Shown here in pieces: positions 1 through 50,790 of a stretch of DNA of 50,790 nucleotides (within the stretch, counting starts at the first letter, position 1; every line of letters begins with the position of its first letter). The stretch spans positions 1-50,790 of IMG/VR virus record IMGVR_UViG_3300017912_000567. One strand, 5' to 3'. Origin of the DNA: a virus. Taxonomy: Duplodnaviria; Caudoviricetes. The notes under the pieces were generated by a model that did no database searches, was not told the DNA's origin, and saw nothing but the letters and a program-made list of their open reading frames with translations. A program made the translations under genes and the position numbers.

Positions 1-141
1 AATGCTAGAGAACTGTCAAACCAGTTACCATTAATGTTTTACTTGGAACAAGAACATAGAGATGAAATTATGCAGGTTTTAGAAAAGATTAGAGATGAAA
101 AAGATTTAGAAACAAAATCAAATGCACTTTTATATTTAGTG
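1..141. repeat. Terminal direct repeat, identical to 50650-50790; circular assembly overlap
   Basis: AATGCTAGAGAACTG...TATATTTAGTG occurs at both ends, and the ParB ORF reads through the junction in frame. Confidence 0.97.
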
Positions 142-152
142 AGGAACTACAA

Positions 153-842
153 ATGATATTAATACCAAACCCAACAAATGGAGAGATCATTGATATGACA
201 GATACAATGTATCCAACAAAAATGATTTCTGTATCTGATGATTATGTGATTGAACCAACTATAGGCAACATGTACGGATTTTGCACAAAAGGTACTTTTG
301 CAATCCACTCAGAAGATGTGTGGACAATTAATGAAGATGATTTTTTCAGTCTTAAAACGCTAATGAAAAATGATACACGTATTGAAATGATAGAAGATGG
401 ACAGTTATTTGTAATAATTAGATATGGTTTCAGAGGCATTGATATGATTGGAAAATCTGAAAAAAATGGTAGATTATCTTACATTGATGGTTGTACAGAT
501 TCGCTACTTGTAATGCCACCTCGTTTAGGCGATCCATGTTTAAATTATTTGCACTTTCCAATGGGCATAGATCAAACTCAACACTTACATCCAAGTATAA
601 GAATGGGTATTGTGATTGGTGGTAAAGGCGAAGCATTCCAAAAGCCTGAAGGAAAAAGAGAGGGTTGGGAAGAAGATTTAACTAAAGGTATGATGTTTTG
701 TTTAGAAGAAGGTGAAGTCCATAGTTTTAGAACTGCTGAATCATATATGGACATCATTGCATATCATCCTGACTCTGACTTCGGGCCAAGCGACACTAAT
801 CACCCAATGCTTAACAGAACCTATATAAATCATGGAAAATAG
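153..842 (+). CDS. Cupin-fold (double-stranded beta-helix) metal-binding protein
   Basis: C-terminal QTQHLHPSIRMGIVIGGKG...GEVHSFRT gives the HxH...H cupin pattern. Translationally coupled to the ParB gene. Confidence 0.7.
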   Translation: MILIPNPTNGEIIDMTDTMYPTKMISVSDDYVIEPTIGNMYGFCTKGTFAIHSEDVWTINEDDFFSLKTLMKNDTRIEMIEDGQLFVIIRYGFRGIDMIGKSEKNGRLSYIDGCTDSLLVMPPRLGDPCLNYLHFPMGIDQTQHLHPSIRMGIVIGGKGEAFQKPEGKREGWEEDLTKGMMFCLEEGEVHSFRTAESYMDIIAYHPDSDFGPSDTNHPMLNRTYINHGK

Positions 843-905
843 GGGGTCTTAGGGTATTAACCATGTTAAAAGAAGCTCGCAGAAGCGACCTCAGAGGGAC
901 AAAAA

Positions 906-2120
906 TTGTCAAAAGTATACAAAAAACGTGATATAGACAAAAATGTCTATGATCTTGCAGTAGAACGCATTAACAGAACTTACGATATTTTTGATAATGT
1001 CGTGGTTATGTTTAGTGGTGGTAAAGATTCCACAGTGTGCCTTAACCTCACATTGCAAGTTGCTAAAGAAAGAAACAAGCTACCTCTAGAAGTTTTTTTC
1101 TTTGACGAGGAAGCAATCCCATACGAAACAATAGATTATGTAAAACGTGTAGCTAACTTGCCTGAAGTCAACATGAACTGGTTATGTCTACCAGTAAAGC
1201 ATAGAAACGGTTGTAGCAGATCACAACCCTATTGGCATCCTTGGGCTCCTGAAGATAAAGATAAGTGGGTAAGACCTATGCCTGAACATGACTGTGTTAT
1301 TACTTATGATATGGTTGATAAATTCCCAACAGAGCCAAGTCAAAGACCATCCGTACCTGATTGTAATGGTTTGTTGTTTACACCTGATAAGTGGGGTGAG
1401 GTTGCTCTTATCATGGGAATAAGATCAGAAGAATCTTTGACTAGGTACAGAACAATTTTGCAAACTGGTGATGGTAAAAGATATGAAGATTATATGATTA
1501 ATCTTAAATCTAAAACTGCACTTGGTAATGTTTGGAAGGTCTGTCCGATATACGATATGAAAACAGTTGATGTTTGGACAGCACCTAAAAAATATGGGTG
1601 GGATTACAACATAACCTATGACATCTTAGAAAAATTAGGTCTTACACATTTACAACAAAGATGTGCTCCACCATACGGTGAAGAACCAATGCGAGGTCTT
1701 TGGCAATACTCTATCGCTTTTCCTGATATATGGGACAAGATGCAAACAAGAGTTGCAGGTTCAGCAACAGCAGCACGTTATGCAAACACAGAACTTTACG
1801 GTTTCGGTGGACTTCCTGACAAACCTGCTGACATGGAGTGGATTGACTTTGTTAAGTACTATCTAAGCAAACACCCACAACCATATAGATCACAGATAGC
1901 AAAAAGAATACAAGATGACATAAAAGCACACTATGCTAAAACAAATGACCCAATACTTAAAACAAGTCATTATCAAACTGGCATAGGTTGGGAATACTTA
2001 TTAAGAATAGCTATGAGGGGGGATTATAAGGGTAGGAAAACACCAAGCTACAGCAATGATCCTAAAGTAGTACAGTCACAGAAACAAAGATATGAGGCAG
2101 AGCGACATGGTAAAAGGTAA
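906..2120 (+). CDS. PAPS-reductase/PP-loop family protein (IbrA/DUF3440-like)
   Basis: FSGGKDS PP-loop, FFDEEA, GIRSEESLTR, PIYDMKTVDVW, QRCAPPYGEE. TTG start with GAGGGA upstream. Confidence 0.88.
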   Translation: MSKVYKKRDIDKNVYDLAVERINRTYDIFDNVVVMFSGGKDSTVCLNLTLQVAKERNKLPLEVFFFDEEAIPYETIDYVKRVANLPEVNMNWLCLPVKHRNGCSRSQPYWHPWAPEDKDKWVRPMPEHDCVITYDMVDKFPTEPSQRPSVPDCNGLLFTPDKWGEVALIMGIRSEESLTRYRTILQTGDGKRYEDYMINLKSKTALGNVWKVCPIYDMKTVDVWTAPKKYGWDYNITYDILEKLGLTHLQQRCAPPYGEEPMRGLWQYSIAFPDIWDKMQTRVAGSATAARYANTELYGFGGLPDKPADMEWIDFVKYYLSKHPQPYRSQIAKRIQDDIKAHYAKTNDPILKTSHYQTGIGWEYLLRIAMRGDYKGRKTPSYSNDPKVVQSQKQRYEAERHGKR

Positions 2121-2640
2121 AGAACAACAACCAATTAATAGTTTTGAATGGGTTAAAAGAGATAGTCTAAAAGCAAATGACTACAATCCTAACAGGGTTG
2201 CACCAGTTGAATTAGAGCTTCTAAAAACAAGCATCAAGTTATGTGGTTGGACACAACCGATTGTAGCAAGACGGTCTATGGAAATTGTTGATGGCTTTCA
2301 TAGGTGGACAGTTGCAGGTAGTGACGATATTGCTCAACTCACAGATGGTTACGTACCAGTGGTGTTTCTAGATGATGAAGTAGATAAAGCACAACAAATG
2401 TGTGCCACTGTCATACACAACAGGGCAAGGGGTAATCATATGGTTTTATCTATGACTAACATAGTTAGACAAATGAGGGACGAGTTTAAATACTCTGATG
2501 AAAAGATACAGGAATTACTGGGCATGGAACAAGAAGAAATAGAACGTCTTTATGATTTTGCACCCATGACAGAAAAGGGCGGTGGTGAGGAGTTTAGTAA
2601 GGGTTGGGTTCCTGATACTGGTGATAGGGCATTTGATTAA
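2107..2640 (+). CDS. ParB-like nuclease-domain protein (IbrB-like)
   Basis: ANDYNPNRVA, GWTQPIV, EIVDGFHRW, ATVIHNRARG motifs. Directly follows the IbrA-like gene. Confidence 0.88.
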   Translation: MVKGKEQQPINSFEWVKRDSLKANDYNPNRVAPVELELLKTSIKLCGWTQPIVARRSMEIVDGFHRWTVAGSDDIAQLTDGYVPVVFLDDEVDKAQQMCATVIHNRARGNHMVLSMTNIVRQMRDEFKYSDEKIQELLGMEQEEIERLYDFAPMTEKGGGEEFSKGWVPDTGDRAFD

Positions 2641-2720
2641 GGAAATTGGTTGTCTGACAGGCTCGTGGTGAGCCTCTTGTGGGTCTACCTATAGTAAACC
2701 CTTAACGAGGTAATGGGGTT

Positions 2721-3182
2721 TTACCCCCATTGTTTAGATTCATAGATAGAATAACTAGGTGTGGATTGCACAGTATCTATCAAACTTCTTACTGGTAAAG
2801 AAAAATCTTCATAGCCTTGTGCAATGGTCTGAACATAGGCATCACTTGGATATGAATAACCTTTACGGTTCATAACATAAACCATTACACGGTTATGCTC
2901 ACCAAAGTCACGTTTGAGATCACCACCAAACTTAACATCAAAGTATCTTTTGCTGTATAAGTGTGGGTAGCCCTCAAATACATCCAGTGCCTTTTCACAC
3001 TGCTTAGTTATCTTCCACAATGCACCATGCACAACATCACCTTTGCATGGTTCTATATCGGCTACACCCCTAAAGCATAGCCTGTAGTCTGAAAGTTCCA
3101 TAGGACACAGGGCTTGTGCATTAGGGCATCTGTATCTCATATTGTCCATATTAAGGTTGGCACCATAAGCATAATAAAACAT
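2721..3182 (-). CDS. Gamma-glutamylcyclotransferase (AIG2/GGCT-like)
   Basis: N-terminal YYAYGANL, VHGALWKI, LDVFEGYPHLY. Confidence 0.9.
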   Translation of the reverse strand: MFYYAYGANLNMDNMRYRCPNAQALCPMELSDYRLCFRGVADIEPCKGDVVHGALWKITKQCEKALDVFEGYPHLYSKRYFDVKFGGDLKRDFGEHNRVMVYVMNRKGYSYPSDAYVQTIAQGYEDFSLPVRSLIDTVQSTPSYSIYESKQWG

Positions 3183-3184
3183 AA

Positions 3185-3424
3185 TTACTCCTCTACTGGT
3201 ATTAGTAGTCCATAGAATACAAGTTGGTCAACGAAACTATCTGCATTGTAATAGTCAATGTCATAACCAAACTGAATCTTGATACGCTTACTACAACCAC
3301 ACATCCAGTCTTGTAAGTTGTTGTGTGGTGCAAAGCTAGACTCTGCAAGTTGTTCTACAATGTGGTACTTGTCTATCCCTGTAAACAAAGCACCACCCTT
3401 CATGGTATATCTTAGTTTGTGCAT
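3185..3424 (-). CDS. Hypothetical protein
   Basis: 79-aa ORF packed between the amidoligase and GGCT genes. Confidence 0.7.
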   Translation of the reverse strand: MHKLRYTMKGGALFTGIDKYHIVEQLAESSFAPHNNLQDWMCGCSKRIKIQFGYDIDYYNADSFVDQLVFYGLLIPVEE

Positions 3425-4329
3425 AATGCTTTTCTCCTTTTGTTGTAAAACCTTCTGATATCAGTTGTGATTAAGTCACAACCTTTTGATAGTCCGTTAA
3501 AGAACACTGATAGCTTGTCTTGGTAAGTGTCAATTTGATCGCCACTTTTAGCTTTGATTGATCTTTTGCTGTCAGCTAAGTGTGTCATTGCTAAACAAAC
3601 TCTTACCCAGTTATCAATCTTGTCACCACAGATAGTTCCACTGTGATGTCTGAATTCTACAGTGCCATGCTTCCAAAAACTGTGTAGGTTAAGTTTGACA
3701 TATCTACCACTATGACCACGTGGTTGTATTGCTGTTGAAACATCTTTTGCAGTTCTTGCCTTGTTGATCTTTGTAAACATACCTGCAAGATCACAAGTAT
3801 CAAATTGGCTTCTATATCTAATTTCATTTGCAAGATATTTAGCATTAGATTGACAATAAGAATTTTGGCTTGATCTTCTAGAACGTGGCATGAAAGTATC
3901 AATAGCAGTTTCAAACTTCATGTATCTCTTAGCAAGATTTTTGAATTGACTTACTTGCCAATCAGAAACACCAACGTGTACGTGCAATCCACAAGTACGG
4001 TTTACAGTACAACCAATCTCTTCTAACCAAGTAAGGATTTTTCTAAGTCTTAGCATATCCATTTCACCTTTAAGTACAGGTGTAACAAGTTCTAATCCAT
4101 GACCTCTACCACTAACTGAACCGTCAGTCTTGATTCTCCATATAGAAGAATCATCATTGCTGTAGCTAGATATACAAACTATAGGCATATCAAACTGTAA
4201 ATCAGCTAATGATTGTGAATTGTGGTTACGTGAATTACGATTGATCTCTTCAACCAATTCCCTTTGTGATAGTGGTGAGATAAATTCAACCTCAACACCG
4301 TAAGTTCTGTAGTTATCTAAATTGTTCAT
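3412..4329 (-). CDS. Putative amidoligase (COOH-NH2 ligase, amidoligase_2 family)
   Basis: TYGVEVE, WRIKTDGSV, LELVTPVL, TCGLHVHVG, RYVKLN, TVEFRHHSGT. GAGGAG RBS. Confidence 0.9.
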   Translation of the reverse strand: MNNLDNYRTYGVEVEFISPLSQRELVEEINRNSRNHNSQSLADLQFDMPIVCISSYSNDDSSIWRIKTDGSVSGRGHGLELVTPVLKGEMDMLRLRKILTWLEEIGCTVNRTCGLHVHVGVSDWQVSQFKNLAKRYMKFETAIDTFMPRSRRSSQNSYCQSNAKYLANEIRYRSQFDTCDLAGMFTKINKARTAKDVSTAIQPRGHSGRYVKLNLHSFWKHGTVEFRHHSGTICGDKIDNWVRVCLAMTHLADSKRSIKAKSGDQIDTYQDKLSVFFNGLSKGCDLITTDIRRFYNKRRKALCTN

Positions 4330-4337
4330 TTTAACTC

Positions 4338-4390
4338 CTCAAATATCAATTTATAAGTATTATTAGACCATACAAGGTTTATTATTACAA
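4338..4390 (-). promoter_or_regulatory. Leftward sigma70-type promoter with a leader shared with 45092-45108
   Basis: Minus strand: TTGTAA-17-TCTAAT with TG extension, then ATAAATTGATATTTGAG running into the RBS. Confidence 0.6.
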
Positions 4391-4484
4391 CCCTTTATGA
4401 CAAAAAATATTTACTTTTTTTTAAGGTGCAGACCCAGTGGAAAAGTAAGGGAGTTACACTGGACACCGAGTCTGCGTCAGATAA

Positions 4485-4643
4485 CTACTCCAGTGCTTGT
4501 TTATTATAAGGCTTATTAGAGTAATCCCACCTATATATAAATTCATCTTTTTGCACAGCTTCTAATATCATTGCTTTGATGACCTCATAATCTTCTATGT
4601 GGTCTAAATCAAATAGCTTGATATCTACATCAATCTCGTACAT
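4485..4643 (-). CDS. Small hypothetical protein (52 aa; not in track)
   Basis: MYEIDVDIKLFDLDHIEDYEVIKAMILEAVQKDEFIYRWDYSNKPYNKQALE, GAGGT RBS, overlaps the upstream gene end. Confidence 0.55.
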   Translation of the reverse strand: MYEIDVDIKLFDLDHIEDYEVIKAMILEAVQKDEFIYRWDYSNKPYNKQALE

Positions 4644-4890
4644 CTTTAACCTCTTCTACAAGACCATAGAACTTGGCTCGCTCTAAATCTTCCTTAATGT
4701 AATCATGTATAAGTACATCAATGGCATCTTTGACTAATGAAAGTAAGAACGGTTTAAGATCAGCACTATCTGTTGGGAACAATGCGAAGTTACTCTTACG
4801 TGCTACATAGAGCAAGTTATCTACAGCTTGTTCTAACCTAGCTTGATCTTCTGCTTTCAATTTATTTTTTGGTAATGATTGTTGCGACAT
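4630..4890 (-). CDS. Hypothetical protein
   Basis: 86-aa ORF in a leftward gene string. Confidence 0.65.
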   Translation of the reverse strand: MSQQSLPKNKLKAEDQARLEQAVDNLLYVARKSNFALFPTDSADLKPFLLSLVKDAIDVLIHDYIKEDLERAKFYGLVEEVKDVRD

Positions 4891-5077
4891 CTTTAATTAT
4901 TCCACCCCCATGTTTCATTACTTGTTGTAGGTCTTTCCAATCTTGATCTGAAATCAATTCATAAACCTTTTGCATAGACATACTCATAATATCCATCTGA
5001 TATTTGATAGATAATCTTGCTACCTTTTTTTCAAAAGGATTTAGTTGCGATAGTTCTTTTGATATAGGGTTATCCAT
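4862..5077 (-). CDS. Hypothetical protein
   Basis: 71-aa ORF overlapping its neighbours. Confidence 0.65.
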   Translation of the reverse strand: MDNPISKELSQLNPFEKKVARLSIKYQMDIMSMSMQKVYELISDQDWKDLQQVMKHGGGIIKDVATIITKK

Positions 5078-5279
5078 TTACGACACCCTTATAATCAAGA
5101 TCATACCATTGCATAACTTCGTACTTACAAAGTTCCCATTGATTGCCAAACAATTCAGCAATCTTTTGAGTACCCAGTTCGTAACCCCACTCATCTACAA
5201 ATTCAACATAGTTATGCTTAATACAAGATAGTGTAAGTTTACTAAGTACGTCTGTTGATTTAATACCTTCAATCATCAT
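5070..5279 (-). CDS. Hypothetical protein
   Basis: Start reassigned to ATG 5279 (GGGAG RBS). Upstream promoter TTGTAA-16-TATAGT. Confidence 0.65.
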   Translation of the reverse strand: MMIEGIKSTDVLSKLTLSCIKHNYVEFVDEWGYELGTQKIAELFGNQWELCKYEVMQWYDLDYKGVVNG

Positions 5280-5362
5280 TTTATTAACTCCCAAAGTTTG
5301 TTTATGCAAACTACTATAACACCTCATATATCAATTACAACCCATTTTGTATAAAAAAAATA

Positions 5363-5399
5363 TTTACTTAGATATGTGTGTGCATTAGACTACAAACAT
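5363..5399 (+). promoter_or_regulatory. Candidate rightward promoter for the terminase operon
   Basis: TTTACT-17-TAGACT. TTAGACTACAAACAT is shared with 47624-47638. Confidence 0.5.
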
Positions 5400-5436
5400 A
5401 TCACAGAGAATAAGTGAGAATAATTGGTTAATTTTT

Positions 5437-6000
5437 ATGGCTAAAAATAGAAAACTTACACCACAGATTGCAGAAGAAATCAGAAACAAATTTGTACAAG
5501 GTATTGATACTGGTACACAAGAACGTAAGTATTTCTCACTTGATGCATTGGCAATAGAATTCAAGGTTGCAAAAAGCACATTATATAAATGGGCTCAAAG
5601 AGAATCATGGAAAGCACAACAAGAACGGTTTAACAAAGAATTCTTAGAAAGGTTGGATAGGGAAAGGCAAGAGGTTCTTATAGAGGAATCCAAGACGTTT
5701 GATAGCACAGCACTCAAAATAGCAAAGATACTTATGAATGAGGTAGGTATCCTGTTAAATGAGAACAATCAGAAACGTAATAATGGTAATACTGAAACTT
5801 ACTCACCCCAGTTGATACAACAATTAGGTAATGCTGCACTCCAAGCACAGAAACTAGGAAAGTTAGCACTTGGCGAATCAACTGAAAACATGAAGCTAAA
5901 TGCAGAAATCACAGACACAGATGCCTTCAGAGAAGCTATGGAATTGCTTGACTCGGTTGCAGAGCAACGCAGAGAAAGCAACGATAACGCTGTACACTGA
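5437..6000 (+). CDS. terS: Terminase small subunit
   Basis: N-terminal HTH (SLDALAIEFKVAKSTLYKWAQRESW) and helical body, immediately before terL. Confidence 0.75.
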   Translation: MAKNRKLTPQIAEEIRNKFVQGIDTGTQERKYFSLDALAIEFKVAKSTLYKWAQRESWKAQQERFNKEFLERLDRERQEVLIEESKTFDSTALKIAKILMNEVGILLNENNQKRNNGNTETYSPQLIQQLGNAALQAQKLGKLALGESTENMKLNAEITDTDAFREAMELLDSVAEQRRESNDNAVH

Positions 6001-7207
6001 TTGGTTAAAGAAAGCTAGAACCAAACAACTACCCCCACAAGAAAACTTTTTTATATGGTTGATACTTGCAGGTCGTGGTTGGGGTAAGACACGCACAGGG
6101 GCACAGGACATTGCACTGTATGCACTAAGAAACCCAAACACAATATCAGCAGTTGTAGCACCCACGTTTGGTGATTTACGTAGAGTTTGTTTCAACGGAC
6201 CTTCAGGTCTGAATTCAATCATACCTAAAGAATGTCTAGATACTTCTTTTGGTACAGAAGGTTATTCAAGTTCACTTATGGAAATAAGATTGTGGAATGG
6301 CTCACGCATAGTTGGTTATGCTGCTGTTAATCCTGAAAGGTTAAGGGGACCACAGTTCCACAGAGCATGGTGTGATGAATTAGCAGCATGGATGTATCCT
6401 GATGCTTTTGACCAGTTAATGTTTGGTCTTAGATTAGGTGATAATCCACAGTGTCTTATCACTACTACACCAAAACCTATACCAATAATTAAGAACCTCA
6501 TAGACCGAGAAGACGTAGCTGTTACGAAAGGAAATACGTTTGAGAACGAAGCTAACCTAGCAGAATCAGCATTAGAGATGATGCGACAAAGATACGAAGG
6601 TACAAACTTAGGTAGACAAGAATTATATGCAGAGATATTAGATGAAGTAGAAGGTGCATTATGGACACCTAATCTTATAGAAGAAGCAAGATTGTCAGAG
6701 CATGAAGAAAGGGATTTATCACAGATCATTGTAGCTATAGACCCTGCAGTCACAGCAAATGAAGATTCAGATGAAACAGGAATTATGGTAGTAGGCAAAG
6801 ACACCAATAATGAGTATTATGTATTAGAAGATTTAAGTGGGCAGTATTCTGCCGATAAATGGGGTAGAATAGCTGTTAATGCTTTTTATGAATGGGAAGC
6901 AGACAGAATCGTAGCAGAAACAAATAATGGCGGTGATTTGGTGGAAAGACTATTAAGAGGTATAGACCCAAATATACCTTACAGGTCAGTCAGAGCTACA
7001 AGGGGTAAGCTAGTACGTGCAGAACCCATTGCAGCACTGTATGAGCAAAGGCGAGTTCATCATATGGGTGCATACCCTGAACTAGAAACACAAATGTGTA
7101 CTTATGTAGGTCAGGTAAAGCCAAGCCCTGATAGATTAGATGCTTTAGTTTGGGGTTTAACAGAACTAAGCAAATCACAGGGCAATGTAAATTGGAGAAT
7201 AAGCTAA
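5900..7207 (+). CDS. terL: Terminase large subunit (start uncertain: 5900/5921/5948)
   Basis: Walker A AGRGWGKT, LRGPQFHRAWCDE, TTTPKP, nuclease motifs IDPAVT, DETGI, SPDRLDA. Confidence 0.96.
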   Translation: MQKSQTQMPSEKLWNCLTRLQSNAEKATITLYTDWLKKARTKQLPPQENFFIWLILAGRGWGKTRTGAQDIALYALRNPNTISAVVAPTFGDLRRVCFNGPSGLNSIIPKECLDTSFGTEGYSSSLMEIRLWNGSRIVGYAAVNPERLRGPQFHRAWCDELAAWMYPDAFDQLMFGLRLGDNPQCLITTTPKPIPIIKNLIDREDVAVTKGNTFENEANLAESALEMMRQRYEGTNLGRQELYAEILDEVEGALWTPNLIEEARLSEHEERDLSQIIVAIDPAVTANEDSDETGIMVVGKDTNNEYYVLEDLSGQYSADKWGRIAVNAFYEWEADRIVAETNNGGDLVERLLRGIDPNIPYRSVRATRGKLVRAEPIAALYEQRRVHHMGAYPELETQMCTYVGQVKPSPDRLDALVWGLTELSKSQGNVNWRIS

Positions 7208-9285
7208 TGGCAATAATAGATAACATCAAAAACTTTTTCACTGGTGAGCCTGAACACAAACAAAACTACTCTACTGTAGGTTTCTTTGGTGTTGGTACAG
7301 GTGATGCCAAACAATACAAATATCAAGACTTAGCAAAAGATGGCTATATGCAAAATGCCATTGTATATAGATGTGTTAATGAGATAGCCAATGGTGCAAG
7401 TGCAGTTCCTTACATGATTAAACAAGGTGACGATGTTCTTGAATATCACCCCATCATGGATTTGCTTGACAGACCTAACCCACTACAAAGTAATTCAGAG
7501 TTTTTTGCAAGTTTGTATGGATACTTACTTTTATCAGGTAACAGTTATGTATTAAAAGTTGGTGCAGATAATCAACCACCAAGCGAATTACATTTATTAA
7601 GACCTGATAGAATCACAATCAAAGGTGGACAAAACTATATACCTGAAAAATATCAATACATAATCAGTGGTCGTGTTCATGCAGAATATGACGTAGATCA
7701 AGAAACTGCTAATAGTGATCTCAAACAAATTAAGTTATGGAATCCATTAGATGATTACTATGGCTTATCACCGTTAGCTGCAGGTGCATTGGAGATAGAT
7801 CAACATAACATGGCTGCAAAGCATAATGTGAATCTTCTAAACAATGGTGCAAGACCAAGTGGTGCTGTCGTATTCAAACCGAAAGATGATCAAGGTTTTG
7901 CAGTAAATCTAACAGAATCACAAAGACAACAACTCTTAACAGATTTAAACAACAGATTTAGTGGTACAAGTAATGCAGGTAGACCAATGCTTCTTGAAGG
8001 AGATTTTGACTGGAAGGAGATGGGTTTATCACCGAAGGATATGGATTTCGGCAATCTTAAACACATGGCAACAACAGATATAGCATTATGTTTTGGTGTA
8101 CCCTCACAGCTTGTGGGTGTACCTGATGCACAGACATATGCAAACGTAGCAGAAGCAAGATTAGCCCTATACGAAGAAACAATCATTCCTTATCTTAAAA
8201 AGATAGAGTCTGATATGAACGAATGGCTTGTTCCTATGTTTGGAGAAGAGTTAATGTTCTGTTATGACATAGACTCAATACCTGCACTCTCAGAGAGAAG
8301 AAAAAAGATATACGAGAATGTATCAATGGCAGTAAGAGAAGGAATCATTACAAGAAATGAAGCAAGAGAAAGATTAGGGTTGTCACCATTGAATGGTGCA
8401 GACGATCTTCTTGTCAATGCCGCACTCTTCCCACTTGGTGCAGAAGAACCACCCAAGCCTGATCAAAGCAATGAAGAAGATGCTAAAGAATATGAAGATT
8501 TATTAGATAGTGAGATTGCAGAACTCTTAGCAGAAGAAAAACAAGAACAACCACTCTTTGATATTGATGACTATGAGATATTTGATGACCATAAAGCATT
8601 AGCAGATTTAGATTTAAAACCAACTGCAGGTATGGCAGAAGAAGCAGAACGTGGTCTTAACTGGAGAAAAGAGTTTGGTAGGGGTGGCACAAGGGTAGGT
8701 GTTGCAAGAGCAAACCAGTTGCTAAGACGTGAACGATTATCTCCTGATACTGTAAAACGTATGTTTAGTTTCTTTTCAAGACATGCAGTAGATGCACAAG
8801 CAGAAGGATTTAGACAAGGTGAAAAGGGGTATCCCAGTAATGGCAGGATCGCACATGCATTGTGGGGTGGCGACAGTGGTAAGACCTGGTCTAAGAAAAA
8901 AAGAGATCAAATAAATAGAGAACTGGAAAAGTCTTTTGATTTAGAAACCATAGAGTTTGTAGAGTTTGATGAATTCAAAGCACCAAAAGTATCTGCAAAG
9001 GTTAAAGAAGGTTTAAAGAAAAAAGTATCAGATCACAACGATAAGTACGGTGATAACCCTGCTAAACGTGTAAATCTTAGAATGTTAGAAGCTGTATTCC
9101 GTAGGGGTGTGGGAGCCTATAATACGAACCCCCAAAGCGTAAGACCAAGCGTAAGGTCAAGTGACCAGTGGGCATATGCTCGTGTTAATGCTTTCCTTCG
9201 TGCTGTGCGTACTGGTAAGTTTTCAGGTGGAAAGTTTGATACAGATTTATTACCTAAAGGACACCCACTAAGTACTAAAAAGTAA
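7207..9285 (+). CDS. HK97-family portal protein with two C-terminal accessory domains
   Basis: IVYRCVNEIA, RPNPLQS, LLLSGNSY, YGLSPL, NGARPSG, IALCFGVP, ITRNEARERLG. ATG overlaps the terL stop (TAATG). Confidence 0.95.
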   Translation: MAIIDNIKNFFTGEPEHKQNYSTVGFFGVGTGDAKQYKYQDLAKDGYMQNAIVYRCVNEIANGASAVPYMIKQGDDVLEYHPIMDLLDRPNPLQSNSEFFASLYGYLLLSGNSYVLKVGADNQPPSELHLLRPDRITIKGGQNYIPEKYQYIISGRVHAEYDVDQETANSDLKQIKLWNPLDDYYGLSPLAAGALEIDQHNMAAKHNVNLLNNGARPSGAVVFKPKDDQGFAVNLTESQRQQLLTDLNNRFSGTSNAGRPMLLEGDFDWKEMGLSPKDMDFGNLKHMATTDIALCFGVPSQLVGVPDAQTYANVAEARLALYEETIIPYLKKIESDMNEWLVPMFGEELMFCYDIDSIPALSERRKKIYENVSMAVREGIITRNEARERLGLSPLNGADDLLVNAALFPLGAEEPPKPDQSNEEDAKEYEDLLDSEIAELLAEEKQEQPLFDIDDYEIFDDHKALADLDLKPTAGMAEEAERGLNWRKEFGRGGTRVGVARANQLLRRERLSPDTVKRMFSFFSRHAVDAQAEGFRQGEKGYPSNGRIAHALWGGDSGKTWSKKKRDQINRELEKSFDLETIEFVEFDEFKAPKVSAKVKEGLKKKVSDHNDKYGDNPAKRVNLRMLEAVFRRGVGAYNTNPQSVRPSVRSSDQWAYARVNAFLRAVRTGKFSGGKFDTDLLPKGHPLSTKK

Positions 9286-10100
9286 TGTGGTCACTCAAAC
9301 AGTTGCGAACACTAAGACGTGGTCGTGTATCTGTTGCAAAAGAAACACGTAGACAATTACGCTTACAAAAAAATCTACAACGTCTTTATTTCAAAAGACT
9401 TAACACTTTATTCAGAAAGTTTGTAAACGTCAGAGCAGGTTTATATAAAGAGTATGGCATATATGACCAGTTAGTATCACAACGTGCATTACAGGAAGAA
9501 CTAGAACCTACTACACTGGCTCATTACAAAAGAATCTTTAGAACTGTAATCAACAACAACAATGAAGTAATAGACAGAGGTACAAAAGATGTGGAAGCCA
9601 TTGTACTTGGTCGTAGCATAGATTTTGAAAGGGTAGTCAACGAGTACTTTCAAACAAGGTCGCTCATACTAGCAGGTATATCTGCACGATTAGCTAGACG
9701 TATTGAAGTGCTTATACAAAGGGGAAGGGCAGAGAATCTTACACTACCACAGATAGCAAAAAGTATTTCTGACAATATGTTACCTATAAGCAGATCACGT
9801 GCTGCACTTATAGCAAGAACAGAAACACACAATGCTGCAAGTTTTGCAAACCATACTTATTACACAGAAGCTAAAAATGCTCTTGGTATTACAATGGTCA
9901 AAAGGTGGGTTTCAACAGGCGATACAAGAACAAGATCAAGTCATGCAAGTGCAAACGGTCAAACAGTACCAATGGATGAAAAGTTTATTGTGGGTGGTGT
10001 GCCAATGGAATATGCAGGTGACCCTGCAGGTGGTGCTAGTAACACAGTGAACTGTAGATGTGTGATCGTGTATGCTGACGAAAATGATGTGTTACAATAG
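9285..10100 (+). CDS. Head morphogenesis / minor head protein (Mu gpF / SPP1 gp7-like)
   Basis: RAALIARTETH, KRWVSTGDTRTRSSH, NCRC. Confidence 0.92.
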   Translation: MWSLKQLRTLRRGRVSVAKETRRQLRLQKNLQRLYFKRLNTLFRKFVNVRAGLYKEYGIYDQLVSQRALQEELEPTTLAHYKRIFRTVINNNNEVIDRGTKDVEAIVLGRSIDFERVVNEYFQTRSLILAGISARLARRIEVLIQRGRAENLTLPQIAKSISDNMLPISRSRAALIARTETHNAASFANHTYYTEAKNALGITMVKRWVSTGDTRTRSSHASANGQTVPMDEKFIVGGVPMEYAGDPAGGASNTVNCRCVIVYADENDVLQ

Positions 10101-10128
10101 TGAAGTTAGTATATTGAAAACATACTCC

Positions 10129-10154
10129 TAGGGGGGTTTGAGATAACCCCCCTA
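10129..10154. terminator. Hairpin between convergent genes, probable terminator
   Basis: TAGGGGGGTT-tgagat-AACCCCCCTA, perfect 10-bp stem. Confidence 0.75.
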
Positions 10155-10159
10155 TCTTC

Positions 10160-10510
10160 TTAGGTTTCCATCCATTTTTGTAATGCTTTAGCAACATACT
10201 TAGGTACTTCCCTTAGGTATTCTGTATCCATGTGCTTACGATCACCTTCAAGAACATTATGTTGTTTGAATCTTGGATCAAGATAAAAACAACCAAGATA
10301 TTCTCTATCCCAATCACCATATATCTCTTCCCATACACTAATCTCTAACATAACCCACCATTTATCATCTTCAAGATAATCCTTCATATATTCACTAAAT
10401 GAAATGGATTTTATTTCTGATAATCCAAGATGGTCACAATCACCATCCATATGTAAATCCTCAAAAGGTGTACATTGGGTAATTTGTATTTCGTAACTTT
10501 TCTTATTCAT
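10160..10510 (-). CDS. Hypothetical acidic protein, moron-like insertion
   Basis: Antisense to the head operon, with its own GGAG RBS, promoter TTGCAA-16-TATAAT and a downstream hairpin. Confidence 0.75.
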   Translation of the reverse strand: MNKKSYEIQITQCTPFEDLHMDGDCDHLGLSEIKSISFSEYMKDYLEDDKWWVMLEISVWEEIYGDWDREYLGCFYLDPRFKQHNVLEGDRKHMDTEYLREVPKYVAKALQKWMET

Positions 10511-10635
10511 ATTTACTCCGTAGTTATAAGTTTATTATAATAAACCAGATACGAATTGCAAGATATTTATTTACGATATGGGTTTTTTCTAAATCTTGTG
10601 CTAGACTTTGCTTTAAAGTACTATATATAGTAATT

Positions 10636-11697
10636 ATGCCGATACCGAAACCTAAGACAGGCGAAAGTAGACAACAATTTTTAGATAGATGTATGGGAGA
10701 TGACACTATGACAACAGAATACGATTCTGAACAACGTCTAGCTGTCTGTACTACAGAGTACAATTCTAAAGAAGATTCCAACGAGAATGACCACAAAGAG
10801 CAACTAAGACGTGACGTTTTTACAACTGAAGAAGAAGCTGAAGCAAGAGCAGAAGCAATAGGTTGCAGTGGCACACATAGCCACACTGAAGATGGTCAAA
10901 CAATCTTTATGCCATGTAGTTCACATGACGATTATGTAGAACGCACTGGTAGAGATGTCGCAGGTTACAAAAAGCCAAAGAAAAAAGAAGAAGATTGTGG
11001 GTGTGATAACTCTATGGACAATGTAGAGGATTTAAAATCTTTTATAGATATCAAAACAGAACTCAAAGCATGGCATGATGACGAAGATGAAGAAAAAGCC
11101 ACAGGCGAATTTGAAGGTTACGGTAGTGTGTTCAACAATACTGATCTTGGTAATGACGTTATTAGGAATGGTGCATTTAAAAAGTCTTTGTCAAGACGTG
11201 GTGCTAAAGGAGTTAAACTCTTATATCAACATAAATCAGATATGCCTATAGGTGTCTTTGAGTCAATCAAAGAAGATGAACACGGTTTAAAAGTTAAAGG
11301 CAGACTTGCAATGAAAACACAGGCAGGTCAAGAGGCATATGAATTAATGAAGATGGGTGCTTTAGATGGTCTTTCAATAGGCTTTAGAGTAAACCCTAAA
11401 AAAGTTTCTTACGATAAACGTAATAAAAAACGTGTTATTGATGAAGTAGATTTGATGGAGATATCTCTCGTTACGTTTCCTATGAATCCACAGGCGACTG
11501 TGCGTAGTGTGAAAGGCGAAGAAATTTCTATTAGGGAATGGGAAAATGGTATGCGAGATGCTTTTCATCTTTCTCGTTCAGAAGCAAAACAAGCTGCAAA
11601 AGCAGTTCATGAAGTATTTACTCAGCGAGATGTTGAGGACAGTACGGAATTGGTAGATGCCATAAAACAATTAACCAAAACCTTAAAACAAGCATAA
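10636..11697 (+). CDS. HK97-family prohead protease with N-terminal extension
   Basis: FEGYGSVF, LLYQH, GLSIGF, LMEISLVTFPMNP. Confidence 0.95.
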   Translation: MPIPKPKTGESRQQFLDRCMGDDTMTTEYDSEQRLAVCTTEYNSKEDSNENDHKEQLRRDVFTTEEEAEARAEAIGCSGTHSHTEDGQTIFMPCSSHDDYVERTGRDVAGYKKPKKKEEDCGCDNSMDNVEDLKSFIDIKTELKAWHDDEDEEKATGEFEGYGSVFNNTDLGNDVIRNGAFKKSLSRRGAKGVKLLYQHKSDMPIGVFESIKEDEHGLKVKGRLAMKTQAGQEAYELMKMGALDGLSIGFRVNPKKVSYDKRNKKRVIDEVDLMEISLVTFPMNPQATVRSVKGEEISIREWENGMRDAFHLSRSEAKQAAKAVHEVFTQRDVEDSTELVDAIKQLTKTLKQA

Positions 11698-11709
11698 TAG
11701 GAGAAAACT

Positions 11710-12927
11710 ATGTCAGAACATGACGTAAAAGAATCCCTTACAGAATTTGGTCAGGCTTTTGAAGAATTTAAGAAAGTCAATGACGAAAGACTGGAAGCGA
11801 TAGAAAAAGGCGAAGGTACAGCTTACTTAGACGAGAAGATGCAAAACATTGAGTCAAAACTTGATGCTTTTGAAGATATCTCACAGAAGCTAAACCAAGC
11901 CGAGTCCAATGCTGAAAACATCAAGGAGCAGGTTGCTAAACTAGAAACAGTCATCAAACGACCAAACTCAGGTTTAGACACCAAGCAAATTGATGAAAGG
12001 GTAGCTGCTTTTGATCTTTACTGCAGAAAGGGCATTGATGCTCTAGAACCTGCTGAAAAGAAAGCATTAACAGTATCCAATGACAGCACTGGTGGGTATC
12101 TTGCACCACCTGAGTACGTGAGAGAGTTACTTAAAACTGTAACTGAAATCTCACCAATCAGAAGTATTGCAAGAGTAAGAAGTACTGGACAAAGATCAAT
12201 CCAAGTTCCAAAAAGAACTTCACAGTTTGCTGCGGAATGGGTTGCTGAGTCAGGTACAAGAAGTGAAACTACTGGATATAACGTAGGTCTTGAAGAAATC
12301 CCTGCACATGAGCATTACGCTTTAGTGGATATTTCTGAGCAAGACTTAGAAGATTCAGTATTTGACCTAGAAGCTGAAATGCAATCAGAGTTTGCAGAGC
12401 AATTTGCAAAAGCTGAAGGTACAGCTTTCGTAAGTGGTAACTCAGTTGGAAAACCTGAAGGTATCTTAACTAACAGCAATGTTGGTGAAGCTAACTCAGG
12501 AAATGCATCTGCTCTTACTGCTGATGGTCTTATCACATTAGTGCATAGCATTAAATCTGATTACATCAGAAATGGTACATTTGTATTTAACAGATCAACT
12601 CTTTCTGCTATCAGAAAACTAAAAGATACTGCAGGACAGTACATCTTCCAACAAGGAATGATGTTGTCAGGTGGTATGTCATCAACAATCTTAGGGCACC
12701 CATATGTGGAAGCTACTGATATGCCTGATGTTGCTGCTAATGCGAATCCAATCGCATTTGGTGACTTCAACAGAGGTTATATGATTGTTGACAGGGTGGC
12801 TTTAGCAGTATTGCGTGACCCATTCACACAAGCTACAACTGGTAATGTAAGATACATTGCAAGACGTAGAGTTGGTGGACAGGTTGTTCAAGCTGAAGCT
12901 ATAGTAAAACAAAAAGTAGCATCATAA
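11710..12927 (+). CDS. HK97-family major capsid protein
   Basis: Coiled-coil delta domain, GGYLAPPE, WVAE, GKPEGIL, ILGHPY, IAFGDF, RRRVGG. GGAG RBS. Confidence 0.97.
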   Translation: MSEHDVKESLTEFGQAFEEFKKVNDERLEAIEKGEGTAYLDEKMQNIESKLDAFEDISQKLNQAESNAENIKEQVAKLETVIKRPNSGLDTKQIDERVAAFDLYCRKGIDALEPAEKKALTVSNDSTGGYLAPPEYVRELLKTVTEISPIRSIARVRSTGQRSIQVPKRTSQFAAEWVAESGTRSETTGYNVGLEEIPAHEHYALVDISEQDLEDSVFDLEAEMQSEFAEQFAKAEGTAFVSGNSVGKPEGILTNSNVGEANSGNASALTADGLITLVHSIKSDYIRNGTFVFNRSTLSAIRKLKDTAGQYIFQQGMMLSGGMSSTILGHPYVEATDMPDVAANANPIAFGDFNRGYMIVDRVALAVLRDPFTQATTGNVRYIARRRVGGQVVQAEAIVKQKVAS

Positions 12928-12937
12928 GGAGTAAATT

Positions 12938-13387
12938 ATGAGAGATTTAGCTAATAGTGTAAGTGTTGCTCAGTCCCTAGCACCTGCAGTGAGAACTGCT
13001 GATGCCAACGGAACTGGTATTGACCTTCAAGGGTTTGAATCAGCTACTATTGTTGTAGATACAGGAGCAGAGGGTGTAACCCTTTCTTCAAGTGTAAAGA
13101 TTGACTTTATTCTTGAGGACTCTACTGATGATTCAACATATTCTGCTGTAACAAGTAATAATCTTGTTACTGACGGTGCTGTTGATTCTTCAGGTATCTT
13201 TTTGACCTTAGACGCAAATGCAGAAACACCACAAGTAGCCAGTATTGGTTACGTTGGTGGTAAGAGATACGTTAGAGTAACTGCCGACTTCACAGGCTCA
13301 CACTCTACTGGTACTCCTATCGCTGTATCTGTGATCAAAGGACATCCTAGACACAACGTAGATGCTGATAGCAACTCAAGTCGTTAA
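12938..13387 (+). CDS. Probable capsid decoration/cement protein
   Basis: Beta-rich, follows the capsid gene, contains GYVGGKRYVRV; terminator immediately after. Confidence 0.6.
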   Translation: MRDLANSVSVAQSLAPAVRTADANGTGIDLQGFESATIVVDTGAEGVTLSSSVKIDFILEDSTDDSTYSAVTSNNLVTDGAVDSSGIFLTLDANAETPQVASIGYVGGKRYVRVTADFTGSHSTGTPIAVSVIKGHPRHNVDADSNSSR

Positions 13388-13397
13388 TTAGGCTTTT

Positions 13398-13427
13398 TGG
13401 GGGGTTTTATACCCCCCATCTTTTTTT
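13398..13427 (+). terminator. Rho-independent terminator after capsid/decoration genes
   Basis: TGGGGGGT-tttat-ACCCCCCA followed by TCTTTTTTT. Confidence 0.85.
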
Positions 13428-13440
13428 ATAGGTAAAGAGA

Positions 13441-13815
13441 ATGGCAGGAAAAAAATACAAAATCTTAGTTCCAAAAGCAGGAGCAGACGATAAATTCGGT
13501 ACACAGGTAAAACTTTATCAACTTGATGAAATAGTTGATGCCAAAGAAGAATGGCAAGATAGCTTAATGAGTGCATTTGTGCAGAACGGTTGGGCTATGG
13601 AAGTCAAAGCTGACAGTGCTGATGAATCCGTAGAAGTAGAAGCTGACATCAAAAGAGCAAGAAACAAAGATGGCACTTTAAAAGGTGACGATCCTAGTAC
13701 TCCTGATGTTAATGAAGCATGGGAAGGTGGTAAAGCACCTAAGAAAAAAGCTACTAAAAAGAAAAGCACTGCTAAAAAGACAACAGCAAAGAAAACTACC
13801 AAGAAAAAATCCTAA
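13441..13815 (+). CDS. Hypothetical protein with Lys/Ala/Thr-rich histone-H1-like tail
   Basis: RARNKDGTLKGDDPSTPDVNEAW motif, then KAPKKKATKKKSTAKKTTAKKTTKKKS. Confidence 0.75.
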   Translation: MAGKKYKILVPKAGADDKFGTQVKLYQLDEIVDAKEEWQDSLMSAFVQNGWAMEVKADSADESVEVEADIKRARNKDGTLKGDDPSTPDVNEAWEGGKAPKKKATKKKSTAKKTTAKKTTKKKS

Positions 13816-13823
13816 GGTGAGTC

Positions 13824-14384
13824 ATGAACTCACTTTGGTATCTGTATGACACAGAGTTTTCTACAGACGTTTGTGCTGACATACTAGGTAACTGGAATGA
13901 CTTTGAAGCACAGAAAGGTAAGGTAGGGGATAAACACTTTGCACACAAGGAATCTGTACGCAGTTCCAAGATCAACAAGTTTCCATACGGAACACCACAA
14001 CAAGCAGAGTTTCAAAAACTTTTAGAGCCATTTATAACTGTAGCTAACAGAGAATGTTTTGGCTTTAACCTAAATGGCTTTTGCGAATTTCAAATAGCAG
14101 AATACAACGTAGGTGACTTCTATGTTGAACACATTGATACCAACATCAATGATAGCGAGTCGCACAGAAAATTAAGCATAACTTTACAACTTACAGACCC
14201 TAACCTTTATGATGGGGGTGATTTTCAGTTTGGTTGCAACATTGCCAACCCTACAAGCGAAACATTAAGACAAAAAGGCTCTATGCTTTTATTCCCATCA
14301 TTCCTTCCCCATAGCGTATATAAAGTCACAAGAGGTAAGCGATATGCCCTTGTTGGTTGGTACGAAGGCAAGAAGTGGTCATAA
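13824..14384 (+). CDS. 2OG-Fe(II) oxygenase (prolyl-4-hydroxylase/PKHD-like)
   Basis: HID...RKLSITLQL...YDGGDF...FPSFLPHSV...RYALVGW (HxD...H...R). Confidence 0.92.
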   Translation: MNSLWYLYDTEFSTDVCADILGNWNDFEAQKGKVGDKHFAHKESVRSSKINKFPYGTPQQAEFQKLLEPFITVANRECFGFNLNGFCEFQIAEYNVGDFYVEHIDTNINDSESHRKLSITLQLTDPNLYDGGDFQFGCNIANPTSETLRQKGSMLLFPSFLPHSVYKVTRGKRYALVGWYEGKKWS

Positions 14385-14472
14385 ACACTATGGCAAATTA
14401 CACTAATGATGATATTATTAACAGAGCAGATGCACTTTGTGGTAGATACCATGTACACATTGGAGATTTTTA

Positions 14473-14823
14473 ATGACAGCAGGTTTCCACCATTTCGTTA
14501 TAGAACAAGGTGCTACATTTTCAAAAGTTCTTACGCTTAAAGATTCAAGCGATGCAGTAGTTGATTTAACAGGTTATGCAAGTGCCGAGATGGATTTGCG
14601 TAGAAATGCTGATGGCTCTGAAGTTTTAACCCTTACCACAAGCAACAGTAGAATATCTTTAGGTGATAGTGCAGGTACAGTAACACTCACAATATCAGCA
14701 ACAGATACAGCAAGTATGACTGTAGATGATGGTGTCTATGATTTAGAGATAGTCAGTGGTGGTGGTGTTGTAACAAGAATACTAGAAGGCACTTACAGTG
14801 TCCGACCAAACATAAGTAAATAA
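14473..14823 (+). CDS. Virion fibre-associated beta-sandwich protein (BppU N-terminal-like)
   Basis: IEQGATF, VDLTGY, GVYDLEI, RILEG. Coupled to the fibre gene. Confidence 0.6.
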   Translation: MTAGFHHFVIEQGATFSKVLTLKDSSDAVVDLTGYASAEMDLRRNADGSEVLTLTTSNSRISLGDSAGTVTLTISATDTASMTVDDGVYDLEIVSGGGVVTRILEGTYSVRPNISK

Positions 14824-17800
14824 TGGCAATATCTAAAGTAACAGTTAGCGACAACGATACCATCAATACCGTAGAGGTAGCAGATACAAATGCAATTACG
14901 GTTGTTACCGTAGGAACACAAGGTCCAGAGGGTCCAAACACGATATTAGGTGCAAGTGTTGCCAATGCTTACCCTGTAGGCTCTACAGACGATGGTGCAG
15001 GTCTTATCTATGACCATGCCAATACAAGGTGGTTAGCAACAACTAACAGTCTTGCTAATAGTCTAAACTTTAAAATACCCAACCTAACATTTAATTCAGG
15101 ACAAACAGTATCTTCTATACTTGATGAAGATAACATGGGTTCAGACAGTAATACTGCTCTTGCAACCCAACAATCCATTAAAGCATACGTAAATAGCCAA
15201 ATAGCAGGTGTTGATCTTGATTTTCAAGGCGATACTGGTGGTGCTTTATCTATTGTACTAGGTAGCGAAACATTAACCGTTGCAGGTGGTACTGGTATAG
15301 ATACTGTGGGTTCAGGTAACTCTTTAACAGTTGCGATTGACTCTACAGTAGCAACCTTAACTGGAACACAGACACTAACCAACAAAACATTAACAGCACC
15401 TATATTAAACACCGTTGACATCAATGGTGGTGATATTAGTAGTGCAACAACCATAAATAAGTCACCAACAATCACATTAGCAGGTGATCTAAGTGGTAAT
15501 GTTACTTTAACTAACTTAGGCGATGCCACATTGACTGCAACAGTGGTCAATAACGGTGTAGCACTAGGAACTGACACTACAGGCAACTATGTAGCCGAGA
15601 TCAGTGCAGGTGAAGGTATAGATGTAAGTGGCAGTGGCTCTGAAACAGCTACAGTAACGATATCTGCAGAAGATGCTACAGATAGCAATAAAGGTATTGC
15701 AAGTTTTGATGCAACAGACTTTAGCGTATCTAGTGGTGCTGTAACCATACAGACAGAAAGAATCCAAGACATAGTAGGTGCTATGGTTTCAAGTAATACC
15801 GAAAGTGGTATTGCTGTTACTTATGACGACACCAACGGAAAGCTAGACTTTGATGCAGAAGATTTTGTAATCAGTCTTGCAGGTGATCTTGGTGGTTCTG
15901 TAACCATAACCAATCTTGCTAGTGCAACATTAACAGCAACAATCCAAGCAAATAGTGTAGCCTTAGGCACAGATACAACAGGTAATTATCTAGCTACTCT
16001 TGCAGCTTCCAATAGTGGAATAGACGTAGCAAACAGTGGTTCTGAAAGTGCTGCTGTAACAGTCGGTCTAAATACTGAATACGTACAAGATTTAGTGGGT
16101 GGAATGGTAAGTTCCAACACAGAGTCAGGTATTGCAGTAACTTATGACGATACAAATGGCAAATTAGATTTTAATGTAAGTGACCCAGTTATTACGCTTA
16201 GTGGTGATGTAGCAGGTTCAGGTACGCTGACTAATCTCGGTGATCTGACTATTACAACCACCATTCAAGCTAATTCGGTGGCTCTTGGTACAGATACCAC
16301 TGGTAATTACATCGCTACAGCAACAGCAGGAGAGGGAATAGATATCTCAGGCAGTGGTAGTGAGTCTGCAGCTATTACCATAAGTGCCGAAGATGCCACC
16401 GACTCTAACAAAGGTATTGCATCTTTTGACAGTACTGACTTCACAGTATCAAGTGGTGCTGTCACAGTAAATGCTGAACGTGTGCAAGATATTGTTGGTG
16501 CAATGGTCACTAGCAATACAGAAAGTGGCATAACCGTAGAATACCAAGACAGCGATGGCACATTAGATTTTACCATTGGCACACTAAACCAAGACACCAC
16601 AGGGAACGCTGCAACTGCAACTGCTCTTGAAACAGCAAGAACAATCGGTGGTGTTTCTTTTGATGGTACAGCAAACATAGATTTAGCAGGTGTAAACACA
16701 ACAGGTAATCAAGATACCACTGGTAACTCTGCTACAACCACAGCTTTAGCCACTGCAAGAACAATACACGGTGTAAGTTTTGACGGAACTGCAAATATAG
16801 ATTTAACAGAAGTCGTACAAGATACTGTCGGTGGAATGTTCTCTAGTAATACTGAAACAGGTATTACAGCAACGTATCAAGATTCTGACGGAACAATAGA
16901 CTTAGTTGTTGGAACTCTTAACCAAGATACAACTGGTAATGCAGCCACAGCTACAGCTTTAGAAACTGCTCGTACAATAGCCCTGAGTGGCGATGTAACT
17001 GCATCAGGGGTTAGCTTTGATGGTACAGGCAACATTACCCTTAGTACCACAATCGGTGCAAACAGTGTAGCCTTAGGTACAGACACTACTGGAAACTATG
17101 TTGCTACTATTGCAGGTACAACTAACGAAATAGAGGTTAGTGGATCAGGTTCAGAAAGTGCAACAGTAACTATTGGCTTACCAAGTGATGTGACGATTGG
17201 AAATGATCTAACGGTTACAGGTGATCTTACAGTCAACGGAACTACTACAACTGTAGCCACAACGAATATGGTGGTTAGTGATAACCTCATAGAACTTAAC
17301 AATGGTGCTTCTTCCAATGCCAATGATTCAGGTATTGTTATTGAAAGAGGTAGCACAGGTGATAACGCAATCATCATGTGGGACGAAAGTGCTGATAAAT
17401 TTACAGTCGGTACAACCACAGCAACAGGTGCAAGTACAGGTAACTTAACCGTAACCACAGGCACACTGGTAGCAAATATAGAAGGCAATGTTACAGGAAA
17501 CGTCACAGGAAACGTAACTGGTGATCTCACAGGTAATGCTGATACTGCTACTGCATTAGAAACTGCTAGGACAATACATGGAGTATCTTTTGATGGCTCT
17601 GCAAATATAGACCTTAGTGAAGTTATCCAAGACACAGTGGGTGCTATGTTTAGTAGCAACACAGAAACAGGATTATCTGCAACATACCAAGATGGTGACG
17701 GTACTATTGATCTTGTTGTTGGTAGTGGTGATATCACTAATGCAATGTTGGCAGGTTCTATTGCCAATGCAAAACTTGCAAACTCTTCTGTAACCATATC

Positions 17801-20800
17801 TGATGGCAGCAATACGTCTGCTATCGCTTTAGGTGGGACACTTACAATACAAGGCACATCAAATGAAGTAGAGGTAGGAGAAAGTTCAGGTACAGTTACA
17901 GTAGGCTTACCAAGTGCTACACAAATCACAACATCATTAGGTGTTGGTGGTGGCTCTACCAACGGTGTACAGATATCACAAGGTGCTATTGCAATTAAAA
18001 ATGGTGGTACTAAGTCAAGAGTAGATTTTTATTGTGAATCAAGTAATGCACACTACACAAGATTAGAAGCGGCAGCACACGCATCATATTCAGGTAATCC
18101 AACAGTAACCTTGCCAACAAGCACAGGTACACTTGCTCTTACATCAGATGACATTACAGGTAATGCAGCCACAGCAACCAAGTTAGCTACAGCAAGAACT
18201 ATTGGTGGCACAAGTTTTGACGGAAGTGCAAATATTGCAGTTGCCCTTGCTACTGCAGCAACAACACTGGAAACAGCACGTACCATTCATGGTGTTAGCT
18301 TTGATGGTAGTGCAAACATTGATCTTACAGAGGTAGTACAAGATACAGTAGGTGCAATGTTCAGTAGTAATACTGAAACCAACATAACTGCTACTTATCA
18401 AGACGGAGATGGCACGATTGATCTAGTTGTAGATTCAAGCAGTGCTACCGAAACACTTACCAATAAAACTATCAATGGTTCTAACAACACCATAAGCAAT
18501 ATTGGTAACAGTTCATTATCTAATAGCAGTATTACAGTAACCGATGGTACAAACTCTACAGCGACAGCATTAGGTGGAACGATTACCTTTACAGCAGGTG
18601 AGGGTGTAGATATCACAGAATCAAGTGGCACAATCACGATTGCAGGTGAAGATGCTACAAGTTCAAACAAAGGTATAGCTTCGTTTACAAGCGATTTTTC
18701 AGTAAGTAGTGGTGCAGTATCTCTTGCTAATTCAGGTGTCACTGCAAACAGCTACGGAAGTGCTACAGCTATTCCTGTCATAACAGTTGATGCTAAAGGT
18801 AGATTGACAGCAGTAAGCACTGCAAGTATCTCTACTAGCTTTACTTTATCTGATGGCACAAACACACAAAGTATTTCAGGTGGTGATACTCTTACAGTAT
18901 CAGGTACAAGCAATGAAGTAGATGTTGCTGTAAGTGCGACAGATACATTAACAATAGGATTGCCCAATGATGTAACGATATCAAACAATCTTACTGTTAG
19001 CGGTAACTTAACTGTTACTGGTACAACCACACAGACTGGTTCAGTTGTAACAGATAACAACTTTACAGGTCTTACTAACGCTAATACAGGTAATGCCACA
19101 GACTTTGGTTTCTATGGTAAGTATGTAGAATCAAGCACAACCAAGTATGCAGGTCTTTTCTATGATGCTTCTACTGATAACACCTTTAGATTATTTGTAG
19201 ATACCCAAACAGCACCTAGCACAACAGTCAACACAGGTGCTACAGGATATTCAGCAGCAGATTTAATTATCGGTGGTCTTACAACTACAGGCATAACTAT
19301 TGGCTCAACAGCAGTCACATCAACTCGTGCAGAACTAAACATACTTGATGGTGTAACTTCTAGCACAGCAGAGTTAAACATACTAGACGGAGTTACCTCA
19401 ACTACTGCAGAGTTAAATATTCTTGATGGTGTAACAAGCACAACTGCAGAACTAAATATTTTAGATGGTGTTACATCTACAACTGCTGAACTCAACATAT
19501 TAGATGGTGTAACTGCAACAGCATCAGAGATCAACATTATTGATGGTGATACAAGTGCTACATCAACCACATTAGCTGATGCCGATAGAGTTGTTGTAAA
19601 TGACAATGGCACAATGAAGCAAGTTGCTTTAACTGACTTTGAAACATACTTTGAATCAGCATTAGACACACTTAGCAACGTAACCACAGTTGGTACATTA
19701 GGAACGTTAGCTGTTACTGGTGATGTAACCATAAACACCAACACTTTAAAGGTTGATACTTCTAATAACAGGGTGGGAATCAAAAACGCTTCCCCTGACG
19801 TTACCCTAGATATCGGTAGTGCAACAGATGCGATACACGTACCTGTAGGTACAACAGCACAAAGACCATCTAGCCCTGCAGCAGGTTACTTTAGATATAA
19901 CACCACAACAGGTGGATTTGAAGGTTATACCGATGCTTGGGGTGCAATAGCAGGTGGGGGTGGTGCATCTACCCTCAGTGTCAATACCTATACTGGAGAT
20001 GGTAGTACAACTGCATTTACCCTAAGTCAATCACCTGCATCAGAAGATAACCTAATTGTCTTTATAGAAGGGGTCTATCAAAACCCTAACGATTTTGTTC
20101 TTAATGGCACAACATTAACATTTGATGTTGCACCTGCTAATACACGTAAGATAGTTGCATATCATGTAAGTGCAGCAGTTTCAGGTAACAACCTCAACCA
20201 CGATCAATTCACTGCAGACGGTAGCACTGCAGCATTTACGCTTAGTATTTCACCTATCCATGAAAACAACACACAGGTATTCATAGACGGTGTATACCAA
20301 CAAAAAGATAGCTATGCAGTTTCAGGCACAACGCTAACGCTAGATGCCAACCCTGCTAATGGTGCGAAAGTAGAGGTCATGACCTTTACACAAACTGATG
20401 TAAATACTTTACCTGCATCATTTGTTTCAGGCTTAACAGAAGTAACTGCAGCAAGTACAGATCATATGATGATCTTTGATGCTACAGACAATGCACTTAA
20501 AAAGGCTTTAGTATCAGACGTTATAGAAACTGTTGGGTCTAATCCAACATTTACTACAGCAGCAATAACAAATACTTCTACTGGTGATTCCTTAACGATT
20601 ACAACCACAGAAGATTCAAGCACAGCAGCACCAGTCATCTCGCTAAAAAGAAATTCAGGCTCACCTGCTGATGCAGATTACTTAGGGCAACTTAAATTCA
20701 AAGGTGAGAATGATGCTGACCAAGAAGTAGTTTACGCAAAGATTACTGCAAAGATTGATGATGCTAGTGATGGTACAGAAGATGGCATCATTGAATTTGC

Positions 20801-22070
20801 TAACATCAAAGCAGGTAGCCAAACAATTACTGCAAGGCTTAAATCAGATAAGTTAGAACTACTTAACAGTACAGGCTTAGAAGTAGCAGGACTTACTTAT
20901 CCAACAAGCGATGGTACAAATGGACAAGCCCTTGTTACTGATGGTTCAGGCACTTTATCTTTTGCTGATGCCAGTGGTGGTGTAGATGGCATAAGTTCAA
21001 GTGCAGATGCGACAGCGATTACTATTACAAGTGCTGAAAATGTTGGTATAGGTAGTACAAGTCCATCAGTAGCATTGGAAGTTCATAAAGATGCATCAGG
21101 CTCTCCTGTATTTGAACTTAAAAATACTAATGCAGCAGGTTATAGCGGATTACATTTAAGAAACAACTCAGATGTTCTTGTAGGACATGTTGGATATGGT
21201 AATGCTTCTGTAAGTGGCGCACTTGCAGACGAAGTTTTTTTCGGAAGCATATCAAACACACCAGTTGTATTTACACAGAGTGACTCAGAACGCATGAGGA
21301 TTGCTACTGGTGGAAATATTGGGATTGGCACTTCAAATCCTGATAATAAATTAGTTGTATCTCAAGCAGGTGATGCATATTTTAAAGTAGAAAATACAAG
21401 TGCAAGTAAGTATTTTCAAATTATCACAGGTGGAAGTGGTGCAAGAGTAAGAGCCGATGATTCTTTAATTTTTGACACAGGTTCAAGTCCTTCTGAACGC
21501 ATGAGAATTAATGGTAGTGATGGAGTAGTACTTATAGGTAAAACAGGAACAAACCAAACCACTACAAGTGGACATGAACTCAGTCCTTCTGCCAATGGAA
21601 CAGTACATAGAATGGAGTTCAGTGTTTCTAATAATGAATTTGCTATATACAACAATCATAGTAGCCCTTCTGGAACTGCTAGTTTGTCTTTTAGATACAA
21701 TAATTCACAAAAAGGCTCTATTGGTCTTACATCAACAGGAGTTTCATTTAACGTAACTTCAGACTACAGACTGAAAGAAAATGTAGACTATTCATGGGAT
21801 GCCACAACAAGACTTAAACAACTTAAACCTTGCAGATTTAATTGGATATCTGATGATTCAAATACTTTAGAAGATGGTTTCTTAGCACATGAAGTTTCAA
21901 GTGTAGTACCAAACGCAGTAGAAGGCACAAAAGATGATGTGTATGACAGCGAACATGAATTAGCAGGAGAAGCTAAATATCAACAAGTTGATAATTCTAA
22001 ATTAATACCTTTACTTGTAAAAACCATACAAGAACTAGAAGCGAGAATAGAAACATTGGAGAACGCATAA
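14823..22070 (+). CDS. Giant repetitive fibre protein with C-terminal intramolecular chaperone (peptidase S74)
   Basis: 2415 aa, T/S/G/D-rich repeats, ERMRI repeats, C-terminal SDYRLKENV...GFLAHEV...LLVKTIQELEARIE. Confidence 0.9.
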   Translation: MAISKVTVSDNDTINTVEVADTNAITVVTVGTQGPEGPNTILGASVANAYPVGSTDDGAGLIYDHANTRWLATTNSLANSLNFKIPNLTFNSGQTVSSILDEDNMGSDSNTALATQQSIKAYVNSQIAGVDLDFQGDTGGALSIVLGSETLTVAGGTGIDTVGSGNSLTVAIDSTVATLTGTQTLTNKTLTAPILNTVDINGGDISSATTINKSPTITLAGDLSGNVTLTNLGDATLTATVVNNGVALGTDTTGNYVAEISAGEGIDVSGSGSETATVTISAEDATDSNKGIASFDATDFSVSSGAVTIQTERIQDIVGAMVSSNTESGIAVTYDDTNGKLDFDAEDFVISLAGDLGGSVTITNLASATLTATIQANSVALGTDTTGNYLATLAASNSGIDVANSGSESAAVTVGLNTEYVQDLVGGMVSSNTESGIAVTYDDTNGKLDFNVSDPVITLSGDVAGSGTLTNLGDLTITTTIQANSVALGTDTTGNYIATATAGEGIDISGSGSESAAITISAEDATDSNKGIASFDSTDFTVSSGAVTVNAERVQDIVGAMVTSNTESGITVEYQDSDGTLDFTIGTLNQDTTGNAATATALETARTIGGVSFDGTANIDLAGVNTTGNQDTTGNSATTTALATARTIHGVSFDGTANIDLTEVVQDTVGGMFSSNTETGITATYQDSDGTIDLVVGTLNQDTTGNAATATALETARTIALSGDVTASGVSFDGTGNITLSTTIGANSVALGTDTTGNYVATIAGTTNEIEVSGSGSESATVTIGLPSDVTIGNDLTVTGDLTVNGTTTTVATTNMVVSDNLIELNNGASSNANDSGIVIERGSTGDNAIIMWDESADKFTVGTTTATGASTGNLTVTTGTLVANIEGNVTGNVTGNVTGDLTGNADTATALETARTIHGVSFDGSANIDLSEVIQDTVGAMFSSNTETGLSATYQDGDGTIDLVVGSGDITNAMLAGSIANAKLANSSVTISDGSNTSAIALGGTLTIQGTSNEVEVGESSGTVTVGLPSATQITTSLGVGGGSTNGVQISQGAIAIKNGGTKSRVDFYCESSNAHYTRLEAAAHASYSGNPTVTLPTSTGTLALTSDDITGNAATATKLATARTIGGTSFDGSANIAVALATAATTLETARTIHGVSFDGSANIDLTEVVQDTVGAMFSSNTETNITATYQDGDGTIDLVVDSSSATETLTNKTINGSNNTISNIGNSSLSNSSITVTDGTNSTATALGGTITFTAGEGVDITESSGTITIAGEDATSSNKGIASFTSDFSVSSGAVSLANSGVTANSYGSATAIPVITVDAKGRLTAVSTASISTSFTLSDGTNTQSISGGDTLTVSGTSNEVDVAVSATDTLTIGLPNDVTISNNLTVSGNLTVTGTTTQTGSVVTDNNFTGLTNANTGNATDFGFYGKYVESSTTKYAGLFYDASTDNTFRLFVDTQTAPSTTVNTGATGYSAADLIIGGLTTTGITIGSTAVTSTRAELNILDGVTSSTAELNILDGVTSTTAELNILDGVTSTTAELNILDGVTSTTAELNILDGVTATASEINIIDGDTSATSTTLADADRVVVNDNGTMKQVALTDFETYFESALDTLSNVTTVGTLGTLAVTGDVTINTNTLKVDTSNNRVGIKNASPDVTLDIGSATDAIHVPVGTTAQRPSSPAAGYFRYNTTTGGFEGYTDAWGAIAGGGGASTLSVNTYTGDGSTTAFTLSQSPASEDNLIVFIEGVYQNPNDFVLNGTTLTFDVAPANTRKIVAYHVSAAVSGNNLNHDQFTADGSTAAFTLSISPIHENNTQVFIDGVYQQKDSYAVSGTTLTLDANPANGAKVEVMTFTQTDVNTLPASFVSGLTEVTAASTDHMMIFDATDNALKKALVSDVIETVGSNPTFTTAAITNTSTGDSLTITTTEDSSTAAPVISLKRNSGSPADADYLGQLKFKGENDADQEVVYAKITAKIDDASDGTEDGIIEFANIKAGSQTITARLKSDKLELLNSTGLEVAGLTYPTSDGTNGQALVTDGSGTLSFADASGGVDGISSSADATAITITSAENVGIGSTSPSVALEVHKDASGSPVFELKNTNAAGYSGLHLRNNSDVLVGHVGYGNASVSGALADEVFFGSISNTPVVFTQSDSERMRIATGGNIGIGTSNPDNKLVVSQAGDAYFKVENTSASKYFQIITGGSGARVRADDSLIFDTGSSPSERMRINGSDGVVLIGKTGTNQTTTSGHELSPSANGTVHRMEFSVSNNEFAIYNNHSSPSGTASLSFRYNNSQKGSIGLTSTGVSFNVTSDYRLKENVDYSWDATTRLKQLKPCRFNWISDDSNTLEDGFLAHEVSSVVPNAVEGTKDDVYDSEHELAGEAKYQQVDNSKLIPLLVKTIQELEARIETLENA
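19314..19547 (+). repeat. Six tandem 39-nt units encoding VTSTTAELNILDG
   Basis: Units begin at 19314, 19353, 19392, 19431, 19470, 19509, with synonymous divergence. Confidence 0.92.
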
Positions 22071-22071
22071 G

Positions 22072-23466
22072 ATGGCAAACACAAAAGTTACATCAAGAGT
22101 TTTAGCTGACGATGCAGTTAATATAAGTAATATAAATACAGTTGATGGTAATGGTGGTGCAAGTAGCCCTAGTGCTGATGGACAAGCATTGGTCGCTAAA
22201 GCTGATACTGTTGGCTATTACCTAGATTGGGCAACTATTTCAGGCACAACCATAAACAATAATGCTGATAATAGAGTTATAACAGGTAGTGGTACAGCTA
22301 ATACACTTAATGGTGAATCAAATTTAGTATTTGATGGTACTAATTTAGGTGTAGGCACTTCAAGTCCTGTAGCACCTGTAACAATTAATGACAAAGCAAC
22401 ATTTTCATTTAATGTAAATGATGCTGTTTATGGCAATAATCTTTACTATGACGGAGCAGGTAACGATAGATGGGAAAGGTTATCAGGTAATGCAGGTGGT
22501 GCTTACTATCAAACTGCAGGTGCGCATATTTGGTATAGAACTGCAGCAGGTGGTGCAACAGGTGATGCTGTAACCCCAACTGAGTCTATGAGGATTACTA
22601 ATGCAGGAAACGTGGGGATTGGTACCTCAACGCCAAACTCATACAGTAATGTAACCACATTAACAATTAATGGTACTGTTCAAGGTAGACTAGATGTTGA
22701 ATATGGCGGTACGCATGGTGGTTCATTCTTAGCTGTGTCAGGAGAAACACAAGTAAAAGCAGTTGGTGCTTCTAATGTTATGACTTTTGAAGTTAATAAT
22801 GCAGAACGCATGAGGATTGATACTGATGGTTGTTTGCTTATAAATAAAACCGCAAAAACTGTATCATCATCAAAATTTGAAGTTGATAGCAACGCAAGAA
22901 TAGGCAACATATTTTTGCAAGGAGATAGTTCAAACAGTAAGTTGATTGCAGGTAATGCCGAAGTAAGACTAAGCTCCCTTGAATTTAGAGGGGGTGGTTC
23001 AGGATTAGATTTTGATGTAACACTTATAAAAACAGGTGTGGGTTTTACAAATATGTTCAAGGTTGATTCACCTTCAGGAGATACTTTTACAAACGATGGC
23101 ACAATATCATCTTTATCTGATGAAAGAATTAAAACTGATATTAATGATTTAACTGATGGCTTAGACATAGTAAAACAATTAAGACCTGTTACTTTTAAAT
23201 ACAACGACACCACAGAAGATGAAGAGGGTAAAAAGGAACTAGGTACTGCTGATGATACAGTTAGATATGGTTTTATTGCACAAGAAGTAGAAGCAGTTGC
23301 ACCACAATACGTAGAAACATCAACTAGAAAAATTAATAATGAAGAAGTAGATGATTTTAAGTCTTTATCAACAACAAGAATGATACCTATGTTGTTTAAG
23401 GCAATTCAAGAACAACAAACAATCATTGATGATCTAAAGTCAAGAATAGAAACATTAGAGGGCTAG
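22072..23466 (+). CDS. Second fibre/spike protein with S74 chaperone
   Basis: MRITNAGNVGIGT repeats; SDERIKTDI...GFIAQEV...KAIQEQQ. Confidence 0.88.
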   Translation: MANTKVTSRVLADDAVNISNINTVDGNGGASSPSADGQALVAKADTVGYYLDWATISGTTINNNADNRVITGSGTANTLNGESNLVFDGTNLGVGTSSPVAPVTINDKATFSFNVNDAVYGNNLYYDGAGNDRWERLSGNAGGAYYQTAGAHIWYRTAAGGATGDAVTPTESMRITNAGNVGIGTSTPNSYSNVTTLTINGTVQGRLDVEYGGTHGGSFLAVSGETQVKAVGASNVMTFEVNNAERMRIDTDGCLLINKTAKTVSSSKFEVDSNARIGNIFLQGDSSNSKLIAGNAEVRLSSLEFRGGGSGLDFDVTLIKTGVGFTNMFKVDSPSGDTFTNDGTISSLSDERIKTDINDLTDGLDIVKQLRPVTFKYNDTTEDEEGKKELGTADDTVRYGFIAQEVEAVAPQYVETSTRKINNEEVDDFKSLSTTRMIPMLFKAIQEQQTIIDDLKSRIETLEG

Positions 23467-23467
23467 T

Positions 23468-23944
23468 ATGGGAAACACAACAATACCAAGTGAACTACTT
23501 TCTGATTCTGCAGTTAGCACAGCAAAGATTGCAGACGATGCAGTTACAGATGCAAAACTTGCCCATGCTATAACTTTTGTTACCTCTGCTACAGCACCCC
23601 TCATGGTATCCACAACAAGTGCAAGAATTACACAAGTAGCATTGACATCAAGTTCTAATGCTGTGGCTTGGGATGCGGCAGCAGCAGCAAACGCATATCA
23701 TCTGACTACAGAGAACACTACCTTTTCTGCACCAAGTAATGCAGTAGAAGGTGCAATAATTACTGTAGAGATAGCACAAGGTGGTACAGCAAGAACGATT
23801 GCTTGGAATACTGTATTTGAATTTGCAGCTTCAACTGCACCTACAGTGACAGCAACAGCAAACAAAACAGATATTTTTTCATTCAGATACAATGGTTCTG
23901 TATGGCAAGAAATAGGTAGGGTGCAAAATCTAGCACAAACTTAA
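23468..23944 (+). CDS. Fibre-associated structural protein
   Basis: AVSTAKIADDAVTDAKLA repeat and a beta-rich C-terminal domain. Confidence 0.65.
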   Translation: MGNTTIPSELLSDSAVSTAKIADDAVTDAKLAHAITFVTSATAPLMVSTTSARITQVALTSSSNAVAWDAAAAANAYHLTTENTTFSAPSNAVEGAIITVEIAQGGTARTIAWNTVFEFAASTAPTVTATANKTDIFSFRYNGSVWQEIGRVQNLAQT

Positions 23945-23945
23945 C

Positions 23946-25388
23946 ATGGAATCTTTAGCAAGATCAGCAAACAGAGGAAGTGTATCAACTGGTTATGACA
24001 TAGATAACTCTTTAAAGTTAGAAGCTGATAACACAGAGTATCTTAGTAGAACACCTAGTTCAGCAGGAAATAGAAAAACTTGGACATTAAGTTGTTGGGT
24101 TAAAAGAACTGAACTAACAGCAGATTCAAACAGTGCAGGTAATCAGCATATGATATTAAGTGCTGGAGATACTTACATACAGTTTGATGGTAATGCTATA
24201 TGGGCTAATTTTAGAGCTTCTAGTGTTAATTATTTTTTAGCTACAAATAGATTATTTAGAGATACCTCTGCTTGGTATCATATTGTTTTAATATGTGACA
24301 CTACAGAATCAACAGCATCAAATAGAGCAAAACTTTATATTAATGGTGTACAAGAAACTTCATTGCAAAATAGCACTTATGACAATATGTCACAAAATTA
24401 TGACACTCTTATGAATAGCACTAATGAGCATGAAGTCGGTAAATATTCTAATGAAGAAACTACTTATGCAAACTTTTTCAGTGGATACATAGCAGAAATG
24501 CATTTAGTTGATGGAACTGCATTAGCACCTACAGACTTTGGTAAAACTGATGATAGTGGTATTTGGAAACCTAAACAATATACAGGCTCACATGGTACTA
24601 ATGGATTTTATTTAGACTTTGAAGATTCTTCAAGTCTTGGTGCAGATGCAAGTGCTAACAGTAATAATTTTAGTTTAACTAACATAGCAGCAGCAGATCA
24701 AGCCACAGATACACCTACCAATAATTTTTGTGTTTTAAATGCTAATCATAGGGGTAATTATTTTAAAGCACCAACAGAAGGTGGTACTTACATTCCAATG
24801 AACGGTGTGAATCAAGATGCTGCATATGCAGGAACAATAGGAGTCACACAAGGTAAGTGGTATTACGAAACCTATATAGATATGCGTAGTTCTACTTATG
24901 GTTTAACTGTGTATGTCGGATATCATACCTTTCAAGATAAGTATAGGGATAATGCATATTGGTCTAGTACAGACCAAGAAAGTTTTGCAGGATATCTAAT
25001 GCATGGTGGTAATTACTATTCATGGGATTCAGGTAGCAGAGTTTTAGATTCAAGTTTAGGTGGTCTTGGTACATCACAAGTTGGTCAGTTTTTTGGAGTT
25101 GCTTTAAATCTAGACGATAATCAAATTAGCTTTTATGTTAATGGTAGTGCTATAAGTAACGCATCTAATCTAGCACTTAATGATTTAGGTGATGAAACTG
25201 ATACTGGTATTTTTGCATTACCTGCCATAAGTGTTTATGACAACAATCATACAGTTAATTTTGGTGGTTATACAAAAGCTACAATTAGTTCAGCACAAAC
25301 AGATGCTAATGGATACGGTACTTTTGAACACGAACCACCTTCAGGATATTATGCATTGTGTTCTAAAAACTTAGCGGAGTTTGGATAA
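23946..25388 (+). CDS. LamG/concanavalin-A lectin-like plus SPRY-like domain virion protein
   Basis: KTWTLSCWVKR, RDTSAWYHIV, KLYINGVQ, GKWYYE, NFGG...PPSGYYALC. Confidence 0.8.
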   Translation: MESLARSANRGSVSTGYDIDNSLKLEADNTEYLSRTPSSAGNRKTWTLSCWVKRTELTADSNSAGNQHMILSAGDTYIQFDGNAIWANFRASSVNYFLATNRLFRDTSAWYHIVLICDTTESTASNRAKLYINGVQETSLQNSTYDNMSQNYDTLMNSTNEHEVGKYSNEETTYANFFSGYIAEMHLVDGTALAPTDFGKTDDSGIWKPKQYTGSHGTNGFYLDFEDSSSLGADASANSNNFSLTNIAAADQATDTPTNNFCVLNANHRGNYFKAPTEGGTYIPMNGVNQDAAYAGTIGVTQGKWYYETYIDMRSSTYGLTVYVGYHTFQDKYRDNAYWSSTDQESFAGYLMHGGNYYSWDSGSRVLDSSLGGLGTSQVGQFFGVALNLDDNQISFYVNGSAISNASNLALNDLGDETDTGIFALPAISVYDNNHTVNFGGYTKATISSAQTDANGYGTFEHEPPSGYYALCSKNLAEFG

Positions 25389-26446
25389 TGGCTTATACAA
25401 CAATAGATGACCCTTCAGCACATTTTCAGATTGCTACATACAGTGGTAGTGGTGGTACTGGTGGTCATGCCATTGTTAATAATGGTAATTCAGATTTACA
25501 ACCTGATGTAGTTTGGATAAAACAAAGAACCGTTGCTAGTGACCATAGACTTATGGATAGTACACGTGGTGGTAATAAGATGCTTGAGCCTAATACGACA
25601 GAAGTAGAAGCCACTTATGGATATATACAAAGTTTTGATACTGATGGTTTTACTTTGGGATATTCTGATACTAGCTTTGATGGATATGGTAGAACATATG
25701 TTGCTTATCAATGGAAGGCTAACGGTGGTACAACAAGCACAAATACTGATGGTTCAATTACTAGCACAGTACAAGCAAATCAAGATGCAGGTTTCAGTAT
25801 TGTTACTTACACAGGAACAGGTGCTAATGCAACAATAGGACACGGACTTGGTGCTAAACCTGCATTTATCTTAACTAGATCAAGAACTATAGTTCGTGAT
25901 TGGATTGTTAGACATCATAGAAGTTCTGCAGCAGCATCTTATTATGCATGGGATTTTAATAACACAGGTAGTGGATTAACGAGTGGGGTACATTGGACTA
26001 CAACAGAACCAACAACAAGTGTTTTTTCTGTTGGAACTGCTTCAAATACGAATCAGAATACAAATACATTTGTAGCTTTTTGTTTTGCTGAAGTTAAAGG
26101 ATTTTCAATGTTTGGAACATATAGAGGTAATAATTCTGCCAATGGACCATTTGTTTATACAGGATTTAAACCTGCATTTTTAATTGTAAAAAAAGGTGGT
26201 CAAGATTGGATACTTTATGATGCAGCTAGAGAGCCAACAAATCATATGTATAGATATCTCAAGGTTGGCAGTGATGCTGCTGAAAACGCAACATCATCAA
26301 GTTCAGAAATAGATTTTTTGAGTAATGGGTTTAAATTAAGGGAAGGTAATTCACACACAAATGCATCAGGAAGTAGATATCAATACTATGCATTTGCTGA
26401 AAACCCATTCATAACTTCAACAGGAATACCAACAACAGCAAGATAG
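25388..26446 (+). CDS. Beta-rich virion protein of the kind that accompanies LamG fibre genes
   Basis: QPDVVWIKQR, AGFSIVTYTG, GHGLG, GPFVYTGFKPAF, IDFLSNGFKLR, YYAFAENP. Confidence 0.75.
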   Translation: MAYTTIDDPSAHFQIATYSGSGGTGGHAIVNNGNSDLQPDVVWIKQRTVASDHRLMDSTRGGNKMLEPNTTEVEATYGYIQSFDTDGFTLGYSDTSFDGYGRTYVAYQWKANGGTTSTNTDGSITSTVQANQDAGFSIVTYTGTGANATIGHGLGAKPAFILTRSRTIVRDWIVRHHRSSAAASYYAWDFNNTGSGLTSGVHWTTTEPTTSVFSVGTASNTNQNTNTFVAFCFAEVKGFSMFGTYRGNNSANGPFVYTGFKPAFLIVKKGGQDWILYDAAREPTNHMYRYLKVGSDAAENATSSSSEIDFLSNGFKLREGNSHTNASGSRYQYYAFAENPFITSTGIPTTAR

Positions 26447-26461
26447 AGGTATAATCAATTT

Positions 26462-27019
26462 ATGTGGGCATTAGTACAAGATAATCAAATACAAAAAGTT
26501 TTTATAAGACCAACAGCATTTACTATTGGTGATATAAATTATCCACAAAATGTTATGTCATCTTGGTCTGCAACTGAACTGAAAGATATAGGTATATATG
26601 AAGTTGCAGTAGACAATTCTAATTTTAAAGATAAATACTACTACATAAATACAAATCAAACTTTTACTTTTGCAAATGATGTTGTTACAGCAACCTATGG
26701 TGAAGCTACAGCTAAGTCTTTAGATGATGTCAACAATGAAGATGGTACTATCAGTAGGGGTTTAAAATATAATCATAAACGAGATATCAATGCAGAAGCT
26801 AACGGTATACTGATGGCTACTGATTGGTATGTAATTAGAGAAGCAGATGGTGGTACTGAAGTGCCTACAGATATAAATAATCATAGAACAGCAGTAAGAA
26901 CTAAAGCTAATGAGATGTGCAGTTTAATAGATGGTGTTGCAAATGTTGATGCACTTGCAGCACTTTATGTGTATGATGAAGATGGAAATAGACCGTTAGG
27001 TGAGTTTCCAACTTTATAA
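26462..27019 (+). CDS. Fibre assembly/chaperone-like protein
   Basis: TDWYVIR...RTAVR motif resembles tail-fibre assembly proteins. Confidence 0.55.
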   Translation: MWALVQDNQIQKVFIRPTAFTIGDINYPQNVMSSWSATELKDIGIYEVAVDNSNFKDKYYYINTNQTFTFANDVVTATYGEATAKSLDDVNNEDGTISRGLKYNHKRDINAEANGILMATDWYVIREADGGTEVPTDINNHRTAVRTKANEMCSLIDGVANVDALAALYVYDEDGNRPLGEFPTL

Positions 27020-27036
27020 AATAACGGAGTGAAATT

Positions 27037-27306
27037 ATGGCAGAAGCTAAAGACGAGAGAACGCTTGTCGTAGATGATAAAACTTACAATGTAAGTGATT
27101 TCAACGAAGAACAAGTGCAAATGTACAACAAACTTTCAGTGATTGATGGTCTGTTAGCTAATAACAACGATGCTCTTATCAAGCAAAGTGTTTTGGTTGA
27201 AGGACTACAAAAGCAAAAAGCTGAACAGTTTGCACTATTGATGGATACTTTAGATGCAAAAAAAGAAGAGCCAAAAGACGAAGGAAACAGCAAAAAATCC
27301 AACTAA
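27037..27306 (+). CDS. Hypothetical coiled-coil protein
   Basis: GGAG RBS, 89 aa. Confidence 0.7.
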   Translation: MAEAKDERTLVVDDKTYNVSDFNEEQVQMYNKLSVIDGLLANNNDALIKQSVLVEGLQKQKAEQFALLMDTLDAKKEEPKDEGNSKKSN

Positions 27307-27469
27307 CGTCAGTGCTTTAGAGTTGCATGAACAAATTTGTGCAATTCGTTACGAAAACATAGAAAAACGCATGGAGTCAGGCTCTAAGCGATTTGTTCGT
27401 ATGGAAGGCATGATTATTGGCTTATACGGTACGATCATAGGTATCTACATATTAGAGAGGTTATTCTAA
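27254..27469 (+). CDS. Small protein with C-terminal transmembrane segment
   Basis: HEQICAIRY...MIIGLYGTIIGIYIL. Stop is coupled to the next ATG. Confidence 0.6.
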   Translation: MQKKKSQKTKETAKNPTNVSALELHEQICAIRYENIEKRMESGSKRFVRMEGMIIGLYGTIIGIYILERLF

Positions 27470-28125
27470 TGGCAGGACTTACAATCACAACTGAGCCGAC
27501 ACAAGAGCCAGTAACCCTACAAGAAGTAAAAGAATACTTACGTATAGAAGATTCCACAGACGAGAGATTACTTAGACCATTTATAGAAACTGCAAGACGT
27601 TTTGCAGAAGAACATATGGGTAGAACGCTTATGCAGACTACTTACACTATGTTTGTTGATGCCTATGATGAAATGGCAGACCCTTTGTGGGAAGGTGTCA
27701 AAACTGGTCCATACCTTAACTACTACAAGAATTACATCATCTTACCAAGACCACCTGTGACTTCTGTAACGTCTGTAAGCACGTTTGATGACTCAGATAC
27801 AGAAACCACAATGGCAGCTTCTAAGTATTACGTAGACAGTGCGAGAGAACCTGCAAGGATAGTTCTTAGACAAGGTGAAACATTCCCCACAGCATTGAGA
27901 GTAGCCAATGCGATTAAAGTAGTTTATGTTGCAGGGTATTCAAGCCAATATAGTATTCCTGAACCTATCCGAATGGGTATCTTGCAACATATCGCTTATA
28001 TGTATGAGCATAGGGGTGATATGTACGAAGCATCAGCACCGATACCACCAATACTCAAATCTTTATACGCACCATACGTAGTTCACAAAGCACTAGGTAC
28101 ATCTAGCTTACTTGCAGTAGGATAA
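27469..28125 (+). CDS. Head-tail connector (gp6/gp15-like adaptor)
   Basis: EPVTLQEVKEYLRI, ARRFAEEH, YVAGY, PEPIRMGILQHIAYMYEHRG. Confidence 0.9.
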   Translation: MAGLTITTEPTQEPVTLQEVKEYLRIEDSTDERLLRPFIETARRFAEEHMGRTLMQTTYTMFVDAYDEMADPLWEGVKTGPYLNYYKNYIILPRPPVTSVTSVSTFDDSDTETTMAASKYYVDSAREPARIVLRQGETFPTALRVANAIKVVYVAGYSSQYSIPEPIRMGILQHIAYMYEHRGDMYEASAPIPPILKSLYAPYVVHKALGTSSLLAVG

Positions 28126-28454
28126 TGGCTACCAGTATTGGCAGAATGCGACACAAGGTTAAGTTGCAAAAGCCAACCTCAACACGTGATGCAGGGGGTG
28201 GTGTATCCCAAACCTATACAACCCTTAAAGAACTGTGGGCAGATATAAGACCAGTTTCAGGCTCAGAGAAGTACAGACAAGGGAAAGTACAAGAAAGTGT
28301 CACACATGAGATTACAATACGCTACAGGGACGATCTAGGCACAGATTACCGAATACAATACGAATCACGTAACTTCAATATCAAGGTTGCTAGAAATATT
28401 GATGAAAGGGATAGATATTGGGTGCTTCAATGCACAGAAGGAGAAGCGATCTAA
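28125..28454 (+). CDS. Head closure / head-tail joining protein (SPP1 gp16-like)
   Basis: IGRMRHKV, RDAGGG, WADI, THEITIRYR. Confidence 0.9.
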   Translation: MATSIGRMRHKVKLQKPTSTRDAGGGVSQTYTTLKELWADIRPVSGSEKYRQGKVQESVTHEITIRYRDDLGTDYRIQYESRNFNIKVARNIDERDRYWVLQCTEGEAI

Positions 28455-28885
28455 TGGCTATTAAAAACATGAAATCATTTCAAAAAAGATTAGCTAAGAG
28501 ATTGGAAGTAAATCCAGTTACAAATGCAAAACGTGCAGTAACACAAAGCACAATGGTTGTAAGAAGTCATGCAGTGCAATCTATAATGAAGGGTGGTACT
28601 GGTCGTACATATGAAAAATATAACCCACGTAGAACACACACTGCATCAAAAGAAGGTGAGCCACCTGCAAGTGATACAGGATTTTTAGTATCACAAATAA
28701 CCACTAATGTTAAAGGTACACTAGGCGGCACTATAGTCGGTCAAATAATTTCAGCAGCACCATACTCAAAACATTTAGAGTTTGGTACAACAGATATGAT
28801 GCCTAGACCTTTTTTGCAACCTGCTTTAGATAAAAACAAAGATAAGATTGTAAGTATCTTTACTAGAGAAGGGATAATAAGATGA
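28454..28885 (+). CDS. HK97 gp10-like tail completion protein
   Basis: PASDTG, YSKHLEFGT, PRPFLQPA. Confidence 0.9.
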   Translation: MAIKNMKSFQKRLAKRLEVNPVTNAKRAVTQSTMVVRSHAVQSIMKGGTGRTYEKYNPRRTHTASKEGEPPASDTGFLVSQITTNVKGTLGGTIVGQIISAAPYSKHLEFGTTDMMPRPFLQPALDKNKDKIVSIFTREGIIR

Positions 28886-29289
28886 GTTTAGGACAATTTG
28901 CTTTACAAAGTGCTGTTTTTTCTCGTTTAAATACAGACAATACGCTTACAAGTACCAATGGTGCTACAGTAGTTGATGAACCACTGCTTGGTGATACTTA
29001 CCCTTTAGTTGTTATCGGTGAGGAAACAACAGTGGATTACAGTACAAAAGATGTAGATGGTGGTGAAACAACCATAAATATACACGTTTGGTCGCAATAT
29101 AAAGGTAGCAAGGAAACCAAGAATATTATGGACAGAATCCATACTTTATTGCATGATGTTAGTTTAAGTGTTACAGGATTTAATCTAATAAACCTTAGAT
29201 TTGAGTTCAGTGATATAATGATAGACCCAGACGGGGTTACAAGACATGGAGTCATGCGATTTCGTGCAATTATATTAGGTACTAGCTAA
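28882..29289 (+). CDS. Tail terminator (DUF3168-like)
   Basis: LQSAVFSRL, YPLVVIGE, IHVWS, DGVTRHG. Confidence 0.85.
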   Translation: MSLGQFALQSAVFSRLNTDNTLTSTNGATVVDEPLLGDTYPLVVIGEETTVDYSTKDVDGGETTINIHVWSQYKGSKETKNIMDRIHTLLHDVSLSVTGFNLINLRFEFSDIMIDPDGVTRHGVMRFRAIILGTS

Positions 29290-29304
29290 ACATAGGAGAA
29301 TAAT

Positions 29305-29718
29305 ATGGCAGCACAAAAAGGAGCATCACTCTTGCTCAAAGTCGGAGATGGAGCATCGCCTGAAAGTTTTACAACAATCGGTGGGCTTCGTTCAACATCA
29401 ATTACTCTAAATGATGAAGCTGTTGACGTAACCAACAAAGATTCATCAGGTAATAGAGAACTACTTGCAGATGGTGGTATTCACTCAATGTCTATTTCAG
29501 GCAGTGGTGTTTTCACTGATGCAGCTAGTGAAACTACACTTAGAGGCAAAATGAACGCAGCATCATTTTCTAACTTTCAGGTAATAATTCCTGATTTTGG
29601 AACATATACTGGTGCATTCATGGTGGCTACATTAGAGTATGCAGGTGAACACAATGGTGAGGTAACATACTCTGTATCCCTAGAATCATCAGGCTCAATT
29701 ACATTCGCAACAGTCTAA
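29305..29718 (+). CDS. Major tail tube protein (TP901-1/GTA-like)
   Basis: MAAQKG, GLRSTSI, VDVTNKDS, LEYAGEHNGEVTY. Confidence 0.92.
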   Translation: MAAQKGASLLLKVGDGASPESFTTIGGLRSTSITLNDEAVDVTNKDSSGNRELLADGGIHSMSISGSGVFTDAASETTLRGKMNAASFSNFQVIIPDFGTYTGAFMVATLEYAGEHNGEVTYSVSLESSGSITFATV

Positions 29719-29960
29719 TGGCTTGGAATAAAGTCAACGTAAGTGTTGGTAAAACAAAAGTTGTTGCTGACATGAACGGTACAGATTTAGAAATGCCGAA
29801 TGTAGTTGAACTAGGCGATAGCATCAATGTTGATGGTAAAACCTATCAAGTGTCATCTTTTGAAGTAGACGAAAGAGATGATAGATTAAAAATAAAACTT
29901 GCAATGGCAAGTAATAAAAAGGAGAAGTCAGATGACAAACCCATTAAGAAATCAGATTGA
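29718..29960 (+). CDS. Hypothetical tail-region protein
   Basis: Coupled to the tube gene (TAATG). Confidence 0.65.
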   Translation: MAWNKVNVSVGKTKVVADMNGTDLEMPNVVELGDSINVDGKTYQVSSFEVDERDDRLKIKLAMASNKKEKSDDKPIKKSD

Positions 29961-30276
29961 AGTAAAACTTGGTGACGAAACCTATAAGGCTCGTCTAACC
30001 ATAGATTCAATCATACAAATAGAAGATGCTATAGGATTTAGCATCATCAAACTTGTATCACTTATGTCTGATGGAGATGTTCGCTTGTCTTACATTGTAA
30101 CAGTTCTTAAACACGCATTGAGAGGTGGTGGCAATGATCTTGATGACAAGAAAATAAAATCCATAGTTGGTGATACAGGGATAGTAGATAGTACTAGAAT
30201 TGTTGCCGAAATTCTTACAAAAACACTTGTAGATTCAGATGAAGAAAGCGAGGAAGAACTAAAAAAAAAGGAGTAA
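29932..30276 (+). CDS. Tail assembly chaperone G (GTA gp10-like)
   Basis: MTNPLRNQIEVKLG...ALRGGG. Ends in a slippery A-run. Confidence 0.85.
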   Translation: MTNPLRNQIEVKLGDETYKARLTIDSIIQIEDAIGFSIIKLVSLMSDGDVRLSYIVTVLKHALRGGGNDLDDKKIKSIVGDTGIVDSTRIVAEILTKTLVDSDEESEEELKKKE

Positions 30277-30479
30277 ACTCAGTTGAAAGCCTTCCCTACA
30301 AAAGATATATGGAAATCTGTATGGGTATGATAGGTATGCAACCCTCTGAGTTTTGGAATTCATCTTTATTTGAAATCCATACAGCTATAAAAGGTTTTAG
30401 AGAATTCCATGCTGCCGAACCTGATGCACCCTTATCAAGAGATGAACTTGATAATCTTATGGAGTTATATCCTGACTAA
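30264..30479 (+). CDS. Tail assembly chaperone GT extension reached by -1 frameshift (not in track)
   Basis: A AAA AAG at 30264-30270. The -1 frame reads GVNSVESLPYKRYMEICMGMIGMQPSEFWNSSLFEI...LSRDELDNLMELYPD* and ends at the tape-measure ATG. Confidence 0.85.
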   Translation, partial: KKGVNSVESLPYKRYMEICMGMIGMQPSEFWNSSLFEIHTAIKGFREFHAAEPDAPLSRDELDNLMELYPD

Positions 30480-32149
30480 TGGCTACAACACTTGACCAGT
30501 TAATTGTTGAAATTCGTGCTGATACTAAGAATATTAGAAAAGGCTTAGATGACGTAAACAAAAAACTAAAAACCACAGAAAAATCCACTAATAAACTATC
30601 TGCATCTTTTTCTAAATTAGGAAAAGGCATTGGTGTAGCAACAGCAGCATTTGCAGCATTACAGTTTGGTAAGTTTGCATTTAGAACTGCAGTTGAATTT
30701 GAAGATTTAAGGATATCTTTAAATCAAGTATTTGGTTCAATAGAAGCAGGTGAAAAAGCATTTAAGCAAATATTAGATTTTGCACAAACAACACCATTCC
30801 AAATAGAAACCGTATCAAGGGCATTTATTGCACTCAAGGGTGCAGGTATTGAACCAAACATACGACAATTACAAATATTTGCAGATACAGCTTCTACAAC
30901 AACAAGACAGGTAGAAGTATTTGAAACATTTATAAGAATTCTACAAAGATCAGTAGCAGGTGGTTCTGTAGGTTTAGAAGAACTAAATCAAATATCAGAT
31001 AGAGGTATTGATGTTTTTGGTGCATTAAATAGAAGGCTAGGATTATCAAGGTTAGAAGTAACAAAGTTTGGACAAACTGCACAAGGTGCTTCTGCAATTA
31101 TGGAAGCATTAACAGATGATTTAGAAGAAACATTTGGTGGTGCAATGCAGAACAAAATGGATGCAATGTCTACCAAAATGTCAAACTTTCAGATTGCAAC
31201 TAAAGGTTTTGGTGCTGAAATTGCAGAAACATTTTTTCCATTAATAAAAGGGTTTATTGATGACATTACTATGGGTCTTAATGTTGCGACAGCAAGTATT
31301 AAAATTCTTAAAGGTGAAGTTGCTGATACTGGTTTTGTAGGACCTTTGCAACCTGAAACACCACCAGTAGATTTAGAAACAAAGCTAACAGCAGATCAAG
31401 CAGGTTTTATATCACAATTAAATAAACTTTTAGAAGATGCAAAACCAAAAATAGATACTCTTAATGAGCAATTAGATTTAACCGAATCATTACGTGGTGC
31501 ATTAGATGCTAAAGGTGAATTGCTATTTACAGACGATCAAATAGAAGTAGCACTTGCACACTTAAATTCATTAAAAGATGATTTAGATGACACCACAACC
31601 TTTAGTGATGAAATGGCATCAGCTATACAAACACTTTCTGTAGCATTTACACAAGACTTTACTGATTCACTAATAAATGGAGAAAATGCCTTAGATTCAT
31701 TTAAAGACTTTAGTAAAAATATGGTTTCTCAAATAATTTCAATATTCATGCAATTAGCTGTAGTAAACCAAATTTTAAATAGTATTTTTGGTGCAGGTTC
31801 TTTTGATACTTTTGATTTTAAAACAGGAAAAATAATACCTGCAGACAACTCAGCAGGTGGTGGGACTGTACAACCAAATATGCCTGTATTAGTTGGAGAA
31901 AGGGGTGCTGAAATATTTGTACCAAATACATCAGGCAGAATTATGAATAATATGAACTCACAAAATGCTTTAGGAAGTGGTCAACCTGTAATAGTAAATC
32001 AATCACTGAACTTTGCTACAGGTGTTGTACCAACTGTAAGAGCAGAAGTAACTAAGATGCTACCTCAAATAGCTGATGTCACAAAAGGTGCAGTATTAGA
32101 ATCAGCAATGCGAGGTGGTGCATACAGGAGAGGATTACAAGGTGGCTAA
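30479..32149 (+). CDS. Tape measure protein
   Basis: LIVEIRAD start, FAQTTPF, EELNQI, C-terminal LVGERGAEIFVP. Helical, 556 aa. Confidence 0.93.
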   Translation: MATTLDQLIVEIRADTKNIRKGLDDVNKKLKTTEKSTNKLSASFSKLGKGIGVATAAFAALQFGKFAFRTAVEFEDLRISLNQVFGSIEAGEKAFKQILDFAQTTPFQIETVSRAFIALKGAGIEPNIRQLQIFADTASTTTRQVEVFETFIRILQRSVAGGSVGLEELNQISDRGIDVFGALNRRLGLSRLEVTKFGQTAQGASAIMEALTDDLEETFGGAMQNKMDAMSTKMSNFQIATKGFGAEIAETFFPLIKGFIDDITMGLNVATASIKILKGEVADTGFVGPLQPETPPVDLETKLTADQAGFISQLNKLLEDAKPKIDTLNEQLDLTESLRGALDAKGELLFTDDQIEVALAHLNSLKDDLDDTTTFSDEMASAIQTLSVAFTQDFTDSLINGENALDSFKDFSKNMVSQIISIFMQLAVVNQILNSIFGAGSFDTFDFKTGKIIPADNSAGGGTVQPNMPVLVGERGAEIFVPNTSGRIMNNMNSQNALGSGQPVIVNQSLNFATGVVPTVRAEVTKMLPQIADVTKGAVLESAMRGGAYRRGLQGG

Positions 32150-33011
32150 AATTATAACAATGCCGACTACACCTAACTTCACTAGAAGTAGTTTTAGGTT
32201 GGTACGAACAATAGGACAAACAGTGTCGCCTTTTACTGGTCAAACTAAAACACAAGAGTTTGATGCTGTGTATTGGACAGCAGACGTGTCATTGCCACCT
32301 ATGAAAAGATCAGTAGCTAAAAATTGGCAATCATTTTTATTAGAACTTAAAGGAACAACAAATCATTTTAAGTTTGCTGACCCTGATGCACTTACAAATA
32401 CAGGAACATACAGTACAAACTATCTAGAAGGTGATAAACGTGTAAACAATACAAGTGTCACACTATCTTTTAGTGGTAGTACGATAACAGCAGGTGCATC
32501 TACTTTTGCAAGTGCAAGAGCAGGTGATTTTATACACGTTACTGGTGCTACTAATGATGCAAACAATGGCACACATAAGATAACAACAAAAACTTCTGCA
32601 ACTGTTGTAGTTGTGGATAGCACACTTACTACAGAATCAAATACAGCAAGTTGTAAAGTAAGACAGAACGTCAAGGGTGCAACAGGATTATCCCTTCTCG
32701 CTTCATCTAACGCTGCTAGTGGCACGATTAAGAAAGGGGACTACTTAGGTGTCCTATCTAGTGCAAGTGAGTCAGGAACACCTGCACAATATTTGATGGT
32801 TACAGAAGATGCAACAGCAACATCTGATTCAGGTAAAGATTTTTATGCAGTAAAAACAGAACCAAAGTTAAGATCAGATTTAACTGATGGTAATTATGTA
32901 ATTTTTAATAATCCAAAAGGATTGTTCCGACTTATAGATAATGAGGTGGAATGGTCAGCAGACCGAGCATCAACATACGGAATATCTTTTTCATGTATTG
33001 AGGTTATCTAA
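32142..33011 (+). CDS. Distal tail protein with an internal inserted domain
   Basis: Follows the tape measure gene; SPFTGQ...WTADVSLPPM; GTG start. Confidence 0.7.
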   Translation: MAKIITMPTTPNFTRSSFRLVRTIGQTVSPFTGQTKTQEFDAVYWTADVSLPPMKRSVAKNWQSFLLELKGTTNHFKFADPDALTNTGTYSTNYLEGDKRVNNTSVTLSFSGSTITAGASTFASARAGDFIHVTGATNDANNGTHKITTKTSATVVVVDSTLTTESNTASCKVRQNVKGATGLSLLASSNAASGTIKKGDYLGVLSSASESGTPAQYLMVTEDATATSDSGKDFYAVKTEPKLRSDLTDGNYVIFNNPKGLFRLIDNEVEWSADRASTYGISFSCIEVI

Positions 33012-33659
33012 ATGGCATCAAGAACTGGTATTGACAGTGCCATCACCAACAGGCTTGGTGCAGATCATCAAGAATTATTTTTTGCAATAAAAGCTGAATT
33101 TGATACTAGTGATATTTTGGTTTGGACTGGTAATGATGATCTTGTCATATCAAGTGAAACATACACTGGTGCAGGAACTTTGCTATCTATAAGTGGTGTT
33201 GAAGATGGTAGAGAGTTAAAAAGTTCAGGATTAACAGTTTCGCTTTCAGGCATGGATACCACAGTTCTTAATTATGCACTGACAGAAAACTATCAAAACA
33301 GATTCTTAACATTATTTATGGGATACCTCATGGGTGGCTCTAATGAAGTTGCAGGTACTATTGTGTTGTTCAAAGGTCGCATGACAACTCTTACTATTAA
33401 TGATGATCCACAAGGCTCAATGATTACGATTGATGCAGAAAACAGATTGATAGATTTAGATAGACCATGCAATTTAAGATACACAAAAGAAAGCCAAGAG
33501 TTTTTATATACAGGTGACACTGGTTTAGACAGAATCAATCAAATTCAGGATAAAGAGATTGTATGGGGGAGAAAAGCAGGTGGTGGTGGTATTGGTGGTG
33601 GTGGTAGTGGCTCAAGCCAACATGAATTCCAAGATCACTATAGGAATATTGGCAAATGA
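33012..33659 (+). CDS. Minor tail/hub protein
   Basis: WTG...YTGAG, FKGRM, RYTKESQ...GDTG...IVWG. Confidence 0.75.
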   Translation: MASRTGIDSAITNRLGADHQELFFAIKAEFDTSDILVWTGNDDLVISSETYTGAGTLLSISGVEDGRELKSSGLTVSLSGMDTTVLNYALTENYQNRFLTLFMGYLMGGSNEVAGTIVLFKGRMTTLTINDDPQGSMITIDAENRLIDLDRPCNLRYTKESQEFLYTGDTGLDRINQIQDKEIVWGRKAGGGGIGGGGSGSSQHEFQDHYRNIGK

Positions 33660-34072
33660 AGAAAAAAGAAGATTGGATTGATATATTCTTTGAGTTTGTT
33701 AGAGAGAACAAAGATAAACCTTTTGAATGGGGTAAGTGGGATTGTTGTATTTTTGCTAATGCCTGTATTAAAGCTATGACAGGACAAAACCTTATACCTA
33801 GCACATTAAAATGGAAGAACGAAGAAACTGCAATGAAAGCTATTCAAGAATATGGCAAAACACTTAATGGTGCAGTCACAAAAGCCTGTAAAGTAAAAAA
33901 ACTACAAACAATAAAACCTATGTTTATCACTACAGGTGATCTAGTAATATTCAAAGAAGAATCAGAGTTGGTAGGTATATCAGACGGTTTTAACATTTTA
34001 GCACCAAGTGAAGATGGTATAGAGTTCAAATCACACGATCTAATAATCAAAGGTTGGCGAATTAATGGCTAA
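33656..34072 (+). CDS. NlpC/P60-like tail-associated protein
   Basis: PFEWGKWDCCIFA...MTG, GDLV. Confidence 0.8.
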   Translation: MKKKEDWIDIFFEFVRENKDKPFEWGKWDCCIFANACIKAMTGQNLIPSTLKWKNEETAMKAIQEYGKTLNGAVTKACKVKKLQTIKPMFITTGDLVIFKEESELVGISDGFNILAPSEDGIEFKSHDLIIKGWRING

Positions 34073-36851
34073 AGCAGTCAAGGCAGCAATAGTTGCAGCA
34101 GTCATAGTTTTTACTGCAGGTGCAGCTACAGTTGGATTTGCAGCAGGTGGTATGGGTGCTTTGACTTTTGGTACAGGTCTTGGTTTAACAGCAACAGGTA
34201 TGGCAGTTGCAACCTTTGTAACTACATTAGTAAGTGCAGGTATTGGTATGCTTACAAGCAAAGGTATCAATGCAAGTGGTGGTAACTTTGGTACAAAGTT
34301 TGCTTCACGTGCATCTTCTGCACCAAGACAAATTGTGTATGGCAAATGCCGAATAGGTGGAACGATTATGCACGTAGAAACTACAGGCACAGATAATCAC
34401 TTATTACATTTAGTTATTGCAGTTGCAGGTCATGAAGTAGAAGATATTGAAACAATAAGGCTTAATGATACAGATTTAACTTCTACAACAGCTACAGTAA
34501 ACAGCATCACAGTAAACGAAGTAACAACACCTGCATATGTGAATACAGAAAATGACAATGCTTTCACTTCAGGAAGATTAATTAGATTTACAAAAAGACT
34601 TGGTACAGCAGATCAATCCGTTGATCCTTTTTTAAATGATCAACTTGTAAGTATTGGTACATCTGACAGATTTAGAAATATTGCTTATGTATATATACAA
34701 ATGGTATTTGATGCAGAAAAGTTTGGTGGGGGGATGCCTGCCTTTAGTTTTGTAGTAAAGGGTAAAAAGGTTTTTGACCCAAGAAACAATCAAACAGTTT
34801 GGTCTACAAATCCTGCATTAATAATAAGAGATTATCTAACAGACACAGTTTATGGATTAAAAGCTACCAGTACAGAGATCAACGACTCTACAAGTGCAGG
34901 GGGTTTTGCAAGTGCAGCTAATATATGCGATCAGACTGTTACTTTAAGTGATGGTAGTTCTACAGAAACAAGATATACAGCAAATGGTTTTACAAACATG
35001 GCTGCAAATGGTGAGGGTATTCTTGAAGCATTGCTTTCAAGCTGTGCAGGAAAAATGTCATATACCAATGGTAAATTTAATATGTTTGCAGGTGCAGCAC
35101 AGACACCAAGTTTGACGATTACAGATGATGACTTGCTACAAGCTATACAGGTTGCGACAAAACCACAAGGTGGTGAAATTTACAACACAGTAAAAGGTAT
35201 CTATGTTGATGAGAGTAATGATTATGTTGGTACTGAATCACCTGTATATCAAGATTCAACATTCCTAAGTGCAGACACACCGACAAGTGAATCAAGTGCA
35301 AACTATGTAAGAACACTAGAAGTACAGTTTCCATTCACAACAAGTGAGTCAATGGCACAAAGATTACAGAGAATTACACTCAATGCTAACCGACAAACAG
35401 TACAAATATCATTGCTTACCACTACAAAGTTTATGCGATTACAACCTAATGATTGGGTTTATGTAACCAATGAAAGGCTTGGATATACCAACAAAGTATT
35501 TGAAGTTGTTAGTATGAACCTAGAAGTATTAAGTTCAGATGTGCCAGTGGTAGGTACAAGGTTGGTTTTGAAAGAAGCATCCTCAAGTGTATTTACTTTT
35601 GCATCAGGTAATTATGAAACACCAGTAGCAGAAGGTTCTGCTGTTAGCACAGGAACATACGCTATATCTGCACCAAGTGGCTTGTCTGCAAGTGTTACAA
35701 CAAACAACAGTTTTAGTATTAATACCAAGAATGTTGCTCTGACGTGGACTAACAATGCCAATCAGGTAGTTAATGGTACAGAAATACAATACAAACTAAG
35801 CACTGATTCAACCTATATTGATGCAGCAATAGTTGCAAGAGATATTACCAAATATACAATCATAGGTCTTGAGGTTGGCAAGACTTACAACATTCGCATA
35901 CGTCATATTAGTACCTTCAATACTTATTCTGCATATGCAACAGTCAACGCATCAACAGGGGGTACTGCATATACAGCATTAGAAGATGGTGCAACTGTTG
36001 GTGCAAAACTAGGCACAAACCTTAAAGATAGTTCTAACAATACACTTGGTGACAGTGATGTAATAACCAATCAAGGCACTGCACAGAATATAACCAATCA
36101 GGGTAACTTAGCTACTCTTGACAGTGTGAATACAGCACAGCTTGTTGATGATGCGATTACTAATGCAAAGATTGCTGTGAATGCCATACAAGGTGATGTC
36201 CTTGCTGCAGGTGCTATAACAGAAAACAAGTTGGCTACAAATGCTGTGACTGCTGATAAAATAAGTTCAAACAGTATCACATCGGCTAAGATTGCTGCAA
36301 ATGCGATCACTGCTGCCAAGATAGCTGCAGGAACTATTACAGCAACAGAGATTGCTTCAAACACTATTACTTCATCACAAATAAATGTGGGTACTCTTGC
36401 TGTACAACATTTTGATGACGTAAGTGCAGATATTAAAAGTCATTTAACAACTGAAACATTTGTACCGTTAGAAGTCTTTGGTAGTGTATTTCAAAGAGGT
36501 TCTACAGACTTCACGACAAACACTAATAGCACAGGAACATATCTTTCTTTGAACATAGGACAGGTGCGTGACGGTGCAAAATACAGAGCAATATGGTCAG
36601 GTGTTTACGGTGATTGCACAGGTGGTGTTTTAGAATATAGTCTTGATAACTCAACTTTTGTACAAGCTGCAGGTGGCATACAAAACGTACAATTTGATGC
36701 AGGAACATTTAGAACTTATGTTTTTGTATACAACGGAACAATATCAGGTCTTACTGGTACAACATCTAATGTCTATTGGAGAGTAAGATGGACAACAAAA
36801 TTAAACTCAACCTATCAATCTTTATACGTATTTATAGATAACACGCAATGA
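34065..36851 (+). CDS. Tail tip / host-specificity protein (gpJ-like) with FN3 domain
   Basis: PRQIVYG, VKGKKVFDPR, NPALIIRDYL, FN3 (LTW...GLEVGKTYNIRIR), NAITAAKIAA repeats. Confidence 0.88.
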   Translation: MAKAVKAAIVAAVIVFTAGAATVGFAAGGMGALTFGTGLGLTATGMAVATFVTTLVSAGIGMLTSKGINASGGNFGTKFASRASSAPRQIVYGKCRIGGTIMHVETTGTDNHLLHLVIAVAGHEVEDIETIRLNDTDLTSTTATVNSITVNEVTTPAYVNTENDNAFTSGRLIRFTKRLGTADQSVDPFLNDQLVSIGTSDRFRNIAYVYIQMVFDAEKFGGGMPAFSFVVKGKKVFDPRNNQTVWSTNPALIIRDYLTDTVYGLKATSTEINDSTSAGGFASAANICDQTVTLSDGSSTETRYTANGFTNMAANGEGILEALLSSCAGKMSYTNGKFNMFAGAAQTPSLTITDDDLLQAIQVATKPQGGEIYNTVKGIYVDESNDYVGTESPVYQDSTFLSADTPTSESSANYVRTLEVQFPFTTSESMAQRLQRITLNANRQTVQISLLTTTKFMRLQPNDWVYVTNERLGYTNKVFEVVSMNLEVLSSDVPVVGTRLVLKEASSSVFTFASGNYETPVAEGSAVSTGTYAISAPSGLSASVTTNNSFSINTKNVALTWTNNANQVVNGTEIQYKLSTDSTYIDAAIVARDITKYTIIGLEVGKTYNIRIRHISTFNTYSAYATVNASTGGTAYTALEDGATVGAKLGTNLKDSSNNTLGDSDVITNQGTAQNITNQGNLATLDSVNTAQLVDDAITNAKIAVNAIQGDVLAAGAITENKLATNAVTADKISSNSITSAKIAANAITAAKIAAGTITATEIASNTITSSQINVGTLAVQHFDDVSADIKSHLTTETFVPLEVFGSVFQRGSTDFTTNTNSTGTYLSLNIGQVRDGAKYRAIWSGVYGDCTGGVLEYSLDNSTFVQAAGGIQNVQFDAGTFRTYVFVYNGTISGLTGTTSNVYWRVRWTTKLNSTYQSLYVFIDNTQ

Positions 36852-37216
36852 CAGACTTTACTACTTATAAAACTGCAACAGGAGAAATCACTTCTTGTGG
36901 TAGTACAAATGTTGCACTAAACGACATTGCCACATTAACAGGCGAATCAGTTATTAAAGGCATTTATGAAGCAGAAAAGTATAAAATTATTGATGGTTCT
37001 GCTGTAGAGCAAACGATTGATTGGAAGAAAAGTTTACGTACACAAAGAAATGTACTACTAGCAGAGTCAGATTGGACACAAATGTCAGATAGTCCACTTA
37101 CTGATTCTAAAAAAACAGAATGGGCAACATATAGACAAACATTAAGAGATTTACCTGCACAGTACAGTGATAGTGATACTATGGCAGATGTTACATTTCC
37201 TACAGAGCCTAGCTAA
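36848..37216 (+). CDS. Tail fibre assembly chaperone-like protein
   Basis: RNVLLAESDWTQMSDSPL...WATYRQTLRDLP. Confidence 0.85.
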   Translation: MTDFTTYKTATGEITSCGSTNVALNDIATLTGESVIKGIYEAEKYKIIDGSAVEQTIDWKKSLRTQRNVLLAESDWTQMSDSPLTDSKKTEWATYRQTLRDLPAQYSDSDTMADVTFPTEPS

Positions 37217-37566
37217 TGGATAGTTTTATTCAAATAATAAACGAGGTTGGTTTTCCAATAGCCACTGCACTTGGTCTTGGTTTCTTCATATGGAAACTTA
37301 TTAACAGAATTATTGATGGCATGGAACAAAAGCTAGATACCCTTGATGACAAACAAGCTGAACTTATAGCAAACATGGAAGAAAGGCTAGGTACAAAACT
37401 TGATTCACAACATGGTATCTTAGTTGCATTAATAGATAGAGTACGTAGCTTAGACAATGAGATAATAAGACAAGATACGTTAATTAAAACTATATTAGGT
37501 GTGCCACAACTTATTGATAGTGGCAAAATTGCAAAAGCAGATAGAGATGATCAAAGGAAAGATTAA
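37216..37566 (+). CDS. Single-TM coiled-coil membrane protein (holin-like)
   Basis: VGFPIATALGLGFFIW followed by a coiled coil and a charged C-terminus. Confidence 0.6.
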   Translation: MDSFIQIINEVGFPIATALGLGFFIWKLINRIIDGMEQKLDTLDDKQAELIANMEERLGTKLDSQHGILVALIDRVRSLDNEIIRQDTLIKTILGVPQLIDSGKIAKADRDDQRKD

Positions 37567-37655
37567 TGTTTGAATTATTAATAGACTTTTTTTGTATACT
37601 TTTAGCTACAGGCATACTAATGTCTATAGTTGATGATATAAGTAGATGGTGGTAA
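37566..37655 (+). CDS. 29-aa hydrophobic peptide (not in track)
   Basis: MFELLIDFFCILLATGILMSIVDDISRWW exactly fills the gap (TAATG coupling; stop abuts the next TTG). Confidence 0.5.
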   Translation: MFELLIDFFCILLATGILMSIVDDISRWW

Positions 37656-38123
37656 TTGGATTCGTTTACTAGATTACTTTTAGCAATAGTTACAGCATGG
37701 TCAGTTATGATAGCTGTAGGTCTGTATGTCAGTGCAGACGAGATGACACATAACTTTAAAAACCCAAGTTTTTCAGGTGTTGGTACTTCTGCACATTGGC
37801 TAACTATAGAAAACCAAGAAGCCAACAGAAAGAAAGCACTCAAAGACGAGATTAAGGCTTACCAAGAGGATTTAGAAAGGGAAGCAGAAAATACAACATT
37901 AGCTAGATTTATACGAAACTTAGAAAGTAGAATATATGCACAGCTATCAAGACAATTAGTTGACAACCTGTTTGGTGAAACACCTAGTGAATCAGGTACG
38001 CTAGAGCTAGAAGGCAATACAATAGAATATTCTGTTGATGGTGATTTCATAACTTTGACAATTACAGATGCAGACGGAAATGTTACAGAGATTACTTTGC
38101 CTATCGGTGATTTTTCTTTCTAG
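37656..38123 (+). CDS. csgF: Curli assembly component CsgF-like
   Basis: Signal peptide, then ADEMTHNFKNPSFSG (cf. CsgF F.NP.F.G), and FIRNLESRIYAQLSRQL. Confidence 0.85.
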   Translation: MDSFTRLLLAIVTAWSVMIAVGLYVSADEMTHNFKNPSFSGVGTSAHWLTIENQEANRKKALKDEIKAYQEDLEREAENTTLARFIRNLESRIYAQLSRQLVDNLFGETPSESGTLELEGNTIEYSVDGDFITLTITDADGNVTEITLPIGDFSF

Positions 38124-38904
38124 TTGCACAAACTGGTCAGTACTTAACAACTATCAATTACCTGTAAGCCTAGTAAAACAAGCAGAAGTTGGTGTACTAA
38201 TCAACAAAGAACTTGCTAATATTGGTAAGCCATTCATAAAACCAACTATTGCAGTCTATCCAAACAGCTTTACAGATCAAACAGGACAACGTAGAAGCAA
38301 CAGCACATATGCTTCATTCTCTACAGCTATAACACAAGCACCTAACGCATACCTTATACGTGCCTTAAAACACGCAGGGGAAGGACATTTTTTTGATGTC
38401 GTAGAACGTGTTGGGCTTGATAACTTAACAAAAGAACGACAACTGATAAGGTCTACACGCAAAGACTTTAAAGAAGATAAAGATTTACTACCTCTAACTT
38501 TTGCAGGTTTGTTGATGGAAGGGGGTGTGATAGGATATGAAAGCAACGTCAAATCAGGTGGTTTGGGTGCAAGGTATCTAGGGATAGGTACTACAAAAGA
38601 ATATAGACAGGATTCTGTTACTGTTTCTTTACGCACCGTGTCAGTTAGCACAGGCAAAGTCTTGACCGAAGTGCTTACCACAAAGACGATTCTTAGTGTT
38701 GCATTAAGTCAAGATGCTTTTAGGTTTATCTCTAGTGGCACAGAGTTAGTAGAGATAGAAAATGGCATGGTTGAAAATGAGTCTGTAAACATAGCCTTAC
38801 AAAGTGCAGTAGAAACTGCTGTATTGGAAACCATAAAACTAGGTGTGAAAAATAATTTATGGAGTATACCTGATGAAGAAATGCTTAATGCTATTCGTGG
38901 TTAG
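38080..38904 (+). CDS. csgG: Curli secretion channel CsgG-like lipoprotein
   Basis: Lipobox LSSC, AVY..FTDQTGQR, FSTAITQ, FDVVERVGLDNLTKERQLIR, EGGVIGYESN..SGGLGARYLGIG. Confidence 0.92.
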   Translation: MLQRLLCLSVIFLSSCTNWSVLNNYQLPVSLVKQAEVGVLINKELANIGKPFIKPTIAVYPNSFTDQTGQRRSNSTYASFSTAITQAPNAYLIRALKHAGEGHFFDVVERVGLDNLTKERQLIRSTRKDFKEDKDLLPLTFAGLLMEGGVIGYESNVKSGGLGARYLGIGTTKEYRQDSVTVSLRTVSVSTGKVLTEVLTTKTILSVALSQDAFRFISSGTELVEIENGMVENESVNIALQSAVETAVLETIKLGVKNNLWSIPDEEMLNAIRG

Positions 38905-39574
38905 TGGATTTTTATTTGCTGATAACGAAGTTTATGTAGATCAAGTCGGTGCAACATTAAACCTTGATATAGAACAACTTGGCTCTAACAACATAATTGG
39001 TGGTGCTGATGCTGTTGCAGGTGGTATGACTGCATTAGACTTAGATGGTACAACAATGACACTAGACGTTAACCAAATTGGTGATAGTAACAAGTTTCTT
39101 GGTGATATTACTGCTGATACTTTTACTGGTTTCTTTGAATTTGATGGCGATTCTAACGTCTTTGATATACAAGTTGACCCAACCAATACTTATGGTGCAG
39201 ATAGTGGTAACTTTAATGTTGATGTAACTGGGGGTAGTAATACCTTTGAATTAAATGTCGCAACTGTTGATCTTGCAGGTACGCTTGATCTTGATTGGAT
39301 AATACAAGGTGATTCAAATGATCTTACATTCAATATTGACTATGATGGTGCAACCAATTATGTTGATATAGATGGAGATTCAAACACAGTTAATTTTGAT
39401 GCAGATGGATATTCAGGTGGATATTTCTATTTGGATCAGACAGGTAATTCTAGAACATTTAACATAGATCAACAGAGTACCCTTGCTAGTGATTGGCTAC
39501 AAATTAATTCTAGTGGCAACAATGGCACTATTTGTGTCAAACAAAACGATGGGGGAACAAGTACCTCGTGCTGA
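38873..39574 (+). CDS. Secreted curlin-repeat-like (beta-solenoid) protein
   Basis: Signal peptide; repeated [Q/D]xGxSN units (QLGSNN, QIGDSN, FDGDSN, QGDSN, DGDSN, QTGNS); terminal Cys pair. Confidence 0.7.
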   Translation: MKKCLMLFVVSGFLFADNEVYVDQVGATLNLDIEQLGSNNIIGGADAVAGGMTALDLDGTTMTLDVNQIGDSNKFLGDITADTFTGFFEFDGDSNVFDIQVDPTNTYGADSGNFNVDVTGGSNTFELNVATVDLAGTLDLDWIIQGDSNDLTFNIDYDGATNYVDIDGDSNTVNFDADGYSGGYFYLDQTGNSRTFNIDQQSTLASDWLQINSSGNNGTICVKQNDGGTSTSC

Positions 39575-40598
39575 CGTAGGTAATGTATCTGAACTCAATG
39601 GTGTTGCTCGTATTGTACGAGATCAACCAGTAGAAGCATCGTTAGAAGCCAATATAAAGAGCTATGACACGTTAGAAACGTCTAATGGTCGTATGGGTAT
39701 CACTTTCTTAGATGATACGCAGATAAGGCTCACAGAGCATTCTCAGGTCTTGGTAGATGAGTTTGTTTTTGACCCAAACCCTGATAATTCCAAGATGGCA
39801 CTTAATTTTGCCAAAGGCACTGCACGTTTTGTTACAGGTAAACTAGGTCTAGTACCTAAGAAAAACATAAAGATACGCACCAACAGTGCGACAATCGGTA
39901 TCAGGGGTACTGATTTTACAATCACAGTAAATGAGATTGGTGAATCATTAATCATTCTTTTGCCTAACCTTGATGGCACAAGCAGTGGTGAAATAGAAGT
40001 AACAACAGCTATGGGTACAGTTTTACTTAACAAGCCTTACGAATCTACAGTTACCACAGTCTTTGAAGCACCCCCAAGCAATCCAGTCATATTAGATTTA
40101 ACACTAGATATCATAGACAATATGCTTATTGTCAATCCACCTGAACGTGTAAGAGAAACCATAGAAGAAACCACGTCATCATCAAGCAATGTCTTAGATG
40201 TAGATTTCTTAGAGTTTGATGAACTTGATGCAGACTACTTTGCCAAAGATGAATTAGAGTTTACAGAATTAGATATCAACTACCTTGATGTCAATTTCTT
40301 TGAGGATTTGCTAAAGGTAATAGACGAATTAGATAAGTTAGCAGAAGATGATCTTGAACAAGAACAACAAATAACAAGGATTGTTGGTACAAAAGTAGGG
40401 CAAGACCCAACGACACAGATCATTACCTTAGTACAAGGGGAAGTTATTAGCTTACGCAGAAAAGTTGAACAATCAGTACAAGTTGATTTAAACTCTAGTC
40501 AGGGATACACAGTTATATTTATACAAGACGGTGTATCAAATACAATTAAGATTAATGGTGGTGGCGACTCAGTAATAAAAATTACACAAGGCTCATGA
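39483..40598 (+). CDS. FecR-domain protein
   Basis: DTLETSNGRMGITFLDDTQIRLTEHSQVLVDEFVFDP, GTARFVTG, TNSATIGIRGTDF; acidic C-terminal region. Start uncertain. Confidence 0.85.
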   Translation: MLVIGYKLILVATMALFVSNKTMGEQVPRADVGNVSELNGVARIVRDQPVEASLEANIKSYDTLETSNGRMGITFLDDTQIRLTEHSQVLVDEFVFDPNPDNSKMALNFAKGTARFVTGKLGLVPKKNIKIRTNSATIGIRGTDFTITVNEIGESLIILLPNLDGTSSGEIEVTTAMGTVLLNKPYESTVTTVFEAPPSNPVILDLTLDIIDNMLIVNPPERVRETIEETTSSSSNVLDVDFLEFDELDADYFAKDELEFTELDINYLDVNFFEDLLKVIDELDKLAEDDLEQEQQITRIVGTKVGQDPTTQIITLVQGEVISLRRKVEQSVQVDLNSSQGYTVIFIQDGVSNTIKINGGGDSVIKITQGS

Positions 40599-40975
40599 AA
40601 CTAAACTTTATAATTATAGCAATGTCAGTAACCTTATTAGGGGGTAGTTGGGCTTATATTAAATGGCTACAGTCAGAAAATGAAACCCTAAGAACAAACC
40701 AAGCAAAGCTAGAACAATCAATAGCAGACCAAAACGAGAGTATAAAAAATTATCTTGCCAATCAAAAACGTCAGACAGAGCAGATAACATTACTTGAAAC
40801 CCAACGCCAAGAAGCACAGAGAGAATTAAGTAAACTAAGAGATACATTCGCCAAACATGATATAGGAAAGTTGGCATTAGCAAAACCAAAGCTAATAGAA
40901 AACATAGTCAACAAAGGTACAAAAAAAGTCAAAGACGATATGATAGAACTAACTAAACCTGAACAATATGATTAA
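40595..40975 (+). CDS. Inner-membrane spanin (Rz-like)
   Basis: N-terminal TM followed by a long coiled coil; overlaps a lipoprotein gene. Confidence 0.7.
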   Translation: MKLNFIIIAMSVTLLGGSWAYIKWLQSENETLRTNQAKLEQSIADQNESIKNYLANQKRQTEQITLLETQRQEAQRELSKLRDTFAKHDIGKLALAKPKLIENIVNKGTKKVKDDMIELTKPEQYD

Positions 40976-41351
40976 ATATGTAGTACCAGTTTTATTTCTT
41001 GCTTTAACAGGTTGCTCCCTAATACCAAGCCAATCAAAACCTGTTGAAGTTAGAACCATTGCTGAACCTGCTCCAATGTATCATCCACCTATGCCGATGG
41101 AGTTACAACTTCGTGATATAGAGTGGACAATCCTTACTCCTCAAATTATGGATTCTCTGGTTAAAGACATTGAAGACGGTTCAGCAATACCTACTGCATA
41201 CTATGCTTTGACATCACAAGGCTATCAAAACCTTTCAGAAAACACTGCAGAAAACAAAAGATACATCAGAGATGTCATTGCAATAGTCAAATATTATCGG
41301 TCTTTAGACGATAAAGACGAAGAAAAAGAAACTAGACAAGAAGAAAAGTAG
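40968..41351 (+). CDS. Outer-membrane spanin-like lipoprotein
   Basis: Lipobox LTGC, Pro-rich segment. Confidence 0.7.
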   Translation: MIKYVVPVLFLALTGCSLIPSQSKPVEVRTIAEPAPMYHPPMPMELQLRDIEWTILTPQIMDSLVKDIEDGSAIPTAYYALTSQGYQNLSENTAENKRYIRDVIAIVKYYRSLDDKDEEKETRQEEK

Positions 41352-41391
41352 AAGATACTATCAAGGATAACTTTTATCTATAGGAGTTATT

Positions 41392-41562
41392 ATGGATATG
41401 ATAATCAATTTAGTAAGCATGATTACTGTGATAGTAACCGTTGCTTCTATCATTGCTGCTGTCACTCCAACACCGAAAGACGATGAATGGATTGGCAAGT
41501 TATATAAACTTGTTGATCTTGCAGCGTGTAACTGGGGTTTTGCAAAGGACAAAAGCAAATAA
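41392..41562 (+). CDS. Small membrane protein, holin-like (56 aa; not in track)
   Basis: MDMIINLVSMITVIVTVASIIAAVTPTPKDDEWIGKLYKLVDLAACNWGFAKDKSK; AGGAG RBS. Confidence 0.75.
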   Translation: MDMIINLVSMITVIVTVASIIAAVTPTPKDDEWIGKLYKLVDLAACNWGFAKDKSK

Positions 41563-41586
41563 GATTAGTGCATTAGCACACTTACT

Positions 41587-41967
41587 ATGACTGACTCAGT
41601 AATTCCATTTGTATACGAAGCTGAACTGGACAGGGTTGTTGATGGCGATACCATTGATGTAATCCTTGATCTTGGCTTTAATGTTAAGTTGCACAAACAA
41701 AGGTGCAGATTAGCAGGTATAGATACTCCTGAATCTCGTACAAGGGATTTAGAAGAAAAGAAACTAGGCTTGGCAGCCAAAGCAAGACTGCAGGAGTTAT
41801 GTCATGGTAAATTCAAAATCCAATCGCTAGGTAAAGGAAAGTATGGCAGAATATTAGCAATACCTTTTACAGAAGATGGTCAAAATATTTGCGAAATACT
41901 TAAAAAAGAAGGTCACGCAGTTGAATACTGGGGTGGCAAGAAAACCAAAATTTGGGGGGGATACTAA
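41587..41967 (+). CDS. Thermonuclease (SNase-like)
   Basis: RVVDGDTIDV, RLAGIDTPE, KYGRILA. Confidence 0.92.
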   Translation: MTDSVIPFVYEAELDRVVDGDTIDVILDLGFNVKLHKQRCRLAGIDTPESRTRDLEEKKLGLAAKARLQELCHGKFKIQSLGKGKYGRILAIPFTEDGQNICEILKKEGHAVEYWGGKKTKIWGGY

Positions 41968-41968
41968 T

Positions 41969-42412
41969 ATGGTTATATCAGACGAAGGTGTTGCCTTAGT
42001 AAAGAAGTTTGAAGGTTGCAAATTAGAAGCCTATCAATGTGCAGCAGGTGTATGGACTATTGGTTATGGTTCAACTAAAGGTGTACAGAAAGGTGATGTA
42101 TGGTCACAAACAAAAGCAGAAATGATGCTAGAAGAAGAATTATACGACTTTGCACAACAAGTAGATGAGTTAGTAACTGTACCACTTAACCAGTGTCAAA
42201 CCGATGCACTTATCTCTTGGACATTTAATCTTGGTGCTACAAATCTATCACGTAGTACTTTGCTCAAAGTTTTGAATAGTGGTGCATATGAAGATGTACC
42301 TGCACAGATTAAAAGATGGAATAAAGCTAATGGTAAAGTTTTAGAGGGATTAGTTCGCAGAAGAGAAGCAGAAGCCTTGTTGTTTGAAGGTAAGGAATGG
42401 GAACACGTCTAA
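41969..42412 (+). CDS. Endolysin, GH24 lysozyme
   Basis: FEGCKLEAYQCAAGVWTIGYG, FNLG, GLVRRREAE. Confidence 0.95.
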   Translation: MVISDEGVALVKKFEGCKLEAYQCAAGVWTIGYGSTKGVQKGDVWSQTKAEMMLEEELYDFAQQVDELVTVPLNQCQTDALISWTFNLGATNLSRSTLLKVLNSGAYEDVPAQIKRWNKANGKVLEGLVRRREAEALLFEGKEWEHV

Positions 42413-42639
42413 TGGCATTGTCCAAAACACAGAACAAAAGATTGGGTGGCATACTTACAGTAATGTTTAAGGAAGAACTGCCACAAGAAGTAGAACAACA
42501 ATTAGTACAAGAGGGGTTTGTAGAAAAAAATGATTCTGATATTCAACTCACAGATAAAGGAATTGATGAAAAGAACAGACTATGCACCCTTGCAGGACTT
42601 AATATCAAGTATTCAAGCGAGAGAAAAAAAGAGGACTGA
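42412..42639 (+). CDS. Hypothetical protein (winged-helix-like)
   Basis: Coupled to the lysozyme gene; LVQEGFV...LTDKG. Confidence 0.6.
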   Translation: MALSKTQNKRLGGILTVMFKEELPQEVEQQLVQEGFVEKNDSDIQLTDKGIDEKNRLCTLAGLNIKYSSERKKED

Positions 42640-42797
42640 TGTACCTAATGTCGCAATGTCAAAACTGCGAGAACAAGAAATTAGATTGTACATGTGCAGG
42701 AAGCAAAGGTCTGTTTTGGGAAGAAACAACCAAGAAGTTTTACACTTGGATAGAACTAAAAGAATTCTATAAAAAAAAGGCTAAGAATAAATCCTAG
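42639..42797 (+). CDS. Small Cys-rich protein (52 aa; not in track)
   Basis: MYLMSQCQNCENKKLDCTCAGSKGLFWEETTKKFYTWIELKEFYKKKAKNKS; TGATG coupling. Confidence 0.55.
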   Translation: MYLMSQCQNCENKKLDCTCAGSKGLFWEETTKKFYTWIELKEFYKKKAKNKS

Positions 42798-42801
42798 CCT
42801 T
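42771..42801 (-). terminator. Terminator at the convergence of late and early transcription
   Basis: AAGGCTAAGA-ataaa-TCCTAGCCTT, with an A-run on the left (U-run on minus). Confidence 0.65.
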
Positions 42802-42821
42802 AGAGAAAGTTTTAGTTATTA

Positions 42822-43067
42822 CTAAAACTTAAACTTACGAGAAAGGTGGTTTAGGTTTCCACCTCTAGAATTAATTTCTTCTACATCCCAAAGTTTAATC
42901 TCTAGATTAACTCCATTCTCGGCAAGTTTTTTGAAATCAACTCCACTATCGGTAAGTTTTTTCTTGGTTAGTTGAATTGCTTGAGATTCGCTGACAGCAT
43001 ATTTGTTATCAACGAATGCTCTTACATCAACTATCCAGTTTTCCTTCCTACATCTTCTTTTAGCCAT
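42822..43067 (-). CDS. Hypothetical protein
   Basis: GGGAG RBS; own promoter TTGAAT-16-TATAAT with TG extension (43094-43121). Confidence 0.7.
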   Translation of the reverse strand: MAKRRCRKENWIVDVRAFVDNKYAVSESQAIQLTKKKLTDSGVDFKKLAENGVNLEIKLWDVEEINSRGGNLNHLSRKFKF

Positions 43068-43151
43068 TTTTACTCCCATTTGGTTAAAGGTTTATTATAA
43101 CAAACGTGATGTAGAATTCAAGTCATGTGACATTTGCAGTTTTTTACGTGC

Positions 43152-43179
43152 AAAAAAAAGGGAGGTCTGAAACCTCCCT
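43152..43179 (-). terminator. Rho-independent terminator (minus strand)
   Basis: AGGGAGGT-ctgaa-ACCTCCCT preceded by an A-run on plus. Confidence 0.8.
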
Positions 43180-43211
43180 GATGGTGATAAATCACCTGCC
43201 CAAGTATGAAA

Positions 43212-43403
43212 CTACAGTATATCAGTTTTTACTTTCTTTGTTTCTTTTCTACCTGATAAATATACGTTTTGTGTAAACTCAATACGCTTACCATTCTCTA
43301 ACCTTGACTCAAAGTAATGATACTTCAACATATTGTCTAACTCTTCATCAGATAGTTCTTGCTTTCTAACTTCTAGTAGCGATCTTGTGTACGGATATGC
43401 CAT
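43212..43403 (-). CDS. Hypothetical protein
   Basis: 63-aa ORF in the leftward operon. Confidence 0.6.
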   Translation of the reverse strand: MAYPYTRSLLEVRKQELSDEELDNMLKYHYFESRLENGKRIEFTQNVYLSGRKETKKVKTDIL

Positions 43404-43563
43404 CTTCTTCTCCTAGCACTCTAATCTTGGTGCTGTAATATGGTTTTATTGTTTCTTTTCCAAGACGTGATTTTGCTTCTTCTAGTGCATCATCATGTTC
43501 TTTGGCTTCAACTACATACGTAGTTGTTTTGCTTTCAGTAATAGTAACTTGAAAGACTTTCAT
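43366..43563 (-). CDS. Hypothetical protein
   Basis: MKVFQVTITE...VEA...ALEEA; start reassigned to ATG 43563. Confidence 0.65.
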   Translation of the reverse strand: MKVFQVTITESKTTTYVVEAKEHDDALEEAKSRLGKETIKPYYSTKIRVLGEEDGISVHKIATRS

Positions 43564-43700
43564 CTTGTCCACTTGCACTTAATAATATCTTCTTTGATAT
43601 TTTGTTCTGTATCTCTCCAAGAATTGGCTAGTACAATAAATATTCCTAAAACATTTGCTAATAGAAATACAGCAATGCCTAAAAGTAAAATATTAATCAT
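43560..43700 (-). CDS. Small single-TM protein (46 aa; not in track)
   Basis: MINILLLGIAVFLLANVLGIFIVLANSWRD...; ATGA overlaps at both ends. Confidence 0.6.
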   Translation of the reverse strand: MINILLLGIAVFLLANVLGIFIVLANSWRDTEQNIKEDIIKCKWTR

Positions 43701-43891
43701 AAACCCCTCTCTTTAAAATATAAGTTTATTAGTTTTTCTACTCTAGGATTTATCTTGGCATAACCATTCTCAAATCTAGATATCATACTTTTGTTTGGCA
43801 CATCACCATTCATGTATCCAAGAAACTCTGCAAGTTCTGTTTGCTTTACATTGTTTTCTTCTCTTAGTTTTTTAAGTTCAATACCTTCCAT
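43697..43891 (-). CDS. XRE-family HTH regulator
   Basis: LKKLREENNVKQTELAEFLG...SMISRFENG; GAGGT RBS. Confidence 0.88.
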   Translation of the reverse strand: MEGIELKKLREENNVKQTELAEFLGYMNGDVPNKSMISRFENGYAKINPRVEKLINLYFKERGL

Positions 43892-44057
43892 CTTTACCTC
43901 TCTGTTTTGCAACCGTAGTAATATAACTACCAGTATCATCACGTAATACCCAAAAGCCTATATGCTCACTGCTTTCTTGTTTACTAGGATAATTATAAGG
44001 CAAGTCATTATCTCTTTGTTTATGTTGATAAATTCTTACTGCATCTGTATACGTCAT
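43878..44057 (-). CDS. Hypothetical protein (59 aa; not in track)
   Basis: MTYTDAVRIYQHKQRDNDLPYNYPSKQESSEHIGFWVLRDD...; AGGAG RBS. Confidence 0.55.
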   Translation of the reverse strand: MTYTDAVRIYQHKQRDNDLPYNYPSKQESSEHIGFWVLRDDTGSYITTVAKQRGKDGRY

Positions 44058-44058
44058 A

Positions 44059-45084
44059 TTATTTTACTCCTGTATTTATGTCGTAATCTTTTGTGATAAT
44101 CCCTTTGGATTTATCACCCCTAAAATGTGCTTTTACAAAAGTGATCTTGCCACTGTTGCATTTCCTGATATGTTTTCTAACAGCATGAAACGCTTTACCA
44201 TCCTGACCGTTAGATACACCTGAGGGTTCATTATTGGAACCATTATCAAACAGATTTAGTTTTAGTACCTTGTGTTCATATTTAGGCTTACGTAAAAACT
44301 CTGCATGGCTAAATTTTCTTGATAGTGGTGTCTGTATATTCTTGATACCTTTTACAGATTTTGTATCTACAATCTGTGGGTATGATAAGTAAAGGCATAG
44401 TTGTGTATGTGTATGTACTATTGTGCCTACTATAGAGTTCAGGGTTACATTGGAATATGTTTCATTATTACTAATGGTTCTTAGATCAGTGGCATCATAA
44501 AAAGGACTATCTTCATGTAGCCAAAAAGTATAATCACCATTTTTTCTAAAAGAATATATCCACACATTTGGGTCAATAACAAAGATGTTACTTTGTGTGT
44601 CATACAACCAAATTGTACCTGCAAACATTCTGCTACCTTCCTCATCATGTTTACCTGTATCAATTAATAAAACATGGCTAAGTGCTTTGTGACGATCTAT
44701 AGTTTCAATATTGTGTTGTCGTTCCCATGTTGGTAAATCCACAGTACCGTCATAATTCCTATAGAGTTCATTGGTATCAGTAAAGTTAATACTTGATTCA
44801 ACCTGTACAAATGTTGATTTAAACGGTAAGTACATTTCTAAATCTTCAGTCAGTTTTGCAAGTTCAGTGTGGCTCAATTCATTTTCTTCACTTGCTATTG
44901 GCAAATAAAACTTCATGGATTGTTGTACCTGTTTAGATGTTTTGTCTAAATAATCTGAAAATATTGCAGTGTCAACTGGTCTGACAATATGTGGTGCAGG
45001 TTTGAAATTTTGTAAAAACTTTTCAGGGTTAGTTCTGTTAAGAACACCTGCATGTAATAATTTTTGTAATATAGTGTTGTTCAT
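44059..45084 (-). CDS. Hypothetical early protein
   Basis: C-terminal HAVRKHIRK...VKAHFRG motif; GAGAGG RBS; own promoter. Confidence 0.75.
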   Translation of the reverse strand: MNNTILQKLLHAGVLNRTNPEKFLQNFKPAPHIVRPVDTAIFSDYLDKTSKQVQQSMKFYLPIASEENELSHTELAKLTEDLEMYLPFKSTFVQVESSINFTDTNELYRNYDGTVDLPTWERQHNIETIDRHKALSHVLLIDTGKHDEEGSRMFAGTIWLYDTQSNIFVIDPNVWIYSFRKNGDYTFWLHEDSPFYDATDLRTISNNETYSNVTLNSIVGTIVHTHTQLCLYLSYPQIVDTKSVKGIKNIQTPLSRKFSHAEFLRKPKYEHKVLKLNLFDNGSNNEPSGVSNGQDGKAFHAVRKHIRKCNSGKITFVKAHFRGDKSKGIITKDYDINTGVK

Positions 45085-45091
45085 AAAACCT

Positions 45092-45143
45092 CTCAAATAT
45101 CAATTTATTCTTCATTAGACCACAAAAGTTTATAATTGTAAAC
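45092..45143 (-). promoter_or_regulatory. Leftward promoter with a leader shared with 4338-4354
   Basis: TTTACA-17-TCTAAT with TG extension, then ATAAATTGATATTTGAG. Confidence 0.6.
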
Positions 45144-45482
45144 CTAGAAAGGTAGATCATTATCTACATCACCTTCAAAACTTTTTTGTTCAAATAATTT
45201 TTTTGCCCATTTCTGACCGTAATCTTTTGGTAAACCATAGCTTTGGAAAAAAGAAAATTCATTGCCAAACTTTGTATGTAATTGGGAATGATGATGAAAA
45301 CATAAAGGTATCACATTCTCGTCACCTGCACGTCTAGACATACCCCTAGTACCTTTGTATGGTTTTAGTAAATGGTGTGCTTGTACGTGCTTAGAATGAC
45401 TGTAAAACCCTGCTTTACATAAGATACATGGTAAGGAAGCAACCCATTCTAGGTGCTTCCTATTCACATATCTTTTAGCCAT
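45144..45482 (-). CDS. Zn-binding HNH-like nuclease (DUF968/Ref-like)
   Basis: WVASLPCILC...AHH...IPLCFHHH. Confidence 0.8.
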   Translation of the reverse strand: MAKRYVNRKHLEWVASLPCILCKAGFYSHSKHVQAHHLLKPYKGTRGMSRRAGDENVIPLCFHHHSQLHTKFGNEFSFFQSYGLPKDYGQKWAKKLFEQKSFEGDVDNDLPF

Positions 45483-45841
45483 TAAAATGGTGCATCAGAT
45501 TCTTGCACTGGTTTTAAAGAAACGTCAGTGTATGGTGTACCTTCTTTGCTTTCAGTTTTCCATCCACCGAACTTGTACACCTGTCCATCTATTGTGATCT
45601 TGCCACCAACATCAGGCGATCTCTCAGACATCTTTTCCTCAGGTGTGTTTGTGTACAACAACCCCAATGACATCATCAATTCATACTTAGGTTTACCAGT
45701 GTTGTTTTTGCTTTCAACAATGGCAATATATTTTTTCTCACCATTGATTGTCACACTACCTTTTCTATGAATTATGCAATCATTTTCATGCCACAAATAA
45801 CCCTTTAGATTATCGTCTTTTTTTTCTTGCTCATTATCCAT
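45482..45841 (-). CDS. Putative ssDNA-binding protein (DUF736-like)
   Basis: SPDVGGKI...GGW...GTPY; acidic C-terminal tail ending APF. Confidence 0.6.
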   Translation of the reverse strand: MDNEQEKKDDNLKGYLWHENDCIIHRKGSVTINGEKKYIAIVESKNNTGKPKYELMMSLGLLYTNTPEEKMSERSPDVGGKITIDGQVYKFGGWKTESKEGTPYTDVSLKPVQESDAPF

Positions 45842-46103
45842 TTATATCTCCAATTAATTTATATTTAAAACCTTTACCACCCTCAATACGTTTCTTAATT
45901 ATCACCTCATCAAATTGTGATAGACCATATTTTGATCTTGCCCAATCTTTTCTAAGGTTTCTAATAGATGCAGATATTGTGGGTTCACCATAGAACTTAC
46001 CAGTTTTCTCTTTGATTGTTGCTTGTAAATCCCAAAATGTCCACCAGTTACCATTTCTCATACAAAGAAATACACAATCGTCTAATGATAATTTTTTCAT
46101 CAC
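45834..46103 (-). CDS. Small winged-helix-like DNA-binding protein
   Basis: WWTFWDLQ...EPTISASIRNLRK...YKL. Confidence 0.65.
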   Translation of the reverse strand: MMKKLSLDDCVFLCMRNGNWWTFWDLQATIKEKTGKFYGEPTISASIRNLRKDWARSKYGLSQFDEVIIKKRIEGGKGFKYKLIGDING

Positions 46104-46759
46104 TCGCCCTCGTATAAACTTATAAGGGTTGAGAATGAATCATAAACATCATTATCATCAGCATTGCTCATTGCTTCATCAATAACTTTTCTGTTAAGTT
46201 GAAACAAGGCTATGTGTTCATCATTGTTTGGGTCTTTCATCAAACGTCTACAGGCATTAAGCAAACCTATTTCATCCATTGCAGTTGCAATCGGTGCTTT
46301 ATTTGACTCACTACCAAGTAACTTGTACTTGATTGCAGGTTTGGTCGGTTCTTTTTTTGTAACAGTTTTACTTGTACGTTGCATAGCTTTCTCTGCATCA
46401 TCATCTTCATTCTTTGTAGCTATTCCACAAGCCATTAGTAATGAATATCTTTTTGCATAACTTAGTGCAGAACCATAAGCCTGTGGGTCTGTTTTGGCGG
46501 CAGGTATGTGTACTTTACCTGTATTCATGCTACCACCATGTCCATAGAAAATAGTTTCTACCATTACACCATCATCACAGGGGTGGCTTACCTGTTGTAT
46601 GTATATATTGTTGTCATTCAGTGGTTTCTTTACAGAATCAAACACTGCTTTTAAAGTTGCATAATCACTTTTGAAAAAAGGATTTTTAGCATCTTGTACT
46701 ATGTGGTCAATTTCTTGTTGTGCTTTGACCAAAGCATTTATCAAAGTATCAGTTGTCAT
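46100..46759 (-). CDS. erf: ERF-family single-strand annealing protein
   Basis: KNPFFKSDYA, PQAYGSALSYAKRYSL...GI...DDDA. Confidence 0.93.
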   Translation of the reverse strand: MTTDTLINALVKAQQEIDHIVQDAKNPFFKSDYATLKAVFDSVKKPLNDNNIYIQQVSHPCDDGVMVETIFYGHGGSMNTGKVHIPAAKTDPQAYGSALSYAKRYSLLMACGIATKNEDDDAEKAMQRTSKTVTKKEPTKPAIKYKLLGSESNKAPIATAMDEIGLLNACRRLMKDPNNDEHIALFQLNRKVIDEAMSNADDNDVYDSFSTLISLYEGE

Positions 46760-46768
46760 TTTATTTCC

Positions 46769-47560
46769 TCATATGAAAAATAATTCTTTAGCACCAACGA
46801 TTTCATTAGCACCCCATTGCTTAGACCAATCCTCATTTGAAATGTCAGGTTCTAGACATGACAAATAACAGACTTCTCTAATATCGCTTGATAAAGATAA
46901 TAGTCGCATCATCTTAAAAGCAATTCTTTTTAGATCACCAAAGTGTTGATCTGTGTTCTGTATCTCAAATACTGTAAGTTCTTTTTTTGTTTTGGTTGAC
47001 TGTATGCAATCTATAAATGGTTTTTTGTCTGTAGCTTTTGCATAGAAGGATAGTTGTCTGTTGTAGTCTTGTTTTAGTTTTGGTGGCAATGCTGTAGTTT
47101 TTATATCACGTACCTGTGTTTCATATTCAAGGTCTGTATATCCAATAATTGGTACTGGCAAATCATCAATCTCTAGTTCTACACGATTCTGTACAGCAGT
47201 AGGTGTGCCATATGCTCTGAATAAATCTAGCATTGAATCTATGGTGTCATGCAATAACTCTTTTTTCTTTTCGCAACCCTGAAAGTCATAATCAGCTTTG
47301 TTTTTTTCTACATCATCATATATGGCATCATAGCTTTCGTAAGCTACCTTCATACAATCATTTACAGTTGCATCATTTTGTAACCCATGTGTTATGCCAT
47401 GTTCTAAACAAGTTCCGTAACTCATTGCAGGAGAAAATGCTCTGTCCTTATAACCTGCTATGTTCACAAGCCATTTTGCAGGGTCTTTTAGAAATTTACT
47501 TATAGATGATGGACTTAGATATTCCACACCATGATCTTCAAAAGGATTATTACTACTCAT
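46769..47560 (-). CDS. PD-(D/E)XK exonuclease
   Basis: YLSPSSI, IIGYTD...RDIKT, RQLSFY. Confidence 0.85.
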   Translation of the reverse strand: MSSNNPFEDHGVEYLSPSSISKFLKDPAKWLVNIAGYKDRAFSPAMSYGTCLEHGITHGLQNDATVNDCMKVAYESYDAIYDDVEKNKADYDFQGCEKKKELLHDTIDSMLDLFRAYGTPTAVQNRVELEIDDLPVPIIGYTDLEYETQVRDIKTTALPPKLKQDYNRQLSFYAKATDKKPFIDCIQSTKTKKELTVFEIQNTDQHFGDLKRIAFKMMRLLSLSSDIREVCYLSCLEPDISNEDWSKQWGANEIVGAKELFFI

Positions 47561-47584
47561 ATCAATTCTCAATGTATTTGACTA

Positions 47585-47636
47585 ATTATACCCATAGTGG
47601 GTAGATAATCAACTTAATTGTTGTTAGACTACAAAC
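47585..47636. promoter_or_regulatory. Overlapping divergent promoters with a palindromic operator
   Basis: Plus: TAGATA-17-TAGACT-6-ATG. Minus: TTGATT-16-TATAAT. TACCCA-TAG-TGGGTA at 47589-47603. Confidence 0.7.
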
Positions 47637-47849
47637 ATGAAACTAAATGAATATTTAAAACAAAGGAAAATCAAACAAAAAGATTTTCTTACGATATGCC
47701 AAGCACATGGCAAAGTTTCACATGGTGCATTAGCAAAATGGTGTAACGGTCAACGTATACCACGCTATAACGAAATGCACATAATCTATAAAGCTACACG
47801 TGGCGAAGTAAAAGCAGACGATTTTTACGACATAGGTATTGCAAAATAA
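47637..47849 (+). CDS. Cro-like HTH regulator
   Basis: MKLNEYL...ALAKWCNGQRIPR...IYKATRGEVKADDFY. Confidence 0.85.
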   Translation: MKLNEYLKQRKIKQKDFLTICQAHGKVSHGALAKWCNGQRIPRYNEMHIIYKATRGEVKADDFYDIGIAK

Positions 47850-47873
47850 TATTCAATGCCCATAATGGGTTGC

Positions 47874-48485
47874 ATGAGTATACAAGCCCTTTCATGGTGT
47901 ATTAAACAGGATTGTGATACACCGACAACAAAACTAATACTTTTTTTACTTTCAAATTATGCAGACGAAAACAATAGTTGTTACCCAAGTGAAAAGCATT
48001 TAGGAAAACTTGCAGGTGTTTCTGATAGAACAGTAAGACGATCACTTAAATGGTTAAGTGAAAATAATATGGTTGATATAAAACCCAAGTTGGGTACAAG
48101 CAACAGATACATTGTAAGGGTGGACAGTACTGTGGACACCAGTGACCACCCCCCTAGGACGTCCATGACCAGTAATACTAAAGATTATACTAAACTATAC
48201 GACCATGAGTTTGAGAACTGGTGGAATATCTATCCTCGCAAGGTTAATAAATATCAAGCTAAAATTAAATACAGATCAGCTAGAAAAAAATATGCAAAAG
48301 ATTTACTAGAAAAAACTACAGAGTTTTTTTCACAAGTTTGTACACAACAAGGTACAGAAGAAAGATTTATACCACACCCTAGTACATGGCTAAACCAAAA
48401 AAGGTTTCTAGACTATGAATACAAACACGGTACTGTTAAGGTTCGTAAGAAAACAAATAATTCACTAAATAATATTGCAGGATAA
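47874..48485 (+). CDS. Replication initiator (lambda O-like, N-terminal wHTH)
   Basis: KLILFLLSNYAD...CYPS...LAGVSDRTVRRSL, FENWWNIYPRK, IPHPSTWLNQKR. Confidence 0.88.
   Translation: MSIQALSWCIKQDCDTPTTKLILFLLSNYADENNSCYPSEKHLGKLAGVSDRTVRRSLKWLSENNMVDIKPKLGTSNRYIVRVDSTVDTSDHPPRTSMTSNTKDYTKLYDHEFENWWNIYPRKVNKYQAKIKYRSARKKYAKDLLEKTTEFFSQVCTQQGTEERFIPHPSTWLNQKRFLDYEYKHGTVKVRKKTNNSLNNIAG
48122..48200. other. Candidate replication origin (iteron-like repeats inside the initiator gene)
   Basis: GGACAGTACTGTGG, GGACACCAGTGACC, GGACGTCCATGACC, then an AT-rich tract. Confidence 0.5.
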
Positions 48486-48487
48486 AA

Positions 48488-50188
48488 ATGATGATTGAAA
48501 ATAAATTAAATGAAAAAGGTATTAGAGTAAAACACACACAGGTTGGTAATCAAAAAACCAAGTGTCCTGAATGTCAACCACCACACGATAGTCGTGATAG
48601 ACCACTTAGTGTCAACATAAAAGATGATGGTAGTGCTGTATGGTTATGTCATCATTGCGATTTCAAAGGTGGTACTGGTGAAACAAATTACACACCAGTT
48701 AAGAAAACATATGTGCGACCTGAAACACCAAACGACCCAACGAAACCACAAACAATGTATACCTACTTTGCTGAACGGTGCATACACAAAGAAACTGTAG
48801 ATGCCTTTGATTTGTACGTGGAGAATGGTTGGGTGGCATTTCCCTATCTAAACAAAGATAACGAAGTTGTTAATATCAAATATAGAACACGTGATAAGAA
48901 GTTTAAGCAAACACCTAATGCAGAGAGATCACTTTTCAACTATCAGAATGTACATGATAGAGAAGAGGTAATATTTGTAGAAGGTGAAATGGATGTGCTT
49001 TCCTTGTATGAGATAGGATTCACAAACGCAACATCACTTTCAGATGGCGCACCCAAAGAAGCCAAGTTCAAAGATAATGATGCAAGATTTAAAGCACTAG
49101 AAAACTGTGATCTACAGGCAACCAAAATAATTATATTTACAGATAATGACCAAGCAGGTAAAGCATTGCATGATGAATTACTACATAGATTCGGTAAAGA
49201 TATTTGTTGGTATGTACAGATTCCTAGTGATTGCAAAGATGCTAATGATGTACTTATGAAACATGGTACAGAAAAACTAAGAGAAGTTATTGAGAGTGCC
49301 GTGCCATATCCAGTAGATGGATTATATACGGTCAATCAATATCAAGGCTCTGTCATTGATCTTTACAACGGTAACTATGTAAAACCATTAGAAGTTGGTT
49401 ATCCTTCATTAGACGAGATATACAAGATTCTCAAGGGTACATTTCACTGTATTACAGGTATACCTAATCATGGTAAGTCGTATTTCCTAGATCAAATGCT
49501 TATAAAAATATCCCAACAACATGATTGGCGATATGCAATATTTTCACCTGAACATTCAACAGCAATGCACATACGAAGGTTAGTACAAATGTATAATGAA
49601 AAACCTTTTGATCTTGGTGATGATAATAGAATGTCTAGCCAAGAACTACAAAGGGGTATGGAATGGATAAACAACCATTTCTATTTTATAGAAACAAAAG
49701 ACACAGTGCCTAGTATTGATTACATATTAGAGGTTGCTAAAAAAAGCATCTACAAATATGGGGTAAATGCCATTGTGATAGACCCATACAATGAGGTATC
49801 AGCAGTACGTAGTGGTAATACACGTGAAGATGAACACATACGTGACTTTATCTCTAAATGTAAAAGGTTTGCACGTGTGCATGACATTGTTGTGTGGGTT
49901 GTTGCACACCCTACAAAACTACCAAAGAGTACAGACGGTGGATATGCACCACCAACTGCATATGACATATCAGGTGCTAGTCATTGGCACAATCAAAGTG
50001 ACTGTATTCTTACAATACATAGAGATTTTGACGATAACACTACAACAGTTATGACACGTAAGATTAGAGAGCAAGACCTTTACGGAAAAATAGGACAAGC
50101 TAAGTTTCAGTTTGATACACAAAAAAGAGTATTCAAAGAGTTTACATATGACATAGATTTTGAGATACCACACTGGATGGACAAATGA
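48488..50188 (+). CDS. Primase-helicase (T7 gp4 / Twinkle-like)
   Basis: Zn finger CPEC...CHHC, TOPRIM VEGEMD/DNDQAG/CKDAND, helicase TGIPNHGKS, IDPYN, VAHPTK, YDISGASHW. Confidence 0.95.
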   Translation: MMIENKLNEKGIRVKHTQVGNQKTKCPECQPPHDSRDRPLSVNIKDDGSAVWLCHHCDFKGGTGETNYTPVKKTYVRPETPNDPTKPQTMYTYFAERCIHKETVDAFDLYVENGWVAFPYLNKDNEVVNIKYRTRDKKFKQTPNAERSLFNYQNVHDREEVIFVEGEMDVLSLYEIGFTNATSLSDGAPKEAKFKDNDARFKALENCDLQATKIIIFTDNDQAGKALHDELLHRFGKDICWYVQIPSDCKDANDVLMKHGTEKLREVIESAVPYPVDGLYTVNQYQGSVIDLYNGNYVKPLEVGYPSLDEIYKILKGTFHCITGIPNHGKSYFLDQMLIKISQQHDWRYAIFSPEHSTAMHIRRLVQMYNEKPFDLGDDNRMSSQELQRGMEWINNHFYFIETKDTVPSIDYILEVAKKSIYKYGVNAIVIDPYNEVSAVRSGNTREDEHIRDFISKCKRFARVHDIVVWVVAHPTKLPKSTDGGYAPPTAYDISGASHWHNQSDCILTIHRDFDDNTTTVMTRKIREQDLYGKIGQAKFQFDTQKRVFKEFTYDIDFEIPHWMDK

Positions 50189-50214
50189 TGTGTTGAGGGT
50201 ATAATCAACCCATA

Positions 50215-50790
50215 ATGGATATTGTAATAAAATCAGTTGATGATCTTGTACCCTACTTTCAAAACCCAAGAGTAATATCTAACCAAGCTATTGAACAAGT
50301 AGCAAAGTCATTCCAAGAACACGGAATACAACAACCTATCTGCATTGATAAAGATAATGTTGTAGTAGCCGGTCACACACGTTTATTAGCAGCAAAGAAA
50401 CTTGGATACACCGAAGTACCTTGCACCGTCTATGACGATACACCTGAAAAAACCAATGCTTACAGACTAGCAGATAACAAGGTGGCAGAATTCTCAACAT
50501 GGGAAAATGAGTTCCTTGATGATGAACTTAAAAAGTTAAGAGATCAGGGTATAGGTGTAGCAGGTTTTGATATGCCTGAAATGAAACAAGAATATGAATC
50601 TTTTGATGATCTTATTGAAGATGATGCTCAAATTGATGAAGTCGGATACAATGCTAGAGAACTGTCAAACCAGTTACCATTAATGTTTTACTTGGAACAA
50701 GAACATAGAGATGAAATTATGCAGGTTTTAGAAAAGATTAGAGATGAAAAAGATTTAGAAACAAAATCAAATGCACTTTTATATTTAGTG
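50215..50790 (+). CDS. ParB/Srx N-terminal-domain protein; wraps the origin and ends at TGA 154-156 (196 aa); absent from the ORF track
   Basis: Manual translation MDIVIKSVDDLVPYFQNPRVISNQAIEQVAKSFQEHGIQQPICIDKDNVVVAGHTRLLAAKKLGYTEVPC shows the NPR, QPI and AGHTR motifs. Its stop overlaps the next ATG (ATGA 153-156). Confidence 0.92.
   Translation, partial: MDIVIKSVDDLVPYFQNPRVISNQAIEQVAKSFQEHGIQQPICIDKDNVVVAGHTRLLAAKKLGYTEVPCTVYDDTPEKTNAYRLADNKVAEFSTWENEFLDDELKKLRDQGIGVAGFDMPEMKQEYESFDDLIEDDAQIDEVGYNARELSNQLPLMFYLEQEHRDEIMQVLEKIRDEKDLETKSNALLYLV
50650..50790. repeat. Terminal direct repeat (copy of 1-141)
   Basis: Exact 141-nt match to the window start. Confidence 0.97.

Follow-up and report, generated by a model that had tools for sequence, protein, structure and literature searches.

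In the phage analyzed here, a gene for a bicupin was located between a ParB-fold gene (ParB1) and a gene for an IbrA-type PP-loop enzyme, which is followed by a second ParB-fold gene (ParB2). This arrangement is more than chance, because the order ParB1, cupin, IbrA and ParB2 recurs in 48 of the 160 best-matching cupin loci. These are the 80 top matches among 437 viral ones and the 80 top matches among 237 cellular ones, a set that is biased to close relatives. Since the genes overlap or abut, recur in this order, and remain linked where the window's primase-helicase and terminase genes are both missing (13 of the 57 loci with IbrA and the cupin), it is possible, at slightly less than an even chance by our estimate, that they form one functional module in a group of uncultivated tailed phages, represented here by a marine-type phage. 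With the same reserve, we suggest that the cassette may modify DNA by way of adenylation, with the help of its ParB proteins.

The four-gene cassette and its proteins

The first 141 nt of the window (the whole stretch of 50,790 nt that was analyzed) were identical to its last 141 nt, and IMG/VR places this record in the direct terminal repeat class. Thus, the phage genome is complete, with a size of 50,649 bp, and is circular or terminally redundant. A first-pass annotation of this DNA had described four co-oriented genes that wrap the junction and lie between the primase-helicase and the packaging genes. All four were found there, on the plus strand and overlapping in part, and their position relative to the replication and packaging genes was borne out (Table 1). 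The ATG of the cupin gene shares an ATGA with the ParB1 stop codon (sequence aaATGAtat), the IbrA gene begins with a TTG codon and has GAGGGA upstream, and the IbrA gene extends at its 3' end past the start of ParB2. The cassette had no DNA-level match in GenBank phages. The earlier statement that no methyltransferase is present also held: six Pfam DNA-methylase families gave no match in six frames of the whole genome (MT-A70, for which the control was also without a match, is not counted), and no DNA methylase was detected among the 30 proteins scanned with Pfam or PHROGs.

Table 1. Position of the cassette genes and of the flanking replication and packaging genes in the window
Feature	Coordinates	Strand	Remarks
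ParB1	50215..50790, then 142..156	+	196 aa; first 192 codons before the end overlap
ParB1, last four codons and stop	142..156	+	joined across the 141-nt identical ends
Bicupin	153..842	+	229 aa
IbrA-type PP-loop ATP pyrophosphatase	906..2120	+	404 aa; PF01507 and PF11922
ParB2 (IbrB-type)	2092..2640	+	182 aa; phrog_2159
Primase-helicase gene	48488-50188		upstream of the cassette
Small-terminase candidate	5437-6000		downstream of the cassette
Large terminase	5900-7207		downstream of the cassette

The proposed PAPS-reductase/ParB pair of the IbrA/IbrB kind was confirmed by domain searches. The IbrA-type protein scored above the cut-off for PAPS_reduct (PF01507; 46.3 bits, cut-off 22.5), its helical C-terminal part scored above that for DUF3440 (PF11922; 41.6 bits, cut-off 25), and the whole protein matched phrog_2302 (9.7e-81) and is encoded next to the phrog_2159 protein ParB2. 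The motifs SGGKDS and GxRxxES were invariant in the alignment, as were two cysteines, C94 and C103; a third cysteine, at 253/254, was missing in some members. An AlphaFold2 model (pLDDT 84.6) had the PAPS-reductase fold, and its top Foldseek matches were APS/PAPS reductases, FAD synthase/FMNAT, CysD, TtuA, LarE and TilS. The nearest solved relatives are mostly small-molecule enzymes that use APS, PAPS, FMN or sulfate. Three long IbrA forms have an unassigned C-terminal extension, which carries neither a ParB nor a cupin domain.

The same domain make-up (PF01507 and PF11922), with an adjoining ParB-fold gene, is found in the COG3969-type IbrA/IbrB pair, which is common in phages and prophages. 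IbrA and IbrB were named for activating prophage (eib) gene expression, and our literature search found no biochemical function stated for them. The annotated IbrA of Streptococcus phage CHPC1230 was 33.7% identical to the protein studied here over 82% of the query and has IbrB downstream, just as ParB2 follows IbrA in the cassette. Two ParB genes beside an IbrA-type enzyme were seen in Microcystis phage Mwe-JY13. The bicupin between ParB1 and IbrA, however, distinguishes the cassette from the IbrA/IbrB pairs of GenBank phages.

Judging from profile matches, ParB1 is a stand-alone ParB/Srx-fold protein of the kind that phage DNA methyltransferases carry as a fused domain. It scored above the cut-off for PF02195 (33 bits, cut-off 26.3) and matched phrog_620 (3.6e-42), the N-terminal part of phrog_498 "DNA methyltransferase" (4.2e-38), positions 15-142 of the 436 in the PADLOC MTase_II profile (1.8e-22) and, weakly, SerK (E 0.00099). 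Thus, it corresponds to the N-terminal ParB part of the ParB-methyltransferase fusions of phages but, unlike these, has no methylase domain. ParB2 is an IbrB-type ParB/Srx-fold protein, with a match to phrog_2159 (3.1e-59) and a score just under the cut-off for ParB_N (PF02195; 24.4 bits against 26.3). Conserved motifs were NPR and aGHtRllAaKkLg in ParB1, and AN.YNPN, GWTQPIV, IVDGFHRW and HNRARG.H in ParB2. The Box II arginine (GxxR) was conserved as GHTR across 39 sequences of ParB1 and as GFHR across 45 sequences of ParB2, and hhalign related the two families to each other with a probability of 98.6%. Neither protein reached the cut-off of the canonical partition ParB model TIGR00180 (36.8 bits for ParB1 and 25.1 for ParB2, cut-off 58.45).

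The 229-residue cupin is, according to its alignment and model, a bicupin with a predicted metal site. It matched Cupin_2 of Pfam weakly (17.5 bits, under the 27.2 cut-off) and no family in the PHROGs, NCBIfam or PADLOC libraries, and its relatives, at least 1,695 at E<=0.001, are without a named function. The AlphaFold2 model (pLDDT 89.1, pTM 0.86) consisted of two double-stranded beta-helix barrels. Little conservation was seen in the N-terminal barrel, whereas in the C-terminal barrel H144, H146, E188 and H190 were invariant in an alignment of 28 sequences and form the pattern H-x-H…E-x-H; in the same alignment, the glutamate that usually follows HxH is replaced by R150. The segment Y110-I-D-G-C-x-D116 is also kept, and G211, D214 and H217 are conserved in the C-terminal tail, a low-confidence part of the model.

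In fold, the cupin was most like small-molecule enzymes, namely ureidoglycine aminohydrolase, BacB, AerE and KduI. VIA-align superposed it on DR1152 with a Z of 19.3 (rmsd 3.5, 203 residues aligned) and on ureidoglycine aminohydrolase with a Z of 18.5 (13% identity), and Foldseek matched it to 3rns (9.8e-10). The two-barrel fold is thus shared with bicupin enzymes of the ureidoglycine aminohydrolase/YlbA/DR1152 and BacB/AerE kinds (Z 19.3, 18.5, 18.1 and 17.6). However, identity to these proteins is just 11-13%, and the cupin family differs from them in its own invariant motifs (YIDGCxD, HxHPSxR, ExHSF and HPDSD) and in its gene context. The nearest named ESM Atlas cluster was the "ureidoglycine aminohydrolase family" (score 0.88), which we take as a lead only; the (S)-ureidoglycine aminohydrolase family gave no NCBIfam match for the cupin. 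Some relatives of the cupin also matched the AraC ligand-binding domain PF02311, and no 2-oxoglutarate/Fe(II) DNA dioxygenase (TET/JBP, AlkB) was among the Foldseek or VIA-align matches listed for it.

Linkage of the cupin to IbrA and to other adenylating enzymes

IbrA was the partner of the cupin in 57 of the 160 best-matching loci, and in 53 of these 57 ParB2 was also present. At least one of the window's primase-helicase or terminase genes was shared by 44 of the 57 loci; most of these 44 come from a single phage lineage and do not count as independent cases. The other 13 loci had neither of these flanking genes and included two cellular MAG contigs (L084 and L113). In the cupin tree, the IbrA label required at least five changes on well-supported branches. 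In contrast, none of the 222 GenBank phage records that contain IbrA had the cupin, and a tblastn search with the cupin gave no match in GenBank phages. The absence from these 222 records means that IbrA/IbrB works without the cupin. A conserved linkage between the cupin and the PAPS-reductase protein, as earlier anticipated, is therefore real yet partial: it stood in 57 of the 160 best-matching loci, also away from the flanking genes, and did not extend to the GenBank pairs. The bicupin appears to be a conserved third enzyme that has been added to a subset of IbrA/IbrB-type pairs, which are widespread in phages (222 matching GenBank records). In the literature that we searched, no cupin was described in linkage with IbrA/IbrB, although such neighborhoods may be listed in the supplementary tables of PMC12839542, PMC10853773 and PMC12914056.

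We also considered Amidoligase_2, orf79 and GGACT genes as parts of the cassette. They were rejected as unsupported, since they lie on the opposite strand and elsewhere in loci L026-L029 and do not occur in the loci without the window's flanking genes.

The remaining best-matching loci showed other partners of the cupin: an AsnB-like and/or Toprim protein in 38 of the 160, a protein designated unk357 in 32 and an AMP-binding(+methyltransferase) protein in 7. In 26 loci no partner was found; when these were re-scanned with HMMs, 4 moved to unk357 or AsnB, and 3 more proved to be contig-end truncations of ParB1-cupin. Unk357 is a PP-loop protein with the motif SGGxDST, and hhalign related it to the AsnB-like protein (94.7%) and to the PP-loop region of IbrA (91.5%). 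In PDB profile searches, IbrA, unk357 and the Toprim protein had no more than weak, family-level matches. Besides the AMP-binding+methyltransferase proteins, a cytidylyltransferase and one Cys/Met PLP enzyme were among the neighbors of the cupin. The AsnB-like/cupin pair of cellular organisms is accompanied by a Topo-VI-A-type Toprim protein, for which PF21180 matched 6 of 16 members and the PDB profile match was to 2zbk_A (E 8.3e-5). These Toprim proteins also carry weak membrane-protein-like matches, and therefore their role with nucleic acids is not certain.

Fusions pointed in the same direction as the neighborhoods. In 22 of the 33 long cupin homologues, an unk357-type PP-loop domain, one or more methyltransferases and the bicupin are present in a single chain, whereas 4 have NRPS condensation and carrier (C+PCP) domains, 2 a biopterin-dependent hydroxylase (Biopterin_H) and 1 a trypsin-like protease. 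Given the IbrA, AsnB-like, unk357 and AMP-binding neighbors together with the PP-loop fusions, the cupin family is a partner of adenylating (adenylate-forming) enzymes, and a general one that extends from phages to diatoms. The earlier suggestion that the cupin supplies or tailors a group handled by the PP-loop enzyme fits these neighbors and fusions; the sulfur chemistry attached to that suggestion does not.

The PP-loop/methyltransferase/cupin fusions were found in diatoms. One would not expect these organisms to mark DNA in the manner of phages, which counts against a DNA reading. For the diatom methyltransferase-cupin fusions we considered DMSP synthesis of the DsyGD type; in the part of PMC11306096 that concerns it, DsyD is a PF04115 ureidoglycolate-lyase-like domain and not this cupin, and the candidate was rejected.

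Possible roles of the cassette

In the proposed mechanism, the IbrA-type enzyme would use ATP to generate an AMP-activated (adenylated) intermediate, as its PP-loop and PAPS-reductase fold suggest. The bicupin may catalyze a metal-dependent reaction of the substrate that IbrA handles, of the group to be added or of the adduct, since its family almost always occurs beside, or fused to, an adenylate-forming enzyme and has the invariant H-x-H…E-x-H pattern. This group might be amino-acid-like or a carboxylate, because cupins of this family are fused to NRPS condensation-carrier modules and to methyltransferases. Both ParB/Srx-fold proteins would bind nucleotide and bring the enzymes to phage DNA or switch them on there; the analogies are to the ParB domains present in fusions with phage DNA methylases and to a ParB by which a phage thymine dioxygenase is activated. 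Phage DNA would in this way acquire a covalent mark after its replication, perhaps with a protective effect. The mark would not be methylation and probably not phosphorothioation of the Dnd/Ssp/BrxP type.

Regarding these analogies, passages of a preprint (bioRxiv 10.1101/2025.10.10.680097) describe phages as often fusing ParB folds to DNA methylases, and ParB folds, among which SerK and sulfiredoxin are placed, as binding ATP, CTP or GTP. In part of another article (PMC13229309), a phage ParB is described as switching on a DNA thymine dioxygenase on double-stranded DNA. The pair of 5mYOX and its cognate ParB presented there offers a parallel, with a short phage ParB beside a DNA-modifying metal enzyme and needed with double-stranded DNA. 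However, 5mYOX is a 2-oxoglutarate/Fe(II) dioxygenase of the TET/JBP type, whereas the cassette encodes a predicted PP-loop ATPase and a predicted classical bicupin. By this kind of analogy, it is solely the two ParB-fold genes that would point to DNA as the target.

A more detailed version, which we consider rather unlikely in its entirety, is that the mark is of a kind not described before, neither methyl nor phosphorothioate, that IbrA adenylates a base carbonyl or the backbone, that the bicupin makes or trims an amino-acid-like group and that the ParB proteins load DNA, the same chemistry being reused in bacteria (with Toprim) and in diatoms (as a single giant fused enzyme). If DNA is the target, the cassette would represent a new class of phage DNA modification, with a bearing on restriction evasion and on sequencing artefacts. 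In either case, it offers a concrete set of four proteins, and a natural fusion protein, for testing.

A serious rival to a DNA mark, though one that we consider somewhat unlikely, is a pathway at the level of small molecules or nucleotides. Here, IbrA would adenylate a metabolite or a free nucleotide, the bicupin would tailor the product, and the ParB/Srx proteins would be NTP-dependent enzymes or regulators and not DNA loaders. Such a pathway might yield an altered precursor of nucleotides, an auxiliary metabolite or an anti-defence molecule. It would agree with the fusions of the cupin to C+PCP, Biopterin_H and methyltransferases, diatom proteins included, with its AMP-binding+methyltransferase, cytidylyltransferase and PLP enzyme neighbors, and with the enzymes that it and IbrA most resemble in fold. 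The nucleotide binding described in the preprint for ParB folds, with SerK and sulfiredoxin among the members, also suits it, as does the occurrence of this fold in enzymes that act on small molecules and on proteins. On the other hand, two ParB-fold genes are kept with the cupin-IbrA pair in 48 of the 160 best-matching loci, ParB1 resembles the ParB part of DNA methylase fusions, the cassette lies between replication and packaging genes, and even the cellular cupin/AsnB-like pairs are accompanied by a Toprim protein. Should DNA not be the target, the cassette would still reveal an unrecognised PP-loop/bicupin enzyme partnership.

It is improbable that the cassette is a transcription regulator in which the cupin is a ligand-sensing domain. 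The invariant, catalytic-type PP-loop and GxRxxES of IbrA and the invariant metal site of the cupin suggest enzymes; none of the four proteins matched a DNA-binding HTH in Pfam, PHROGs or NCBIfam, and the fusions of the cupin are to enzymes and none to HTH domains. In favor of a regulator are the description of IbrA and IbrB in Streptococcus phage CHPC1230 as "co-activator of prophage gene expression", the matches of some cupin relatives to PF02311 and the precedent of VirB, a ParB-like protein that is reportedly a CTP-dependent gene activator.

The sulfur slant of the first-pass annotation was not sustained. Dnd/Ssp/BrxP-like phosphorothioation would require IbrA to place sulfur in the backbone and the cupin to act on a sulfur compound. 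It is poorly supported by the sequences, and we regard it as very improbable. The likeness of IbrA to DndC is local, since residues 161-225 alone matched (NCBIfam, 31.9 bits; PADLOC DndC, 1.5e-8), whereas the cut-off of the DndC model TIGR03183 is 290.4 bits. DndC is described in part of PMC10853773 as having three cluster-binding cysteines and a cysteine dyad; IbrA has the invariant C94 and C103, but its third cysteine is not invariant. According to passages of PMC12914056, phosphorothioation takes more than the PAPS-reductase protein: a P-loop ATPase, which may be DndD, SspC or BrxC, is needed as well, and so is a cysteine desulfurase. The DndD model TIGR03185, in six frames, and the cysteine desulfurase model Aminotran_5 (PF00266) gave no match in the phage genome, although the host could supply IscS in place of a phage cysteine desulfurase, as parts of PMC12914056 and PMC10853773 indicate.

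The Dnd, Ssp and BREX type 4 (BrxP) systems have a PAPS-reductase-family PP-loop enzyme in common with the cassette, and Dnd also has a ParB-fold protein, DndB (in the part of PMC10853773 that describes it). However, DUF4007 of BrxP was absent among the Pfam matches of the cassette, and the Dnd, Ssp and BrxP gene sets, as far as described, include no cupin, a word that does not occur in the available text of PMC12839542. In addition, the other partners of the cupin are not sulfur transferases: the AsnB-like, AMP-binding and NRPS condensation partners activate carboxylates.

That the cupin is an unrelated insertion in an ordinary IbrA/IbrB locus, with no functional link, is hardly credible: all 222 matching GenBank phage records do have the pair without it, and 44 of the 57 linked loci do share at least one of the window's flanking genes, but its start overlaps the ParB1 stop, the linkage recurs in the 13 loci without the window's primase-helicase and terminase, and cupins of this family also accompany other PP-loop enzymes and, in 22 of the 33 long forms, are fused to one.

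Genome ends and the four cassette proteins

The first 141 nt of the window are identical to the last 141 nt, and in IMG/VR the record is listed with direct terminal repeats and a completeness of 100%. Thus, the window covers the entire genome of the phage, which is 50,649 bp long. The gene that the first-pass annotation had described as wrapping the junction is ParB1, which is simply continuous across the 141-nt end overlap. That annotation's placing of four co-oriented genes between the primase-helicase and the packaging genes was likewise borne out, all of them lying on the plus strand. The ParB1 stop overlaps the cupin start (ATGA), the IbrA gene begins with TTG preceded by GAGGGA, and its 3' end is overlapped by ParB2.

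Coordinates of the cassette, its flanks and other features of the phage genome
Feature	Position	Strand	Length	Remark
Primase-helicase	48488-50188			Upstream of cassette; DnaB_C and Toprim domains
ParB1	50215-50790, then 142-156	+	196 aa	
Cupin	153-842	+	229 aa	
IbrA-type PP-loop protein	906-2120	+	404 aa	
ParB2 (IbrB-type)	2092-2640	+	182 aa	
GGACT gene	2721-3182	-		Gamma-glutamyl cyclotransferase-like; downstream of cassette
79-aa ORF	within 2721-4329	-	79 aa	Beside GGACT and Amidoligase_2
Amidoligase_2 gene	3412-4329	-		
Terminase genes	5437-7207			Downstream of minus-strand module
Repeat-containing ORF	14823-22070		2,415 aa	181-nt repeat x3, 47-nt repeat x6
CsgF homologue	37656-38123			Curli secretion; 2.3e-19
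CsgG homologue	38068-38904			Curli secretion; 1.8e-49
FecR-domain protein	39483-40598			
ORF	44059-45096	-	345 aa	No family match
HNH-like protein	45144-45482	-		
SSB-like protein	45482-45841	-		
Erf-like annealing protein	46100-46759	-		

The cupin scored 17.5 bits against Pfam Cupin_2, under the cut-off, and its predicted structure is a bicupin of high confidence (pLDDT 89.1, pTM 0.86). VIA-align matched the model to DR1152 (Z 19.3, rmsd 3.5, 203 residues), plant ureidoglycine aminohydrolase (Z 18.5), YlbA (Z 18.1) and BacB (Z 17.6), and Foldseek agreed on the fold. In an alignment of 28 diverse relatives H144, H146, E188, H190, Y110-I-D-G-C-x-D116, H134 and H205-P206 were invariant, as were residues of the tail, which is modeled with low confidence; R150 stands where a glutamate normally follows HxH. 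None of the 1,695 family members at E<=0.001 (of 1,719 candidates) carries a functional name.

The IbrA-type protein matched both PAPS_reduct and DUF3440 above cut-off, and SGGKDS, DEE, CLPxxHRNxCS and GxRxxES were invariant among 19 aligned sequences. Its AlphaFold2 model (pLDDT 84.6) matched in Foldseek, over ~220-340 alignment columns, APS and PAPS reductases, FAD synthase, FMN adenylyltransferase, CysD, TtuA, NcsA, LarE and TilS. The annotated IbrA of Streptococcus phage CHPC1230, which adjoins IbrB there, is 33.7% identical over 82% of the window protein's length. ParB1 and ParB2 are related to each other (hhalign 98.6%), and neither scored high enough for TIGR00180, the partition-ParB model. 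ParB1 exceeded the Pfam ParB_N cut-off (33 bits); it is most similar to phage ParB families that stand alone and to methyltransferase fusions, in which it aligns with the ParB part at the N terminus (phrog_498, 4.2e-38; PADLOC MTase_II, 1.8e-22). ParB2 matched phrog_2159 (3.1e-59) and has the conserved motifs AN.YNPN, DGFHRW and HNRARG.H.

Genomic partners of the bicupin

Of 437 viral and 237 cellular cupin matches, we fetched the loci of the best 80 in each set and compared the ORFs of these loci with the proteins of the window. IbrA was found near the cupin in 57 of these 160 loci (55 viral, 2 cellular), ParB2 in 53 of the 57, and the complete four-gene cassette in 48. The window's primase-helicase or terminase gene was present in 44 of the 57, most of which are a single phage lineage. 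Neither flanking gene occurred in the other 13. A ParB1-like gene lay directly upstream of the cupin in eight of these (L045, L046, L051, L054, L062, L065, L075 and L113; in L054 the match was at E 2e-5 only), the rest being L039, L052, L059, L078 and L084. In a cupin tree of 148 distinct sequences, built by a quick method, with SH-aLRT as the sole support measure and with long branches flagged, the IbrA label required at least five changes on well-supported branches. Seen from the IbrA side, none of 222 GenBank phage records matching IbrA had the cupin, and arrangements there included IbrA-IbrB alone and ParB-ParB-PAPS reductase. The cupin is therefore an accessory to a subset of IbrA/IbrB pairs, and the conserved linkage of cupin and PAPS reductase considered in the first-pass annotation holds in part when counted from the cupin, including in the 13 loci without flanking genes, but not when counted from IbrA. 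At L039:10946-13886 and L084:10257-13457, ParB2 comes after two IbrA paralogues in tandem, and the cupin lies 2.5-3.2 kb upstream.

For the 103 loci without IbrA, cupin neighbors were clustered and representatives annotated. An asparagine-synthase-like (AsnB-like) PP-loop amidotransferase occurred in 37 cellular loci, mostly from Myxococcota, Methylococcales and Planctomycetota, and generally together with a ~330-aa Zn-ribbon and Topo-VI-A-type Toprim protein (30 loci; PF21180 in 6 of 16 members; 2zbk_A, E 8.3e-5). In 32 loci a ~357-aa protein without a Pfam match, unk357, lay directly upstream of the cupin; it is a PP-loop protein with SGGxDST, related by hhalign to the AsnB-like set (94.7%) and to the IbrA PP-loop region (91.5%). 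An AMP-binding enzyme, often with a methyltransferase, was present in 10. With one priority label per locus, the 160 comprised 57 IbrA, 38 AsnB/Toprim, 32 unk357, 7 AMP-binding and 26 unlabeled. An HMM re-scan of the last moved three to unk357 and one to AsnB/Toprim, and showed three more to be contigs ending just past ParB1-cupin; a cytidylyltransferase or Cys/Met PLP enzyme adjoins the cupin in some of the remainder.

Longer cupin homologs numbered 33. In 22 of them (among P0123-P0153) the bicupin shares one chain of about 1,050-1,800 aa with an unk357-type PP-loop domain, and all but two of the 22 also have SAM methyltransferase domain(s) according to precomputed Pfam lists; two have named diatom sources, Chaetoceros tenuissimus and Seminavis robusta. 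The bicupin was joined to an NRPS condensation domain and carrier protein in four others, a biopterin-dependent hydroxylase in two and a trypsin-like protease in one. The remaining four showed no PP-loop domain; three, which have methyltransferase domains, may be partial. None of the 33 was fused to IbrA or ParB. The role of the bicupin as a partner of enzymes activating a substrate with AMP is robust. Pairs of IbrA and IbrB, and phage DNA modification assisted by ParB, are already known kinds. As far as our literature searches reach, supplements not being covered, the novelties are the general PP-loop/bicupin partnership, the fused forms and, within the cassette, the conserved bicupin and the second ParB.

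The cellular cassette of cupin, Toprim protein and AsnB-like amidotransferase (L082-L161, e.g. L126:6929-10389 and L107:2135-7932) was seen in Myxococcota, Methylococcales, Planctomycetota and Verrucomicrobiota, and L097 and L105 carry the AsnB-like/Toprim pair in two copies. A second viral context (L055-L081, e.g. L068:2590-9521), in which no ParB was detected, has an SbcD/SbcC-like pair, unk357 and the cupin, in some loci with a 205-aa unknown between the last two; beyond the cupin lie a peptide deformylase, a pyrimidine-dimer glycosylase-like protein and a MazG-like protein.

Possible targets of the cassette

The cupin-IbrA pair has kept two ParB-fold genes with it, ParB1 is akin to the ParB part found in fusions with DNA methylases, the cassette sits between replication and packaging genes, and a Toprim protein travels with the cellular cassette. 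These points favor DNA. In a published precedent, a DNA thymine dioxygenase is switched on by a phage ParB when the DNA is double-stranded (PMC13229309), and fusions of ParB folds to DNA methylases are common in phages (bioRxiv 10.1101/2025.10.10.680097). The first-pass annotation's statement that no methyltransferase is present held for the Pfam DNA-methylase families searched, none of which matched the genome, MT-A70 not being counted because its control was silent. Alternatively, the cassette could serve a small-molecule or nucleotide-level pathway. Against DNA, the cupin has fusions and neighbors in NRPS-like, hydroxylase and methyltransferase contexts as well as diatom fusions, most solved IbrA relatives have small-molecule substrates, and ParB/Srx-fold enzymes acting on small molecules or proteins exist. 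Weighing the points on either side, we consider DNA modification a tentative reading, somewhat short of an even chance, and the small-molecule or nucleotide-level pathway less likely but a serious rival.

A Dnd-like phosphorothioation system, toward which the first-pass annotation had leaned, is very improbable: IbrA resembles DndC in the GxRxxES region (residues 161-225) and has two cysteines invariant in its alignment, but the similarity is local only, at 31.9 bits against a cut-off of 290.4, and DndD, the sole ATPase model searched, and Aminotran_5 had no match in six frames of the phage genome. Two papers (PMC12914056; PMC10853773) describe phosphorothioation as needing a protein with a PAPS-reductase domain together with a P-loop ATPase, which is DndD, SspC or BrxC, and also a cysteine desulfurase, which can come from the host. 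Since the two cysteines are invariant, IbrA could conceivably carry out some thiol or metal-cluster chemistry.

Other genes of the phage

The GGACT/79-aa ORF/Amidoligase_2 module is probably a separate amide-bond chemistry system. It was kept in syntenic relatives, lay elsewhere in L026-L029 and was missing from cupin-IbrA loci without the window's flanking genes. A recombination/replication set occupies the minus strand at 44059-47572. The CsgF, CsgG and FecR-domain genes lie just upstream of spanin and lysozyme genes, and the 2,415-aa ORF presumably encodes a repetitive structural or fiber protein.

Follow-up and report, generated by a model that had tools for sequence, protein, structure and literature searches.

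A curli-type secretion gene module directly upstream of the lysis genes in a marine siphovirus genome

Curli-type gene sets are already known from several groups of ocean phages. The viral curli region was first noted in PMC7029224, and passages of PMC7029224, PMC9004378 and PMC9599517 report the set seen here, either including a CHASE2 cyclase or lacking one, in pelagimyophages, Melnitz and HTVC023P-type podoviruses. According to passages of PMC9599517, the HTVC023P-type podoviruses and pelagimyophages encode a pore, a candidate substrate, FecR, small TM proteins termed 'HK' and an adenylate cyclase. The records of HTVC008M (KC465899) and Melnitz (MZ577098) are annotated with a curli-type set, and a sequence-only reading of the DNA studied here correctly noted csgF and csgG in SAR11 and OM43 myophages. 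The same reading overstated the novelty of the combination, as a pore, substrate and FecR set is in print in passages of PMC9599517, though its claim of an undescribed siphovirus context stands in that no such context was found in a literature search. The two functions that it proposed, amyloid export and assistance to lysis, are those already debated in the literature.

The window analysed here is the whole 50,790-bp record IMGVR_UViG_3300017912_000567, a complete genome with direct terminal repeats. Its tail genes include matches to Phage_tail_2, GTA-gp10 TAC, tape measure and Phage-tail_3, with no match to a tail sheath among the scanned proteins, and the record is that of an uncultured marine siphovirus whose head is of the HK97 type and whose non-contractile tail genes are GTA-like. 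The features from the end of the tail genes to the lysis cassette are as follows.

36848..37216, + strand: tail fibre assembly chaperone, the final tail gene (PF16778 Phage_tail_APC, E 7e-19; phrog_4912, tail fiber assembly)
37216..37566, + strand: 116-aa single-TM coiled-coil protein (phrog_18771, E 2.6e-17)
37566..37655, + strand: ORF for a 29-aa hydrophobic peptide, in a conserved position just upstream of csgF
37656..38123, + strand: CsgF-like protein with signal peptide (PF10614, E 2.3e-19)
38068..38904, + strand: CsgG-like outer-membrane lipoprotein (PF03783, E 1.8e-49)
38873..39574, + strand: 233-aa secreted D/N/G/T-rich repeat protein (beta-solenoid model; no Pfam match)
39483..40598, + strand: 371-aa secreted FecR-domain protein (PF04773, E 8.5e-11; phrog_37870, E 1.2e-71, full length)
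40595..40975, + strand: i-spanin, Rz-like, with N-terminal TM and coiled coil (phrog_739, E 1.4e-14)
40968..41351, + strand: o-spanin, Rz1-like lipoprotein with lipobox LTGC (phrog_812, E 4.2e-13)
41392..41562, + strand: 56-aa TM protein, candidate holin (phrog_9685, unknown function, E 4e-11)
41587..41967, + strand: staphylococcal-nuclease-like protein within the lysis cassette (PF00565, E 4.6e-11; phrog_452, endonuclease, E 8e-36)
41876..42412, + strand: endolysin, a phage lysozyme (PF00959, E 4.4e-48; phrog_7, endolysin), its start probably being the ATG at 41969

The module genes and their order are those of the HTVC023P-type pelagipodoviruses and pelagimyophages as given in passages of PMC9599517 (small TM protein(s) 'HK', CsgF, CsgG, CsgA/B-like repeat protein, FecR), and CsgE is absent in both. 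The present genome differs in its siphovirus backbone (HK97 head, GTA-like tail), in lacking an adenylate cyclase and a second repeat protein, and in having an Rz/Rz1 spanin pair fused to the module. Melnitz (PMC9004378; MZ577098) shares the order of CsgF, CsgG, 'curlin associated repeat protein' and 'FecR domain protein' at 30-42% identity, but is a 141-kb T4-like myophage with a cyclase and a second repeat protein, both lacking here, and the neighbours of its module are ssb, thyX and a tmRNA gene, not lysis genes. Bacterial csgBA/csgDEFG systems (PDB identifiers 4uv3 and 6l7a; the canonical csgB-csgA-csgE-csgF-csgG operon of Alishewanella, locus L087, being our comparison reference) likewise combine a CsgG lipoprotein channel with a CsgF that bears NPxFxG in its N-terminal peptide and with a repeat subunit that is Q/N/G-rich and exported by Sec. 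In contrast to these, the phage has no CsgE, separate CsgB or CsgD-type regulator, adds TM proteins and a FecR-domain protein, and encodes the set in a lytic-type phage operon. The main text of PMC9599517 mentions 'Siphoviridae' four times, each time in connection with other genes or within a reference; the words 'lysozyme', 'endolysin' and 'spanin' never occur in it, and the searched passages of PMC7029224, PMC9004378 and PMC9599517 make no mention of a placement upstream of lysis genes. New here are the siphovirus backbone, the cyclase-less variant and the consistent placement directly upstream of lysis genes in sipho- and podo-type genomes.

The ORFs named in the sequence-only reading are all present at their coordinates, and Pfam profile searches bear out the CsgF, CsgG and FecR identities, all well above the cut-offs (for CsgF, 70.3 bits against 25.8). 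The mature N-terminus of CsgF, DEMxHxFKxPSFSG, is invariant among relatives (alignment A4), and the protein matches CsgF of the Alishewanella operon with a BLASTP E of 5e-8, NPSFxG being common to both. Over residues 46-269, CsgG matches the E. coli CsgG structures (3x2r, 4uv3, 6l7a and others; phmmer E 7e-44), and its identity is 62-87% with loci in a podovirus context, for example L033, and 50% with HTVC008M. In its lipobox, FLSSC, S18 and S19 are invariant and C20 is found in at least 90% of alignment A2. Alignment to E. coli CsgG places a Ser at what we take to be the constriction Asn position, with the Tyr shifted. These differences at the presumed constriction count against a fibre, as does the absence from this genome of a Curlin_rpt-type second repeat protein such as that of HTVC008M (E 5e-8).

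The protein that had been read as a curlin-repeat protein has no Pfam match in profile searches, Curlin_rpt included, whereas Alishewanella CsgA itself matches Curlin_rpt with an E of 1.3e-33. Its match to NCBIfam CsgB (E 0.0028) is far below the cut-off, while BLASTP finds Alishewanella CsgA with an E of 3e-7 and 28% identity over 200 aa. A G..N motif occurs in 8 copies, compared with 2.84 +/- 1.47 when the sequence is shuffled 2000 times, a count of 8 being reached in 5 of the shuffles. The AF2 model is all-beta, a beta-solenoid with a pLDDT of 83.4, and VIA-align superimposes it on beta-helices with Z 15-16, such structural matches being generic; that to Pontibacter CsgA (8c50_A) has Z 15.1, an rmsd of 8.8 Å and 18% identity. 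C221 is conserved and C233 nearly invariant (at least 90%). We regard the protein as a distant curlin-like (CsgA-like) beta-solenoid and a candidate fibre subunit. The Curlin_rpt failure and the high rmsd to CsgA are observations against a fibre.

After a signal peptide, the FecR-domain protein has a FecR/PupR-type beta domain (approximately residues 40-195), then an acidic linker and finally a beta region at the C-terminus; its hydrophobic N-terminus is conserved (alignment A3). The domain superimposes on the PupR CCSSD (6ovm_R) with Z 14.0 and an rmsd of 2.4 over 118 aa, the next unrelated match having Z 5.9. It thus resembles the periplasmic beta domain of the FecR/PupR cell-surface-signalling anti-sigma regulators (6ovm) by both HMM and fold, but a cleavable-looking signal peptide replaces their cytoplasmic anti-sigma domain and TM helix, the acidic linker and C-terminal beta region are additions, and the phage genome has no sigma factor. 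Of the 64 related loci whose sequence extends 600 nt or more past FecR, 49 have a CHASE2-cyclase there. Whole-genome searches with Guanylate_cyc, CsgE and Sigma70_r2 drew a blank here, in agreement with the earlier statement that CsgE, an ECF sigma and a cyclase are missing, and the absence of the cyclase from the 50.8-kb genome is a lineage-specific loss. With this partner lost, the FecR-domain protein would act alone or via the pore or substrate. Passages of PMC5192318 describe a biofilm-regulating Burkholderia operon, BiofilmReg, which similarly pairs a FecR-domain protein with a CHASE2 sensor; there the output is a histidine kinase, whereas that of the phage relatives, whose FecR-domain protein is secreted and whose CHASE2 sensor is a membrane protein, is a nucleotide cyclase, and the present genome lacks the CHASE2 partner entirely.

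Such pairing, together with the missing CsgE gate and a fold typical of regulators that engage outer-membrane transporters at their periplasmic signalling domain (the best structural match being PupR in complex), could suggest that the module serves as an outer-membrane pore without a gate, through which molecules from outside are taken up or sensed. The FecR-domain protein would then be the periplasmic receiver and the repeat protein no substrate; uptake is among the ideas found in passages of PMC7029224 and PMC9599517. We consider this improbable: cyclase, sigma factor and any other output domain are absent from the genome, late expression leaves little time for uptake to pay, and CsgF and the repeat protein, neither of which a bare pore needs, are conserved like CsgG.

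The module genes are real, kept as a block and under purifying selection. A CsgG relative is encoded in 182 of 198 candidate IMG/VR stretches, the five core genes occur together in all 48 loci with room for them, and pN is 0.08-0.41 against a pS of 0.56-0.82 for the five genes. CsgF, the repeat protein and FecR each have a signal peptide followed by an invariant mature N-terminus. The order (TM protein(s), small peptide, CsgF, CsgG, repeat protein, FecR-domain protein) is identical in many other, separately assembled IMG/VR contigs (L004, L005 and more), and DNA contigs of run X1, perhaps the source sample, bridge 36800-38114 and 40247-40907, so that the block is not the chimeric insert entertained earlier. 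That the block is an assembly chimera or a decaying, functionless bacterial passenger is very hard to believe. The closest bacterial-labelled matches are indeed two short contigs of one MAG, but both themselves carry phage lysis and module genes, the frames here are all intact, and block GC (0.34-0.38) is like that of the remainder of the genome; this reading is contradicted by the recurrent order, the phage-bearing MAG contigs, pN far below pS and the core in 48/48 loci.

From the J-like tail gene to the o-spanin, junction gaps are -4, -1 (the chaperone stop overlapping the module start), -1, 0, -56, -32, -92 (the 5' end of the FecR-domain gene within the repeat-protein gene), -4 (FecR stop and i-spanin start) and -8 nt, so the run of 37216-41351 into the spanins is gap-free, as had been read from the sequence. 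No + strand terminator-like site was found between 35558 and 43509, which, like the close junctions, supports late co-expression. Contigs assembled from two RNA libraries of one study match CsgF, CsgG, the repeat protein, FecR and both the spanin and the lysis genes with 90-99% identity, a weak hint of late co-expression because such libraries can contain DNA. The siphovirus backbone is common to 21 of 80 related IMG/VR loci, in the sipho-type of which the 56-aa TM gene keeps its place before the SNase and lysozyme genes. Counted loosely, among the 46 related loci whose sequence continues for 1 kb or more beyond the module, 45 have a next gene of one of three kinds (a homologue of the i-spanin in 11, of the small pre-spanin gene in 6 and of a two-TM protein preceding lysozyme in 28). 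Counted strictly, a spanin or lysozyme homologue lies within 3 kb in 22 of the 28 loci with at least 3 kb after it.

The first module gene is represented by a homologue ahead of CsgF in each of the 48 loci that could accommodate the full core, as well as in Melnitz and HTVC008M. Its product, with one N-terminal TM segment and a charged, coiled-coil C-terminus, stands first among the conserved products of the viral T8SS module and probably corresponds to 'HK' in PMC9599517. It is holin-like in topology, and a weak lead from the Atlas points to Holin_BhlA at 0.87; it is a candidate lysis holin at most. The 29-aa peptide is 65.5% identical in L084 (E 8e-10), with weak matches (E 0.03-0.05) directly upstream of CsgF in L020, L031, L009, L006 and L008.

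The holin-like topology of the first module protein, the 4-nt overlap with the spanin genes and the adjacency to lysis genes on two unrelated backbones, siphovirus and HTVC023P-type podovirus, are consistent with a module belonging to the lysis programme, in which the CsgG/CsgF channel, the small holin-like TM proteins and the periplasmic FecR sensor (plus the CHASE2-cyclase where present) would time or assist envelope breakdown, the repeat protein being a plug or by-product and not a fibre. Passages of PMC9004378 suggest a lysis role for the Melnitz curli operon, and we treat this as a live rival to surface display, albeit an unlikely one. As the loci are related, the 45 placements amount to perhaps two or three independent arrangements and not 45 events; 28 of them, the two-TM cases, rest on position, phrog_1544 being of 'unknown' function, and the HTVC008M and Melnitz modules adjoin ssb/replication genes instead. 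The genome is already equipped with the complete conventional complement of small TM protein, lysozyme and the two spanins, i and o, and a lysis role leaves the strong conservation of a Sec-exported beta-solenoid protein unexplained. Moreover, accessory genes, such as lom and bor of lambda, are often found in the interval separating tail-fibre from lysis genes, and an outer-membrane channel, unlike a pinholin, cannot depolarise the inner membrane.

Lysis-gene adjacency fits the lysis programme as well as surface display, and expression only late would leave a fibre little time to matter. Passages of PMC9004378 also bear against a fibre: Melnitz-infected cultures showed no clumping in cytograms or TEM, and models are used to argue that the viral CsgF may have lost its pairing with CsgG. 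Secretion and fibre formation by the viral module are predictions.

On balance, we hypothesize, with moderate confidence, that the block is a virus-encoded type VIII (curli-type) secretion module in the late tail-lysis operon, by which the repeat protein is displayed on the surface shortly before lysis. As CsgG, CsgF, the repeat protein and the FecR-domain protein all carry signal or lipoprotein signal sequences, they would be exported by Sec. Judging from their families, CsgG would form the outer-membrane channel, CsgF would cap it via the conserved N-terminal peptide, and the beta-solenoid repeat protein would leave the cell unfolded and polymerise on its surface, with the FecR-domain protein as a periplasmic accessory, paired with the CHASE2-cyclase sensor in most relatives. 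Coupling of the block to the spanin genes would confine production of the surface structure to the last part of infection; the structure may form a coat on the cell or its debris at about the time of lysis, where, at a guess, it could serve aggregation, receptor masking or exclusion.

The record is rated complete, with a length of 50,790 bp and direct terminal repeats. Its head and packaging genes encode a large terminase, a portal, a protease and an HK97-type capsid protein, and these are accompanied by a gp6-like connector, an HK97 gp10-like protein, a gp17-type tail completion protein, and tail genes for a Phage_tail_2 tube, a GTA-gp10-type chaperone, a tape measure and a Phage-tail_3/J-like protein. 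Given the HK97-type capsid, the GTA-gp10-type chaperone and the lack of any match to a tail sheath family among the window proteins scanned, the label of HK97/GTA-like siphovirus assigned by the sequence-only reading is a fair one. The closest capsid protein of a cultured phage, that of a Rhizobium phage, is 49% identical and none is near, and the best full-portal-domain matches in cultured phages are about 36-42% identical. The replication and recombination genes comprise Erf, SSB, an O-like initiator and a primase-helicase; no integrase was found among the window proteins scanned and no tRNA in the window. Between the head and tail blocks lies an ORF of 2415 aa (14823-22070, + strand) with a C-terminal Peptidase_S74 intramolecular chaperone domain (E 2e-7), which as a fibre would be unusually large in a 50-kb phage, and downstream of it are tail-fibre-like and 'virion structural' genes (22072-26446). 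A left-end cluster (906-4329) encoding PAPS-reductase-like (phrog_2302), gamma-glutamyl cyclotransferase (phrog_2520) and amidoligase (phrog_2443) proteins may serve to modify nucleotides or DNA.

All ORFs called in the sequence-only reading are present where it placed them, and those in and just after the module with family assignments are as follows.

37656-38123, + strand, CsgF (PF10614, E 2.3e-19)
38068-38904, + strand, CsgG (PF03783, E 1.8e-49)
39483-40598, + strand, FecR-domain protein (PF04773, E 8.5e-11)
40595-40975 and 40968-41351, + strand, spanin pair of the Rz/Rz1 type (phrog_739, phrog_812)
41587-41967, + strand, SNase homologue (profile search)
41876-42412, + strand, phage lysozyme (profile search)

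The spanin pair consists of a coiled-coil protein with an N-terminal TM segment followed by the gene of a small lipoprotein (lipobox LTGC), the two overlapping by 8 nt. The 116-aa TM product at the start of the module (37216-37566) has only Pfam matches below cut-off and falls in a PHROG family of unknown function; Holin_BhlA and YvrJ, considered for it, were set aside as leads below the better-than-chance level of the tool. The 233-aa repeat protein (38873-39574) has neither a Pfam nor a PHROG match, and the 56-aa product (41392-41562) has no Pfam match and belongs to a PHROG family of unknown function. For the 29-aa ORF there is a clear counterpart in one related contig (L084; 65.5% identity, E 8e-10) and weak counterparts, each just upstream of csgF, in five further loci. 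Between consecutive genes, starting at the J-like tail gene and finishing at the o-spanin, the junctions measure -4, -1, -1, 0, -56, -32, -92, -4 and -8 nt, and no terminator-like site is present on the + strand within 35558-43509. Because of these overlapping or abutting junctions and the lack of such a site, the block looks, at the level of sequence, like a segment of a single late transcription unit extending from the tail genes across the lysis genes. Strong terminator-like hairpins in 30000-44500 are limited to 42801 and 43179 (- strand), where the rightward late genes and the leftward genes meet. Matches to sigma-70-like promoters in the same interval number 20, far fewer than the 54.8 +/- 6.8 of shuffled sequences.

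The match of CsgG to the whole-domain profile of PF03783 covers residues 56-267 with 168.4 bits, well past the cut-off of 20.8, and residues 46-269 align with the solved E. coli CsgG (E 7e-44). Its lipoprotein signal ends in VIFLSSC (residues 14-20), where S18 and S19 do not vary across 12 relatives and C20 is kept in at least 90%. At the constriction loop, whose residues in E. coli CsgG we take to be Tyr, Asn and Phe, the viral protein keeps the Phe, has Ser at the Asn position and has a Tyr two residues away from that of E. coli. HfaB, the holdfast anchor of Caulobacter, was rejected as an identity for this protein with 16.1 bits against a cut-off of 300. CsgF likewise exceeds its cut-off, matching positions 10-132 of the 132 in PF10614 with 70.3 bits (cut-off 25.8). 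A variable signal peptide is followed by DEMxHxFKxPSFSG..S.HYLTIENQ, invariant in 16 relatives, and this N-terminal block aligns with CsgF of the Alishewanella csgB-csgA-csgE-csgF-csgG operon (E 5e-8), with NPSFxG in common. A phmmer search of the PDB found no CsgF chain, and the family assignment rests on the Pfam match and the Alishewanella comparison. In E. coli the N-terminal block of CsgF sits in the CsgG barrel (PDB identifiers 6l7a and 6si7). The accessible part of PMC9004378 doubts the pairing of CsgF with CsgG in the Methylophilales myophage Melnitz and suggests that viral CsgF has drifted from CsgG; judged from the alignments, the conservation of the CsgF N-terminus argues against such a drift.

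The third secreted component had been read as a curlin-repeat protein, and this part of the sequence-only reading fails on the profile: the protein has no match to Curlin_rpt (PF07012) at E <= 0.1, the whole window genome has none, and NCBIfam CsgB scores only 17.4 bits against it (cut-off 165). It does have the features of a curlin subunit, namely a Sec signal, tandem Q/N/G-rich strand-turn-strand repeats, a β-solenoid model and a gene adjoining csgG and csgF. The signal peptide is followed by a conserved mature end (ADNE...), the G..N motif occurs in 8 copies against 2.8 expected with a spacing of 20-33 residues, and of the C-terminal cysteines C221 is invariant and C233 is present in at least 90% of alignment rows. 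The model, built with 22 aligned relatives, is an all-β solenoid (pLDDT 83.4). Foldseek found nothing in the PDB at E <= 0.001, and the β-helix matches come from the wide VIA structural search only, where generic β-helices reach Z 15-16 and Pontibacter CsgA (PDB identifier 8c50_A) ranks fifth with a Z of 15.1, the top identity (18%) and an RMSD of 8.8 Å. In BLASTP the repeat protein matches the Alishewanella CsgA (E 3e-7, 28% identity over 200 residues), which itself matches Curlin_rpt (E 1.3e-33). Since the BLASTP match to CsgA and the β-solenoid model stand against the failed Curlin_rpt profile, we describe the repeat protein as curlin-like in its modelled architecture and outside the Pfam family, and it is probably curlin-like by descent as well. 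The pelagimyophage HTVC008M (KC465899) encodes a second repeat protein (8423-9748 of locus L002) with a PA14 domain (E 2.7e-6) and true Curlin_rpt repeats (E 5.2e-8), which has no counterpart after FecR in the window; in related loci, a cyclase or lysis-cassette gene begins right after FecR.

The FecR domain is also clearly over its cut-off (PF04773, 42.6 bits against 24). The model of the protein is confident only at about residues 40-190 (mean pLDDT 49.3), and the modelled domain superimposes on the periplasmic signalling domain of PupR (PDB identifier 6ovm_R) with a Z of 14.0 and an RMSD of 2.4 Å over 118 residues; 4m0h follows with a Z of 13.2 and the next row is far lower at 5.9. Thus, the protein shares the periplasmic domain of FecR-type anti-sigma regulators but lacks their anti-sigma part: ahead of the FecR domain there are about 25 hydrophobic N-terminal residues, with neither a cytoplasmic anti-sigma domain nor a TM helix. 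A genome-wide search of the window for Sigma70_r2 was empty, in agreement with the absence of an ECF sigma factor from the sequence-only reading. Because both the cytoplasmic part and a genomic sigma factor are absent, this is a secreted FecR-fold protein and no anti-sigma factor. Its hydrophobic N-terminus is conserved among relatives, evidence for the upstream TTG as start codon and for an overlap of 92 nt with the gene of the repeat protein (39483-39574). An overlap of about 86-92 nt, in different frames, between the 3' end of the repeat gene and the 5' end coding for the FecR signal peptide is kept in relatives (for example, 86 nt at 11419-11504 of L009, a cyclase-bearing locus). QxGxxN-like motifs occur in the C-terminus of the FecR-domain protein; a profile-profile comparison of the repeat-protein and FecR-protein families is not significant (probability 3%, E 0.014).

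That the window lacks a cyclase partner and CsgE had been noted before and holds: Guanylate_cyc has no match anywhere in the genome, and tblastn with the L009 cyclase finds nothing in the window. Among the best 80 relatives, a protein with CHASE2 and Guanylate_cyc domains follows FecR in 49 of the 64 loci that have at least 600 nt there, and the loci without it include the window, L004, L005, L020 and several of podovirus type. This shows that a cyclase-less variant recurs, in which the FecR-domain protein is kept without its cyclase partner; intact though the cyclase output is gone, this protein must also have a cyclase-independent task. FecR-CHASE2 pairs are described in a bacterial biofilm-regulating operon in the accessible text of PMC5192318.

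As far as the accessible text of PMC9599517 goes, the window shares with its viral T8SS module the order of small TM protein(s), CsgF, CsgG, repeat protein and FecR, and differs in lacking both the downstream adenylate cyclase and the second repeat protein, which are frequent but not universal there. From the bacterial csgBA-csgDEFG arrangement it differs in having no CsgE and a repeat protein that fails the curlin profile, and hence it is not a canonical operon; the same part of PMC9599517 notes that CsgE is also missing from alphaproteobacterial curli systems. By gene content, the window module belongs with the published viral T8SS module and is not a new kind of system. The earlier claim that a set of pore, substrate and FecR had gone unreported in a siphovirus thus stands in part: the set itself is published, while a siphoviral T8SS was not found described in the open-access main texts searched. 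With the module also in siphoviruses, all three tail types carry the viral T8SS.

In the phage collection CsgG matches only seven records, viz., four Melnitz strains, two copies of HTVC008M and one unannotated 1.5-kb record labelled as a Salmonella phage. HTVC008M and Melnitz have two small genes, CsgF, CsgG, a 'curlin-associated' protein, FecR, a second repeat protein and an adenylate/guanylate cyclase in that order. In IMG/VR a CsgG relative is encoded in 182 of 198 candidate stretches, and the best 80 relatives (62-99% identity) were taken for locus comparisons. All 48 loci with room for them have the TM protein, CsgF, CsgG, the repeat protein and FecR in order, which bears out the expected synteny, and across these five core genes non-synonymous differences are far rarer (pN 0.08-0.41 against pS 0.56-0.82), the ratios being rough because synonymous sites are near saturation. 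Beside this conservation, the chance that the module is an artefact, be it a chimera or a decaying passenger, is close to negligible. A scan of species genomes returned no close cellular homologue of the module; of its six matches, four lie in ordinary curli operons (36-44% identity) and the two close ones in phage-type contigs of one MAG. These two short contigs, L084 and L085, from a Maricaulis-labelled MAG, carry the module with phage lysis genes; they probably represent viral sequence placed in a bacterial bin and offer no evidence of the host.

A J-like protein or tail-fibre chaperone like that of the window lies upstream of the module in 21 of the 80 loci, several of which, contigs of about 44-49 kb included, also have its tape measure and distal tail genes; these shared genes mark them as siphoviruses of the window's kind. 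In the second large group SNase lies upstream of the module and a two-TM protein and lysozyme lie downstream, with terminase and portal after the lysozyme in the longer loci. In one of these (L033) the terminase and portal are about 65-67% identical in nucleotides to those of the Pelagibacter phages HTVC023P and HTVC027P and of phage 023Pt_psg01, and by this gene content the group are HTVC023P-type podoviruses, in which the accessible part of PMC9599517 describes the T8SS module. A CsgG tree, made by a quick method with SH-aLRT support only and establishing neither root nor direction of transfer, resolves the siphovirus-context copies into three or more supported clusters that nest within the podovirus-type copies, and sets both myophages apart. 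On the tree, this nesting points to repeated exchange of the module between siphovirus and podovirus backbones. One locus (L024) has a podovirus-type terminase and portal, yet a siphovirus-type spanin-SNase-lysozyme cassette after the module, a mixture from which the lysis cassette and the module appear to travel together between backbones.

The module is closely linked to lysis genes on both backbones. Within 400 nt after the module (that is, after FecR, or after the cyclase where one exists), the next gene in 45 of the 46 loci with at least 1 kb there is a homologue of the i-spanin gene of the window (11 loci), of the small pre-spanin gene of L009 (6) or of the two-TM protein that precedes lysozyme in L033 (28), L055 being the sole exception; by a stricter count, 22 of the 28 loci with at least 3 kb there (not L039, L040, L044, L045, L055 and L065) have a homologue of the window's spanin or lysozyme within 3 kb, and because the loci are related, these counts perhaps represent two or three arrangements and not dozens of events. 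The PHROG that includes the two-TM protein has no assigned function, and in 24 loci lysozyme follows this protein within 1 kb. In the myophages the module adjoins replication genes. An SNase-like gene accompanies the lysis genes and module in both types, downstream of the spanins in the siphovirus type (window 41587-41967) and upstream of the module in the podovirus type (L033 6447-6878). The words lysozyme, endolysin and spanin are absent from the main text of PMC9599517, and the lysis role argued for Melnitz in the accessible part of PMC9004378 draws on much weaker synteny (thyX, ssrA); the placement in two backbones is therefore a modest new observation. It bears on two readings that would tie the module to lysis itself. 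That the module acts directly in lysis timing or in breaking down the envelope appears unlikely. We consider it less likely still that the module is a lysis-coupled envelope device and not a biofilm fibre, in which the CsgG/CsgF channel would pass an outside or periplasmic cue to the FecR-domain protein, setting the moment of lysis with the holin-like TM proteins, with or without the CHASE2-cyclase, the cassette having moved with the lysis genes between siphoviruses and podoviruses.

Near-identical sequence occurs in seawater or marine metagenome runs from 12 studies. Contigs from two RNA libraries of one study match CsgF, CsgG, the repeat protein and FecR at 90-99% identity and, at the same identity, the spanins, the small TM gene, SNase and lysozyme; they leave 36800-37563 and some other bins without cover. 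Being contigs from libraries that DNA may contaminate, they are a hint of transcription only. Viral curli genes are expressed in Pacific metatranscriptomes, and viral curli-type modules are present at all 65 stations surveyed, according to the accessible part of PMC9599517, and in a preprint csgG tops the 'virulence factor' genes of seawater phages in abundance.

Signal sequences are present on CsgG, CsgF, the repeat protein and the FecR-domain protein. By analogy with E. coli curli, we think it somewhat probable that the module is a type VIII secretion system for late-expressed surface export of the repeat protein. CsgG would form the outer-membrane channel, the conserved CsgF N-terminus would line it, and the unfolded repeat protein would cross it and stack into a solenoid fibre. 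For the FecR-domain protein the periplasm is the most plausible site of action, and its usual CHASE2-cyclase neighbour suggests a role in sensing. A module amounting to a bare uptake or sensing pore is very unlikely. With the secretion system expressed late together with the lysis genes, any surface structure would arise shortly before the cell bursts. The benefit is guesswork, and ideas from or akin to those in the accessible parts of PMC7029224 and PMC9599517 include aggregation or 'sibling capture', masking of debris or receptors, and exclusion.

Three points are new here: the module sits on a siphovirus backbone, a cyclase-less variant recurs, and on two backbones the module is tightly coupled to lysis genes. 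The gene set is very common in ocean viruses, and its arrangement in the window sharpens one functional hypothesis without testing it. Were the lysis-coupled device true, it would represent a novel form of lysis-timing or lysis-inhibition control. The direct adjacency of the module and lysis genes in siphovirus and podovirus backbones gives the published, weakly supported idea of a lysis role a concrete and testable footing.
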